From Clostridium facile (GTDB taxonomy: Bacteria > Bacillota > Clostridia > Oscillospirales > Ruminococcaceae), in NCBI RefSeq assembly GCF_014297275.1, contig NZ_JACOQK010000001.1, positions 1,033,603 through 1,065,602 on the forward strand: 32,000 nt of DNA. The letters are read 5' to 3'. The notes under the pieces were generated by a model. The model did no database searches. It saw only the letters and a program-made list of their open reading frames with translations, and was not told where the DNA came from. Shown here piece after piece: positions 1 through 32,000 of this stretch. Numbering within the stretch: the stretch's first letter is position 1; the number at the start of each line of letters is the position of its first letter. Position numbers and translations under genes: made by a program.

Positions 1-443
1 AAACGCGCTGCCGCAATCCCTTCCGCCTGTCGTTGGCGGATATTGCTCCGCTCAGTATGCGCCACATAACATAGGATCTGCAGCACCAAATCCGCAACAA
101 AGGTACCCATTACATCATCATTTTTTTGCCGGGTGTCCAATAAAGGCATATCCAACACCACAATATTGGCGTGTTTTTCTTTTGTAATAATTCGCCATTG
201 GTTCTGGATTTCCTCATAATCCCTGCCCAGCCTATCAATGGATTTGACAACAATCACATCATTCTTTTTAATGCGACGCATCAGTTTTTGGTATTGGGGG
301 CGGTTGAAATCCTTTCCACTGAATTTATCCAGGTAGATGTTCTTTTTTTCTACCGGAAATTCCCGCATGGCAATCAATTGCCTGTCTTCGTTTTGCTCTT
401 TGGTTGAAACACGGATGTAACCATAAATCTTTTGTTGTTGCAT
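1..443 (-). CDS. Serine site-specific recombinase / resolvase-invertase family, partial at left window edge
   Basis: Hand translation of the minus strand from 443: MQQQKIYGYIRVSTKEQNEDRQLIAMREFPVEKKNIYLDKFSGKDFNRPQYQKLMRRIKKNDVIVVKSIDRLGRDYEEIQNQWRII...; YIRVS(T)..Q and SIDRLGR motifs typical of resolvases; open to the window edge. Not in the supplied ORF track. GGAGG upstream. Confidence 0.9.
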   Translation of the reverse strand, partial: MQQQKIYGYIRVSTKEQNEDRQLIAMREFPVEKKNIYLDKFSGKDFNRPQYQKLMRRIKKNDVIVVKSIDRLGRDYEEIQNQWRIITKEKHANIVVLDMPLLDTRQKNDDVMGTFVADLVLQILCYVAHTERSNIRQRQAEGIAAAR

Positions 444-856
444 TTTTCATAAATGCCTCCTTTTCGTGTAATAACAATATTGTAAACCAAAATAGCAAAA
501 AAATTTTTGTAGGCAGCTACTTTTTTCCACATATTACGACAATATTTTCATTTCAATCGTTAAAATTAACATTTTCTAACAGTTACAGTTGTCTTTCTCC
601 CATAAATCGAGCAATATTTTCAAAAGCAGGAACCATATCTTTTAGCTGCCCGATATTAAGGAAACCATGAATTCGTGTATATAAACGCGGTAAATGAATG
701 AGCTGTTATCGGCAATATGAAACAATTAAAACCCACAAAAAGGAATATATAACATGATAAAACAGTAATCTTCTATCATCAAGTATTTTTCTAAGCAAAA
801 GGTTTCTTTTATCCATCATGGAATCAGTAGAGTATTCCGGTAATATAGTACAAAAA

Positions 857-885
857 ACTCCCAGCCATTTCACCTGGCTGGGAGT
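857..885 (-). terminator. Intrinsic terminator downstream of the DtxR-like gene
   Basis: 11-bp perfect stem ACTCCCAGCCA / TGGCTGGGAGT, 7-nt loop, followed on the minus strand by a T-run (T-rich on the plus side too). Confidence 0.85.
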
Positions 886-905
886 CCCCTTTTTTATCCT
901 ATTTT

Positions 906-1292
906 TTACAGCACGCCCTGTGCGCGGCAACTCTCTACTAATAGTTTGATTTTATCAAAACTTTCCTGGCTGATCACATGTTCCATCCGGCAAGCGTCCT
1001 GATCCGCGACTTCTTTACTCACTCCAAGGCTAAACTGCAAATACGTCGAAATGGTAGTATGTCGCTCGTAAACCTGACGAGCTTTTTCCCTGCCTTCCTC
1101 TGTCAACAGGATATGCCCATGACCATCCACCACAATATAGCCCGCTTTTTTTAGAATTCCCATAGCTCGACTTACACTGGGTTTCGCGAACCCCAATTCT
1201 GTGGCAATATCGACCGATCTTACAATTCCATTCCGTTGTTCCAATACCAAAATTGTTTCCAGGTAATTTTCACCTGATTCCTGTATTTTCAT
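906..1292 (-). CDS. DtxR/MntR-family metal-dependent transcriptional regulator (winged HTH)
   Basis: 128 aa: MKIQESGENYLETILVLEQRNGIVRSVDIATELGFAKPSVSRAMGILKKAGYIVVDGHGHILLTEEGREKA...H(V)ISQESFDKI; characteristic DtxR/MntR N-terminal pattern. Confidence 0.85.
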   Translation of the reverse strand: MKIQESGENYLETILVLEQRNGIVRSVDIATELGFAKPSVSRAMGILKKAGYIVVDGHGHILLTEEGREKARQVYERHTTISTYLQFSLGVSKEVADQDACRMEHVISQESFDKIKLLVESCRAQGVL

Positions 1293-1315
1293 TGCCGCCC
1301 TCCTTCAACGGTATA

Positions 1316-1552
1316 TTAACGAATATAAAATATATAACAGATTACCGCAATCGCAAATATGGCAGTAATTGGCAGAGAAATTTTTAATATCCGCATTGGA
1401 ATAAAAAAGATATTTTGCACGTCTTCCACCAGGCTTTCCCGATGGTCTTTTAGCAGTTTGCTAATCCAGATTAGGGAAAATACACAACATACAAATGAGA
1501 TTAACGAAATAACCGCTAAAATAAGGCCTACTGTGCTTCCTACAATTCCCAT
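1316..1552 (-). CDS. Small two-TM hypothetical membrane protein
   Basis: 78 aa with two hydrophobic segments flanking a charged loop; same strand just upstream of the DtxR-like gene. Confidence 0.5.
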   Translation of the reverse strand: MGIVGSTVGLILAVISLISFVCCVFSLIWISKLLKDHRESLVEDVQNIFFIPMRILKISLPITAIFAIAVICYIFYIR

Positions 1553-1712
1553 AAATGATTTCCTTTCTGCGATAAAATAGTGTCATAGTAAGTCTATGCT
1601 AACAAAATGCTGATATAACAATTTTATTATATCATACATCTTTTGAATAAACAAACAAATTTGTATAAATTTAATGAAAACCCAATATACTGGAACAAGA
1701 GGTGAGGCTGGC

Positions 1713-2612
1713 ATGAAACGAATCATCTGCAACTGGAAAAAAATTTTATGCGGTTTGCTTGTTGTGGTTTTGGCTATAGCCCTACTGTTGGGTTGGGGCC
1801 GTACAAAAACAATTCCCACAGAGGCGGAAGTTCAATCCTCAACAACGGAGGAAGAAGGGGTTTTTGTTCCCATCCTAATGTACCACAGCATCTTAAAGGA
1901 CACCAGTAAATCAGGGAAATACACCGTTACCCCTACTACCATTGAAAACGATTTGCTTTACCTGAAGGAACATGGATACACTACCATTGTTATGGCTGAT
2001 TTAATCCATTATGTATATGACGATGTACCATTGCCAAAAAAACCGGTTATGATTACCCTGGATGATGGCTATTACAACAACTATACCTATCTGTTCCCAC
2101 TGCTCCAAGAGCATCAAATGAAAGCGGTAATTTCTATTGTAGGGAGCTATAGCCAAAAATTCAGTGAAATTGATGAACCCAATCCTGCTTACGCTTACCT
2201 GACCTGGAATGATATTTTGGAGATGTCCCAATCTGGTTTAGTAGAATTCCAAAACCACAGCTATGATATGCACCACCAGGGAAATGGAAGAAAAGGGACA
2301 AAACGGAAATGGGGGGAATCGGATGAGGAGTACCGGAAAAATTTTGAGAATGACCTCCAAAAAACTCAGGATTTACTCCGCCAGTATACCGGAAGTTATC
2401 CAACTACCTTCACTTATCCCTATGGAGCCTCCAGTAAAGGGTCGATTGATTTGATCAAGGAAATGGGGTTCCTGGCTTCCCTCTCCTGCTATGAACATGA
2501 AAACATCATTACCAAAGATCCCGAGTGTTTGTATTTCCTTAATCGGTATAATCGTCCCAGCGGAATCTCCACAGAGGAGTTTATGAAAAAAGCCGGAATT
2601 GCTGAAGGATAG
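1713..2612 (+). CDS. Secreted or membrane-anchored polysaccharide deacetylase (NodB-like, CE4)
   Basis: MKRIICNWKKILCGLLVVVLAIALLLGW signal/TM; MLVPILMYHSI-type region, PVMITLDDGYYNNYTYLFPLL, TYPYGASS motifs. ORF track starts at 1674; the ATG at 1713 has a better RBS (GAGGTGAGG). Confidence 0.88.
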   Translation: MKRIICNWKKILCGLLVVVLAIALLLGWGRTKTIPTEAEVQSSTTEEEGVFVPILMYHSILKDTSKSGKYTVTPTTIENDLLYLKEHGYTTIVMADLIHYVYDDVPLPKKPVMITLDDGYYNNYTYLFPLLQEHQMKAVISIVGSYSQKFSEIDEPNPAYAYLTWNDILEMSQSGLVEFQNHSYDMHHQGNGRKGTKRKWGESDEEYRKNFENDLQKTQDLLRQYTGSYPTTFTYPYGASSKGSIDLIKEMGFLASLSCYEHENIITKDPECLYFLNRYNRPSGISTEEFMKKAGIAEG

Positions 2613-2688
2613 TTTTACACTATCTGACGTAAATGGTAAACAGCCTATTCCCGTGGATTAGAAATAGCTGCTAAGAGCATGGTACAAA

Positions 2689-2726
2689 AAAGGAACCCCA
2701 ATTTCGTGAAAAATTGGGGTTCCTTT
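2689..2726. terminator. Bidirectional intrinsic terminator between convergent genes
   Basis: 16-bp perfect inverted repeat AAAGGAACCCCAATTT / AAATTGGGGTTCCTTT, 6-nt loop. Confidence 0.85.
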
Positions 2727-2793
2727 AACATTCTATATCTGGTTAAAAAACCAGACTTTTCTTATATTAAGAGAAAAAGAAGTTTATTATTTA

Positions 2794-5700
2794 TTATTTT
2801 TTCTTACGGGTGAACAACAGAGCTGCTCCTGCTAATGTAATTGCTGCTAATCCTGCAATTGGAGCAAAATCGCCTGTTTTCGCCGCGTTTGCTTTTGGTG
2901 TGGTAGATTCCTCTCCAGTTTGAGTAGCTGTATCATCAGTGGACGGTGTTGTTTCTTCTGGAACACTTCCATCTACTGTTACTAATTGATCCATTGCAGC
3001 TTGTACGTTTGTTACTGCTGCATCTACTTCCTCTTGAGTTGCGTTTTCATCTGCCATTACGTCATTTGCTTCTGCTACTGCTGCTGTCAATACTGCGTAG
3101 CTTTCTGCTGTATACGCAGATGCGTCTTTACCATTCGCTTCTGCCAATACAGATTCTAAGATAGATTTATCTGCTTTATATCTCAGATTCAGCATTGCGT
3201 TCAACAGGTTAGTTTCTGCTGTTTCGATTTCTGCCTGCATTGCGTTGTCTTTGTCTGCAAGGATTGCCTGTGCTGCTGCCAATGCTTCTTTAAATTCTGC
3301 TTGGCCTGCTTCTACATAGTCATTCATGTCATAACCTTCTGCCAATGCTACTAGAGTTTCTAAGGAAGTGATATCCCCTTTCACAAAGCCTAGTTTATGG
3401 ATTTCGGTCATCAATGTTTTCCATGCCGCGTCTACTTCTTCCTGAGTTGCTGCTGGATCTGCTGCAACTGCTTTGGCTGCATCCAATGCTGCATTGAAAG
3501 TTTTCTGCACATCCGCAATGATATTATTGAATTCATCAGATGCTTTTTGTTGTTCTGCATAGTCAATAACAGTGTTTAAAATATCTTTATCCGCTACTTC
3601 GTATTCAGAATCTACGAAAGGAACGATTACTGCCTGGCTTGGCCCATATGGCAAGTATTTTGTCTGTCTCATTTCACCAAACCAATTATTTCTGCTATTT
3701 CCACCAGGTTTAATTGCGCCACGGGAAAGTTGAACATTTCCTAATGGAGAACTATATTCAATATGGATCGTATTTTCACCGTCTACCAGGTATTCACTGA
3801 TATCCGCTACTGGGTCTGTAGAACTGATACCACCTGTGTATTGTTCTGTTCCTTCATATCCTTCAATTACAGATTGTGGAACTTTGGTTGGGTTCGTACT
3901 TACATCTCCGCCAACTTTCTGTCCATTAATCCATACTTTCATGCTGGAATAGAATTCATCGCCAAAGTCGATATATGCACCATCAGCGGAGCTGCTATCC
4001 CAATTAAATTTCGCATCATAATACCCAATACCGGATACGCTTTCTCCTACTTCAGGAATATTATTCCATGTAGTCAGTTCATCCAGTTTTACATTGATAT
4101 CTGTCTTGTCAGTATCAACTTTAGTATTTACAGTATGTACATCACCAATCGTTTCTTCACTGCGGAGTACATTTTCCGATGGTGTCCAAGATTCTACTGT
4201 TACATCCCAGTTAGTAATTGGGTAGGATTCTGGTACGTTGATTTCTTCTGTTACTGTTCTGCCACTACTCAATTTCGTTGTATAAGTACCACTTTGAGTT
4301 GCTCGTACTGCTACACCATTTTCTGTTCCATATGCCATATCTGCGTTGGTTGAAGTTGCGTGGAATGATTCCTCGGTTACTGGTTCAAACGCATATAGAG
4401 CGATATCATCATAATCCAAATCGATTGGGAATACAGTCTGACCATCTTCATAATAGTAATTACCAATTTCAGTTACTTCACCTGTCCAGGAATCGATGGT
4501 ATATGGGATATACATGCCATCCATCCGGATTTCTGTCTTGATGTTGGTTCCATGGTCTTCTGTTTTTACTTCATCAATAAAGCTGTTTTCATGGTAATCG
4601 TTGGAGCAGTAATTATAAGCATACAAATAACGGCTACCATCTTCTGCTTCACGGGTTTGGGTCAATAACTGATGGTTTGCCCCATTAAATTCAGCGTATG
4701 GACGGATGCCCATTTCCTGCATTGCATCGTACAGACCATCGTCATAGCCTTCCGCTACTTTGTCAAAGTAATCAAAGTCTTCAGAAGCATCGTAAATTTC
4801 TACATCTTTTACATTTGGCAGGGCTCTCATCTGTTCCATAATGGAAGCCAATTCTTCGTCCTTGCCATCGTTAAAGGTAGTGCGTTCCGCAGCCCCTTCC
4901 ATAATAAAGACTGGCAGGCCTTTTTGTGCCCATTCATAGATCAATTTCGCGCCATCAATATCCAGCCAATCCTGATAGAGTACCAGTGCTTTATAGCCTG
5001 CTGGTTCTATTGTCTTGGTATCTTCATCAAAGTAAACGCCGTCCGCTTTGAGCATATCAGGGCTAAAGTAATCATAGGTATAGCCGTTATCTTGCAGTTC
5101 AGTAGAACGATAGTAAACACCCTGATGAGCCAACATATACTGCATACCAGTGAGGCCATCTCCAGATTCTCCACCAAATCTTACACCTTGGTTCCAGTTG
5201 TTGTGGATAAAGCCAACATCGGTTCTGGAATTACCGGTTTGTAACATCTGCTGGATACGTCCCAGATGTGCGTTCATTTCGTCAAAGTCCTTATAGGAAG
5301 GTTCACGGGTTCCCCAACGGTCAAAACCAGAGCCCCAGCCTGGCCATGCAGCGTTTTCACCATAGCTATAGCCTGCGCTCCAAATATGCCAGATTAACTG
5401 TTGGAAACCGGAAGCATACATGGTATAAGCATCTTCCAAGCGAAGTTGTTGTGGAGTATAATAGGTATTTAATTCAGTTCCTGTTTCACTGGAAAGAACT
5501 TTATCCAACAGATGGTTGCCAGCACTATGTAATCTTAAAATATCAACCTGGTTGTATTGGTTCAAACTCTCTGCTTCTGGATAATCTACATACATTGCTG
5601 GTTCTGTGATTTCAAATGACCGACCATAGGAAATCTGGGCACGTGTTTCAATTCCTACAGAATTTAACCATTCTTTTAATGGTTGTAGCATATTTTCACA

Positions 5701-6849
5701 ATACAATTGTGTCAATACATCTACCCAGTCGTTGATAATTTTTTCCCGGTCATTTTTATCATTATACAGGTCATGGGTACCTTCCGCAGGTTGAGTATAT
5801 GGATCATATACAGCCTGTACCTGTGGCAAGCCATCTACTAAGAACAGGTATGGCATGATATCATAGCCTTTACGGTTGATAAATTCTTGCCGGATATCTT
5901 CTGTCCACCAGGTAATACCACCGTCAGGATTCAACTCAATGGAGTCCATAAACAGCTGTACATCGCCCTCTTTGATCTTCTCGTTCAATTCTGGGTCATT
6001 CAGATAATGCTCTTCCCAGAACGAACGTAAAGCGTCAACCCCTCTGGTATCAAAGTAGTTGGTCGCGTAGCAAGTTTCCGCCGCTGGGGAAGCTGTTTTG
6101 TAGTTCCCATGGGTCCAGTATCCAAATACCACATAATCAGAATCTGCTGGAGCTGTCCAGTTGATTGCCTGGTCATAAACAGTTGCGCCTTCTACTGCTG
6201 TCACCTGATTACTTAAGTCAATCATAGAACCTGGTTCTACAACATAGCTTTCTCCATCCGTACTAGCAAGTTTCCCTGCATATGCGGCAACAAATTTCCC
6301 TTTGTTGCTTTCCCTCTGGGTAGATGGTTTTGGCAATGCGGTAATGCTTTCCCCTGCTTTGACTACCTGGGACCCCATTGCCACAACTTGGCTTGCTTCC
6401 TGGCTATCTGGATCCAACCCTGGTACGTTTGAGGTTGACCAGTTGGTACCAGATGTTAAGCTCAATGTCATGCCCAGATCCAGGATTTTGTTCATCATCA
6501 GTTTCCACTTGTGGGACCACATCTCGGAACCATATGCGTAGGTGTCATCCGGTGCGTTTCTATCCGACTGCATACATAGCTCTACGCCACGGAACCCTGC
6601 GTCATACAATGCCTGGATTTCTTCCAGCAGCGTTTCATCTGTATTGGATGCTTCCCCGATCCACCAGCGCACCTCTGTACTGTACACCCTATCTGGATCG
6701 GTATACTGGGATTCCAGTTTGCTGGCAAAATCCGCTGTGCCAGCAACATTGCCGCCAATCGCACTAACAGCAGATGCCGCTACTGTAGAAAGCATGGTAG
6801 CAGCCAGCAATACGCCAAGGGCTTTTTTTGCTTTGTTTTTTAACTTCAT
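2794..6849 (-). CDS. Large extracellular GH106-like (alpha-L-rhamnosidase-type) glycoside hydrolase with C-terminal FIVAR-type helical repeats and a sortase-like anchor
   Basis: 1351 aa: signal peptide MKLKNKAKKALGVLLAATMLSTVAASAVSA; VRWWIGEASNTDETLLEEIQALYDAGFRGVELC and WSHKW..MMNKILDLGMTLSLTSGTNW; two tandem ~70-aa helical repeats with DENATQEEVDAAVTNVQAAMDQL; C-terminus ANAAKTGDFAPIAGLAAITLAGAALLFTRKKK. Confidence 0.8.
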   Translation of the reverse strand: MKLKNKAKKALGVLLAATMLSTVAASAVSAIGGNVAGTADFASKLESQYTDPDRVYSTEVRWWIGEASNTDETLLEEIQALYDAGFRGVELCMQSDRNAPDDTYAYGSEMWSHKWKLMMNKILDLGMTLSLTSGTNWSTSNVPGLDPDSQEASQVVAMGSQVVKAGESITALPKPSTQRESNKGKFVAAYAGKLASTDGESYVVEPGSMIDLSNQVTAVEGATVYDQAINWTAPADSDYVVFGYWTHGNYKTASPAAETCYATNYFDTRGVDALRSFWEEHYLNDPELNEKIKEGDVQLFMDSIELNPDGGITWWTEDIRQEFINRKGYDIMPYLFLVDGLPQVQAVYDPYTQPAEGTHDLYNDKNDREKIINDWVDVLTQLYCENMLQPLKEWLNSVGIETRAQISYGRSFEITEPAMYVDYPEAESLNQYNQVDILRLHSAGNHLLDKVLSSETGTELNTYYTPQQLRLEDAYTMYASGFQQLIWHIWSAGYSYGENAAWPGWGSGFDRWGTREPSYKDFDEMNAHLGRIQQMLQTGNSRTDVGFIHNNWNQGVRFGGESGDGLTGMQYMLAHQGVYYRSTELQDNGYTYDYFSPDMLKADGVYFDEDTKTIEPAGYKALVLYQDWLDIDGAKLIYEWAQKGLPVFIMEGAAERTTFNDGKDEELASIMEQMRALPNVKDVEIYDASEDFDYFDKVAEGYDDGLYDAMQEMGIRPYAEFNGANHQLLTQTREAEDGSRYLYAYNYCSNDYHENSFIDEVKTEDHGTNIKTEIRMDGMYIPYTIDSWTGEVTEIGNYYYEDGQTVFPIDLDYDDIALYAFEPVTEESFHATSTNADMAYGTENGVAVRATQSGTYTTKLSSGRTVTEEINVPESYPITNWDVTVESWTPSENVLRSEETIGDVHTVNTKVDTDKTDINVKLDELTTWNNIPEVGESVSGIGYYDAKFNWDSSSADGAYIDFGDEFYSSMKVWINGQKVGGDVSTNPTKVPQSVIEGYEGTEQYTGGISSTDPVADISEYLVDGENTIHIEYSSPLGNVQLSRGAIKPGGNSRNNWFGEMRQTKYLPYGPSQAVIVPFVDSEYEVADKDILNTVIDYAEQQKASDEFNNIIADVQKTFNAALDAAKAVAADPAATQEEVDAAWKTLMTEIHKLGFVKGDITSLETLVALAEGYDMNDYVEAGQAEFKEALAAAQAILADKDNAMQAEIETAETNLLNAMLNLRYKADKSILESVLAEANGKDASAYTAESYAVLTAAVAEANDVMADENATQEEVDAAVTNVQAAMDQLVTVDGSVPEETTPSTDDTATQTGEESTTPKANAAKTGDFAPIAGLAAITLAGAALLFTRKKK

Positions 6850-7359
6850 CGTTTTTCCTCCTTTAGAAATGGATAGTTTGTAAAGAGGACAAAATCAGGA
6901 TAGCCTACATGATGGTTTTCTATCAAAAATTTATTTTAAATTTTTGCAATTAATTAAACCAAACATGCCGCCCAAAAAACAGCCGTAAAATAAGATGCTC
7001 CCTAAACTAAATGTTTCCATCAGTTTTCTATGGTAAAACATCCTTTTACACCACTGTAAATGTGGCAATCACTTTATTTTCCGCTTTACAAGATAGATGA
7101 TTAATCTGTTATATTATTAAAACATAACAGAAATCGCTTACAAAATATATAAAATATATTTTGTATCTGCGATTAATATTATAATATTTATCTATTTTTA
7201 TCACAATGGGCATTCATGAACTAAAAAGTGGTAATTTTTTGTACTTTCTGGTATAAAATCTAACACTCTATCAAGTAAAAACAACCCGGGAATCCAGGAC
7301 GGATTCTCCGAGTTGTTCCTCAATGGAAAAGAAAAATTTGTTTGTTATCTTAAAGATTA

Positions 7360-7460
7360 TCTCTTTTGAGGGAGCTGCACCTGCTAAGGCGATTGCCGAT
7401 AACCTCCCAATTGGAACAACACCGCCTGTTTTCGCTGCGTTCGCTTGGGCAGTTATCGTT
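7360..7460 (-). pseudogene. Decayed 3' remnant of a sortase-anchored surface protein gene
   Basis: Minus-strand translation TAQANAAKTGGVVPIGRLSAIALAGAAPSKEII resembles ANAAKTGDFAPIAGLAAITLAGAALLFTRKKK at the end of the 2794..6849 product; an in-frame stop lies shortly upstream and no intact ORF is present. Confidence 0.6.
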
Positions 7461-7540
7461 TTCTGACCTGTTTAGGTAACATTTTCTTCCATTTGTTTTT
7501 TAGATGGGATTTTTGTTATAGGTATTATAGTATATTTCTT

Positions 7541-8275
7541 TCAAATAAAATAATTTTTGTTTTTTAACTGCTGGTTTTTCAGTAAAAGGGTAAGGGTTCC
7601 ATTGGTTTCCAAGGAACCCAACAACACATCTTCCGTACGATGTTTCTGTTGTTTTAGCTGTTTGTTTAGCCAGGCCAGATCATAGCCAGTTTGTTCCAAA
7701 TTGCGCTCCATTACCTTCCCATCAACAATTACGTTAGTACAGAGATGTTCCTGAGGCAGCGCCATCCCTAAATCTTCTGGCTGGACAGGACGTTTCCCCG
7801 TCTTTGGCAGAATGCTGACACTTCCGTCGATTTCCATAATCCCATACTCAATATCACTGATATTAAAATACCCATTTTTCCGACATTCACACAGTAAATC
7901 ATTGATATCATAATGGCAGTCTTTCATAGATTTTTCAATAATGGAGCCTTTATAAATCAGAATCGTAGGGGTACCGGAAAAAAAACGGCGCAGCTTGATG
8001 CTTTTCATCGTAATAATCGAAATCGATACTGTCAGGATCGCGTACAATGCCATTGCAACTAGACAGGCATAAATTGGAATGGTATCATCAATGGTTAACG
8101 TAGCCGCAATAGATCCAATCGTGATACCTACAATATAATCGTAAAAGGTGAGCTGGGAGATTTGCCGCACCCCAATTAAGCGAGAGAGCAAAAATAAAAA
8201 TACAAAGGAAAGGAGCGTCCGAAACACAATGGAAAGGAGATTTATCAAAACTTCATTCACGTTACAACACCTCAT
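7541..8275 (-). CDS. DUF421 / YetF-like membrane protein
   Basis: 244 aa: FLLSRLIGVRQISQLTFYDYIVGITIGSIAATLTID...GTPTILIYKGSIIEKSMKDCHYDINDLLCECRKNGYFNISDIEYGIMEIDGSVSILPK, the typical DUF421 pattern. Confidence 0.88.
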   Translation of the reverse strand: MRCCNVNEVLINLLSIVFRTLLSFVFLFLLSRLIGVRQISQLTFYDYIVGITIGSIAATLTIDDTIPIYACLVAMALYAILTVSISIITMKSIKLRRFFSGTPTILIYKGSIIEKSMKDCHYDINDLLCECRKNGYFNISDIEYGIMEIDGSVSILPKTGKRPVQPEDLGMALPQEHLCTNVIVDGKVMERNLEQTGYDLAWLNKQLKQQKHRTEDVLLGSLETNGTLTLLLKNQQLKNKNYFI

Positions 8276-8355
8276 CCATAGTGTTGCAGTATTTGGGGAA
8301 AATATGCAAAAAACAGGACAACTTCTAAAGGATGTCCTGTTTTTACACGAAAATA

Positions 8356-8679
8356 TCAGAAAAAGTATTCCAAAGATTCCAGCCAGTCTTTCAAACTGAC
8401 GCCCTCAATACTGACTATACGAACATTTTGCCATCTTTCTTGAAGGGATTTCCCCTGAAATATTCTGGCAGTTACAAGCTCCTGGGCAGTTGGAAATTCT
8501 GCTCCGTTAGGAATATCACAATATCCCACCCAATACGGTTTTTCGCATTGGGGCATATAGCCCAAAAAATGTTCTTCTTCCCGCTCATCATCCGCAAAGT
8601 AAAAGCAGGTTTCGTTGATCCGTTTTCCCGCTTCCAACTGATGATAGAAAAAATCGTAATTTAAGCTAGCTATTTCCAT
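8356..8679 (-). CDS. Hypothetical protein, 107 aa
   Basis: MEIASLNYDFFYHQLEAGKRINETCFYFADDEREEEHFLGYMPQCEKPYWVGYCDIPNGAEFPTAQELV...; 6 bp downstream of the sulfatase gene, likely cotranscribed. Confidence 0.65.
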   Translation of the reverse strand: MEIASLNYDFFYHQLEAGKRINETCFYFADDEREEEHFLGYMPQCEKPYWVGYCDIPNGAEFPTAQELVTARIFQGKSLQERWQNVRIVSIEGVSLKDWLESLEYFF

Positions 8680-8685
8680 GATGGA

Positions 8686-10710
8686 CTAGCCTGCCTGGTC
8701 GGAAATGGTAAAGACGCTATTTAATCGATTTTTTGGGTCAAACAGGTAATTATACTGCATCATATCATAAGAATCAATCAGGGAAGCATATACAGGGTCG
8801 TTTTTATAATCCTCAAGCCGATAATAGTTATTTTGATTATCCACATAGCCAATGGCGGTGAACACCGGCAACTGTTCCTGAATTCCATCCAGGAACTGAT
8901 TATATTCGGTCTTTTCCAACCCAGCAACATCCAACAACAGATTGGAAAGATAGTTGGCACTCATATGTTCCACCGTTTGTTCTGGGATATCATAATTTGC
9001 CCAGATGTAAAATGGAGTGATAAAACTCCGCATTTGTTCTTCAAAGGTACGCTGATCAAACGGGCCAACTAGAAAATCGTAAAACTCATCTTCCAAAGTA
9101 GGCTGATGGTCACCGAACATTAAAATAATAGTGGGTTCCTCCTGCTGGCTAAAATAGTTCACCAGATATTCAAACGCTTTGTCGGATTCCTGTACCAGAG
9201 TTAAGTACTGCTCCGCTTTTGGGAACTCCTGTCCCTCAGGTTTATTGAGGATTTCCACTGTGTTCTGGAATCCATTGGAGTAATCCAGATATCCCCCATG
9301 GTTCTGCATGGTAACGTTAAACAGGAACAGCCTTTCGTCTGGGTCCTTCTGTTCATACAGGTCGATTACTTTATCATAAGAAGATTTGTCGCTAATGTAT
9401 TCTCGTATGTACTCTGGATTTTCAAAATCCTCCATGCTAACAAAATCCTGGAAGCCCAGCAATGGATATACCCTGTCACGGTTCCAACCCGCCGCATAAT
9501 AAGGATGCACCGCCAAGCTGGTATATCCCTGGTCGTTTAAGGTACTTACCAGAGAATAGGTATCGTCTGTAATATACTGCTGGTATGGCCGACAGCCACT
9601 GGGCAAAAACGCCATGCTGTTCCCGGTTAAAAACTCAAACTCGGAGTTACAGGTCCCACTGCCATGGATGGACATATATAAATTTCCTTTGATGGTATTC
9701 TCGGTGAGATTTGTCAGAAAAGGCATGAGCTCCTGGTTGGTCTGGAAATCCCCCACCTGCCGGAAATCCGCTAGGGATTCATTCATAATTGCGATGATAT
9801 TTGGCTTTTGTTCCATAGAAGTTTCGGACACTTGATAAAAATCCCTGGTATCAATCTGATTGGAAATCGCCTCTACCTGCTGTACTGAATAATCTTCTGG
9901 GGAATCCACCATCAAAAACTGGGTGTTCATCGCCAAGGAAAGCACGATGCCATGGTCATGGGTGGACTGTGCCTGGCGCCAGGTATAGACACTAAGTCCC
10001 AGCTTTGGCAGAGTAGATTCCTGGTAAAAGACGGTGACAAATACAATACTGGCGGAAACAATTGCCACTTTGCCAATGATATTAGCTTTCAAGCTACGGT
10101 TCACATAGGTCAGCTTGGAAGCCACCATATTCCATAGCAACATCAGGCAAGTAGCAAGCAATACATTCCAGGTCATAACAAAAGTGTAGTTAGAAGCAAC
10201 ACTCAGTGCAGTTCCAACCGACATAAAATCCCATGGTAGGATTGGTTCCCCTCGGAAGAGGGTGACCGCATAATTAACAATTGCAAACAGCCAAAACAGA
10301 GTATTAGAAATCCAAATTGTCACCCTTATCCGGTTAGTCAGGGCATAAATGACTCCATATACCAGGTAATACCACAGCAAATTCATGACAAAATTCGCTA
10401 AGTTAAAATCAAAAAAGATATTAACATTGTTGTTGACATATTCAACGATTCCAAACGTTATGATTGGGGAACAGCAAAGCAGCAGGATGCTTACTCTTTT
10501 TTCCCATTTTTCCTCTTGAAACCGGATGCGGAAGGCTGTTACAGCGCCAAACAAACCAGCAACTACCACTGTAAGCAAAAACCATCCAATCTGAAATTGC
10601 TTGCTATCTTGGTCGATAAAAGCGGGGATATTGCACACAATCAAAACCAACAACACCGCTGTTAAAATTGCCGAGATAGTAATCCGTTTTCGATTGGTTG
10701 TAAACTCCAT
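8686..10710 (-). CDS. LTA synthase family membrane sulfatase
   Basis: 674 aa: N-terminal multi-TM region, then KPNIIAIMNESLADFRQVGDF...HGSGTCNSEFEFLTGNS...YTSLAVHPYYAAGWNRDRVYPLLGF...MFGDHQP. Confidence 0.9.
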   Translation of the reverse strand: MEFTTNRKRITISAILTAVLLVLIVCNIPAFIDQDSKQFQIGWFLLTVVVAGLFGAVTAFRIRFQEEKWEKRVSILLLCCSPIITFGIVEYVNNNVNIFFDFNLANFVMNLLWYYLVYGVIYALTNRIRVTIWISNTLFWLFAIVNYAVTLFRGEPILPWDFMSVGTALSVASNYTFVMTWNVLLATCLMLLWNMVASKLTYVNRSLKANIIGKVAIVSASIVFVTVFYQESTLPKLGLSVYTWRQAQSTHDHGIVLSLAMNTQFLMVDSPEDYSVQQVEAISNQIDTRDFYQVSETSMEQKPNIIAIMNESLADFRQVGDFQTNQELMPFLTNLTENTIKGNLYMSIHGSGTCNSEFEFLTGNSMAFLPSGCRPYQQYITDDTYSLVSTLNDQGYTSLAVHPYYAAGWNRDRVYPLLGFQDFVSMEDFENPEYIREYISDKSSYDKVIDLYEQKDPDERLFLFNVTMQNHGGYLDYSNGFQNTVEILNKPEGQEFPKAEQYLTLVQESDKAFEYLVNYFSQQEEPTIILMFGDHQPTLEDEFYDFLVGPFDQRTFEEQMRSFITPFYIWANYDIPEQTVEHMSANYLSNLLLDVAGLEKTEYNQFLDGIQEQLPVFTAIGYVDNQNNYYRLEDYKNDPVYASLIDSYDMMQYNYLFDPKNRLNSVFTISDQAG

Positions 10711-11046
10711 ATTGTTTTTTTACCTCCATTTTATATGTGATTGTATTTTATCGTACACTGAAAATCATACCTTTTCGTTCGACAAAAACAGGTACAGATT
10801 CAGCCCATTTTTGGGTTTTTTGGTTGGGAAATAGCAGATACTATACCCATTTTAAGTGTGATGGAAAAAGTATACCATACGAAACGAAAAAAAGAAAGCA
10901 ATTTTCCTATTAATTGGGATTTATGTCAAATTTTCGTCGAATATCAATAAAATCTATGTAAAATCTTCGGGTTAAACTTTGTGTAAAATGCTATATTCAT
11001 TGTTTTGCAATACCACTTACTTCCTCATAATAGAACAATATGAAAA

Positions 11047-11096
11047 AAATACGGCTAATATGAGCCTGTACCAAAACCCATAACAGCCGTATTTTA
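11047..11096. terminator. Inverted repeat, possible terminator
   Basis: 11-bp arms AAAATACGGCT / AGCCGTATTTT with 28-nt loop. Confidence 0.4.
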
Positions 11097-11293
11097 TTGT
11101 GTGGCTTCTATAATATCCGACACTTTGTTAGCATAAATAAAAACCATTTAAAATAATTTTATTACAAGACATCACAATTTCTTACCGATTATAAGGCTGT
11201 TATGGAATGATACCAAAACAGCCTAATGTATAGAAATAGATAACCCCCTGGTATAGGAAAATAAACAGCTACAACAATGGGATATCATAGACT

Positions 11294-13783
11294 TTATAAT
11301 TTCGTCAGCTTGGCGAAATTCGCCATAATCTTTTTTTTGCCTTTTGTTTGAAAATTGACTTCCAACAGGGTATCATTCCCCATCGGCTGCATGGATTCCA
11401 CAACGCCTTCCCCAAACACGGCATGTTTCACCCGGTCTCCTACAACGAAATTTACCACTGCTTGTTTTGGCTTTTGAGTGGTACCCACATTGCCCAGGTT
11501 AATATGAATGGGACGGGTGGACCGGCGGAATGCCTCAGATGTATGGGTAACTGTTTTATCCTCTGTTGATTTATACTGTTCTGGAATTTCTCCAAGAAAA
11601 CGGGATGGTCTAGCGTAACGGGTATTCCCGAACAGCATCCTCTGAGAGGCGTTAGTGATGTACAGCCACTTTTTGGCACGAGTAATCGCCACATATGCCA
11701 GACGGCGTTCCTCCTCCAGTTCCTCTGGATCGGACATGGACTGAATGCCTGGGAAAATCCCCTCTTCCATCCCCACGATAAACACCACAGGGAACTCCAG
11801 CCCTTTGGCGGAGTGCATTGTCATCATAGTAACCTTGTCCTCCTCACTGTTGTACTGGTCAAGGTCGGTATACAATGCCACTTCTTCTAGGAAGCCGGAG
11901 AGGGTTGCTTCCTCCTCCTGCTCGTCGGTGAATTTAATCAGGTTGGATTTTAATTCCTCAATATTTTCCAGCCTAGTTTCACCCTCTTTGCCCTGACGTT
12001 TGAGTTCATCTCTGTAACCGGTCAGTTCCATTACCTGGTTCAGCAATTCCTGGAGAGGCAGTTCCATTGCCTGTTCCTGCAAGTCCAAAATCATTCCGGC
12101 AAACTGTTTTAACGGAGTGGATTTTTTGGAAAGAGCCGCATAGGTATCCGCCTCTTTCAAGACATCAAACATGGAAATCCCCATACCGTCCGCAATCTCC
12201 TGCACCTTAGCAACCGTGCTGGCTCCTATGCCCCGCTTTGGCTCGTTGATAATTCGCTTTAGGCGAAGATTGTCGCTGGTTTGGTTAATCACACTTAAAT
12301 ACGCCAGGATATCCTTAATTTCTTTGCGGTCGTAGAATTTCATTCCTCCGACAATCCGGTAAGGGATACCTGAACGCACAAAATAATGCTCCAATGCGGA
12401 GGACTGGGCATTCATCCGGTATAAAATCACATGATCATGGTACGCCATACCGTCAATCACGTTTTTGGAAATGGTATCCGCCACAAACTCCGCTTCCGCA
12501 TTCTCGTTGAGCAGCCGCAGAACGTTGATTTTTTCCCCGTCCCCCTGGTCTGTCCAAAGATTTTTTCCTTTCCTTCCCAGGTTATTGGAAATCACCGCAT
12601 TGGCAGCGCTTAAAATATTTTGGGTGGAACGGTAGTTCTGCTCCAGCCGGATAACAACTGCGTTTTGGAACTGGTTCTCAAAGCTCAAAATATTTTCAAT
12701 GGTAGCTCCACGGAATTTATAAATACTCTGATCGTCATCCCCTACTACGCAGAGATTCTGGTGTCCCTGGCTCAACAGACTGACCAAGCGATATTGGGCA
12801 TGGTTGGTATCCTGGTACTCGTCCACTAATATGTAACGGAAACGGTTCTGGTAGTATTCCAATATATCCGGATTTTCTTCCAACAACACTACCGTTAAAC
12901 GGATAATATCGTCAAAATCCAGAGCATTGGAGGATTTTAAGCTGTTCTGATAGAAACGGTAAAGTTTGGCGATCTCTTTTTTCCGGAAATCCCCATAATT
13001 TTGAGCTTCGTATAGCTCTGGAGTCAGCATCTGATCTTTGGCACGGCTGATTTCCCCCAATATTGCTTTTGGCGGATAAATCTTATCATTCAGACCCATC
13101 TGACTCAGGCCATCTTTGATAACCCGAATACTATCGTCCGTATCATAAATGGTAAAGTTTTTCTGGTAGCCCAGACGCTCAATGTCACGGCGCAGGATTC
13201 GCATACATTGGGAGTGGAAGGTTCCCGCATGGATGTCCAGAGCGACATCTCCTAGCATGGCTTCCAAACGCTCTTTTAACTCCCCTGCCGCCTTATTGGT
13301 AAAGGTAATCGCCAGGATATTCCATGGACGTGGACAATCCACCGCAATCAACTGGCGCACCTGTTCTTCATCTACTGATTCACCATCCACTGCCCTCTGC
13401 AACAGATCAATATCCTGCTGGCTCAGATCAAACGGAATTTTTTCTGAAGCATAAGCATCTCCGAATGCCACCATATAAGCAATGCGGTTGACAATAACAG
13501 TGGTTTTTCCGCTGCCTGCTCCTGCCAGGATTAACAAAGGATTTTTTACCGTAAAAATTGCCTGGCGCTGCATCTCGTTCATATGGGAATATTTTTGTTC
13601 CAAATAAGCTCGTTTTAATGGAATAAATTGTTGTTCTAATGTCATAAACTCCTCCAGGGAACAGCCCTTTTTTCTTATTACCAATGGATTATCTGTTTGA
13701 TGATTGTAGTACCGCATTGTTCGTACAGGTAAGTGGTAAAAAGATGAAAATAACGTATTTTTGTGATAGGGAAAGTATGCCAC
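11294..13783 (-). CDS. pcrA: ATP-dependent DNA helicase, UvrD/PcrA family (SF1A)
   Basis: 829 aa: LNEMQRQAIFTVKNPLLILAGAGSGKTTVIVNRIAYMV, NILAITFTNKAAGELKERL, ILVDEYQDTNHAQYRL, VVGDDDQSIYKFRGA, MTMHSAKGLEFPVVFIVGMEEGIFP, C-terminal PcrA-like GDRVKHAVFGEGVV. Confidence 0.93.
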   Translation of the reverse strand: MAYFPYHKNTLFSSFYHLPVRTMRYYNHQTDNPLVIRKKGCSLEEFMTLEQQFIPLKRAYLEQKYSHMNEMQRQAIFTVKNPLLILAGAGSGKTTVIVNRIAYMVAFGDAYASEKIPFDLSQQDIDLLQRAVDGESVDEEQVRQLIAVDCPRPWNILAITFTNKAAGELKERLEAMLGDVALDIHAGTFHSQCMRILRRDIERLGYQKNFTIYDTDDSIRVIKDGLSQMGLNDKIYPPKAILGEISRAKDQMLTPELYEAQNYGDFRKKEIAKLYRFYQNSLKSSNALDFDDIIRLTVVLLEENPDILEYYQNRFRYILVDEYQDTNHAQYRLVSLLSQGHQNLCVVGDDDQSIYKFRGATIENILSFENQFQNAVVIRLEQNYRSTQNILSAANAVISNNLGRKGKNLWTDQGDGEKINVLRLLNENAEAEFVADTISKNVIDGMAYHDHVILYRMNAQSSALEHYFVRSGIPYRIVGGMKFYDRKEIKDILAYLSVINQTSDNLRLKRIINEPKRGIGASTVAKVQEIADGMGISMFDVLKEADTYAALSKKSTPLKQFAGMILDLQEQAMELPLQELLNQVMELTGYRDELKRQGKEGETRLENIEELKSNLIKFTDEQEEEATLSGFLEEVALYTDLDQYNSEEDKVTMMTMHSAKGLEFPVVFIVGMEEGIFPGIQSMSDPEELEEERRLAYVAITRAKKWLYITNASQRMLFGNTRYARPSRFLGEIPEQYKSTEDKTVTHTSEAFRRSTRPIHINLGNVGTTQKPKQAVVNFVVGDRVKHAVFGEGVVESMQPMGNDTLLEVNFQTKGKKKIMANFAKLTKL

Positions 13784-14278
13784 AGTAAAATAAACTTACT
13801 GATAAATCAATATTTGTTGGTGTGATATGTATATAAAAAATCCTACCTATTCTATAATTGTCAGGTTGTATTTGAAACTAGATATTATATTACATCCTCA
13901 TGTGCATCAGTAAAATACTACTTATAGATATAGAGTGCTTGGTTGGTATTTCAAAGAAAACCCTAGTCTATTTTTTACTTATCAAAAAATCCCCAATCAC
14001 TCCTATTTAATATATGCCAAAGTGTCTATACTTGTCCACTGAGCCACATCGTTCATCCCGTTTTGCCAAGCCATCCGGCTGATGTTGTTTGTCTCTACTA
14101 TTTTATTTATTATAACAAAATTCGCAATTTGGTTCAACCAAAAAACAGAAAATAAAAGTGGAGTTTTTTAATTATTTAAAAACAATAACTGCAAGAAAAT
14201 CAGATACTGCTAAACCCCAATGACGATTCCAGTAAAATATGCTACAATGACAGTATCACTACAAAAGGAGGAGATGAA

Positions 14279-14815
14279 ATGATTTATTTTACTGCTGATT
14301 TGCACTTTTACCACGATAAAATCATTACCCACGTGAACCGTCCGTTTCATGACGCCCAGCAGATGAACCAGGCACTAATCCTTAACTGGAACCAACGGGT
14401 TTCCCCTGAGGACGAGGTATATATTTTGGGGGATGTGACCATGAAGGGTTCTATATTGGCGATGGAAGCCCTATCCCAATTAAAAGGAAGAAAATATTTA
14501 ATTCGTGGCAACCACGACGGGTTTGTGGACAGGCCTAGTTTTGACCAGTCCCTGTTTAGTTGGGTGAAAGACTATGCGGAACTGGTGTACTGTAACACCA
14601 GGTTTGTGCTGTTCCACTACCCTATGTTGGAGTGGAATGGTTACTTTGACCAAAGCATCCACCTGCATGGGCACCAACACAACTATGCAGATTATAATTA
14701 CCACAACCTACAGCAGGGAATCCGCCGGTATGATGTCGGTGTGGATGCCAATGGGATGTCCCCTGTCAGCGTAGAGGAAATCCTCTCGTTTTTTTCAAAG
14801 GATTCGATCATTTAA
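14279..14815 (+). CDS. Metallophosphoesterase family protein
   Basis: 178 aa: MIYFTADLHFYHDKIITHVNRPF...DEVYILGDVTMKG...YLIRGNHDGFVDR...LFHYPMLEWNGYF...LHGHQHN. RBS AGGAGG. Confidence 0.9.
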   Translation: MIYFTADLHFYHDKIITHVNRPFHDAQQMNQALILNWNQRVSPEDEVYILGDVTMKGSILAMEALSQLKGRKYLIRGNHDGFVDRPSFDQSLFSWVKDYAELVYCNTRFVLFHYPMLEWNGYFDQSIHLHGHQHNYADYNYHNLQQGIRRYDVGVDANGMSPVSVEEILSFFSKDSII

Positions 14816-14827
14816 TAGTACAAAATC

Positions 14828-14879
14828 CCCTCATTCTTTGGATTACCTCAAATTGTGTATCAAATCCAAGAATGAGAGG
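14828..14879 (+). terminator. Probable terminator hairpin after the phosphoesterase gene
   Basis: CCTCATTCTTTGGAT...ATCCAAGAATGAGAGG near-perfect inverted repeat followed by TTTTATG. Confidence 0.55.
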
Positions 14880-14989
14880 ATTTTATGCCTCATTTTTATG
14901 TAGTTTCCTTTTTAATCTTAAAGAGAAACCGCAAGAATGGGGCAAGGAGTTTTGGGCTTTTTACTACAACTACTTTCATAAAAAATTCC

Positions 14990-15145
14990 TCACTTTCTAA
15001 CACACAGGATAACGCCGGAAATAATTAGGGCAAACGCCGCCAATACCAACAGGCTCCGTAACGGGGTAATCGTCAAAAATAATAGAAGAATTCCCAGGCC
15101 AATGATAATTGTGCAGGAACAATCCCTCCGCTTCCTTCTCCTCAT
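14990..15145 (-). CDS. Small hypothetical membrane protein
   Basis: MRRRKRRDCSCTIIIGLGILLLFLTITPLRSLLVLAAFALIISGVILCVRK; basic N-terminus plus two hydrophobic stretches; ORF track starts further upstream (15190). Confidence 0.4.
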   Translation of the reverse strand: MRRRKRRDCSCTIIIGLGILLLFLTITPLRSLLVLAAFALIISGVILCVRK

Positions 15146-15259
15146 TTTGGATTCACCGCCGTTTCCCTCTGTTTGTATTATCATACGCAAAAACCAATTT
15201 TTGTGTGACAGCTTCTATTCCAACGGTGGGGTACATATAATCGGGTATGGAGGTGATAT

Positions 15260-16171
15260 TTGATGGAACAACCATGGAACCAAACTTTGCTGGAAGAATC
15301 CCCTCTCCCGCCGGAATCTGAGGATGACTTGAACAATCTACTGCCTTGGGAACCGCCCCAGGAATCCAAAAAGGAAAAATCTGGGTTTGGAGTATTGTCC
15401 ATGCAGTTGGCGATTTGTATTTTAGCGGCCATCATCATATTATTTTGCAAACTGTTTTTTGCGGATGGATACCAGGCAATTGTTGCCGAGTATCAATCCG
15501 CTTTCCAGGCGGACATCCACTGGAGTGAAACCATGGGGCAGGTACAACAGACATTCGGTTCAATTATGGACAAGATGAAGCCCATCCAACGGGAGAAAGA
15601 GGCTTCCTCCCAAGATTCCACCAGTTCGGAGGGAACTTCTTCTGGAGAAGAAAGCTCACAGCCAGCAGAATCTTCCCAGGAAGCAGCTGGAGGGGAACAA
15701 ACACCAGTTTCGGAAACCGCCGTTTCCACCCCGACAGACGCTACCCTACAAACCGTGACTTACCCTGAGCAACTCACTCCCCCTGTAGAAGGCAAACTCA
15801 CTTCCGGCTATGGATTCCGGGCATATCCCCTAAATGGGGAGGCGGATTTTCACAAAGGGATTGACATCGCAGCGGACGAAGGGACAAAAATCAAAGCAGC
15901 TATTGGGGGAACGGTGGAAACTGCCAGCTATTCGGACAGTTATGGAAACTACCTTACCATACAGAACGACCATGGTTTTACCACCTGGTACGCCCACTGC
16001 AAAAAACTGCTGGTATCCGAAGGTGACAAAGTAAAGCAAGGCAAAAAGATTGCACTAGTTGGCTCCACTGGTGATTCTACAGGGGCTCACCTGCATTTTG
16101 CCATGCAAAAAGACGGGATTTGGGTGAATCCATTGGATAGTTTTTCTGAAAATACTTATGCTGCGGTTTAA
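15260..16171 (+). CDS. M23-family (LytM-type) peptidase with one TM segment; SpoIVFA/SpoIIQ-like
   Basis: 303 aa: single TM (VLSMQLAICILAAIIILFCKLFF), PVEGKLTSGYGFRAYPLNGEADFHKGIDIAADEGTKIKAAIGGTV...GNYLTIQNDHGFTTWYAHCKKLLV...GDSTGAHLHFAMQKDG; HxxxD and HLH zinc-site motifs intact. Confidence 0.88.
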   Translation: MMEQPWNQTLLEESPLPPESEDDLNNLLPWEPPQESKKEKSGFGVLSMQLAICILAAIIILFCKLFFADGYQAIVAEYQSAFQADIHWSETMGQVQQTFGSIMDKMKPIQREKEASSQDSTSSEGTSSGEESSQPAESSQEAAGGEQTPVSETAVSTPTDATLQTVTYPEQLTPPVEGKLTSGYGFRAYPLNGEADFHKGIDIAADEGTKIKAAIGGTVETASYSDSYGNYLTIQNDHGFTTWYAHCKKLLVSEGDKVKQGKKIALVGSTGDSTGAHLHFAMQKDGIWVNPLDSFSENTYAAV

Positions 16172-16745
16172 GCTGTTTGGAATTGAGATACGGCTGAACT
16201 TTTTGTTTTTTGCTGTGCTTACTGTGATTTTGTTGACTGACCAGACTGGGATACCTGTATGGGCACTGATTGCTTCCTGCATCCATGAATGCGGCCATAT
16301 GGTGGCGTTTTTCTGTTTTCACCAGACTCCCCGTTTGATCTCGTTTGAATTAGGCGGAATCCGCATGCAAGGCCAGAGAATGGAACAGCTAAAAACTTGG
16401 CAGGAAGCAGTGATTCTTCTGGCGGGCAGCGGGGTGAATTTTCTGGTATCCTTCCTCCATCTGGCAGTGCAACAAAATCTGTTTGCCAGTATTCATTTAC
16501 TGATTGGCTGTTTTAACCTGCTCCCAGTAAAATCCCTGGATGGAGGGAAATTATTGGAATTGCTGTTCCAATGTATCTTCCCGTTCCACCTTGCCTATCG
16601 GTCCGTTCAGATATGCTCCTGGGGATTCTGCCTATTGTTGCTTATTTTTGGAGGATATTTAGCGTATTATTTGAATTTCACCCTGTTGGCATTTGGAATT
16701 TATCTGTTGATTTCTTTGCTGGCAGAACATAGAAAACGGGCATAA
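16158..16745 (+). CDS. M50-family site-2 intramembrane metalloprotease (SpoIVFB-like)
   Basis: 195 aa: KLFGIEIRLNFLFFAVLTVILLT...ALIASCIHECGHMVAF (HExxH) and LIGCFNLLPVKSLDGGKLLELL (NxxPxxxLDGG); start overlaps the 3' end of the M23 gene. Confidence 0.88.
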   Translation: MLRFKLFGIEIRLNFLFFAVLTVILLTDQTGIPVWALIASCIHECGHMVAFFCFHQTPRLISFELGGIRMQGQRMEQLKTWQEAVILLAGSGVNFLVSFLHLAVQQNLFASIHLLIGCFNLLPVKSLDGGKLLELLFQCIFPFHLAYRSVQICSWGFCLLLLIFGGYLAYYLNFTLLAFGIYLLISLLAEHRKRA

Positions 16746-16782
16746 AAAACACGGTTTCCAACAAATGGATACCGTGTTTTTT
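16744..16782 (+). terminator. Intrinsic terminator downstream of the M23/M50 operon
   Basis: 12-bp arms AAAAAACACGGT / ACCGTGTTTTTT, T-rich. Confidence 0.8.
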
Positions 16783-16829
16783 ATTTTAAGAAGGATATAA
16801 TAAAACTCCAGCTCGCTTATCGGCTTGTC

Positions 16830-16862
16830 CTTTTAATCCGCATTCCTTATACGGCAACCACA
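16830..16862 (-). repeat. Possible highly degenerate trailer-end CRISPR repeat
   Basis: CTTTTAATCCGCATTCCTTATACGGCAACCACA aligns 16/33 to the consensus, with matches concentrated in the handle-proximal TTTxAATCCxC; spacing to the next repeat (37 nt) fits array periodicity. Confidence 0.3.
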
Positions 16863-16899
16863 AAATAACAGACCTACATAAGATGAAAATCGAGGAACA

Positions 16900-17669
16900 A
16901 TTTCAATCCACGCTGCCCGTGTGGGCAGCGACGCATAGTAAAAACCTCCTATTAACTTGACTTTGTGTATTTCAATCCACGCTGCCCGTGTGGGCAGCGA
17001 CTTTGTCCCAACGGTTATGCCACTAGGGACACAAAATATTTCAATCCACGCTGCCCGTGTGGGCAGCGACGGTACACATGTTTAGACTGCAAACACGCAT
17101 TGCTATTTCAATCCACGCTGCCCGTGTGGGCAGCGACGGGTTTTATCTTTTTGACGATATTACTATTATATCATTTCAATCCACGCTGCCCGTGTGGGCA
17201 GCGACTTTAAACCTCATTGTATTAAAGATAATGTTAGGATTTCAATCCACGCTGCCCGTGTGGGCAGCGACGTTGGACGAATTGGAAAACAAAAAGGTTC
17301 AGTTGGATTTCAATCCACGCTGCCCGTGTGGGCAGCGACCTCTACGGTTTCCTGCCCGTCATAGTCCATACAATTTCAATCCACGCTGCCCGTGTGGGCA
17401 GCGACCAAAATCATCATGCCTCATGCTTGATATGCCATTATTTCAATCCACGCTGCCCGTGTGGGCAGCGACCTGCCGCTGGTTTTTTGCCATCCAGCAT
17501 GGAATATTTCAATCCACGCTGCCCGTGTGGGCAGCGACTTCTTGCCATGCAACAGTATAGCGGTACAAATATTTCAATCCACGCTGCCCGTGTGGGCAGC
17601 GACTGCTTTTCACTCCATATTATTTTATTCAATTCTATTTCAATCCACGCTGCCCGTGTGGGCAGCGAC
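16900..17669 (-). CRISPR. Type I-C CRISPR array: 12 identical 33-bp repeats, 11 spacers
   Basis: Plus-strand repeat ATTTCAATCCACGCTGCCCGTGTGGGCAGCGAC (crRNA sense GTCGCTGCCCACACGGGCAGCGTGGATTGAAAT) starting at 16900, 16969, 17038, 17105, 17173, 17239, 17307, 17373, 17440, 17506, 17571, 17637; spacers 36,36,34,35,33,35,33,34,33,32,33 nt. Orientation inferred from cas2-side leader and the conserved GTGGATTGAAA 3' end. Confidence 0.99.
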
Positions 17670-17838
17670 CGCAAAATATGGCAATAATGAGAAACTACAA
17701 CCTAGATATTGCGGCAATGTTCTGATAACATCAAAATTACATCGCTTAATTAGGATGTATTTTTGCCATATTCCGCATTTTTTGGTGCGAATACATGGGG
17801 TTTTTATGAGAGCTTATGGTTCGCACCAACCCACAAGC
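17670..17838 (-). promoter_or_regulatory. CRISPR leader between cas2 and the array
   Basis: 169-bp noncoding AT-rich region on the cas2 side of the array, containing two pairs of 10-bp inverted repeats. Confidence 0.8.
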
Positions 17839-18129
17839 TTAAATTAAGAGCTCCCCTTCCAGTTCCAGGCTATCTTTCACCCCGTAATGCTCCACTTTTT
17901 TCTGGTACTGTTCTCCTAAATAATAGAAGCGGATGCTGTCCTTTTTCTCGTCAATATGACGGAGGAGCTTTTCTTTTACTTCACGGCTTTTGGCTGCGTC
18001 CATGATACATTCAAATACAGAGTTCTGCACCCGCTGGCCATAATTTTCACATTCTTTTGCCACCTTACGCAGGCGCTTTTTACCCGCTTCTGTTTCGGTG
18101 TTCACATCATAGGTGATTAAAACCAACAT
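17839..18129 (-). CDS. cas2: CRISPR-associated endoribonuclease Cas2
   Basis: 96 aa MLVLITYDVNTETEAGKKRLRKVAKECENYGQRVQNSVFECIMDAAKSREVKEKLLRHIDEKKDSIRFYYLG. Confidence 0.98.
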   Translation of the reverse strand: MLVLITYDVNTETEAGKKRLRKVAKECENYGQRVQNSVFECIMDAAKSREVKEKLLRHIDEKKDSIRFYYLGEQYQKKVEHYGVKDSLELEGELLI

Positions 18130-18138
18130 TGCTTTCCT

Positions 18139-19170
18139 CTACTTCCACAAAAATACTGGGTATTCATCCAGCTCACCTCGGATATATCTGGCAAGCAGCA
18201 GGCTTTGGGCATAAGGGATTAGCCCCCATTCTATCTTTTCCTCCAAAAATGGATGCTTGATCACCTCTTTTTTCTTTTGCTGCCATGCCTTTATGATAGT
18301 ATTCCGACCAGAATCCGTCATCAACACAGCCCCATTTTCCTTTTGGATAAAATCAGTGGGCTTTACCATGTTCCGGTTCACCAATCCAATGACAAAACGG
18401 TCAACAAACGGGGCTCGCAGTTCTTCCATGAAATCCATTGCCAAGGAAGCCCGACCTGGCCGTTCGCAGTGGAGGAAACCTACGTAAGGGTCCAATCCGA
18501 CTGAGGATAGAGCGGAGGTACAATCATTGGCAAGAAGGGTATACAAAAAGGAAAGCATGGCATTCATATTGTCCAAGGGGGGACGGCGGTTCCGTTCACG
18601 AAAGAAAAAATCCTGCTTGTTCCGCAAAATCAACTGGTCGATCATCGAAAAGTACTGACTGGCAGCATTTCCCTCAATTCCCCTGATTTCGTCCAACGAG
18701 CTACTTTCCATTAACTGATTGATAGAACCCGCAAGGTTGGAACTGACCTTTTTCAATTCTTCTACATCTACCTGTAAGGGATGATCCCTGGTGGCACGCT
18801 CTAAAATCCATCTGCTGTTATGGAGTTTTCCCACAATCATATTCCTAGCGATCCTTACTGACTGGGTTTCGTCATCCGAAATCCGGTACTGCTGTTTGCG
18901 CAGCACCACATTGCCTTTCATTTCCCCGGCAACACTAGCTAAGAACCTGCCATGCTGGCTCATAAAACAGAGGGAAATATTGTGTTTGACACATGCTCCC
19001 ATCAAGGCGGGACTGGCACCGGTGTACCCAAATGTAACTATCCCCTCCAAGTTGTGCAGAGGAACTCTGGCAACCGTTTTCCCCTGTTCCAGTACCAGTA
19101 CGGTTTCCCCTTCCAACGCCAGATATCGCTCGGGGGAAACTACGTAAAGGGTGTTTAATAATTTTCTCAT
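18139..19170 (-). CDS. cas1: CRISPR-associated integrase Cas1 (type I-C)
   Basis: 343 aa MRKLLNTLYVVSPERYLALEGETVLVLEQGKTVARVPLHNLEGIVTFGYTGASPALMGACVKHNISLCFMSQHGRFLA... Confidence 0.98.
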   Translation of the reverse strand: MRKLLNTLYVVSPERYLALEGETVLVLEQGKTVARVPLHNLEGIVTFGYTGASPALMGACVKHNISLCFMSQHGRFLASVAGEMKGNVVLRKQQYRISDDETQSVRIARNMIVGKLHNSRWILERATRDHPLQVDVEELKKVSSNLAGSINQLMESSSLDEIRGIEGNAASQYFSMIDQLILRNKQDFFFRERNRRPPLDNMNAMLSFLYTLLANDCTSALSSVGLDPYVGFLHCERPGRASLAMDFMEELRAPFVDRFVIGLVNRNMVKPTDFIQKENGAVLMTDSGRNTIIKAWQQKKKEVIKHPFLEEKIEWGLIPYAQSLLLARYIRGELDEYPVFLWK

Positions 19171-19841
19171 GGCTCCTCCTCCCCGGTTTGCCTCCTGATA
19201 TAATCATGGACAGAAGGGCGTTTTAACAATTTTGGCAGGCAAATTTCCTTTAAGGAACAGGCGTTGCAGGCTTTTGTTCGTTTGACCATTGGCGTATGTC
19301 GCCGTTGAAACAAATCGTGCATCTGGGCGCATACATTCTCCAGTTTTTGACGAAACTCCTGGGTAATCTCCACCTTTTCCCGGTGCCGTGTGGCACCATA
19401 ATACAGATATCCATATGGGATATCGGTACACAGCATCTCTTCCAGGCAAACTGCTTGCGCCACAAGCTGGAGCCTGTCCGCATCGCTGATTTTGGGTTCC
19501 CCTTTTTTGTACTCCACCGGAACAACCCGGTAAAATCCTTCTTTTTGGAACAGGGAGATCCCTTCCTGCTGGGTGCAGCGGTGGAACTCCACTACATCGC
19601 AAATCCCGCTGATTCCTAATTTTGCGGAAAACACCCGCATCTCCCGGGAAATGAGCAGTTGTCCCCTGCTCTCCAAAGTTGGTCCCTCATGGGCTCTCTG
19701 GTGCAGAATGTTCCCCTCTATGGTTCGCAGGTTATCCGCCCACTGCTCTTCGATTTCAATCAACGCCCACTGCCGCTTGCAAAACACAAAGTGCTGTATC
19801 CCAGAGAGCATCAAGAAATCTTCCTCTTTATATTCCGTCAT
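19167..19841 (-). CDS. cas4: CRISPR-associated nuclease Cas4
   Basis: 224 aa: SGIQHFVFCKRQWALIEIEEQW...VVPVEYKKGEPK...C-terminal cysteines KACNACSLKEIC. Confidence 0.97.
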   Translation of the reverse strand: MTEYKEEDFLMLSGIQHFVFCKRQWALIEIEEQWADNLRTIEGNILHQRAHEGPTLESRGQLLISREMRVFSAKLGISGICDVVEFHRCTQQEGISLFQKEGFYRVVPVEYKKGEPKISDADRLQLVAQAVCLEEMLCTDIPYGYLYYGATRHREKVEITQEFRQKLENVCAQMHDLFQRRHTPMVKRTKACNACSLKEICLPKLLKRPSVHDYIRRQTGEEEP

Positions 19842-20691
19842 ATTCTTCTACTGTTAACCCTTCCAGCGGGGTGAGGGTAATCTGGTAGTCCTCTATGCTT
19901 TTTGGGGTAAGAACCCCTTCTTTTTTGGCAACGCAAAGGCTATCGTGAACCTTTTTGGTGGAATACTGGCCAATTTTGCAGTTGTGTTCCCACCAGTAGA
20001 GCTTATGAATCTCCATACTGCCTTCCGGACGTGCGGAGGAACTATCGTTGACAAAAAGGGTGCGGATAGCTTCTTTGATTTTTTCCGCGTCCTCCTGGGT
20101 AAATCCGGTTTTTTCTGCAAGCTGGACGTTGATGCTCCCTTTTAAGAGGTATACACCAAAATCAACCCGGTGCTTATCCCCCATGGTGTCTGATGCTTTC
20201 CCTCCTTTGGTATCCTCACTGTTGACGCTTTTGGTGATTTTGATAGTGGTGATATTGATTGGATCCACGCTAAATGCTGGATGGAGGGAAACCGGCCCCC
20301 TTATTCCGAGGGAAAGTTCTTCCCCCTTAAAAGCGAATACTTGTCCAAAGCTGCGTACATCCATCCACTCTTGGCAAGCGGCTTGATAGGCTACTTGCGC
20401 ATTGGCTTTTTTCCCTTTTTTCAGTTCTGTGCCAAAGGCGGGGTTTTTATCCGCCCGCTCTTTCAGGCTGTCATAACCATCCACATTTTTGTCATCGGAC
20501 TGGACAAAGATGGATTCCCCCATATCCATCAGGCGGTTTCTGATTTTCCGTTTGATGCAGACATCCGAAATCTCCCCAAACCCTTCATCAGTGATTCTTG
20601 GCATATTTCCGTTGAGGGGATCGCCGTTGCAGTTTGCGTTATTTACTGTAATAATTGCCTCAAAATCAATTTTATTTTGTAATACACCCAT
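19828..20691 (-). CDS. cas7: Type I-C Cascade subunit Cas7 (Csd2)
   Basis: 287 aa: IDFEAIITVNNANCNGDPLNGNMPRITDEGFGEISDVCIKRKIRNRLMDMG... Confidence 0.97.
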   Translation of the reverse strand: MGVLQNKIDFEAIITVNNANCNGDPLNGNMPRITDEGFGEISDVCIKRKIRNRLMDMGESIFVQSDDKNVDGYDSLKERADKNPAFGTELKKGKKANAQVAYQAACQEWMDVRSFGQVFAFKGEELSLGIRGPVSLHPAFSVDPINITTIKITKSVNSEDTKGGKASDTMGDKHRVDFGVYLLKGSINVQLAEKTGFTQEDAEKIKEAIRTLFVNDSSSARPEGSMEIHKLYWWEHNCKIGQYSTKKVHDSLCVAKKEGVLTPKSIEDYQITLTPLEGLTVEEYDGI

Positions 20692-20692
20692 T

Positions 20693-22651
20693 TTATTCTT
20701 CCTCCATCTTCTGTGATTTTTTTATTTGCCGTTCTTTGATAATTTGTATCCTTTGGCTGCAAAAACCAGATAAAAATGCCGCCCCCAAATTTCGTTTCTT
20801 TTTCAGTTCTTTCGTATCAATTCTACTGACCATTTCGTCTAATAAATCGCATAAATCGCAGAGTTTTATCCCCTTGGATTGCATAATGTAAACATTCACC
20901 TTATTGTAAAGTACTGTTAACGTGTCGTAAGGGCTCTGGCAAAACCGCGTAAGAAGCCTTCTCGCATTGGTAGGGCGAACTTCTTTATAAGATTCGTTGT
21001 CATCCGGCTTATTTTTTCCCCACAGCACCTGATTTTCAATAGCATCAGCAAGTGCCACAAATCTTCCGCAATTGTATTCAATATCATCAGTTTCTTTTAC
21101 ACAATTAAAAACACCATTTTCTCCCATAACAAATTCCTCCATTCTATAAATCAACGGATTGTCCTTATCGTAATCATATAAATAACGGTTATATAAGGCG
21201 CATGCCGCAAAAGCAACTTGTTCCCATAAGGACCCATAGCCATAGTTTTGTGGGAATTTCGCCTTGTTGACAGCAGCTTTTACAATATCCCGTGGAATTT
21301 TCGCCCCATCACAGATACAGGGCAGAATCCGCTGCACAGTATCTGCTAACAGCTTATTACTTCCCACTTCCAGATAGTTGCCCCTGCTCACCCCAAACGC
21401 CGCTTTTGCCAGATTCACTGGGGACGGCGCACCAAAATGGTATTCTTGTTTTTTTATCTCGTTGTAATAACGGATATTCCAGGCGCAGGTTTTGTGCCAT
21501 CGCTCTATGTTGTCAATCAGTTCGTTTCCTTGCAGTCCATTGTACTCTCGGTTGAAAACCACCGCCATCCTTCCGGTAGTAGCAGCATCCAACCCCAACA
21601 GCACCAGCTGGCTGTCCTTCCTGATTTCAGCGTGATAACCTGTAATCGCCATTTTAAACTGTTGGGCAAACTCCTGTTCAGTATTAATTTCCACACTCTG
21701 CTCCTCAAAGCAGAACTGGAATGTATCCGCCATGGGGTCGGGGAGTTCTTCCCCATCCACTCCCCACAGAACGAATACACGGTCACCAATTCTGGCAACT
21801 TGCTTCTGGTTCTGAATCAGCCATTTTAAGGCGTTATGGGCTTTTTGGGACGCCTCATAGGATATGGTATACGCTTGTTCCGCTGTTTCAAACCGTCCAC
21901 GGAAAGTAAAATTGGTGGTATCATTGGCAGAAATCAATTTTGCCTTATCACCGGAATTTCTGATTTTAGACGGATGGATGGTGCAGGCCCTTACATGATT
22001 TCCTGTGACATAACAGAGTTTTTTGCTGCCCTCCTGGCTCAAGTAGTAGTTTGTATATTGGTCTTGCAGTTTTCCATCCTGCCACAACGCGGGGACAGAA
22101 TCAATCCCAATCACCGAAAACCGTACAAAGGCATCGGATTGGTTGCCCACCGGCAGTTTTAAATTAGGCTGGTTTTCCCATTTCTTTGTCAACCTTCCGT
22201 TTTCATCCACCGAAAAAATACCCTGTTCCACCAAATCGTGAATCAATGTTTTCTGGTTCAGATACTGGTAAACCGCTTTGACCTTTGGGTTGCTGTACGA
22301 AGATTCACACCATGCTTGTAATTGTTCCATATACGCCTGATAGGCTTCGGCGTTATCCTCTTTGCAGAACCGGGGATAATCCCCCGCTATGTACTTTAGT
22401 TTATCGAATAAAGGATGGGGGCATGGTTTGGATGTCCGGTTGGCGGAATATTCAGTTACCGGTATCACCGTATCCGCTTGATCTTTTTCCACAGGGGTTG
22501 CAGAGATAAACTGCCCCTCCTTGCCCAGCTTGACATCCACATGCGCCTGTTGGGTGGAGAATCCCACCTTAAGCAGCCCTCTTTGGGTGAAATTAGCGGG
22601 GTCTTTTTCCAGCCTTTCATAGGTACGGTACAACGTCATCATGTAACTCAT
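20693..22651 (-). CDS. cas8c: Type I-C Cascade large subunit Cas8c (Csd1)
   Basis: 652 aa: MSYMMTLYRTYERLEKDPANF...VKAVYQYLNQKTLIHDLVEQGIF...FSVIGIDSVPALWQDGKLQDQYTNYY...LCYVTGNHVRACTIHPSKIRNSGDKAKLISANDTTNFTFRGRF. Confidence 0.97.
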   Translation of the reverse strand: MSYMMTLYRTYERLEKDPANFTQRGLLKVGFSTQQAHVDVKLGKEGQFISATPVEKDQADTVIPVTEYSANRTSKPCPHPLFDKLKYIAGDYPRFCKEDNAEAYQAYMEQLQAWCESSYSNPKVKAVYQYLNQKTLIHDLVEQGIFSVDENGRLTKKWENQPNLKLPVGNQSDAFVRFSVIGIDSVPALWQDGKLQDQYTNYYLSQEGSKKLCYVTGNHVRACTIHPSKIRNSGDKAKLISANDTTNFTFRGRFETAEQAYTISYEASQKAHNALKWLIQNQKQVARIGDRVFVLWGVDGEELPDPMADTFQFCFEEQSVEINTEQEFAQQFKMAITGYHAEIRKDSQLVLLGLDAATTGRMAVVFNREYNGLQGNELIDNIERWHKTCAWNIRYYNEIKKQEYHFGAPSPVNLAKAAFGVSRGNYLEVGSNKLLADTVQRILPCICDGAKIPRDIVKAAVNKAKFPQNYGYGSLWEQVAFAACALYNRYLYDYDKDNPLIYRMEEFVMGENGVFNCVKETDDIEYNCGRFVALADAIENQVLWGKNKPDDNESYKEVRPTNARRLLTRFCQSPYDTLTVLYNKVNVYIMQSKGIKLCDLCDLLDEMVSRIDTKELKKKRNLGAAFLSGFCSQRIQIIKERQIKKSQKMEEE

Positions 22652-23376
22652 TGGGCGCCACCCCCTTCCTGGTAACCCTCCAGAAGCCCAGGCTCCTGCA
22701 AACCGGAAAAGTTGGAAGAATCAAACCGTTTCGGTTTCATCTCCCTCACTGGAATCCGTTGGACACAATCCTCCTGTTTACAGTAGCGAATCACGCCCCG
22801 CTCCATTTTAGGATACCAGAACAACGCCTCCAATTGGTTGGTACCGTTCTGGTCAGGGTAAACAAACGAGTGGAACATCAGCCCAAAGTCCATCTGCTCC
22901 AAATCGCTGTAACAGCTCTGTTCCTCCCCTGTAACTGGTTCCACGTATGCCTGGCATTCCCGCGCCCCTAAAAAGACATCCCGCCTGCCTCCTTTTTCGA
23001 TGCAGCGTTTCGCAACCCAGTAGTGTTTATGCTCGTTCCAGTCCTGTTTTAAATCGGGACGATATAGGTTGAACTCAAAATGCGCCTTGACAATGTAGGA
23101 CACATTTGATAAGTACGTGTAATACGCCAAATCGTTGCCGCCGTAGTATTTGATGGGGCGAATGCCCTTCCGCTCGGTACGGATGGGGTTTAAAACCGTT
23201 GCTTCATCGATTATCCATAAAATAGACGGCTTCCAGTACACCGATGACACAATCCCTTTTAACGCCTCAGCAGTGGGAATCATCAAGGTGGATTTTTCCC
23301 CACCAATTTTGGTCATGGGGTCGGTGAATAAGGCGAATCTACCAGAAACCTTAAAAGTGACCTGATTTGGTTTCAT
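22648..23376 (-). CDS. cas5: Type I-C Cas5c (Csd5), predicted crRNA-processing subunit
   Basis: 242 aa: MKPNQVTFKVSGRFALFTDPMTKIGGEKSTLMIPTAEALKGIVSSVYWKPSILWIIDEATVLNPIRTERKG...; RBS AAAGGAGG. Confidence 0.96.
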   Translation of the reverse strand: MKPNQVTFKVSGRFALFTDPMTKIGGEKSTLMIPTAEALKGIVSSVYWKPSILWIIDEATVLNPIRTERKGIRPIKYYGGNDLAYYTYLSNVSYIVKAHFEFNLYRPDLKQDWNEHKHYWVAKRCIEKGGRRDVFLGARECQAYVEPVTGEEQSCYSDLEQMDFGLMFHSFVYPDQNGTNQLEALFWYPKMERGVIRYCKQEDCVQRIPVREMKPKRFDSSNFSGLQEPGLLEGYQEGGGAQ

Positions 23377-23393
23377 TGCTGTTCCTCCTTTCT

Positions 23394-23429
23394 AACTTTT
23401 CTTATACTATTTTTCACTTATTTTGTAAA
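23394..23429 (-). promoter_or_regulatory. Predicted sigma-A-type promoter of cas5-cas8c-cas7-cas4-cas1-cas2
   Basis: Minus strand TTTACA (-35, plus 23424-23429), 17-nt spacer, TATAAG (-10, plus 23401-23406); expected start site ~23394, followed by AAAGGAGG and the cas5 ATG. Confidence 0.85.
23400..23417 (+). promoter_or_regulatory. Protospacer-like site in the cas5 operon promoter matching the crRNA-like RNA
   Basis: TCTTATACTATTTTTCAC vs TCTTATACTATCTTTAAC at 23514-23531: 16/18 identities, first 11 contiguous, preceded by AACTTT (a TTC trinucleotide occupies 23399-23401). Confidence 0.8.
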
Positions 23430-23474
23430 GGGAAATTTTTCATAAAAAAACAGCTTTCTTCTTGTACATTTTTA

Positions 23475-23483
23475 TGGTATACT
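23475..23483 (+). promoter_or_regulatory. Extended -10 promoter of the crRNA-like RNA
   Basis: TGGTATACT (TGn + TATACT); -35 is weak (TTTCTT at 23455-23460 with 17-nt spacing). Expected start falls at about G23490, the first base of the repeat-like sequence. Confidence 0.7.
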
Positions 23484-23489
23484 AAAAGC

Positions 23490-23594
23490 GTCGCAATTTG
23501 CGTGGATTGAAAATCTTATACTATCTTTAACGAAAGAACTGCTTTGTAACAGGTGAGGACGCTATCCTTGTCTGTTGCAAAGCTTTTCTTTTTT
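23490..23594 (+). ncRNA. Predicted crRNA-like regulatory RNA (CreR/CreA-like): degenerate repeat + pseudo-spacer + intrinsic terminator, opposite to the cas genes
   Basis: 23490-23514 GTCGCAATTTGCGTGGATTGAAAAT keeps both repeat ends (GTCGC... and ...GCGTGGATTGAAA) but has a 4-bp hairpin (CGCA-ATT-TGCG) instead of 8 bp (CGCTGCCC-ACAC-GGGCAGCG); then ~27-nt spacer-like segment; then terminator. Confidence 0.8.
23541..23594 (+). terminator. Strong intrinsic terminator of the crRNA-like RNA
   Basis: Arms GCTTTGTAACAG (23541-23552) / CTGTTGCAAAGC (23572-23583), continuing inward through three wobble pairs and AGGA/TCCT to loop CGCTA, followed by TTTTCTTTTTT just before the cas3 stop codon. Confidence 0.85.
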
Positions 23595-23597
23595 CTC

Positions 23598-25946
23598 TTA
23601 AAACAGCGCCAGATCATCTTTCAGGGTTACCCCCAGGCAAGCGTCATAATGGAGGGACCCCATCAGGTATGCCCCTGTCACCTGATTTTGGGTGATATCA
23701 TTCTGTAACGTCTGGAACTGGTATCGGTACAGATTGACCGAATATTTCCGCAATTGGGAAAGTAATCTTTTCTTTTCCTCCATAGGTGAAAACTCGTTAA
23801 GCTGCTCCAGTTTTTCTATGAGTTGTAACCCCTCCCCATAAGGGACAATCACTGGGATGGTATCGTTTCCAATCACCTCAAAGGGTTGCGCTGCCGATTG
23901 GAATTTTACTGTAGTAAATAATGGGCTTTTTCTGATTTTATTTTGTAGTAATTCATAAATGGATACAGATCCATTCAAAGGGTAGGAAAACTGTTTGGAA
24001 ATCCGCTCATCCTGATAATAAAGCTGAAAAAACTCCTTAATAGAGGATGGAGATAAACCGTCTGAGGTCATCCGCAGCACGCTATCCGCATGGTCGATTC
24101 CAATTGGATATTCCGGCATGTTATTGTAAGAGCCTTCCTGCAATTTTACCGCATAGCAATAACCCAGTTCCTGTTCCCCATTACGGTTGACCCTACCCGC
24201 TGTCTGGGCAACCGAATCCAGACGGGTTAAGCTGCGGACCGCTGCTTCAAAGCTGATATCCACCCCAGCTTCAATGAGCGAAGTGCTGACGCAGATTAAG
24301 TCCTCCCCATCTTTTAGCGCCTGCTTTAGTTCCTTCAACACCTTGCCTCTATGTGCCTGACACAAGCGGGTACTCAAATAAAACAGATTTATCCCTTCCA
24401 GTTCGGGAGATTGGCACAGCATTTCCCAAACAGCAGCTGCGGTATCCACCTTATTCACCACTGCCAATAGGCTTTTTACCTCGCGTTTTCTCTCCAAGAG
24501 GAACTGCTGAAATTGTTCCAAGTCATATTTCTTTGGCTTATAGACCACCTGTACTCGCTTGAGCTGCTCAAAATTGCGGCTGACATTCTTCACAATTTCA
24601 GCATCTTCCGATTCTTTTATCATGGGATGCCCCAGAAGATTCGTATAAGGCTGGGTAGCAGTACAAAGTACTAGGGTAGAATTCCCTACCTGGCGCAGAA
24701 AATTGGCTGCGCTTGTGAACAAATCCATACATTTGGCAGGAAGGGTTTGGATTTCATCAAAAATAATGGTGGCATTCATCAGATGGTGGAGACGGCGCAT
24801 GTCCTGAGTACCTCGATGGTAGAAGGTGTTTAAAAACTGCACCATAGTCGTAAAAATGATATCGCTCTCCCAACGTTCGGTAAGCAGTTTATAATCCTCC
24901 TGCTGGTTATCCTCCAACAGGTTGGAATGGTGCTCCAGCAAATCGCACTGGTAGCCCAGAGCTTTCCGAATTTGTTCAGCGTTTTGCTCGATGATTGAAG
25001 TATATGGAATGACATAGACAATCCGCTGTTTTTGATTTAGCCGGTTATGGTTCAGGGCAAACCGCATACTGGAAAGGGTTTTCCCTCCCCCTGTTGGAAC
25101 AGTAAGACGGTAGATACCCGTCCCTCTATTGGACGCAAGAAAACATTCATCCGAGATTGCTTGCCGAATCCGGTTTACCTGCTCTGTTTTGGGTTCCGCA
25201 GATGATTTCTGGCTGAGTTGGGACAGATAAACCTCAAACCTACCTTGGTATTCCTCCCATGCTGGGAATTGCTGTTCCCGTTCTATTACAGGGGAGATCC
25301 CCCTGTTTTCCTCAAAGCACATGCTGTCCATCCGGTCGGCGTCAATCAGTATGCTGTAGATGGTTTTGATCAGCAGGTGGTAACAGAACACCCCATCTTT
25401 CATTTTTGTAACCCCTTCGATAATAGGAACCAGTTCTTCTAACGCTTGGTGGAACAGTTTGGTAAGATCTTCTTGGATTTCCTGGGAAAACCGTTGGTAT
25501 GCCTGTTCTATCCTGTGTTGGTCTAGTTTTTCGAACCGCTCCAAAAGAGGGGATTGATTACAGACATCCACACAATCTTTTAATCCGCCATGGTGGTAGC
25601 AGCACGCCATGGCGATGATTTCCACGATGGCGCCACGCCGGCTTTTTCCCGGATAAAAGGTTTGGAAAAAATATTTTGCCCCATATACCCCATGGTCAAA
25701 ATCGGATTTCCGTTTCTGGGAAAGGTACTGCTTTGGGTTTTGCACTGCCCGCTGCCGTTCCCCTTCGATAAAATCCTGGAACTGCTGGTCGTATTTGCCC
25801 ATATCATGGAGCAAACCCGCCAGGCGCATGGTTTGAGAAAGGTTTAATTTTGCCCCGAATGATTCTGACAGACTGGCAACCCCTAAAATATGCTCCCGTA
25901 ACGGCTGCTGTTTTCCATCCTGTAGCCGGAACCTTGCCTGATACAT
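23598..25946 (-). CDS. cas3: CRISPR-associated helicase-nuclease Cas3 (N-terminal HD + DExD/H helicase)
   Basis: 782 aa: LAGLLHDMGKYDQQFQDF (HD), YRLTVPTGGGKTLSSMRFAL (Walker A), IIFDEIQTL (Walker B), TSLIEAGVDISFEAAVR, QTAGRVNRNGE. Confidence 0.98.
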   Translation of the reverse strand: MYQARFRLQDGKQQPLREHILGVASLSESFGAKLNLSQTMRLAGLLHDMGKYDQQFQDFIEGERQRAVQNPKQYLSQKRKSDFDHGVYGAKYFFQTFYPGKSRRGAIVEIIAMACCYHHGGLKDCVDVCNQSPLLERFEKLDQHRIEQAYQRFSQEIQEDLTKLFHQALEELVPIIEGVTKMKDGVFCYHLLIKTIYSILIDADRMDSMCFEENRGISPVIEREQQFPAWEEYQGRFEVYLSQLSQKSSAEPKTEQVNRIRQAISDECFLASNRGTGIYRLTVPTGGGKTLSSMRFALNHNRLNQKQRIVYVIPYTSIIEQNAEQIRKALGYQCDLLEHHSNLLEDNQQEDYKLLTERWESDIIFTTMVQFLNTFYHRGTQDMRRLHHLMNATIIFDEIQTLPAKCMDLFTSAANFLRQVGNSTLVLCTATQPYTNLLGHPMIKESEDAEIVKNVSRNFEQLKRVQVVYKPKKYDLEQFQQFLLERKREVKSLLAVVNKVDTAAAVWEMLCQSPELEGINLFYLSTRLCQAHRGKVLKELKQALKDGEDLICVSTSLIEAGVDISFEAAVRSLTRLDSVAQTAGRVNRNGEQELGYCYAVKLQEGSYNNMPEYPIGIDHADSVLRMTSDGLSPSSIKEFFQLYYQDERISKQFSYPLNGSVSIYELLQNKIRKSPLFTTVKFQSAAQPFEVIGNDTIPVIVPYGEGLQLIEKLEQLNEFSPMEEKKRLLSQLRKYSVNLYRYQFQTLQNDITQNQVTGAYLMGSLHYDACLGVTLKDDLALF

Positions 25947-26319
25947 CTTAAAATTCTCCTTTACCGAATTGACTTATTGTAAATGTTAGATATTGTTTCC
26001 ATTATAACACAATTTTATGAATTTTTCTGTCTAAACAAGGGGATTATCGTCTATTTTTGGAATTTTTTATTTTATTCCCGATCATAAGGGAAATAGATCC
26101 AATGTCCCTACCAAAAAAGTAATCAAAATAAAAAATATGGACCAACCTATGAATTCAGTCTTTTTATGTTGACTGTTTGTATACAATCCTTTAGAAAATT
26201 CCATTTGACAAACTGTAAAATTGATATTTTGACCCGTTTTTAAATTATTTTTTAGTTTTTTAATCAATTTGTTATAATTATATCGTTTAATATTTTTTGT
26301 ATTTGGAGGGAAAATCGCT

Positions 26320-26718
26320 ATGCGAAAAGCAATACGAGAATTTTTGATTTATGACGCCTTTGTTGCGGTTACTATGATTGCAAGATATTTTGTAGTGAAT
26401 GATATTGAGTGGGGATATTTTTGGCTTTGCGTGGTCTATTTTCCAACTGTTTTTTTGTTTCAACCAGTTTTTGGGTTACTACTGGGATACCGGGCAATAA
26501 AAAAATATAATATCCCCTGCTTGCGGTTTTTAGCGTTAAGCCTGCTGTTCTTTCTGATCAACGGTTTTACATTTTCTATTCTATCCATAGGAAGTGCGTA
26601 CACATATGGATTTATAGATACTTTTTGGAACACCGGTTTGATATATGCGTGCATATTCATTGCGTTTTACTGGTTGTCCTATTTTATTACAAAATTTTAT
26701 TTGAAGTTTTATTTTTAA
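26320..26718 (+). CDS. Hypothetical polytopic membrane protein, 132 aa
   Basis: Good RBS (TTGGAGGGAAAA) and four hydrophobic segments; followed by a terminator. Confidence 0.7.
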   Translation: MRKAIREFLIYDAFVAVTMIARYFVVNDIEWGYFWLCVVYFPTVFLFQPVFGLLLGYRAIKKYNIPCLRFLALSLLFFLINGFTFSILSIGSAYTYGFIDTFWNTGLIYACIFIAFYWLSYFITKFYLKFYF

Positions 26719-26794
26719 AAACTACCACATTAAACTGCGAAATGGACTTATCCAAAAACTTCTACCATTTATTAATATAATAAAAATACGCAAT

Positions 26795-26825
26795 AGAACC
26801 CTCTACCAAAAAAGTAGAGGGTTCT
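26795..26825. terminator. Intrinsic terminator
   Basis: 12-bp perfect arms AGAACCCTCTAC / GTAGAGGGTTCT, 7-nt loop. Confidence 0.8.
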
Positions 26826-27086
26826 TATAATATGTAAGAGGATTGCAGTAGGTATTCCTTGGTTTCTCCTATAGAGAGAACTATTTTTCGTATTCCTAAA
26901 ATAATAATATGTTTCGGTTTCTATTCGTAGGATCTTTTCTCTACATACCGTTTATCTTTAGCTTACCGAGAAAGGAATATAATTGATACATTTACTAAAT
27001 AGCCTTTTTCCTATAGAATAACATAGCTGCTGTACAATTGCCAAGGGAACGCCAAAACTTTTGATTTGGAAATGCTAATACCAAAT

Positions 27087-29999
27087 TTATTGAAATGGCT
27101 GTTCTATCTGCTGTTTTAAAAAGAGCAGGTTACGCAAACAAGAAAGGGTTTGTGGATCGGATTCCCCCAGCGTATCCCTGAGGATGAAAAAGGAGCGTTC
27201 CAGATAATCCAATGCTTTACAAAGCTTCCTTTGCATAAAGTAGGCATGGCCAATTTCATTGTAATCCACAGCGATTTCCGGATGCAGTTCTCCAAGGATA
27301 TGTTGATGAATCCGTAAGGCTTTTGGGTAAAAGCCAATCGCTTTATCATACAAACATTGGATTTCATATAAATCCCCAATTAAGATATATTCCTCTGCTA
27401 CCTCCATAGATTCTTCCCCAAAAGCCTTCTGGCTGGCACGTAAAGAGTTTTGGTAAGCTTCCAGCGCATTTGAATATTCCTTTTGGAGGCTGTAAAGATG
27501 ACCAATATTATGGAAAAGGGTTGTGATTGCCTGAATATTTTCTTTTGTCTGCCCTTGTTCGATTTGCAGGCATTTTTGATAACACTCCAACGCTTTGGCA
27601 TAATTTTTCTGGCAACTATATAAATAGGCGATTGCGTTATACACCATGGACACGTTAGTATCCTGTTCTCCATACAGGTTCTGGGTTACTTTTAGCGCTT
27701 TCTGATAATATTCCAACGCCTTTGGATATCGTTTCCAATCCTGGTACATTTGAGCAATATTGTTATAGTAGGTGACAATATTGGGATGGTTTTCCCCCAA
27801 CAATTCCAGCTCTATTTCCAGTGCTGTTTGAAAATACCTCACCGCATTTGGATAATCTCCCATACCATAATAGGCTCCACCAATATTGTTATAGATCGTT
27901 GCGGTGGATTTATGAAATCCTTCTGTAAGATTTTGGTCGATTTCCAACGCCTTTTGGTAATACTCCAATGCTGTAGTATATTCTCCTTTTCGATGGTGTA
28001 CCATTCCAATATTCAGATAATTGACAATAATATTGGGATGCTGTTCCCCAAAAACCCTGCGGTTGATTGCTAGCCCTTTTTGATAATATTCTAATGCTAG
28101 TCCTAATTTTTGTTGCCTGCTATAGACACCTCCAATGTTATGGTAACAGGCTGCGGTTTCTGGATGTTCTTCCCCCAGTATCTTCTGGTTGATTTGCAAC
28201 GCTTTCGTATAATATTCTAAAGCGGTTTCATTATCCCCAAAGATAACATAAATCGAACCCATATTATTGTATACCGATGCTGCTGTATGCCCCTTGGAAT
28301 ATTTTTCGTCCAAAGCAATCGCCTTCTGATAATATTCCAATGCTGCGGCATAATCCCCTTTTTCAAAATAAAGCAATCCAATATTTCCATAAATGGAATA
28401 CAGCCGCAGCTCTTCTTTTATTTTTTTCTGATGAATATTCAGTGCTTTATTGTAATATTCCAGTGCAACATCATACTGGCACAGGTATTGGTATACCATA
28501 CCAATATTTTCATACTCTGTAGCAACCTGCAAGCACTCTTCTCCTAAGGTGTTCCGGACAATTTGCAAGGATTTTTGGTAATACGCCAAAGCGTCCATAT
28601 ATTTGCCACAATCGCAGTATACTAGCCCCATACTATTGTAAACAGATGCAGTATACACATCCTCTTTTCCAACTGTTTGGAGAAAAATGTTAAGCGCTTT
28701 CTGATCATATTCCAACGCTTTTGGAAAGTTGGCTCCTTGGCGAAGCAATTCAGCGTACTTGAGGAAAAAATTAGCATATGCCACGTCATCTCCTTCAATC
28801 CGTTTCGCTACAGCGTCTCCAAACTGGGAAATCTCCTGTCTTTGCTGGCAGGTATCGCAGTAGGAACCTAGATAATCGAAAATTGCTTCCAGATAACACC
28901 AGCAGTCCTTGATGTTGGGGGTTAGGTCATTCTCTAGAATATCTGCCATCACAGGATGGAGGGAATAGTGGGTGTTTTCGTTCCGTACCCATCCACGGGC
29001 TACCAACTGTTTCAGTTGGGGTAGTTTGGTTGATTCCATCCCACACCATTTTAGGAACTGCTTCCCGTCCACACCAGTGTAAGGAACCAACAATAAATTC
29101 CTTAACAGATAAATTTGATCCTCCGACAGTTTCTCCCTGCTAATATCAAAAATAGCGCGTAAATGTTGGTACATACTTTTTTGGGATTGCTTTCCGTCCT
29201 TATTCAAGGGGATCACGGTATCCTGATGATCTTTGAGTTTTTCCCTTAGTTCCTCCAGCATTTCCGCCAGGGGGATTTCTTCCTCCCGTATCTGTTTTGC
29301 CAGAAGCTCCACCGTCATGGTGTGTCGATCCACCAGCTGAATCAATTCATCCAGTTGGGCAAGTTCATCCTCTGTAAAATCCGTGCTTCCGTAAGAATGA
29401 AAAAACACCTCCCTAGCCTGTTCCGATTCCAATGGCATCACCTTAACCTGCTGTTTCCCATACTGACTCCAATCATTCCGGGTAGTAAACAACAGATACC
29501 ATCCCATTGATTCCAGATCTTCCATCTCATCGGATTCTGTTTCATTGAAATTATCCACGATGAGTAAAACCCTTTGCTGGGCACACAATTGTTTTATCAC
29601 GGCCTTTTTTTGCAAATAATACTGTTCTAATTCTTCCGCTTTCGCTTTCGCTGGAATAGAAAAACCTCCCAAAGTTATCCCTAGAACAACATCCCGCAAA
29701 CTGGAAGCGTAATTTGCCCATACTACACTACCGTTCCACCGGGTGGCATATTGTTTGGCGAGCTCACTTTTCCCGATGCCGCCTATCCCCCAAAGAAATA
29801 CCGTCCTGCCTTCCTGGAATTTTTGTTCCAGTGTTTCCAACTCCTGTTCCCTGCCAACAAACCCTTCTTTCAGCGGGATGGCTGAGCAGAGGATACTGTA
29901 TTGTTTTTCCCCGTTGGGATGAAGATGGATATTGTATTCCGAAAGGTAGGTTGGCCCCTGGTTTTTCATCTCCTCAATCCGGATTCCGTCCTGTCCCAT
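27087..29999 (-). CDS. STAND-class (NB-ARC-like) NTPase with long C-terminal TPR array
   Basis: 970 aa: FVGREQELETLEQKFQEGRTVFLWGIGGIGKSELAKQYA (P-loop), RVLLIVDNFNE (Walker B), LLFTTRNDW (sensor); then many ~42-aa TPRs of the form YNNIGxxYxxxGxYxxALEYYQKALEIxxxxxGExHP. RBS GGAGG before ATG 29999. Confidence 0.88.
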   Translation of the reverse strand: MGQDGIRIEEMKNQGPTYLSEYNIHLHPNGEKQYSILCSAIPLKEGFVGREQELETLEQKFQEGRTVFLWGIGGIGKSELAKQYATRWNGSVVWANYASSLRDVVLGITLGGFSIPAKAKAEELEQYYLQKKAVIKQLCAQQRVLLIVDNFNETESDEMEDLESMGWYLLFTTRNDWSQYGKQQVKVMPLESEQAREVFFHSYGSTDFTEDELAQLDELIQLVDRHTMTVELLAKQIREEEIPLAEMLEELREKLKDHQDTVIPLNKDGKQSQKSMYQHLRAIFDISREKLSEDQIYLLRNLLLVPYTGVDGKQFLKWCGMESTKLPQLKQLVARGWVRNENTHYSLHPVMADILENDLTPNIKDCWCYLEAIFDYLGSYCDTCQQRQEISQFGDAVAKRIEGDDVAYANFFLKYAELLRQGANFPKALEYDQKALNIFLQTVGKEDVYTASVYNSMGLVYCDCGKYMDALAYYQKSLQIVRNTLGEECLQVATEYENIGMVYQYLCQYDVALEYYNKALNIHQKKIKEELRLYSIYGNIGLLYFEKGDYAAALEYYQKAIALDEKYSKGHTAASVYNNMGSIYVIFGDNETALEYYTKALQINQKILGEEHPETAACYHNIGGVYSRQQKLGLALEYYQKGLAINRRVFGEQHPNIIVNYLNIGMVHHRKGEYTTALEYYQKALEIDQNLTEGFHKSTATIYNNIGGAYYGMGDYPNAVRYFQTALEIELELLGENHPNIVTYYNNIAQMYQDWKRYPKALEYYQKALKVTQNLYGEQDTNVSMVYNAIAYLYSCQKNYAKALECYQKCLQIEQGQTKENIQAITTLFHNIGHLYSLQKEYSNALEAYQNSLRASQKAFGEESMEVAEEYILIGDLYEIQCLYDKAIGFYPKALRIHQHILGELHPEIAVDYNEIGHAYFMQRKLCKALDYLERSFFILRDTLGESDPQTLSCLRNLLFLKQQIEQPFQ

Positions 30000-30008
30000 A
30001 TAAACCTC

Positions 30009-30341
30009 CTATGATAGGCAAGAAGAAACAATTCCAATTAAATTTTTGATATTCTCTACTAATGTAGGAATTTTATCTGTAATAGCAACGGCGCACCCTA
30101 AACCTTCCACACATTTTTTGAGGATTTCCCATCTTGGCTTGGGCTTCATCAGTTCCGTATGAACAGTATCCACTGTTTCCACAATTGTTTTGGCCTCTTT
30201 CTCCGGAACGGCGGAAAGTTCCTTTTTAATGTTCTGAATAATCTTTTCCAATTCCTCGATTTTCATACTGTCCAAATGAACATAGATATCCCCTTCCGCT
30301 AAATAGGTCGGACCTTTATTTTCCATTTTGTTAATATACAT
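30009..30341 (-). CDS. Small protein in putative operon with the STAND NTPase
   Basis: MYINKMENKGPTYLAEGDIYVHLDSMKIEELEKIIQNIKKELSAVPEKEAKTIVETVDTVHTELMKPKPRWEILKKCVEGLGCAVAITDKIPTLVENIKNLIGIVSSCLS; ATG at 30341 preceded by GGGGGAG; stop is 9 bp before the NTPase start. ORF track start (30404) appears too far upstream. Confidence 0.75.
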   Translation of the reverse strand: MYINKMENKGPTYLAEGDIYVHLDSMKIEELEKIIQNIKKELSAVPEKEAKTIVETVDTVHTELMKPKPRWEILKKCVEGLGCAVAITDKIPTLVENIKNLIGIVSSCLS

Positions 30342-30540
30342 TCTAGCTCCCCCTTGTCCTGATTTTATCCATATTATACAACATGAATGGTTATAATACA
30401 ACAACTTTGTCTTATTTTTCCAACTTCTATCCCGAATAGTTGCTATAAATTTCTAATTGCATTTTGCTCTATGGTTTTTTGATAGATATTTTGACCTGTT
30501 CTAAATAAGGATACTACTTTTGGAAACTGCCGGATATAAT

Positions 30541-30573
30541 AAAAATAGCATCCCAAAAAAGGATGCTATTTTT
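30541..30573. terminator. Intrinsic terminator downstream of the LRR/SLH gene
   Basis: 13-bp perfect arms AAAAATAGCATCC / GGATGCTATTTTT, 7-nt loop. Confidence 0.85.
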
Positions 30574-30604
30574 ATGCTATATTGTCAGAGACTGTTTTTA
30601 AAAA

Positions 30605-32000
30605 TTATAGGCTATAGTATTCCATAAATCTCATAATCATCGTTGCTCCGGCCGCTCTTCCTGTTTGCCCTTGTGGGTCAATGACTGGCTGGTTGTTTTG
30701 CCCTTTGATGATACCGCAGCCCAGTGCCCATTCCATTGCTTCTTTGGAGAATGTACTTACCTGATTTCCGTCTTCATAATTGCCAATCGATGTTTTTTGG
30801 CTGGTGTCCAATCCTTTATACTGGGCGTATCGGTATAACATGGTTACAAACTGTTCTCTGGTAATCAATACCCCTACCCCAAATTCATTTGTATCCTGGT
30901 AGCCTGTTGTTATCCCAACTTGTTTTGCCCACAATACCGCATTCGTAAAATAAGCATTATCTGGTACATCTGAAAATATAGGCTCATAACTTATAGCTGG
31001 TTCCCCTTCCAAACGGTACAAGATGGTTACCAGATGGTCACGGGCCATACTTTCATTTGGTCCAAAAGTGGTCTCGTTAAACCCTGTCATTATGCCACGG
31101 TCATAGGTAAACCTTACAGCATCGTAACACCAATCATTTACAGAAACATCATTATATGGCAGGTCAATAGAAATAAAATCAATGCCTCTTTCTATTGCGA
31201 GTTTTTCTGCTGGACTACCAGATAATCCATAAATAGTTGATAAATTACTACATTCTTTAAATTCATTTTCTCCAATTATCGTATTTCCATTAAATTTAAC
31301 AGTCTTTAAATTATTACAACCATAAAATACACCATTAATAGATTGAATACTATTAGGTATAGTAAAAAACGTTAATCCATAGCATTCACGAAAAGCATTT
31401 GGTTCAATAGTAAGAATACTTTCTGATAATGACACAGATTTTAACCTATAACATTTTTCAAATGCAGAATTTCCAATTGTTTCTAAACCTTGTGGAAATT
31501 CAATGGACGATAAAGATATACAGTTTTTAAACGCACAATCACCAATCTTTTTTAAATTACATGGTAAATTAATATATTCCAAACTGGAACATCCAAAAAA
31601 GGCATATTCCCCCAAAATTTTAACAGTATCAGGAATTGAAATTGAAGTTATATTTTTGCATTCTCCAAAAGCATAACTAGAAATTTTAGTAATTCCATTA
31701 GGAATATTAATATCGCCAGATGCATTACCTGTTCCAAATAAAACTGTATTCAAAATAATATATGGATTTTCAATTCCCCATGGTGTATTTGTAAACGCTT
31801 GCAATTCAATTTTTTCAATAGTAGATGGAATATCTACATATACTAAATTAGAACAATTAACAAAGGCACCACTACCTATCGATTTAACATTACTTGGTAT
31901 ATCTATAGATTTTAAATTATTACAATAAGAAAAAGAACCAGATTGTATGTTAGTTAACTTTTTGGGCAGTGATATTGATTCAAAAGAACATCCGCTAAAA
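30605..32000 (-). CDS. BspA-type leucine-rich-repeat protein with C-terminal SLH domains, partial at right window edge
   Basis: LRR pattern ITKISSYAFGECKNITSISIPDTVKILGEYAFFGCSSLEYINLP..., SLH-like segments FSDVPDNAYFTNAVLWAKQVGITTGY and REQFVTMLYRYA. The frame stays open upstream of the ORF-track start: ...IPSNVKSIGSGAFVNCSNLVYVDIPSTIEKIELQAFTNTPW. Confidence 0.9.
   Translation of the reverse strand, partial: FSGCSFESISLPKKLTNIQSGSFSYCNNLKSIDIPSNVKSIGSGAFVNCSNLVYVDIPSTIEKIELQAFTNTPWGIENPYIILNTVLFGTGNASGDINIPNGITKISSYAFGECKNITSISIPDTVKILGEYAFFGCSSLEYINLPCNLKKIGDCAFKNCISLSSIEFPQGLETIGNSAFEKCYRLKSVSLSESILTIEPNAFRECYGLTFFTIPNSIQSINGVFYGCNNLKTVKFNGNTIIGENEFKECSNLSTIYGLSGSPAEKLAIERGIDFISIDLPYNDVSVNDWCYDAVRFTYDRGIMTGFNETTFGPNESMARDHLVTILYRLEGEPAISYEPIFSDVPDNAYFTNAVLWAKQVGITTGYQDTNEFGVGVLITREQFVTMLYRYAQYKGLDTSQKTSIGNYEDGNQVSTFSKEAMEWALGCGIIKGQNNQPVIDPQGQTGRAAGATMIMRFMEYYSL

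Follow-up and report, generated by a model that had tools for sequence, protein, structure and literature searches.

A complete type I-C CRISPR-Cas locus in Clostridium facile

The window analysed here, by which we mean the whole stretch of 32,000 nucleotides of Clostridium facile DNA, carries a complete type I-C CRISPR-Cas system on its minus strand. Read along this strand, the system starts with cas3 (23598-25946), which encodes the HD nuclease and helicase and lies upstream of the element described below. This gene is followed by cas5c (22648-23376), cas8c (20693-22651), cas7 (19828-20691), cas4 (19167-19841), cas1 (18139-19170), and cas2 (17839-18129). All of these genes were identified through NCBIfam matches above the curated cut-offs, and the models that are specific to type I-C (Cas5c, Csd1, Csd2, and Cas1c) all scored above theirs. 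A CRISPR array on the same strand (16830-17669) completes the locus. It displayed 12 repeats of GTCGCTGCCCACACGGGCAGCGTGGATTGAAAT, the full sense repeat (in the array, of the form GTCGC...ATTGAAAT), with spacers of about 32-40 nt, and its terminal repeat at 16830-16861 is degenerate. The Cas5c protein of the window is identical to WP_186996300.1 of Clostridium facile. The setting is chromosomal, with PcrA/UvrD, sulfatase, and peptidase genes in the vicinity.

A gap of 221 nt separates cas3 from cas5c, and it houses the finding reported here. The genes from cas5c through cas8c, cas7, cas4, and cas1 to cas2 (17839-23376, minus, according to the NCBIfam gene calls) form the unit that we predict to be repressed. 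Meanwhile, cas3 is located upstream with a promoter region of its own, and a hairpin lies between this gene and the element; cas3 probably stands outside the repressed unit, in line with what the initial annotation of this DNA had anticipated. Some transcription of cas5c may nevertheless occur as read-through from cas3, since the T tract of this hairpin is poor on the minus strand. An Rfam search of positions 16500-26500 returned no relevant family.

A predicted crRNA-like RNA between cas3 and cas5c

On the plus strand of the gap we read an extended -10 motif, TGgTATACT (23475-23483), which is conserved as a motif in relatives, and the start of a crRNA-like RNA is predicted shortly after it, near G23490. 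There begins a pseudo-repeat, GTCGCAATTTGCGTGGATTGAAAA (23490-23513, plus), which by comparison with the array repeat is made up of GTCGCAATTTGCG and TGGATTGAAAA. What the initial annotation had described as a repeat-like element ahead of the guide is a truncated array repeat: it retains the first 5 nt of the repeat, plus GCG, plus the first 10 of the 11 handle nucleotides, and it has also kept a hairpin. In this mini hairpin, CGCA (23492-23495) is paired with TGCG (23499-23502), and folding agrees with the prediction. The outer pairs of the repeat hairpin (CGCA/TGCG) were thus kept, while its inner stem was lost. Cas5c is predicted to cut after G23502, leaving an 11-nt 5' handle, TGGATTGAAAA, at 23503-23513. 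The hairpin abuts this predicted cut site, and the element therefore displays both the handle and the processing signal that characterize the repeat-like elements of CreR. Outside the array, the window has no other repeat-like copy, and no second repeat lies beside the element.

The handle is followed by the pseudo-spacer, or guide, TCTTATACTATCTTTAAC (23514-23531, plus), which can pair with the target described below at positions 1-11, 13-15, and 17-18. Its start at 23514 corresponds to the canonical register, exactly 11 nt past the hairpin base. After the guide, an unpaired stretch extends to 23540, ahead of the core hairpin of a predicted intrinsic terminator (23541-23594, plus), which consists of a 19-bp stem at 23541-23583 and then a T run. 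This hairpin is conserved in close relatives and is common to cas3 and the RNA, since on the other strand it comes after the cas3 stop codon. The fold of the whole RNA had a z-score of -5.1. A type I-C solitary repeat unit (SRU) lies between cas3 and cas5c and combines one pseudo-repeat with an 11-nt handle and a hairpin at the 3' end; each of these features was found here.

The guide matches the predicted cas5c promoter

The target, or protospacer, is TCTTATACTATTTTTCAC at 23400-23417, where the plus strand is identical to the guide at 16 of 18 positions, the first 11 of them contiguous. The minus strand, which is the cas5c-sense strand, is the predicted pairing partner of the RNA. Recounting gave the same figures as the initial annotation, which had also described the similarity as limited to the PAM-proximal part; indeed, the likeness stops after position 18. 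The exact shared 11-mer occurs at just these two places in the 32-kb window. When the 221-nt intergenic region was shuffled by mononucleotides, a seed match at 10 of 10 positions (1-5 and 7-11) arose in 0.15% of the shuffles, a frequency that fell to 0.005% (5e-5) when a TTC or TTT flank was required. A match by chance is therefore unlikely. We also searched the window for a second target and found just one site with 1 mismatch, at 26823, which has a GGT flank and comes after a terminator.

Relative to the ATG of cas5c, the target occupies positions 24-41 nt upstream, just past a ribosome-binding site, AGGAGG (23384-23389, minus), that was read from the sequence. It overlaps a candidate cas5c promoter (23401-23429, minus) formed by a -35 element TTTACA (23424-23429), a 17-nt spacer, and a -10 element TATAAG (23401-23406). 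A consensus promoter scan of the intergenic region of the window called no promoter, missing this one because its -10 is without the final T, and the promoter assignment therefore rests on the sister haplotypes of close relatives (H2-H4, described below). These haplotypes have 25 extra nt between the common -35 TTTACA and the target, carrying a -10 TAATAT (TTTACA-17-TAATAT) that the scan did call in one locus (L179, of haplotype H4). In them, the Cascade site is situated just downstream of the -10 and spans the transcription start. In the window haplotype, which is without the 25-nt segment, TTTACA is exactly 17 nt from TATAAG, and the latter is inside the target. Judging by these motifs, TTTACA-17-TATAAG is the best candidate for the cas5c promoter of the window haplotype and the only plausible one. 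The claim that the site covers the -10 and most of the spacer of the cas promoter thus applies to the window haplotype but not to the sister haplotypes, whose -10 is on the extra 25 nt. Either geometry should stop transcription once Cascade is bound. The guide of the window, in short, has PAM-proximal-only complementarity at the promoter of an effector cas gene.

A conserved TTT as the predicted PAM

In the canonical register the target is flanked by TTT (23397-23399, plus), and this predicted PAM is conserved in all close haplotypes. The initial annotation had suggested that shifting the guide start by 2 nt would provide the TTC expected for type I-C. We rejected this shift: the handle measures 11 nt in all 29 elements of the family comparison below, every close relative has TTT in the canonical register, and the flank of haplotype H3 (CTTT followed by ATTG) offers no C for a shifted TTC.

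In the type I-C system of L. pneumophila, TTT is second only to TTC for both interference and acquisition (PMC5602111). In X. albilineans it again takes second place, for the binding of Cascade and for repression, and its activity in B. halodurans is weak (10.1101/2021.10.18.464778). The sole natural protospacer that we found for the array of the window, a match of spacer 5 to an IMG/VR contig at 33 of 33 positions, likewise has a TTT flank (n=1), which is suggestive of the PAM used by the array. This protospacer was the one match obtained from eight exact spacer scans of IMG/VR, and searching phage genomes by BLAST with the complete array turned up nothing informative. Since the PAM of the window is TTT, as opposed to the optimal TTC at 23 other loci, binding may be weaker here.

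The element recurs in distant type I-C loci

Scans of genomes and metagenomes with Cas5c retrieved no relative above 65% identity, and the close relatives were reached only through the protein-cluster route described in the next section. The scans provided 160 loci, at 65% identity or less, from which we obtained 29 distinct elements, including that of the window. These elements share the same design, GT-stem-loop-stem-G followed directly by TGGATTGAAAN, and are divergent from cas5c, usually 120-200 nt upstream of it. Their stems vary from locus to locus yet remain paired (e.g., CGCT/AGCG, CACC/GGTG, and CGTCTT/AAGACG). In 26 of the 29 elements, the pseudo-repeat is preceded at a short distance by the extended -10-like motif TGnTAnnnT, which mostly ends a few nt before the GTC of the repeat. 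Some related loci have additional small ORFs, or an ORF of the IS3 type, in the interval from the pseudo-repeat to cas5c.

Taking each guide to start directly after the 11-nt handle, we found that 23 of 29 guides had a TTC-flanked match at 10 of 10 positions (1-5 and 7-11) within their own locus, compared to 0 of 624 combinations of guides with foreign loci. Among 21 non-redundant pairs, the match frequency was 100% at positions 1-5 and 90-100% at positions 7-11, values that are due in part to construction, as targets were picked by maximal seed match. The informative evidence is the cross-locus control together with positions 6 and 12-16. Position 6 matched in 24% of these pairs, position 12 in 43%, and positions 13-16 in 71-86%, with background levels from position 17 onwards. 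Pairing over about 16 nt that leaves positions 6 and 12 free, a 6-nt periodicity, is the expectation for the flipped-out bases of Cascade. A formal count of covariation on 35 guide-target pairs yielded a score of 0.724, whereas shuffles scored 0.203 and slid registers 0.10-0.23. Minimum free energy folding of the 90 nt downstream in all relatives was too noisy to gauge the length of the guides.

The targets are always located at the cas5c promoter, in one of two arrangements. In the first, which includes the window, the target shares the strand of the RNA and falls between the -10 and the ribosome-binding site; at one such locus (L063), the site begins 8 nt past a consensus promoter with 12 of 12 matches. 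In the second arrangement, the target is on the cas5c-sense strand and abuts or overlaps the -35.

Guide and target change together in close relatives

The 90%-identity protein cluster of the window Cas5c contains proteins of C. facile and Massilioclostridium coli. The contigs of its members provided 20 loci, 18 of which carry both the pseudo-repeat and the target. These 18 loci, with Cas5c proteins that are 97-100% identical, correspond to four main haplotypes plus variants. H1, represented by the window, L167, and L169, has the guide TCTTATACTATCTTTAAC and the target TCTTATACTATTTTTCAC. H2 (L166 and L168) has the guide TCTTATATTACATTTAAC and a target that begins TCTTATATTACTTTTA. H3, found in ten loci, has the guide ATTGTGTTGTATTTTGAC and the target ATTGTTTTGTATTTTGAT, and H4 (L179 and L180) has the guide TCTTGTATTGCATTTAAC and the target TCTTGTATTGCATTTAAT.

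From H1 to H2, positions 8 and 11 were altered in guide and target alike, and the same is true of positions 5, 8, 10, and 11 from H1 to H4. H3 has a guide wholly different from that of H1 and still matches its own target. At position 6 of H3 both sides vary, the guide having G or A and the target T or C, without ever matching. The guides of H2 and H3 differ at 11 of 17 positions, while the flanking cas5c and cas3 sequences differ by only 1.7%. The initial annotation had named covariation of the two segments across homologous loci as a check on its model, and the concerted changes in the four haplotypes, together with the covariation score, bear it out. The exception is L161, a locus with the same Cas5c protein as the window: there a C-to-T change at 23407 (target position 8) is accompanied by an unchanged guide, leaving the seed uncompensated. 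Since a mere 114 nt separates guide from target, co-inheritance accounts for their linkage, but not for the matching of each guide to its own target.

Across loci that share about 98% identity in the cas genes on either side, as many as 11-12 of the 17 positions of the guide and its target have changed, and still every guide matches its own target. It is conceivable, although we regard it as rather doubtful, that the lineage combines a fast-evolving guide-target "lock and key" with a shift of its working PAM to TTT, for regulation and immunity alike, and with a promoter that was rebuilt in the window by a 25-nt deletion, bringing the -10 into the Cascade site. The diversity of guides and targets could stem from diversifying selection, for example to evade mimic RNAs (Cracr) by which phages hijack autorepression. 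A published study describes phage mimic arrays aimed at variant type I-C loci in closely related strains (10.1101/2024.10.29.618823), a finding that fits the diversity among H1-H4.

A model of Cascade autorepression

The anatomy of the element, its conservation, the co-variation of guide and target, and the periodic profile of their pairing were observed directly. Based on these findings, we postulate that the element is very probably a CreR-type, cas-regulating crRNA-like RNA (crlRNA, or solitary repeat unit) of the type I-C system. The model of autorepression by Cascade put forward in the initial annotation thereby gains support in silico from the architecture of 29 loci, the 23 of 29 own-locus matches against 0 of 624, the periodicity, and the haplotypes. 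From the sequence we infer its individual steps, namely transcription, processing by Cas5c, loading into Cascade, repression, the lack of Cas3 recruitment, and relief by crRNAs or anti-CRISPRs.

According to this model, a plus-strand transcript of about 100 nt would be made from the extended -10 promoter, beginning at the pseudo-repeat. Cas5c would cut it at the base of the mini hairpin, producing the 11-nt handle UGGAUUGAAAA, and Cascade (Cas5c, Cas8c/Cas11, and Cas7) would assemble on this handle and the short guide, with the terminator hairpin substituting for the absent downstream repeat. The guide would then pair with about 16-18 nt of 23400-23417 beside the TTT PAM. Bound at this site, Cascade would occlude the cas5c -10 and spacer in the window, or the transcription start in the sister haplotypes, and transcription from cas5c through cas2 would be lowered. 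Because pairing that ends after about 17 nt precludes a full R-loop, Cas3 would not be licensed, and the outcome would be repression instead of self-cleavage. The circuit would exert negative feedback on the level of Cascade. Following the published CreR model, repression would ease if crRNAs titrated Cascade or if anti-CRISPRs blocked it.

Alternative explanations

Among the alternatives, the one that fares best, very unlikely as it is, holds that the RNA serves chiefly as a decoy or as a scaffold for assembly, in the manner of an RNA anti-CRISPR (Racr) or a sink for Cascade subunits, and that the promoter match is secondary. Phages are known to carry solitary repeat units that sequester Cas proteins (PMC10651486), and the short guide with a hairpin directly after it would suit such a role. 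However, Racr and viral Cracr elements are encoded by phages or mobile elements, whereas the element described here resides inside a chromosomal cas operon of the host. More importantly, selection clearly keeps the complementarity of guide and target as well as the PAM, which would be needless for a pure decoy.

Somewhat less probable still is an addiction module of the CreTA type, in which the antitoxin RNA CreA makes Cascade keep the toxin gene CreT repressed and a cell that loses Cascade dies. The RNA has the same architecture as CreA, and the extra small ORFs or IS3-type ORF of related loci would agree with a module of this kind. Yet the 221-nt gap of the window is taken up by the RNA gene, two divergent promoters, and a ribosome-binding site. 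Our search for a toxin or small ORF in the cas3-cas5c gap recovered only a 9-codon ORF (23414-23443, minus), which has no Shine-Dalgarno sequence and is located upstream of the -35. We found no further target site in the window, and the target is directly upstream of the cas5c ribosome-binding site, which argues that cas5c is what it controls.

It is highly improbable that the real target acts in trans elsewhere in the genome, with the cas5c site being one of several or incidental. Our search spanned 32 kb, and published type I-C crlRNAs do control cargo defence genes (Nezha, Gabija, and CRISIS). Nevertheless, the best PAM-flanked match adjoins cas5c in all close haplotypes and in 23 distant loci, while the window has no second PAM-flanked site, the near match at 26823 having a GGT flank. 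Just as improbable is a decaying orphan repeat-spacer remnant that resembles the promoter by chance or through an AT-rich, -10-like sequence (TATACT): the region is rich in A and T, the -10 of the RNA itself also contains TATACTA (23478-23484), and no Rfam family matches, but such a remnant would account neither for the shuffle frequency of at most 0.0015, the recurrence of locus-specific matches (23 of 29 loci versus 0 of 624 controls), and the compensatory changes in close haplotypes, nor for mismatches at positions 6 and 12 that obey the periodicity of Cascade and the conservation of promoter and terminator.

Comparison with known regulatory RNAs

The autorepressing crlRNA that we propose relies on a mechanism that is already published, for CreR in 2023 and for type I-C crlRNAs in 2024, and no new mechanism is involved. 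Autorepression by CreR was demonstrated for types I-B, I-E, and V-A (Liu et al. 2023, 10.1101/2023.03.10.532045); in the same work, creA-like elements of type I-C were identified by manual inspection only and appear in a supplementary figure. Like CreR, the element of the window is a degenerate repeat-like element in a cas intergenic region, with limited PAM-proximal complementarity to the promoter of an effector cas gene. It also has no toxin partner, and the autorepression proposed for it would sense crRNA load and anti-CRISPRs. Unlike CreR, it has a single pseudo-repeat, a terminator hairpin that replaces the second repeat, and a TTT PAM. The CreR study of Liu et al. reportedly appeared later in Cell Host & Microbe. 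In type II-A systems, tracr-L, attributed to Workman et al. in 2021, is said to be a natural, partly complementary guide through which the cas9 effector represses its own promoter. The tracr-L system, which is of class 2 and uses a long-form tracrRNA, differs from the one considered here in both effector and RNA.

A close structural parallel is the type I-C solitary repeat unit of Neisseria, which likewise has just one pseudo-repeat, with an 11-nt handle and a hairpin at its 3' end, and which pairs over 16 bp with a mismatch at position 6 (10.1101/2024.12.27.630466). It repressed the Nezha promoter approximately 21-fold, and compensatory mutations restored repression (10.1101/2024.12.27.630466). 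The window element resembles these SRUs, or crlRNAs, in its location between cas3 and cas5c, its 11-nt handle, its 3' hairpin, its pairing of about 16 bp that leaves the flipped positions free, and its promoter target (10.1101/2024.12.27.630466). The Neisseria SRUs repress cargo defence genes (Nezha, Gabija, and CRISIS) that are inserted in cas operons, and they use a TTC PAM. In contrast, the window is without cargo, with no gene in its 221-nt cas3-cas5c gap; the target is the cas5c promoter, the PAM is TTT, and the first mismatch is at position 12 instead of 6.

There are further similarities to the mini-arrays surveyed by Shmakov et al. 2023 (10.1101/2023.03.03.530964), which are standalone and repeat-like and have a spacer that partly matches a cas promoter, with the correct PAM and a mismatch at position 6. 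That survey covered types I-B, I-D, I-E, I-F1, and V-A, and the elements were mostly two-repeat mini-arrays targeting cas8, cas10d, or cas6; type I-C is not discussed in its main text (10.1101/2023.03.03.530964). CreTA (Li et al. 2021) likewise involves a crRNA-like RNA that directs Cascade to a promoter through partial complementarity, but the gene repressed by CreA is a toxin gene, of which the window has no candidate.

Implications for type I-C systems

The added value of our data over these studies is modest. It consists of a well-supported cas-autoregulatory class of type I-C elements across many loci of Bacillota and Chloroflexota, a TTT PAM throughout the lineage, and guides and targets that change rapidly and in concert. 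For genome annotation, the element accounts for the orphan repeat between cas3 and cas5c, and for the engineering of type I-C systems it marks a predicted built-in CRISPRi site. The natural series of guide-target haplotypes, together with the conserved non-canonical TTT PAM, could aid the study of how repression is tuned, and the series could also serve to study the co-evolution of the circuit with phage mimics. Autorepression in type I-C had previously been mentioned in passing only. Our findings suggest that the logic of CreR and crlRNAs, with repression as the predicted outcome, operates in a broad set of type I-C loci of Bacillota and Chloroflexota.

Variation of the guide and its target

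The guide of the predicted crRNA-like regulatory RNA and its target at the candidate cas5c promoter vary together among close relatives of the window. The relatives L162, L166 and L179 were compared against window positions 23400-23416 (target) and 23514-23530 (guide). Between H2 and H3, two of the guide-target haplotypes of C. facile and Massilioclostridium coli, guide and target differ at 11 of 17 positions, whereas the adjacent cas5c and cas3 genes differ by 1.7%. Because this sequence divergence is far above that of the flanks, it suggests that the guide-target pair has undergone either allele swapping or diversifying selection.

A single deviation was observed in L161 (Logan SRR36495779), a close relative whose Cas5c protein is the same as that of the window. 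It displays a C-to-T change at the equivalent of window position 23407, which is protospacer position 8, and its guide carries no matching change. This could be a derepressed allele, a step on the way to haplotype H2, or an assembly error.

Promoter architecture and distant loci

The sister haplotypes (L162, L166 and L179) carry, at window position 23417/23418, a 25-nt segment bearing the cas5c -10 element (TAATAT). The window lacks this segment, and its -35 element is consequently now 17 nt from TATAAG, which sits inside the Cascade site. The -35 is also overlapped by a 9-codon minus-strand ORF, MKNFPLQNK (23414-23443), which lacks a Shine-Dalgarno sequence and probably carries no significance.

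An alternative arrangement was found in at least eight distant type I-C loci (L098, L100, L105, L121, L123, L126, L142, L150 and others). There, TTC and the protospacer lie on the cas5c-sense strand, between two divergent promoters, and end at or overlap the -35 of the cas5c promoter. In four distant loci (L025, L038, L053 and L127), the regulatory RNA is separated from cas5c by an IS3-type OrfA-like helix-turn-helix ORF, and the pseudo-repeat is located 580-950 nt upstream of cas5c. Other ORFs, of 72-82 aa, take its place in L045, L058 and L143. All of these intervening ORFs may be insertions or regulated cargo.

CRISPR array and cas3 neighborhood

Spacer 5 of the array (17331-17363, minus strand) matched the IMG/VR contig UViG_2788500145_000004 (L181, 1507-1539) at 33/33 positions, and the 5′ flank of this one protospacer is TTT, not TTC. 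Exact scans of IMG/VR with seven other array spacers yielded no viral match. The array ends, after a last spacer of 40 nt, in the degenerate terminal repeat GTGGTTGCCGTATAAGGAATGCGGATTAAAAG (16830-16861, minus strand).

Just upstream of cas3, the window encodes a 970-aa STAND-like AAA_16 ATPase with many TPR repeats (27087-29999, minus strand). Between the two lies an ORF of 132 aa (26320-26718) for which Pfam gave no match.

Four contigs, each from a separate sample (L175-L178), share a 2.3-kb deletion equivalent to window positions 23901-26204, which removes the cas3 promoter and approximately 680 N-terminal codons. All four retain intact Cascade genes together with an intact regulatory RNA and target site. 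These strains could be capable of DNA binding and regulation, but not of DNA degradation.

Follow-up and report, generated by a model that had tools for sequence, protein, structure and literature searches.

A probable CreR-type guide RNA gene between cas3 and cas5c of a type I-C CRISPR-Cas locus, with a predicted target over the cas5c promoter

Introduction

Among the systems closest to the one described here are CreA and CreR, which Liu et al. tested in types I-B, I-E and V-A and for which they predicted type I-C elements by manual search (bioRxiv 10.1101/2023.03.10.532045). A layout of one repeat followed by a terminator has been described for the V-A CreR and for viral mimics (bioRxiv 10.1101/2024.10.29.618823). 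Shmakov et al. reported regulatory mini-arrays that lie between cas3 and cas8 in I-E and I-F1 systems, in the orientation opposite to cas3. These mini-arrays have a PAM-flanked target in the Cascade promoter and leave every sixth position unpaired, and the shortness of the match prevents cleavage (PMC10120712). Table 1 of that study records a repeat-like sequence in 34% of I-C loci and a mini-array, by its authors' definition, in 7% (PMC10120712).

For type I-C itself, solitary repeat units in the cas3-cas5c interval were reported to give crRNA-like RNAs, described as “CRISPR-supervised immune systems” (CRISIS; bioRxiv 10.1101/2024.12.27.630466). Those RNAs carry a Cas5c-cut 11-nt handle and a 3' hairpin, use TTC or TTA PAMs, do not pair at positions 6 and 12, and repress non-cas defence genes that lie in between (such as Nezha and Gabija), mostly in Neisseria (bioRxiv 10.1101/2024.12.27.630466). 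Racrs, finally, are viral RNA anti-CRISPRs (PMC10651486), and Cracrs are regulatory mimics (bioRxiv 10.1101/2024.10.29.618823). We found no tested I-C autoregulatory case in the literature compared.

In this report, we describe the anatomy of a crRNA-like unit in the cas3/cas5c gap of a type I-C locus, its match to the promoter region of cas5c, and the conservation of such units, with their PAM and pairing periodicity, across a family of related loci. An earlier note on this DNA had added that the element may be undescribed. That was too strong, given that I-C solitary repeat units have been reported (bioRxiv 10.1101/2024.12.27.630466) and an I-C creR has been predicted (bioRxiv 10.1101/2023.03.10.532045).

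Results

The cas locus and its surroundings

All coordinates are relative to the window, by which we mean the whole 32-kb stretch of DNA analysed. Its minus strand carries a chromosomal type I-C CRISPR-Cas locus in which NCBIfam matches identify type I-C cas3, cas5c, cas8c, cas7, cas4, cas1 and cas2 (Table 1). Cas5c is the pre-crRNA endonuclease and also the Cascade subunit that binds the handle; its gene, starting at 23376, is the first of the operon that we propose to be regulated. The array is both the parent sequence of the repeat derivative described below and the source of competing canonical crRNAs. The locus is flanked by housekeeping genes, including those for a PcrA/UvrD helicase, peptidases and a sulfatase; the setting is not a mobile element.

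Several other reading frames lie upstream of the cas genes. A 132-aa ORF without a family match (26320-26718) is divergent from cas3. Farther upstream, the minus strand encodes a 970-aa protein rich in TPR repeats (27087-29999) and a 399-aa adhesin-like protein with leucine-rich repeats (30605-31804); we saw no link between these two repeat-protein genes and the CRISPR locus.

Table 1. Positions of the cas genes, the array and the elements of the cas3/cas5c gap in the window
Feature	Position	Strand	Remarks
cas3	23598-25946	minus	NCBIfam match; upstream of the crRNA-like unit; stop codon 23598-23600
cas5c	22648-23376	minus	TIGR01876, 231 bits; ribosome-binding site AGGAGG at 23389-23384
cas8c	20693-22651	minus	NCBIfam match; downstream of cas5c
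cas7	19828-20691	minus	NCBIfam match; downstream of cas5c
cas4	19167-19841	minus	NCBIfam match; downstream of cas5c
cas1	18139-19170	minus	NCBIfam match; downstream of cas5c
cas2	17839-18129	minus	NCBIfam match; downstream of cas5c
cas3/cas5c gap	23377-23597		221 bp, from the cas5c start to the cas3 stop
CRISPR array	16900-17669	minus	12 identical 33-nt repeats, GTCGCTGCCCACACGGGCAGCGTGGATTGAAAT
Predicted cas3 promoter	-10 at 26006-26001	minus	Extended -10 TGTTATAAT; strong; sequence scan
Predicted extended -10 promoter of the unit	23475-23483	plus	TGGTATACT; ends 6 nt before the derivative
Lone repeat derivative (psiR)	23490-23513	plus	GTCGCAATTTGCG followed by TGGATTGAAAA; covariance model, 32 bits
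psiR, hairpin part	23490-23502	plus	GTCGCAATTTGCG; 4-bp stem
psiR, 5'-handle part	23503-23513	plus	TGGATTGAAAA; 11 nt
Spacer-like guide (psiS)	23514-23540	plus	27 nt; the first 18 nt, TCTTATACTATCTTTAAC, pair with the target
Intrinsic terminator / 3' hairpin	23541-23594	plus	19-bp stem 23541-23583; T tract 23584-23594
Predicted Cascade binding site	23397-23417	plus	PAM TTT 23397-23399; protospacer TCTTATACTATTTTTCAC 23400-23417
Predicted cas5c operon promoter	23401-23429	minus	-35 TTTACA 23429-23424; 17-nt spacer; -10 TATAAG 23406-23401

Anatomy of the plus-strand unit

The earlier note had placed a compact plus-strand unit in a 221-bp gap between cas3 and cas5. The unit was said to consist of an extended -10, an isolated type I-C repeat derivative, about 27 nt of spacer-like sequence, and a long terminator with a T tract just before the cas3 stop. 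The gap and each of these elements were verified (Table 1). The extended -10 is the only plus-strand promoter-like site that a looser sequence scan of our own found in the gap, and its distance from the derivative places the predicted transcription start near 23490. This looser scan gave one site per strand in the gap, versus none for the built-in promoter scan, which was empty there because its rule needs a -35 match and also a -10 that has T as its sixth base.

The derivative, psiR, lies 5.8 kb from the array. Its handle part is identical to the tail of the array repeat at 10 of 11 positions. Further, the exact 13-mer GCGTGGATTGAAA is confined, within the window, to the 12 array repeats and psiR. 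When up to two mismatches are allowed, this 13-mer has 14 matches in the window against 0.97 expected, the fourteenth (19754-19766, one mismatch) falling within cas4. The note's proposal that the central hairpin had been cut from 8 to 4 bp agrees with the predicted folds: the array repeat forms an 8-bp stem (-16.6 kcal/mol) and psiR a 4-bp stem (-2.7 kcal/mol), the latter being marginal and no better than those of shuffled sequences. Nor did we find a second repeat, in agreement with the note, to which none was visible; a covariance model of the derivative gives a single hit in the gap, with no other copy, and the sequence that follows psiS is the terminator hairpin, which has no similarity to the repeat.

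The T tract of this hairpin ends 3 nt from the cas3 stop codon. The hairpin folds with -31.2 kcal/mol on the plus strand (z = -8.2) versus -22.1 kcal/mol on the minus strand, where it is weaker because G.U pairs turn into mismatches. The hairpin thus appears to be built mainly for a plus-strand RNA, and it may also terminate cas3 transcripts on the minus strand. An Rfam scan of 23000-24000 at a permissive threshold returned chance matches only, and no family. We also considered a tracrRNA-like anti-repeat RNA and rejected it, for an RNA from the plus strand has the same sense as the repeat RNA transcribed from the minus-strand array.

A PAM-flanked match over the predicted cas5c promoter

No target had been named in the earlier note, and the one described here, at 23400-23417, is new relative to it. 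If the guide is taken to start at 23514, after the 11-nt handle, psiS matches this site at 11 of 11 seed positions and at 16 of 18 positions overall, with mismatches at positions 12 and 16. Guides were scored over positions 1-17 without 6 and 12, which leaves 15 positions. On this scale, with positions 6, 12 and 18 left aside, the match is 14/15; it is the best for psiS in the 32-kb window on both strands, and among 20000 shuffled versions of psiS, 11 score at least as high in the gap. Beyond position 18, two of 14 positions match. An alternative register, in which the guide begins at 23516 and the PAM is TTC, was rejected: it needs a 13-nt handle and shifts the mismatch off position 12, and the register is fixed by those units of other loci whose handle has the same ...GAAAA ending.

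The protospacer lies 114 nt upstream of the guide, in the same gap, over the -10 and the spacer of the predicted cas5c promoter. No other minus-strand site in the gap reaches 9/12 consensus matches. Its -10, TATAAG, is without the conserved final T, and a stricter promoter rule reported nothing.

The PAM of the site in the window is TTT, while the other 28 units with a target have TTC (26) or CTC (2). TTT is a functional alternative I-C PAM, second-best for interference in Legionella and weaker in B. halodurans (PMC5602111). Two sister contigs, one encoding an identical Cas5c (L081) and the other a 97% identical one (L082), have T for C at 23407, which is protospacer position 8. This change is the sole difference from the window in the part of the gap that the two contigs cover, while the flanking genes differ by 0.5-2.7%. 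The guide is unchanged in L081, and the L082 contig ends before the guide. Given this seed change in sister strains, repression may be weak or strain-variable in the lineage.

It is possible to read the unit as a guide RNA whose main target is elsewhere, namely as a CreTA-like antitoxin or as an RNA that supervises a cargo or defence gene beyond the window, with the match at the cas5c promoter being secondary. The known I-C crRNA-like RNAs between cas3 and cas5c do control cargo defence genes, a cargo gene lies between target and cas5c in some related loci (an HTH_Tnp_1 gene in L025, L038 and L053; a 170-aa gene in L085), and our target search covers 32 kb of the genome. We nonetheless judge this reading quite unlikely. 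The protospacer is 23 nt from the cas5c start codon, and the gap has neither a credible ORF nor room for a toxin gene; its ORFs, including a 47-aa hydrophobic one with a TTG start, are without a ribosome-binding site or other support. Further, no other site in the window scores above 12/15 with psiS, and none of those sites has a TTN PAM. In the same search, cas3 had no match to psiS, and the RNA is not predicted to act on it. With no room for a toxin gene, the unit is CreR-like and not CreA-like. The CreR/CreA-like reading of the earlier note is supported, on its CreR side, and it gains from the PAM-flanked target at the cas5c promoter and from the recurrence and periodicity found in related loci.

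Similar units in related type I-C loci

In the genome collection, the best Cas5c identity to that of the window was 63%, and a protein search yielded one 97% relative followed by others at 70% or less; the sister comparison consists of two short contigs. Our locus set comprised 80 related I-C loci and 3 closer relatives (67-69% Cas5c identity), taken from assemblies. Derivatives were sought by a simple motif search and then with a covariance model of the derivative. By the latter, solitary derivatives are present in 28 of the 80 loci and in the 3 closer relatives, and the element, which the earlier note had suggested seeking in related I-C loci, therefore recurs. About 30 further Firmicutes I-C loci have a similar unit and, adjoining it, a PAM-flanked partial target of its own. 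Exact searches for the derivative in metagenome contigs and searches for handle plus seed in viral contigs gave no matches.

Most of the units are located as in the window, in the cas3/cas5c gap and on the strand opposite cas5c. In 25 of 31 units there is an extended -10 (TGnTAnnnT), and in 24 of these it precedes the start of the derivative by 5-7 nt. At 15-35 nt past the handle, 24/31 units have a hairpin whose tail is T-rich. The derivatives always retain GTC, the base of the stem and the handle (U/C)GGAUUGAAA, and their upper stem and loop are shortened or replaced. The stem-base pairs covary across loci (99% of cells paired, 24 cells changed on both sides), in a count that includes true array repeats. 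In published work on Cas5c specificity, the cut site, the stem base and the 3' tail matter, and the loop and upper stem are dispensable (PMC8524198). Judged by their sequences, the retained parts of the repeat (stem base and 3' tail) would match these needs, and the lost parts would be dispensable ones. As a separate observation, the last base of the handle (-1) is A in 13/31 units (position 23513 of the window, and L004, L005, L009, L044, L045, L051, L053, L058, L080, L083, L085 and L086), whereas the final base of array repeats is T or C.

In loci where cas3 directly adjoins cas5c, the unit is placed upstream of cas3. It consists there of a promoter, a derivative, a guide and usually a hairpin, and its own TTC- or CTC-flanked target adjoins it (L066 1454-1491, L075 1461-1498, L076 167-205, L077 1360-1392, L086 878-910, L057 1309-1367, L021 1151-1183, L001 1441-1472 and L009 782-813). 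Because the target adjoins a unit upstream of cas3, this arrangement suggests that such units control the whole cas3-led operon. In two Lapidilactobacillus loci, the unit is also upstream of cas3 but shares the strand of the cas genes (L041 970-1010; L059 210-250). Their best TTC-flanked match, at 14/15, is about 2.7 kb from the unit and about 170 nt upstream of cas5c (L041 3737-3754; L059 2975-2992).

Guide-target pairing across loci

Of the 31 guides, 25 score 13/15 or better against the intergenic region next to their unit, and in all 25 cases this site is also the best match in the whole locus that was fetched. The PAMs of these 25 sites are TTC in 23 cases, TTT in the window and CTC in L086. 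When guides were compared with the wrong loci as a control, 18 of 930 comparisons reached 13/15. Guides and targets change together: between L066 and L075, positions 4 and 7 are changed in the guide and in the target alike, and a matched pair of its own is seen in each of L008, L014 and L063. The architecture closest to that of the window is found in an Anaerostipes assembly (L083/L084), where the guide TATTAAGTTATCTTGAAA and the site TTC-TATTAAGTTATGTTGAAT are mismatched at positions 12 and 18 only.

A second feature of this pairing is its periodicity. Flipping out of every sixth base is the known signature of a Cascade guide. Over the 29 units with a target, guide and target agree at positions 1-5, 7-11 and 13-16 with an identity of 0.86-1.0, and positions 6, 12 and 18 give 0.28, 0.41 and 0.28, respectively. 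From position 19 on, the identity stays at a background of about 0.2-0.3. Since positions 6, 12 and 18 were left out of the scoring, their drop to background is an independent result.

When no gene intervenes, the targets are 10-95 nt upstream of cas5c. In three Bacilli I-C loci, a gene that encodes about 90 aa, including an HTH_Tnp_1 domain (PF01527) as in IS3 OrfA, does intervene between target and cas5c (locus plus strand: L025 3632-3910, L038 about 3214-3507, L053 about 3499-3762); it may be a CRISPR-controlled cargo gene or a regulator. The gene at the same place in L085, a 68% Cas5c relative, encodes 170 aa (2891-3403) with a weak match to DUF5677 only, and it is a candidate CRISPR-supervised cargo gene.

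These comparisons bear on the notion that the unit is a decaying array relic or a stray repeat without function, its hairpin being simply the terminator of cas3. Some properties of the window would fit such a relic. Read on the minus strand, the sequence just past the cas3 stop can likewise form the hairpin (-22.1 kcal/mol); psiR has a short stem of marginal stability; and the sister strains have a seed mismatch in the proposed target. A relic would, however, leave unexplained the extended -10 at 5-7 nt upstream in 24/31 units, a PAM-flanked matching site in each locus when wrong pairings so seldom score (18/930), and the 6-nt periodicity of pairing; and the hairpin is 9 kcal/mol stronger on the plus strand. 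We regard a relic as quite improbable; the unit is real and very probably functional.

Discussion

We think it likely that the unit is a CreR/crlRNA-type gene whose guide RNA steers Cascade to the predicted cas5c promoter and represses the operon without cleaving DNA. The unit combines a repeat element separate from the array, equipped with a handle, and a partial PAM-proximal match to a predicted promoter, which are the core properties of cas-regulating crRNA-like RNAs. Further, the fall of identity to background past position 18 indicates, at the level of sequence, a complementarity too short for cleavage by Cas3.

The course of events that we propose is as follows. Transcription would start near 23490 from the extended -10. 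Cas5c, if its published specificity holds here, would cut at the 3' base of the short hairpin and leave an 11-nt handle, UGGAUUGAAAA. The 3' end would be set by the terminator hairpin, perhaps with trimming into the hairpin, to give a product of about 60-92 nt. This crRNA-like RNA would load into Cascade (Cas5c, Cas8c and Cas7), and its guide, which matches the TTT-flanked site 23400-23417 in sequence, would pair there over about 17-18 nt, across the predicted -10 of cas5c. Because pairing ends after position 18, a full R-loop and cleavage by Cas3 are not expected. By analogy, bound Cascade would block RNA polymerase at the cas5c promoter. The result would be negative feedback on cas5c-cas8c-cas7-cas4-cas1-cas2, with cas3 outside the loop. 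By analogy with the tested CreR systems, repression should ease once Cascade is titrated by canonical crRNAs or anti-CRISPR proteins.

That the unit is instead a decoy like the Racrs, drawing Cas5c and Cas7 into aberrant complexes and lowering immunity without binding DNA, is highly improbable, for although a solitary repeat unit behind a promoter is what typifies Racrs, one of which has been tested for type I-C (PMC10651486), this unit is inside a chromosomal cas operon and not in a mobile element, and Racrs need no conserved spacer-target match, whereas the family of this unit has one, with PAM and periodicity.

If confirmed, the autoregulatory reading would make the unit a compact, natural case of a type I-C Cascade operon that is held in check by its own guide RNA through feedback. 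In the literature compared, this circuit has been tested only for I-B, I-E, I-F and V-A systems. The comparison of about 30 loci yields design rules, namely the spacing of the promoter, the repeat nucleotides to keep, the length of the guide and the unpaired sixth positions. These rules could be used in annotating such RNAs and in engineering minimal I-C guides for gene repression.

More tentatively, and with doubts of our own, we raise the possibility of a widespread Firmicutes I-C family of minimal autoregulatory RNAs that control the Cascade/adaptation operon separately from cas3, with changes of PAM and seed tuning the set-point. The minimal design of such a family would be a promoter 6 nt upstream, one derivative with a 3-4 bp hairpin, a guide of about 17 nt and a terminator in place of the second repeat. 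Were this true, the TTT PAM and the seed change C23407T would be natural changes that tune the set-point, and the minimal natural substrate of Cas5c would be defined.

How, then, does the unit compare with the described systems? Like Racrs and Cracrs, it is a promoter-proximal solitary repeat unit, and with Cracrs it further shares the single repeat-like sequence, the short guide, the terminator and a target in a cas promoter. Those RNAs, however, are found on phages and plasmids and shut down host immunity, whereas this unit is chromosomal and lies in the very cas operon that it is proposed to regulate. The mini-arrays of Shmakov et al. have two repeats, and I-C is not part of their main-text analysis, while the unit described here has one repeat; their figure of 34% of I-C loci nevertheless agrees with the 28/80 found here.

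With the CRISIS-type I-C units, this unit shares the subtype, the slot between cas3 and cas5c, the sequence of the 11-nt handle, the 3' hairpin and a partial match, and some of those units are also single-repeat. It differs in having no cargo, and hence no defence gene between cas3 and cas5c, in having the predicted cas5c promoter as its target, and in its Firmicute host, 4-bp hairpin and TTT PAM.

The tested type I CreR and CreA elements are mini-arrays of two degenerate repeats that provide 5' and 3' handles, whereas the present unit has one shortened repeat, and a terminator forms the 3' end. In other respects, the unit resembles CreR of types I-B, I-E and V-A: a degenerate repeat and a spacer in a cas locus, a partial PAM-proximal complementarity to the effector promoter, no toxin partner, and a predicted autorepression that would sense crRNA load and anti-CRISPRs. 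This kind of element is already known, I-C crlRNAs between cas3 and cas5c having been described in preprints of 2023-2024, and the unit therefore represents no new mechanism; it is a clean new example of its kind.

Follow-up and report, generated by a model that had tools for sequence, protein, structure and literature searches.

A STAND NTPase and a small four-helix protein with a common N-terminal motif beside a type I-C CRISPR-Cas operon: a candidate two-gene NLR-like module

Described systems that pair a sensor and an effector

BASS1-10 are bacterial NLR/effector pairs with common amyloid motifs (Dyrka et al. 2020, bioRxiv 10.1101/2020.01.06.895854); known amyloid signalling motifs favour Q/N/G/V/I and are poor in K/P/L (Dyrka et al. 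2020). In the 32,000-nucleotide stretch of Clostridium facile DNA analysed here (the window), two genes resemble the Bell/NLR pairs of BASS1-10 in being adjacent and collinear with an intergenic distance of <=10 bp, and in sharing a ~20-25-aa motif that stands at the extreme N-terminus of an NB-ARC/NACHT protein with TPR or WD repeats and is repeated in a small helical partner. The likeness extends to the relatives: all-in-one forms exist in which NLR and effector are fused, the motif is also joined to TIR and other immune domains, and the canonical motif of the family is Q/N/G/V/I-rich and P-poor (the window's own motif is instead Y/H/P/L-rich). Unlike in BASS, the partner domain is not Bell but a four-helix bundle without an N-terminal hydrophobic helix, the motif lies ahead of the helical domain rather than after it, and the family is found in unicellular gut Clostridia. 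In Firmicutes, both NLR-like architectures and Bell domains were reported to be rare or absent (Dyrka et al. 2020). The BASS screen was blind to the present family because only the C-termini of Bell proteins were screened.

The E. coli pair Bab/Agp, with motif BASS11, is an experimentally shown abortive-infection system (Ibarlosa et al. 2024, bioRxiv 10.1101/2024.11.07.622273). As described there, the ~110-aa Bab, like the small window protein, consists of a small helical domain and a motif (~23 aa in Bab), and its neighbour in a defence island is a ~1000-aa TPR-containing sensor with the same motif at its N-terminus; experiments support a model in which the motif is converted by the sensor and the helical domain does the killing. 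Unlike the present bundle, Babybell is described as having five helices, of which four form a cup around a hydrophobic N-terminal one, and its motif is C-terminal; this comparison of Bab/BASS11 with the window proteins is one of description, not of sequence. Fungal NWD2/HET-S and other FASS (HRAM, sigma, PP), as summarised by Ibarlosa et al. (2024), likewise combine adjacent genes for an NLR and a separate helical-bundle protein, and ligand-induced oligomerisation of the NLR templates the short motif of the helical-bundle executioner. Unlike the window pair, these are eukaryotic, their HeLo/Hell effectors have a C-terminal prion-forming domain, and there is no homology.

Homotypic coupling has also been proposed for the effector-associated domains (EADs) found in NTP-dependent conflict systems (Kaur, Burroughs, Iyer, Aravind 2020, eLife, PMC7159879); here, unlike there, only a ~20-residue beta-motif is common, and the four-helix bundle is absent from the STAND partner. 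PDC-M14 is a PADLOC phage-defence candidate from guilt-by-embedding (Payne et al. 2024, bioRxiv 10.1101/2024.01.29.577857). In the PDC-M14B profiles a C-terminal stretch of ~100 positions is motif plus four-helix bundle: residues 25-107 of the small window protein match positions 181-259 of 261 (E=1.9e-11), and its relative P0085 is a full-length PDC-M14B (6.8e-86). Unlike the window protein, PDC-M14B has an extra N-terminal domain of ~150 aa. The PDC-M14A model has no match in the window STAND protein or in any related STAND partner.

Avs and bNACHT, which are antiviral STAND or bacterial NLR-related proteins, are single polypeptides with a fused effector. They have in common with the present locus a STAND NTPase, a C-terminal repeat sensor and a defence-island context, and can be compared with the nearest STAND homologues of the window protein, which have TIR, kinase or SIR2-like N-terminal effectors. 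In the window protein, unlike Avs and bNACHT, only a peptide of 18 residues occupies the effector position, and a separate gene encodes the candidate effector. Relative to described amyloid signalling, we read as new the putative four-helix effector domain, the opposite order of motif and domain, and the orphan Tyr/His/Pro-rich motif.

The locus and its two proteins

The small partner gene (30009..30341, minus strand; called from ORF and RBS) encodes 110 aa, with the shared motif N-terminal and the four-helix bundle C-terminal. Collinear with it and downstream, the STAND NTPase-TPR gene (27087..29999, minus strand) encodes a 970-aa NLR-like sensor without a fused effector domain by Pfam. Each gene has its own RBS: GGGGGAG precedes the ATG of the small gene, whose product begins MYINKMENKGPTYLAEGDIYVHLDSM, and AGGAGG that of the STAND gene, whose product begins MGQDGIRIEEMKNQGPTYLSEYNIHLHPNGE. 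Public gene calls reproduce both products. The 9-bp stop-to-start gap given in the sequence-only reading is correct, and so is its distance of ~4 kb to cas3 (23598..25946) as measured from the small gene; cas3 lies 1.1 kb past the STAND stop. The pair is flanked by a surface LRR/SLH gene upstream and by the adjoining type I-C CRISPR-Cas operon. Its chromosomal position is the same in every strain seen, and no obvious mobile element carries it. A hairpin with a 15-bp stem and T/A runs (30539..30575), between the LRR/SLH gene and the pair, is a probable terminator and would as such make the pair a separate transcription unit. A promoter-like site ahead of the small gene, TGGAAA-18-TATTAT (30393..30422, minus strand; 9/12 matches in a consensus scan), is weak evidence, and in that scan the region has no more such sites than shuffled sequence would give.

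The small protein is invariant across six strain contexts, and the identical 110-aa product occurs in 59 blocks of public assemblies. Between strains, the STAND protein has 1-10 aa changes per 4-30 nt changes, mostly in the TPR array; with so few amino acid relative to nucleotide changes, its gene is under purifying selection.

The NB-ARC-like NTPase module of the STAND protein (28800..29867, minus strand; about residues 45-400) is recognised by homologues and by weak Pfam matches (AAA_16, NACHT, nSTAND1 and nSTAND6, over residues 45-160). Its Walker A is GIGGIGKS at residues 71-78 (29766-29789), followed by a Walker B-like LLIVDNF that can be read directly from the sequence. The TPR sensor array (27105..28793, minus strand; about residues 403-965) consists of about 13 TPRs, and the matches over about residues 400-970 are very strong (TPR_12, 4e-106 in 9 stretches; TPR_10, 2e-78). 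MalT-like TPR and AfsR match weakly, and among solved structures that of the plant NLR Roq1 is closest in sequence (E=0.0025). No DNA-binding or other output domain was found by Pfam. Most of 78 STAND homologues (E down to 1e-53) have PF00931 NB-ARC, and they often carry an N-terminal kinase, TIR or SIR2-like domain where the window protein has its motif, which is the pattern expected if the motif replaces the effector.

Residues 25-109 of the small protein (30015..30269, minus strand) are predicted by AlphaFold2, with a family alignment, to form a four-helix bundle (H25-44, H47-64, H71-87, H92-109; pLDDT mostly above 90, pTM 0.72), and the same bundle is predicted for the canonical member P0115. 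The protein belongs to no Pfam, NCBIfam or PHROG family, and the bundle has no significant match in PDB by sequence or by fold (Foldseek). HeLo, MLKL and Bell-type folds are absent from the PDB Foldseek matches; the look-alikes are generic four-helix bundles, including the immunity proteins Tsi6 and EntA-im, at non-significant E-values. Family-invariant positions are loop prolines and core residues, none of them catalytic-looking. H1-H2 is the more acidic half, strongly in canonical members; H3-H4 is moderately hydrophobic and basic. It had been suggested that a hydrophobic C-terminus could act at membranes; as stated this is unsupported, for the segment is H3-H4 of a confidently predicted soluble bundle, and the 19-residue Kyte-Doolittle maximum is 1.2 (1.4-1.5 in relatives) against a usual transmembrane threshold of about 1.6, so that no stretch of the bundle is of transmembrane-grade hydrophobicity on this measure.

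The shared motif and its family

Both N-termini contain [KQ]GPTYL[AS]Ex[ND]I[YH][VL]H. Motif A comprises residues 6-24 of the small protein (30270..30326, minus strand; MENKGPTYLAEGDIYVHLD), in register with the family motif GGQVNIAxDNATINATQNN. Motif B comprises residues 11-28 of the STAND protein (29916..29969, minus strand; MKNQGPTYLSEYNIHLHP), upstream of the NTPase lead-in FVGREQELE and Walker A. That these adjoining proteins have a motif in common, the observation from which the sequence-only reading starts, is confirmed: their best local alignment is the motif segment (25 columns, 11 identities, BLOSUM62 67), a score reached by 0/1000 shuffles of the small protein against the whole STAND protein (34.2 +/- 5.1), and when only the N-termini were shuffled (20.6 +/- 4.2) the observed score was reached in 0/5000. 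Over the motif only 33/57 nucleotides agree, so the likeness has been maintained in protein and does not come from recent copying of DNA. Six-frame translation of the window gives no further instance of the extended motif (G.TYL, TYL[AS]E) and no third motif-bearing ORF; the tetrapeptide GPTY (26139-26150, plus strand) and the sub-pattern I[YH][VL]H[LP] (9665-9679) each recur once, as chance matches.

In composition the window motif is P 10%, L 13%, Y 13%, H 10% and N+Q 6%, the canonical family motif N 19%, Q 10%, G 11% and P 0%; the former, an orphan variant, is rich in Tyr, His and Pro. Motif A is drawn as coil in the AlphaFold2 monomer, with pLDDT below 50, and the motif of P0115 as a three-strand meander, also at low pLDDT. 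The window motif is without the N/Q/G-rich, P/L-poor makeup typical of known amyloid signalling motifs, and it is N-terminal to its helical domain, where in all described BASS/FASS effectors the motif is C-terminal; both observations count against an amyloid-type module of the kind proposed below.

The small protein has ~70 homologues (an exhaustive phmmer search gave 34 and a profile search 39), almost all in Lachnospiraceae and other Clostridia, and among these relatives there is no Pfam domain or name for it. The bundle, C-terminal and of ~80 aa, is common to all of them, and in nearly all a ~24-aa N/Q/G-rich motif directly precedes it; KGPTYLAEGDIYVHL of the window protein aligns at the position of that motif. 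In 13 of the loci L001-L017 the gene 8-13 bp downstream begins with the same kind of motif, and 11 of those 13 genes encode Walker-A proteins of 574-732 aa, STAND NTPases with TPR or pentapeptide repeats; the partner is NB-ARC+TPR in L003 and L017, and NB-ARC/NACHT with pentapeptide repeats in L008. By motif HMM, a second motif-bearing gene stands next to the bundle gene in 16/16 loci (those not interrupted by a contig end), and a third is present in L002, L011 and L017. Of the exact GPTYL variant there is no second example in 1.84 billion representative proteins or in JGI metagenome contigs.

In the aligned pairs, cognate motifs resemble each other more than they resemble non-partner motifs. 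(What this means operationally is that the summed cognate A/B score is 779, as compared with 546 +/- 46 for permuted partners, and is reached in 1/50,000 permutations; the frequency is 7/50,000 without the window pair and 50/50,000 with dereplication as well.) Both partners in L008-L010 have V/L/I instead of the conserved Q. Most extreme is the window pair, motif A scoring 60 with motif B (11/24 identical) and -0.1 with non-cognate STAND motifs. The family-wide position of the motif, the 16/16 loci and this co-variation support the earlier proposal of a homotypic adaptor motif linking an NLR-like STAND protein to its partner.

The defence context that had been proposed also gains support from the relatives. 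Their N-terminal fusions include AbiTii (1.5e-42), Peptidase_S8, DUF4062 and, weakly, TIR; L001 has the motif linked to TIR/SEFIR (bSEFIR, 1.6e-62); neighbours include a DRT UG5-nitrilase reverse transcriptase in L004 and a type I restriction enzyme in L002; and the PADLOC PDC-M14B profile covers motif and bundle. No family member was found on viral contigs, which is neutral for a defence module.

A proposed mechanism and its alternatives

On balance, the two genes probably form an NLR-like module for defence or regulated cell death. The 970-aa protein would be sensor and switch, an NB-ARC-type STAND NTPase whose TPR array binds a ligand and whose 18-residue, putatively strand-turn-strand peptide stands where its homologues have a kinase, TIR or SIR2 domain. 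The 110-aa protein, presumably co-transcribed, would present the same peptide, then the compact four-helix bundle. A trigger, probably a phage protein, would bind the TPR array; the NTPase would oligomerise, as known STAND/NLR proteins do; its N-terminal peptides would gather in a beta-sheet, probably a cross-beta, amyloid-like nucleus; and this nucleus would recruit or template the identical peptide of the small protein. Polymerisation beside helix 1 would release or cluster the bundle, which can be thought of as the executioner, and, more speculatively, its hydrophobic, basic H3-H4 hairpin might be exposed to the membrane. Homotypic coupling of the two proteins through the motif is considered likely, and a defence or cell-death role of the pair fairly probable. 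Amyloid-type templating by the motif, rather than a finite beta-interaction, is put forward tentatively, at somewhat less than an even chance, and it is doubtful that the bundle is a membrane-directed killer. The extra enzymatic or Abi-type N-terminal domain in many members implies that the bundle could be an adaptor part, not an effector.

The motif might, alternatively, be a homotypic docking peptide and the small protein a regulator and not a killer, with the output elsewhere: it could cap the STAND N-terminus and keep the sensor off, or serve as an adaptor recruiting an unlinked host factor. A bundle with neither catalytic-looking invariant residues nor a transmembrane-grade segment fits this, as do its immunity-protein look-alikes (at their non-significant E-values) and the separate Abi, TIR or peptidase domain ahead of motif and bundle in many relatives. 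These fused domains, and the further motif-bearing TIR/SEFIR or membrane proteins in the same loci of some relatives, mean that non-bundle effectors exist in the family. However, the bundle protein is the sole motif-bearing partner seen beside an effector-less STAND protein in at least 10 related loci and in the window, with its lack of a third motif-bearing ORF; moreover, the bundle gene of L017 is split in two ORFs beside an intact STAND gene, and losing an effector is more tolerable than losing an inhibitor. A regulator is judged unlikely. It is more improbable still that the pair is a housekeeping or regulatory STAND module (for example, a TPR-ATPase with a small cofactor controlling a cellular process), uninvolved in phage defence or cell death and only incidentally close to CRISPR-Cas. 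STAND-TPR proteins are also regulators, and the weak MalT-like TPR and AfsR matches, the fixed chromosomal position free of any obvious mobile element and the failure to find the family on viral contigs are compatible with such a role; against it are the lack of an output domain in the STAND protein, the TIR, kinase or SIR2-like N-termini of NTPase homologues, typical of conflict systems, and the links of the partner family to AbiTii, TIR/SEFIR, DRT, type I restriction and PDC-M14B.

The location of the motif within the first 30 residues of both proteins, where disorder is predicted, would suit a common tag recognised by some third factor (for example a degron, a signal for localisation or export, or a modification site). 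In many relatives, however, the homologous motif lies within the protein, at a distance of 90-390 residues from its N-terminus and always immediately ahead of the bundle (as in P0103, L003 A and the second genes of L001, L011 and L016), and partner-specific co-variation is unexpected of a tag read by one common machinery, which makes this explanation very improbable. The motif is short and its exact variant has no other example, as might be expected of a chance likeness or of a functionless, decaying remnant of local duplication. That reading is effectively refuted by the shuffles (0/1000 and 0/5000), by an arrangement kept in 16/16 related loci and by the co-variation of the motifs; the likeness at the protein level, with 33/57 nucleotides identical, and the purifying selection across strains speak against it too.

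A pair of adjacent genes with a common N-terminal motif

The 110-residue protein A (30341..30009, minus strand) and the 970-residue STAND NTPase-TPR protein B (29999..27087, minus strand) are encoded by adjacent ORFs with good Shine-Dalgarno sequences (GGGGGAG and AGGAGG, respectively); nine bases separate the stop codon of A from the start codon of B on the same strand, and public gene calls give identical products for both. The N-termini of A (MYINKMENKGPTYLAEGDIYVHLDSM) and B (MGQDGIRIEEMKNQGPTYLSEYNIHLHPNGE) share a motif of the type [KQ]GPTYL[AS]Ex[ND]I[YH][VL]H, comprising residues 6-24 of A and, upstream of the NTPase domain, residues 11-28 of B. This segment is also the best local alignment of the two whole proteins (25 columns, 11 identities, BLOSUM62 score 67). 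Shuffled A aligned with full 970-aa B scores 34.2 ± 5.1 and shuffling both N-termini yields 20.6 ± 4.2, with 0 of 1000 and 0 of 5000 shuffles, respectively, attaining 67; the proposal of the sequence-only reading, that the STAND protein and its small neighbour 9 bp away have a short N-terminal motif in common, is borne out. The extended motif was found nowhere else in the window, where chance matches are confined to a bare GPTY (26139-26150) and a single occurrence of the sub-pattern I[YH][VL]H[LP] (9665-9679). Over the motif, the DNA is identical at 33 of 57 positions, so the resemblance has been maintained at the peptide level and does not stem from fresh copying. With DNA identity at just 58%, an origin of the shared motif in recent gene conversion is rejected.

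Downstream of the motif, B carries the Walker A sequence GIGGIGKS (residues 71-78) and, beyond it, a Walker B-like LLIVDNF. Its Pfam matches are weak over residues 45-160 (AAA_16, NACHT, nSTAND) and, for TPRs from residue ~400 to 970, overwhelming (TPR_12, 4e-106); no Pfam domain precedes residue 45. Most of the 78 homologues of B residues 1-405 (all at ≤38% identity, and from Clostridia metagenome assemblies) combine PF00931 NB-ARC with TPRs, and many of them carry a protein kinase, TIR or SIR2-like domain at the N-terminal position where B has only ~40 residues. The closest solved structure by sequence in the PDB is that of the plant NLR Roq1 (NB-ARC). With its NTPase and TPRs, and with no N-terminal domain, B is thus an NLR-like STAND sensor lacking an effector domain of its own. 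One homologue, the NB-ARC-TPR protein P0069, has another N-terminal beta-type segment, NASGVQAVDGIGTVNVNLSSN, ahead of its NTPase.

A has no family in Pfam, NCBIfam or PHROG. AlphaFold2 with the family alignment leaves residues 1-20 disordered (pLDDT below 50) and predicts residues 25-109 confidently as a four-helix bundle (pLDDT mostly above 90, pTM 0.72). The same bundle is predicted for P0115, a relative with the canonical N/Q/G-rich form of the motif that is described below, and there the motif is drawn as a low-confidence three-strand meander beside the bundle. Foldseek of the A model against the PDB returns only generic bundles with non-significant E-values, and no HeLo, MLKL or Bell-like entry; the family profile finds no sequence relative in the PDB. 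Helices 1-2 of A are acidic and helices 3-4 moderately hydrophobic and basic, the most hydrophobic being the third and not the first. A membrane-acting hydrophobic C-terminus had been suggested for A from its sequence; in that form the suggestion finds no support. The 19-residue hydropathy maximum of 1.2 (1.4-1.5 in relatives) is too low for a transmembrane helix, and a C-terminal transmembrane segment of the classical kind is rejected.

The A and B genes share a reading frame, with just TAG and three codons between them (29700-30341, minus strand), and read-through of the stop codon of A would yield a motif-bundle-motif-STAND fusion. The shared frame is probably coincidence, because the frames differ in the related locus L003. 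A strong hairpin (30539-30575) lies between the upstream gene and the pair, and a weak promoter-like site (30422-30393) precedes the A gene.

Motif-bundle proteins and their partners in other Clostridia

Detection of relatives of A required exhaustive searching (the sole match of a word-indexed homology search was a 99%-identical copy). Exhaustive phmmer of 1.84 billion representative proteins gave 34 matches, 33 of them relatives at E-values of 2.8e-8 to 9e-4 over A residues 25-108, and a search with the family profile gave 39, the window sequence scoring 109 bits through its 99%-identical cluster representative P0001. None of these relatives is named or has a Pfam domain, and all share the bundle. 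In nearly all of them the bundle is preceded directly by a ~24-residue N/Q/G-rich segment (consensus NGGQVNIAxDNATINATQNNG), the canonical motif, and the window motif KGPTYLAEGDIYVHL aligns in register with GGQVNIAxDNATINATQ. Some members consist of motif and bundle alone (110-120 aa); others have an extra N-terminal domain, which is AbiTii (1.5e-42), Peptidase_S8, DUF4062 or a weak TIR. No relative of the family was found in viral contigs.

Family members were located at 17 genome loci of Lachnospiraceae or other Clostridia (recovered with seven close members as query and hence biased to the canonical type of motif). At 13 of these, the gene 8-13 bp downstream starts with a motif of the same kind, and 11 of these 13 downstream genes encode a Walker-A protein of 574-732 aa. 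Pfam assigns NB-ARC and TPRs to the downstream partners in L003 and L017, and NB-ARC/NACHT with pentapeptide repeats to that in L008. The pair of canonical motifs in L003, FNISGGQVNISSDNATINATQNNG in the small protein and NLHEGGQVNVALDSGNVNSVQNNV in its STAND partner, serves as an example. With a motif HMM, each of the 16 loci that are not cut by a contig end yields a second motif-bearing gene adjoining the bundle gene, and three additional metagenome pairs show the same pairing. The idea of the earlier reading, that a motif links the STAND protein to its small partner, is supported by this recurrence of paired motifs of the canonical kind (16/16 uncut loci), the partner usually being a STAND protein. 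The second motif-bearing gene of L001 encodes an N-domain-motif-TIR/SEFIR protein (bSEFIR, 1.6e-62). A third motif-bearing gene is detected in L002, L011 and L017, the extra proteins including membrane proteins, and these multi-motif-gene loci suggest that one sensor may serve several outputs. L004 has a gene for a DRT UG5-nitrilase reverse transcriptase in the neighbourhood, and L002 one for a type I restriction enzyme.

Several individual loci depart from the simple two-gene arrangement. The three motif-bearing genes lie at 1980-2384, 2391-3278 and 4041-4889 in L011 and at 6983-7357, 7370-9562 and 9686-10552 in L002; in L001 (387-1982) the motif is situated between the N-terminal domain and the TIR/SEFIR domain, and in some loci it is joined to predicted membrane proteins. 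The downstream motif-bearing partners in L005 (815-1933) and L006 (2418-3854) are 372- or 478-residue proteins that are not STAND proteins and have neither a Walker A sequence nor a Pfam family; the L006 partner has a hydrophobic stretch, FLIIVFSVGIICLVCL, shortly past its motif. In L017 the motif-bundle gene is split into a 63-aa ORF (7004-7195) and a 52-aa ORF (7198-7356), and is probably a pseudogene; the motif-bearing NB-ARC-TPR gene downstream (7367-9091) is intact.

Co-variation of the partner motifs was assessed by placing them in register and comparing the summed BLOSUM62 score of true pairs with that of partners permuted among loci (the L028 pair was registered one residue off, which counts against the result). 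The observed sum is 779 for all 16 pairs, against 546 ± 46 for permuted partners (1 of 50,000 permutations reaching the observed value). Omission of the window pair gives 719 against 583 ± 38 (7 of 50,000), and restriction to one representative per close clade, again without the window, gives 453 against 360 ± 30 (50 of 50,000). Because the genes share one tree and independent drift would not favour cognate likeness, this surplus points to concerted evolution of the two motifs. In L008-L010, a Q that is conserved elsewhere gives way to V, L or I in both partners. Most extreme is the window pair, whose A motif scores 60 against that of B and, on average, -0.1 against the remaining STAND motifs.

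In composition, the canonical motif (N 19%, Q 10%, G 11%, P 0%) agrees with bacterial amyloid signalling sequences (BASS; Dyrka et al. 2020), and the window motifs (P 10%, L 13%, Y 13%, H 10%, N 3%, Q 3%) do not. An HMM of the canonical motif detects neither motif of the window pair, which thus carries a distinct sequence variant. The window pair has in common with the family a homologous bundle, a motif right before it and a partner motif in the next gene. No other protein with a GPTYL-type motif was found among the 1.84 billion representatives, and the sole match to the degenerate DNA pattern GPTYL[AS]E..I[YH][VL]H in JGI metagenome contigs is this very gene, from the species itself; judged by these searches, the variant looks like an orphan. 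The family as a whole apparently represents Clostridial, motif-coupled sensor/effector genes that are so far undescribed: it does not appear in the literature searched on BASS12/13 and on newer amyloid-motif families or in a 2026 STAND survey, an absence that is not in itself proof.

Relation to amyloid-type signalling and to other candidate systems

The two genes form a genuine NLR-like module that is under selection. Its anatomy matches the logic of NLR/effector pairs that are coupled by amyloid signalling motifs, such as fungal NWD2/HET-S and pairs with other fungal (FASS) motifs. Between fungal NLRs and their separately encoded executioners, templated signalling through a short motif is an established mechanism. 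Experimental demonstration in bacteria is so far limited to one E. coli system, Bab/Agp with BASS11, shown to be an abortive-infection system (bioRxiv 10.1101/2024.11.07.622273). Bioinformatic mapping has covered only filamentous Actinobacteria and Cyanobacteria, and there only partners with a Bell domain; for Firmicutes, the BASS study describes both Bell domains and NLR-like architectures as absent or rare (bioRxiv 10.1101/2020.01.06.895854). The window pair resembles BASS pairs in its adjacent collinear genes with a tiny gap (9 bp here, 8-13 bp in 13 related loci), in the NLR-like NB-ARC/NACHT and TPR architecture of B, and in a ~20-25-aa motif at the NLR N-terminus that is repeated in the partner. 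BASS motifs are enriched in Q, N, G, V and I, depleted in K, P and L, and have beta propensity (bioRxiv 10.1101/2020.01.06.895854); the canonical motif bears this published signature (rich in Q/N/G/V/I, poor in P), whereas that of the window abounds in Y, H, P and L and is nearly devoid of N and Q. The effector motif, C-terminal in BASS systems, is N-terminal here and in relatives always stands right before the bundle. Effectors of BASS pairs are Bell or Babybell domains, in which helices cup a conserved hydrophobic helix at the N-terminus, or domains such as TIR and CHAT. The model of A has four helices and, compared by description, appears to lack this defining helix of Bell and Babybell. 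The pair sits in unicellular Firmicutes, while BASS1-10 with Bell domains belong to filamentous bacteria. On account of these differences in motif order, apparent helical domain, hosts and window motif composition, the pair is not filed as a BASS member and is taken to work like one.

The antiviral STANDs of the Avs and bNACHT types are known as single proteins in which an effector domain is fused to the STAND NTPase. B has no fused effector, unlike those of its homologues with a kinase, TIR or SIR2-like domain. In EAD-coupled systems (Kaur et al. 2020, PMC7159879) the same domain is present in the NTPase component and in the adjacent effector protein; A and B share only ~18-24 residues (the alignment ends at B residue 32, and the bundle is absent from B), and since the shared part is a peptide and not a domain, the pair is not an EAD system. 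A residues 25-107 also match the C-terminal end of component B of the PADLOC candidate PDC-M14 (PDC-M14B, 1.9e-11), a match limited to the last ~80 profile positions. Full-length PDC-M14B, of which P0085 is an instance, has ~260-275 aa and an N-terminal domain that is missing in A, and PADLOC finds no match to PDC-M14A in B or in related partners. For both these reasons the pair is not a complete PDC-M14. (PDC systems come from 'guilt-by-embedding' and are candidates for defence that await testing (bioRxiv 10.1101/2024.01.29.577857); a literature search for PDC-M14 by name returned nothing.)

The published amyloid-motif signature of the canonical motif, together with the anatomy of the pair, leads to a proposal in four steps. 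A trigger would bind the TPR array of B and B would oligomerise; oligomerisation may then bring the N-terminal peptides together in a nucleus of beta-sheet or cross-beta type, which would recruit the same peptide of A and so activate the four-helix bundle. The main alternative makes A a cap or adaptor in place of a killer; it draws on the inert look of the bundle and on the occurrence of other effectors in the family, and it has to accommodate that the bundle protein is the sole partner with the motif, in the window as at most STAND loci. A non-defence regulatory role of the pair is much less likely, in view of the defence-type associations of B homologues and of A's family. Also much less likely is a targeting or degron tag that a third party would read in both proteins, since many relatives have the homologous motif at an internal position and the partner motifs co-vary. 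Chance as the origin of the A/B likeness is effectively excluded by the shuffling (0/1000 and 0/5000) and by pairing in 16 of 16 evaluable loci.

Under the proposal of motif-templated activation of A by B, it is conceivable, though rather doubtful, that the window pair constitutes a naturally re-coded, orthogonal channel of an undescribed amyloid-like signalling family of gut Clostridia. Sensor and effector would jointly have exchanged an ancestral N/Q/G-rich cross-beta motif for a Tyr/His/Pro strand-turn-strand motif that would still template, perhaps via aromatic instead of Asn/Gln ladders, and a new four-helix executioner would be activated from its N-terminal side, the reverse of the arrangement in HET-S, Bell and Babybell. 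In that case, motif sequence would set signalling specificity and insulate paralogous NLR systems from cross-talk, and NLR-amyloid signalling would extend to unicellular Firmicutes of the human gut. More generally, the locus, taken with ~70 relatives, indicates that gut Clostridia hold a separate family with a new partner domain and the opposite order of motif and domain, its sensors being TPR or pentapeptide STANDs and membrane proteins and its outputs the bundle, TIR/SEFIR, AbiTii and S8 peptidase. The proposed mechanism is directly testable, and the window pair also supplies a naturally re-coded motif. Confirmation would add one more defence family to the pan-immune system of the human gut, explain part of the untested candidate PDC-M14, and provide a natural orthogonal pair of motifs (N/Q type and Y/H/P type) for tests of amyloid/beta-zipper specificity.

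Strain contexts and CRISPR neighbourhood

The identical A protein is found in 59 blocks of public assemblies. The six strain contexts of the pair that were compared (L018-L023) all have the same order: LRR/SLH surface-protein gene, pair, opposite-strand ORF of 132 aa, type I-C cas genes. A is invariant over the six, and B differs by 1-10 amino-acid changes per 4-30 nucleotide changes, mostly in the TPRs. The window variant, an orphan by the searches above, is maintained.

The CRISPR array (17173-17669, repeat ATTTCAATCCACGCTGCCCGTGTGGGCAGCGAC) adjoins the type I-C cas operon (18139-25946, minus strand; cas1, cas4, cas7, cas8c/csd1, cas5d, cas3), and GTG-start ORFs at 17057-17847 probably cross the array. 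In two strain contexts a 120-aa ORF (~12075-12437 in L020, ~8620-8982 in L021) replaces cas3 (23598-25946 in the window); both keep the A/B pair and all else of the cas operon. The 132-aa ORF (26320-26718, plus strand) has on one side the STAND gene, with which it is convergent, and on the other cas3. Its product is hydrophobic and membrane-protein-like, without a match in Pfam, PADLOC, NCBIfam or PHROGs, and all six strain contexts contain the ORF. Upstream of the pair, the gene for a BspA-type LRR_5 and SLH surface protein (30605-31804, minus strand) varies strongly in length, encoding 681, 1318 and 1708 aa in other assemblies (L018-L021).
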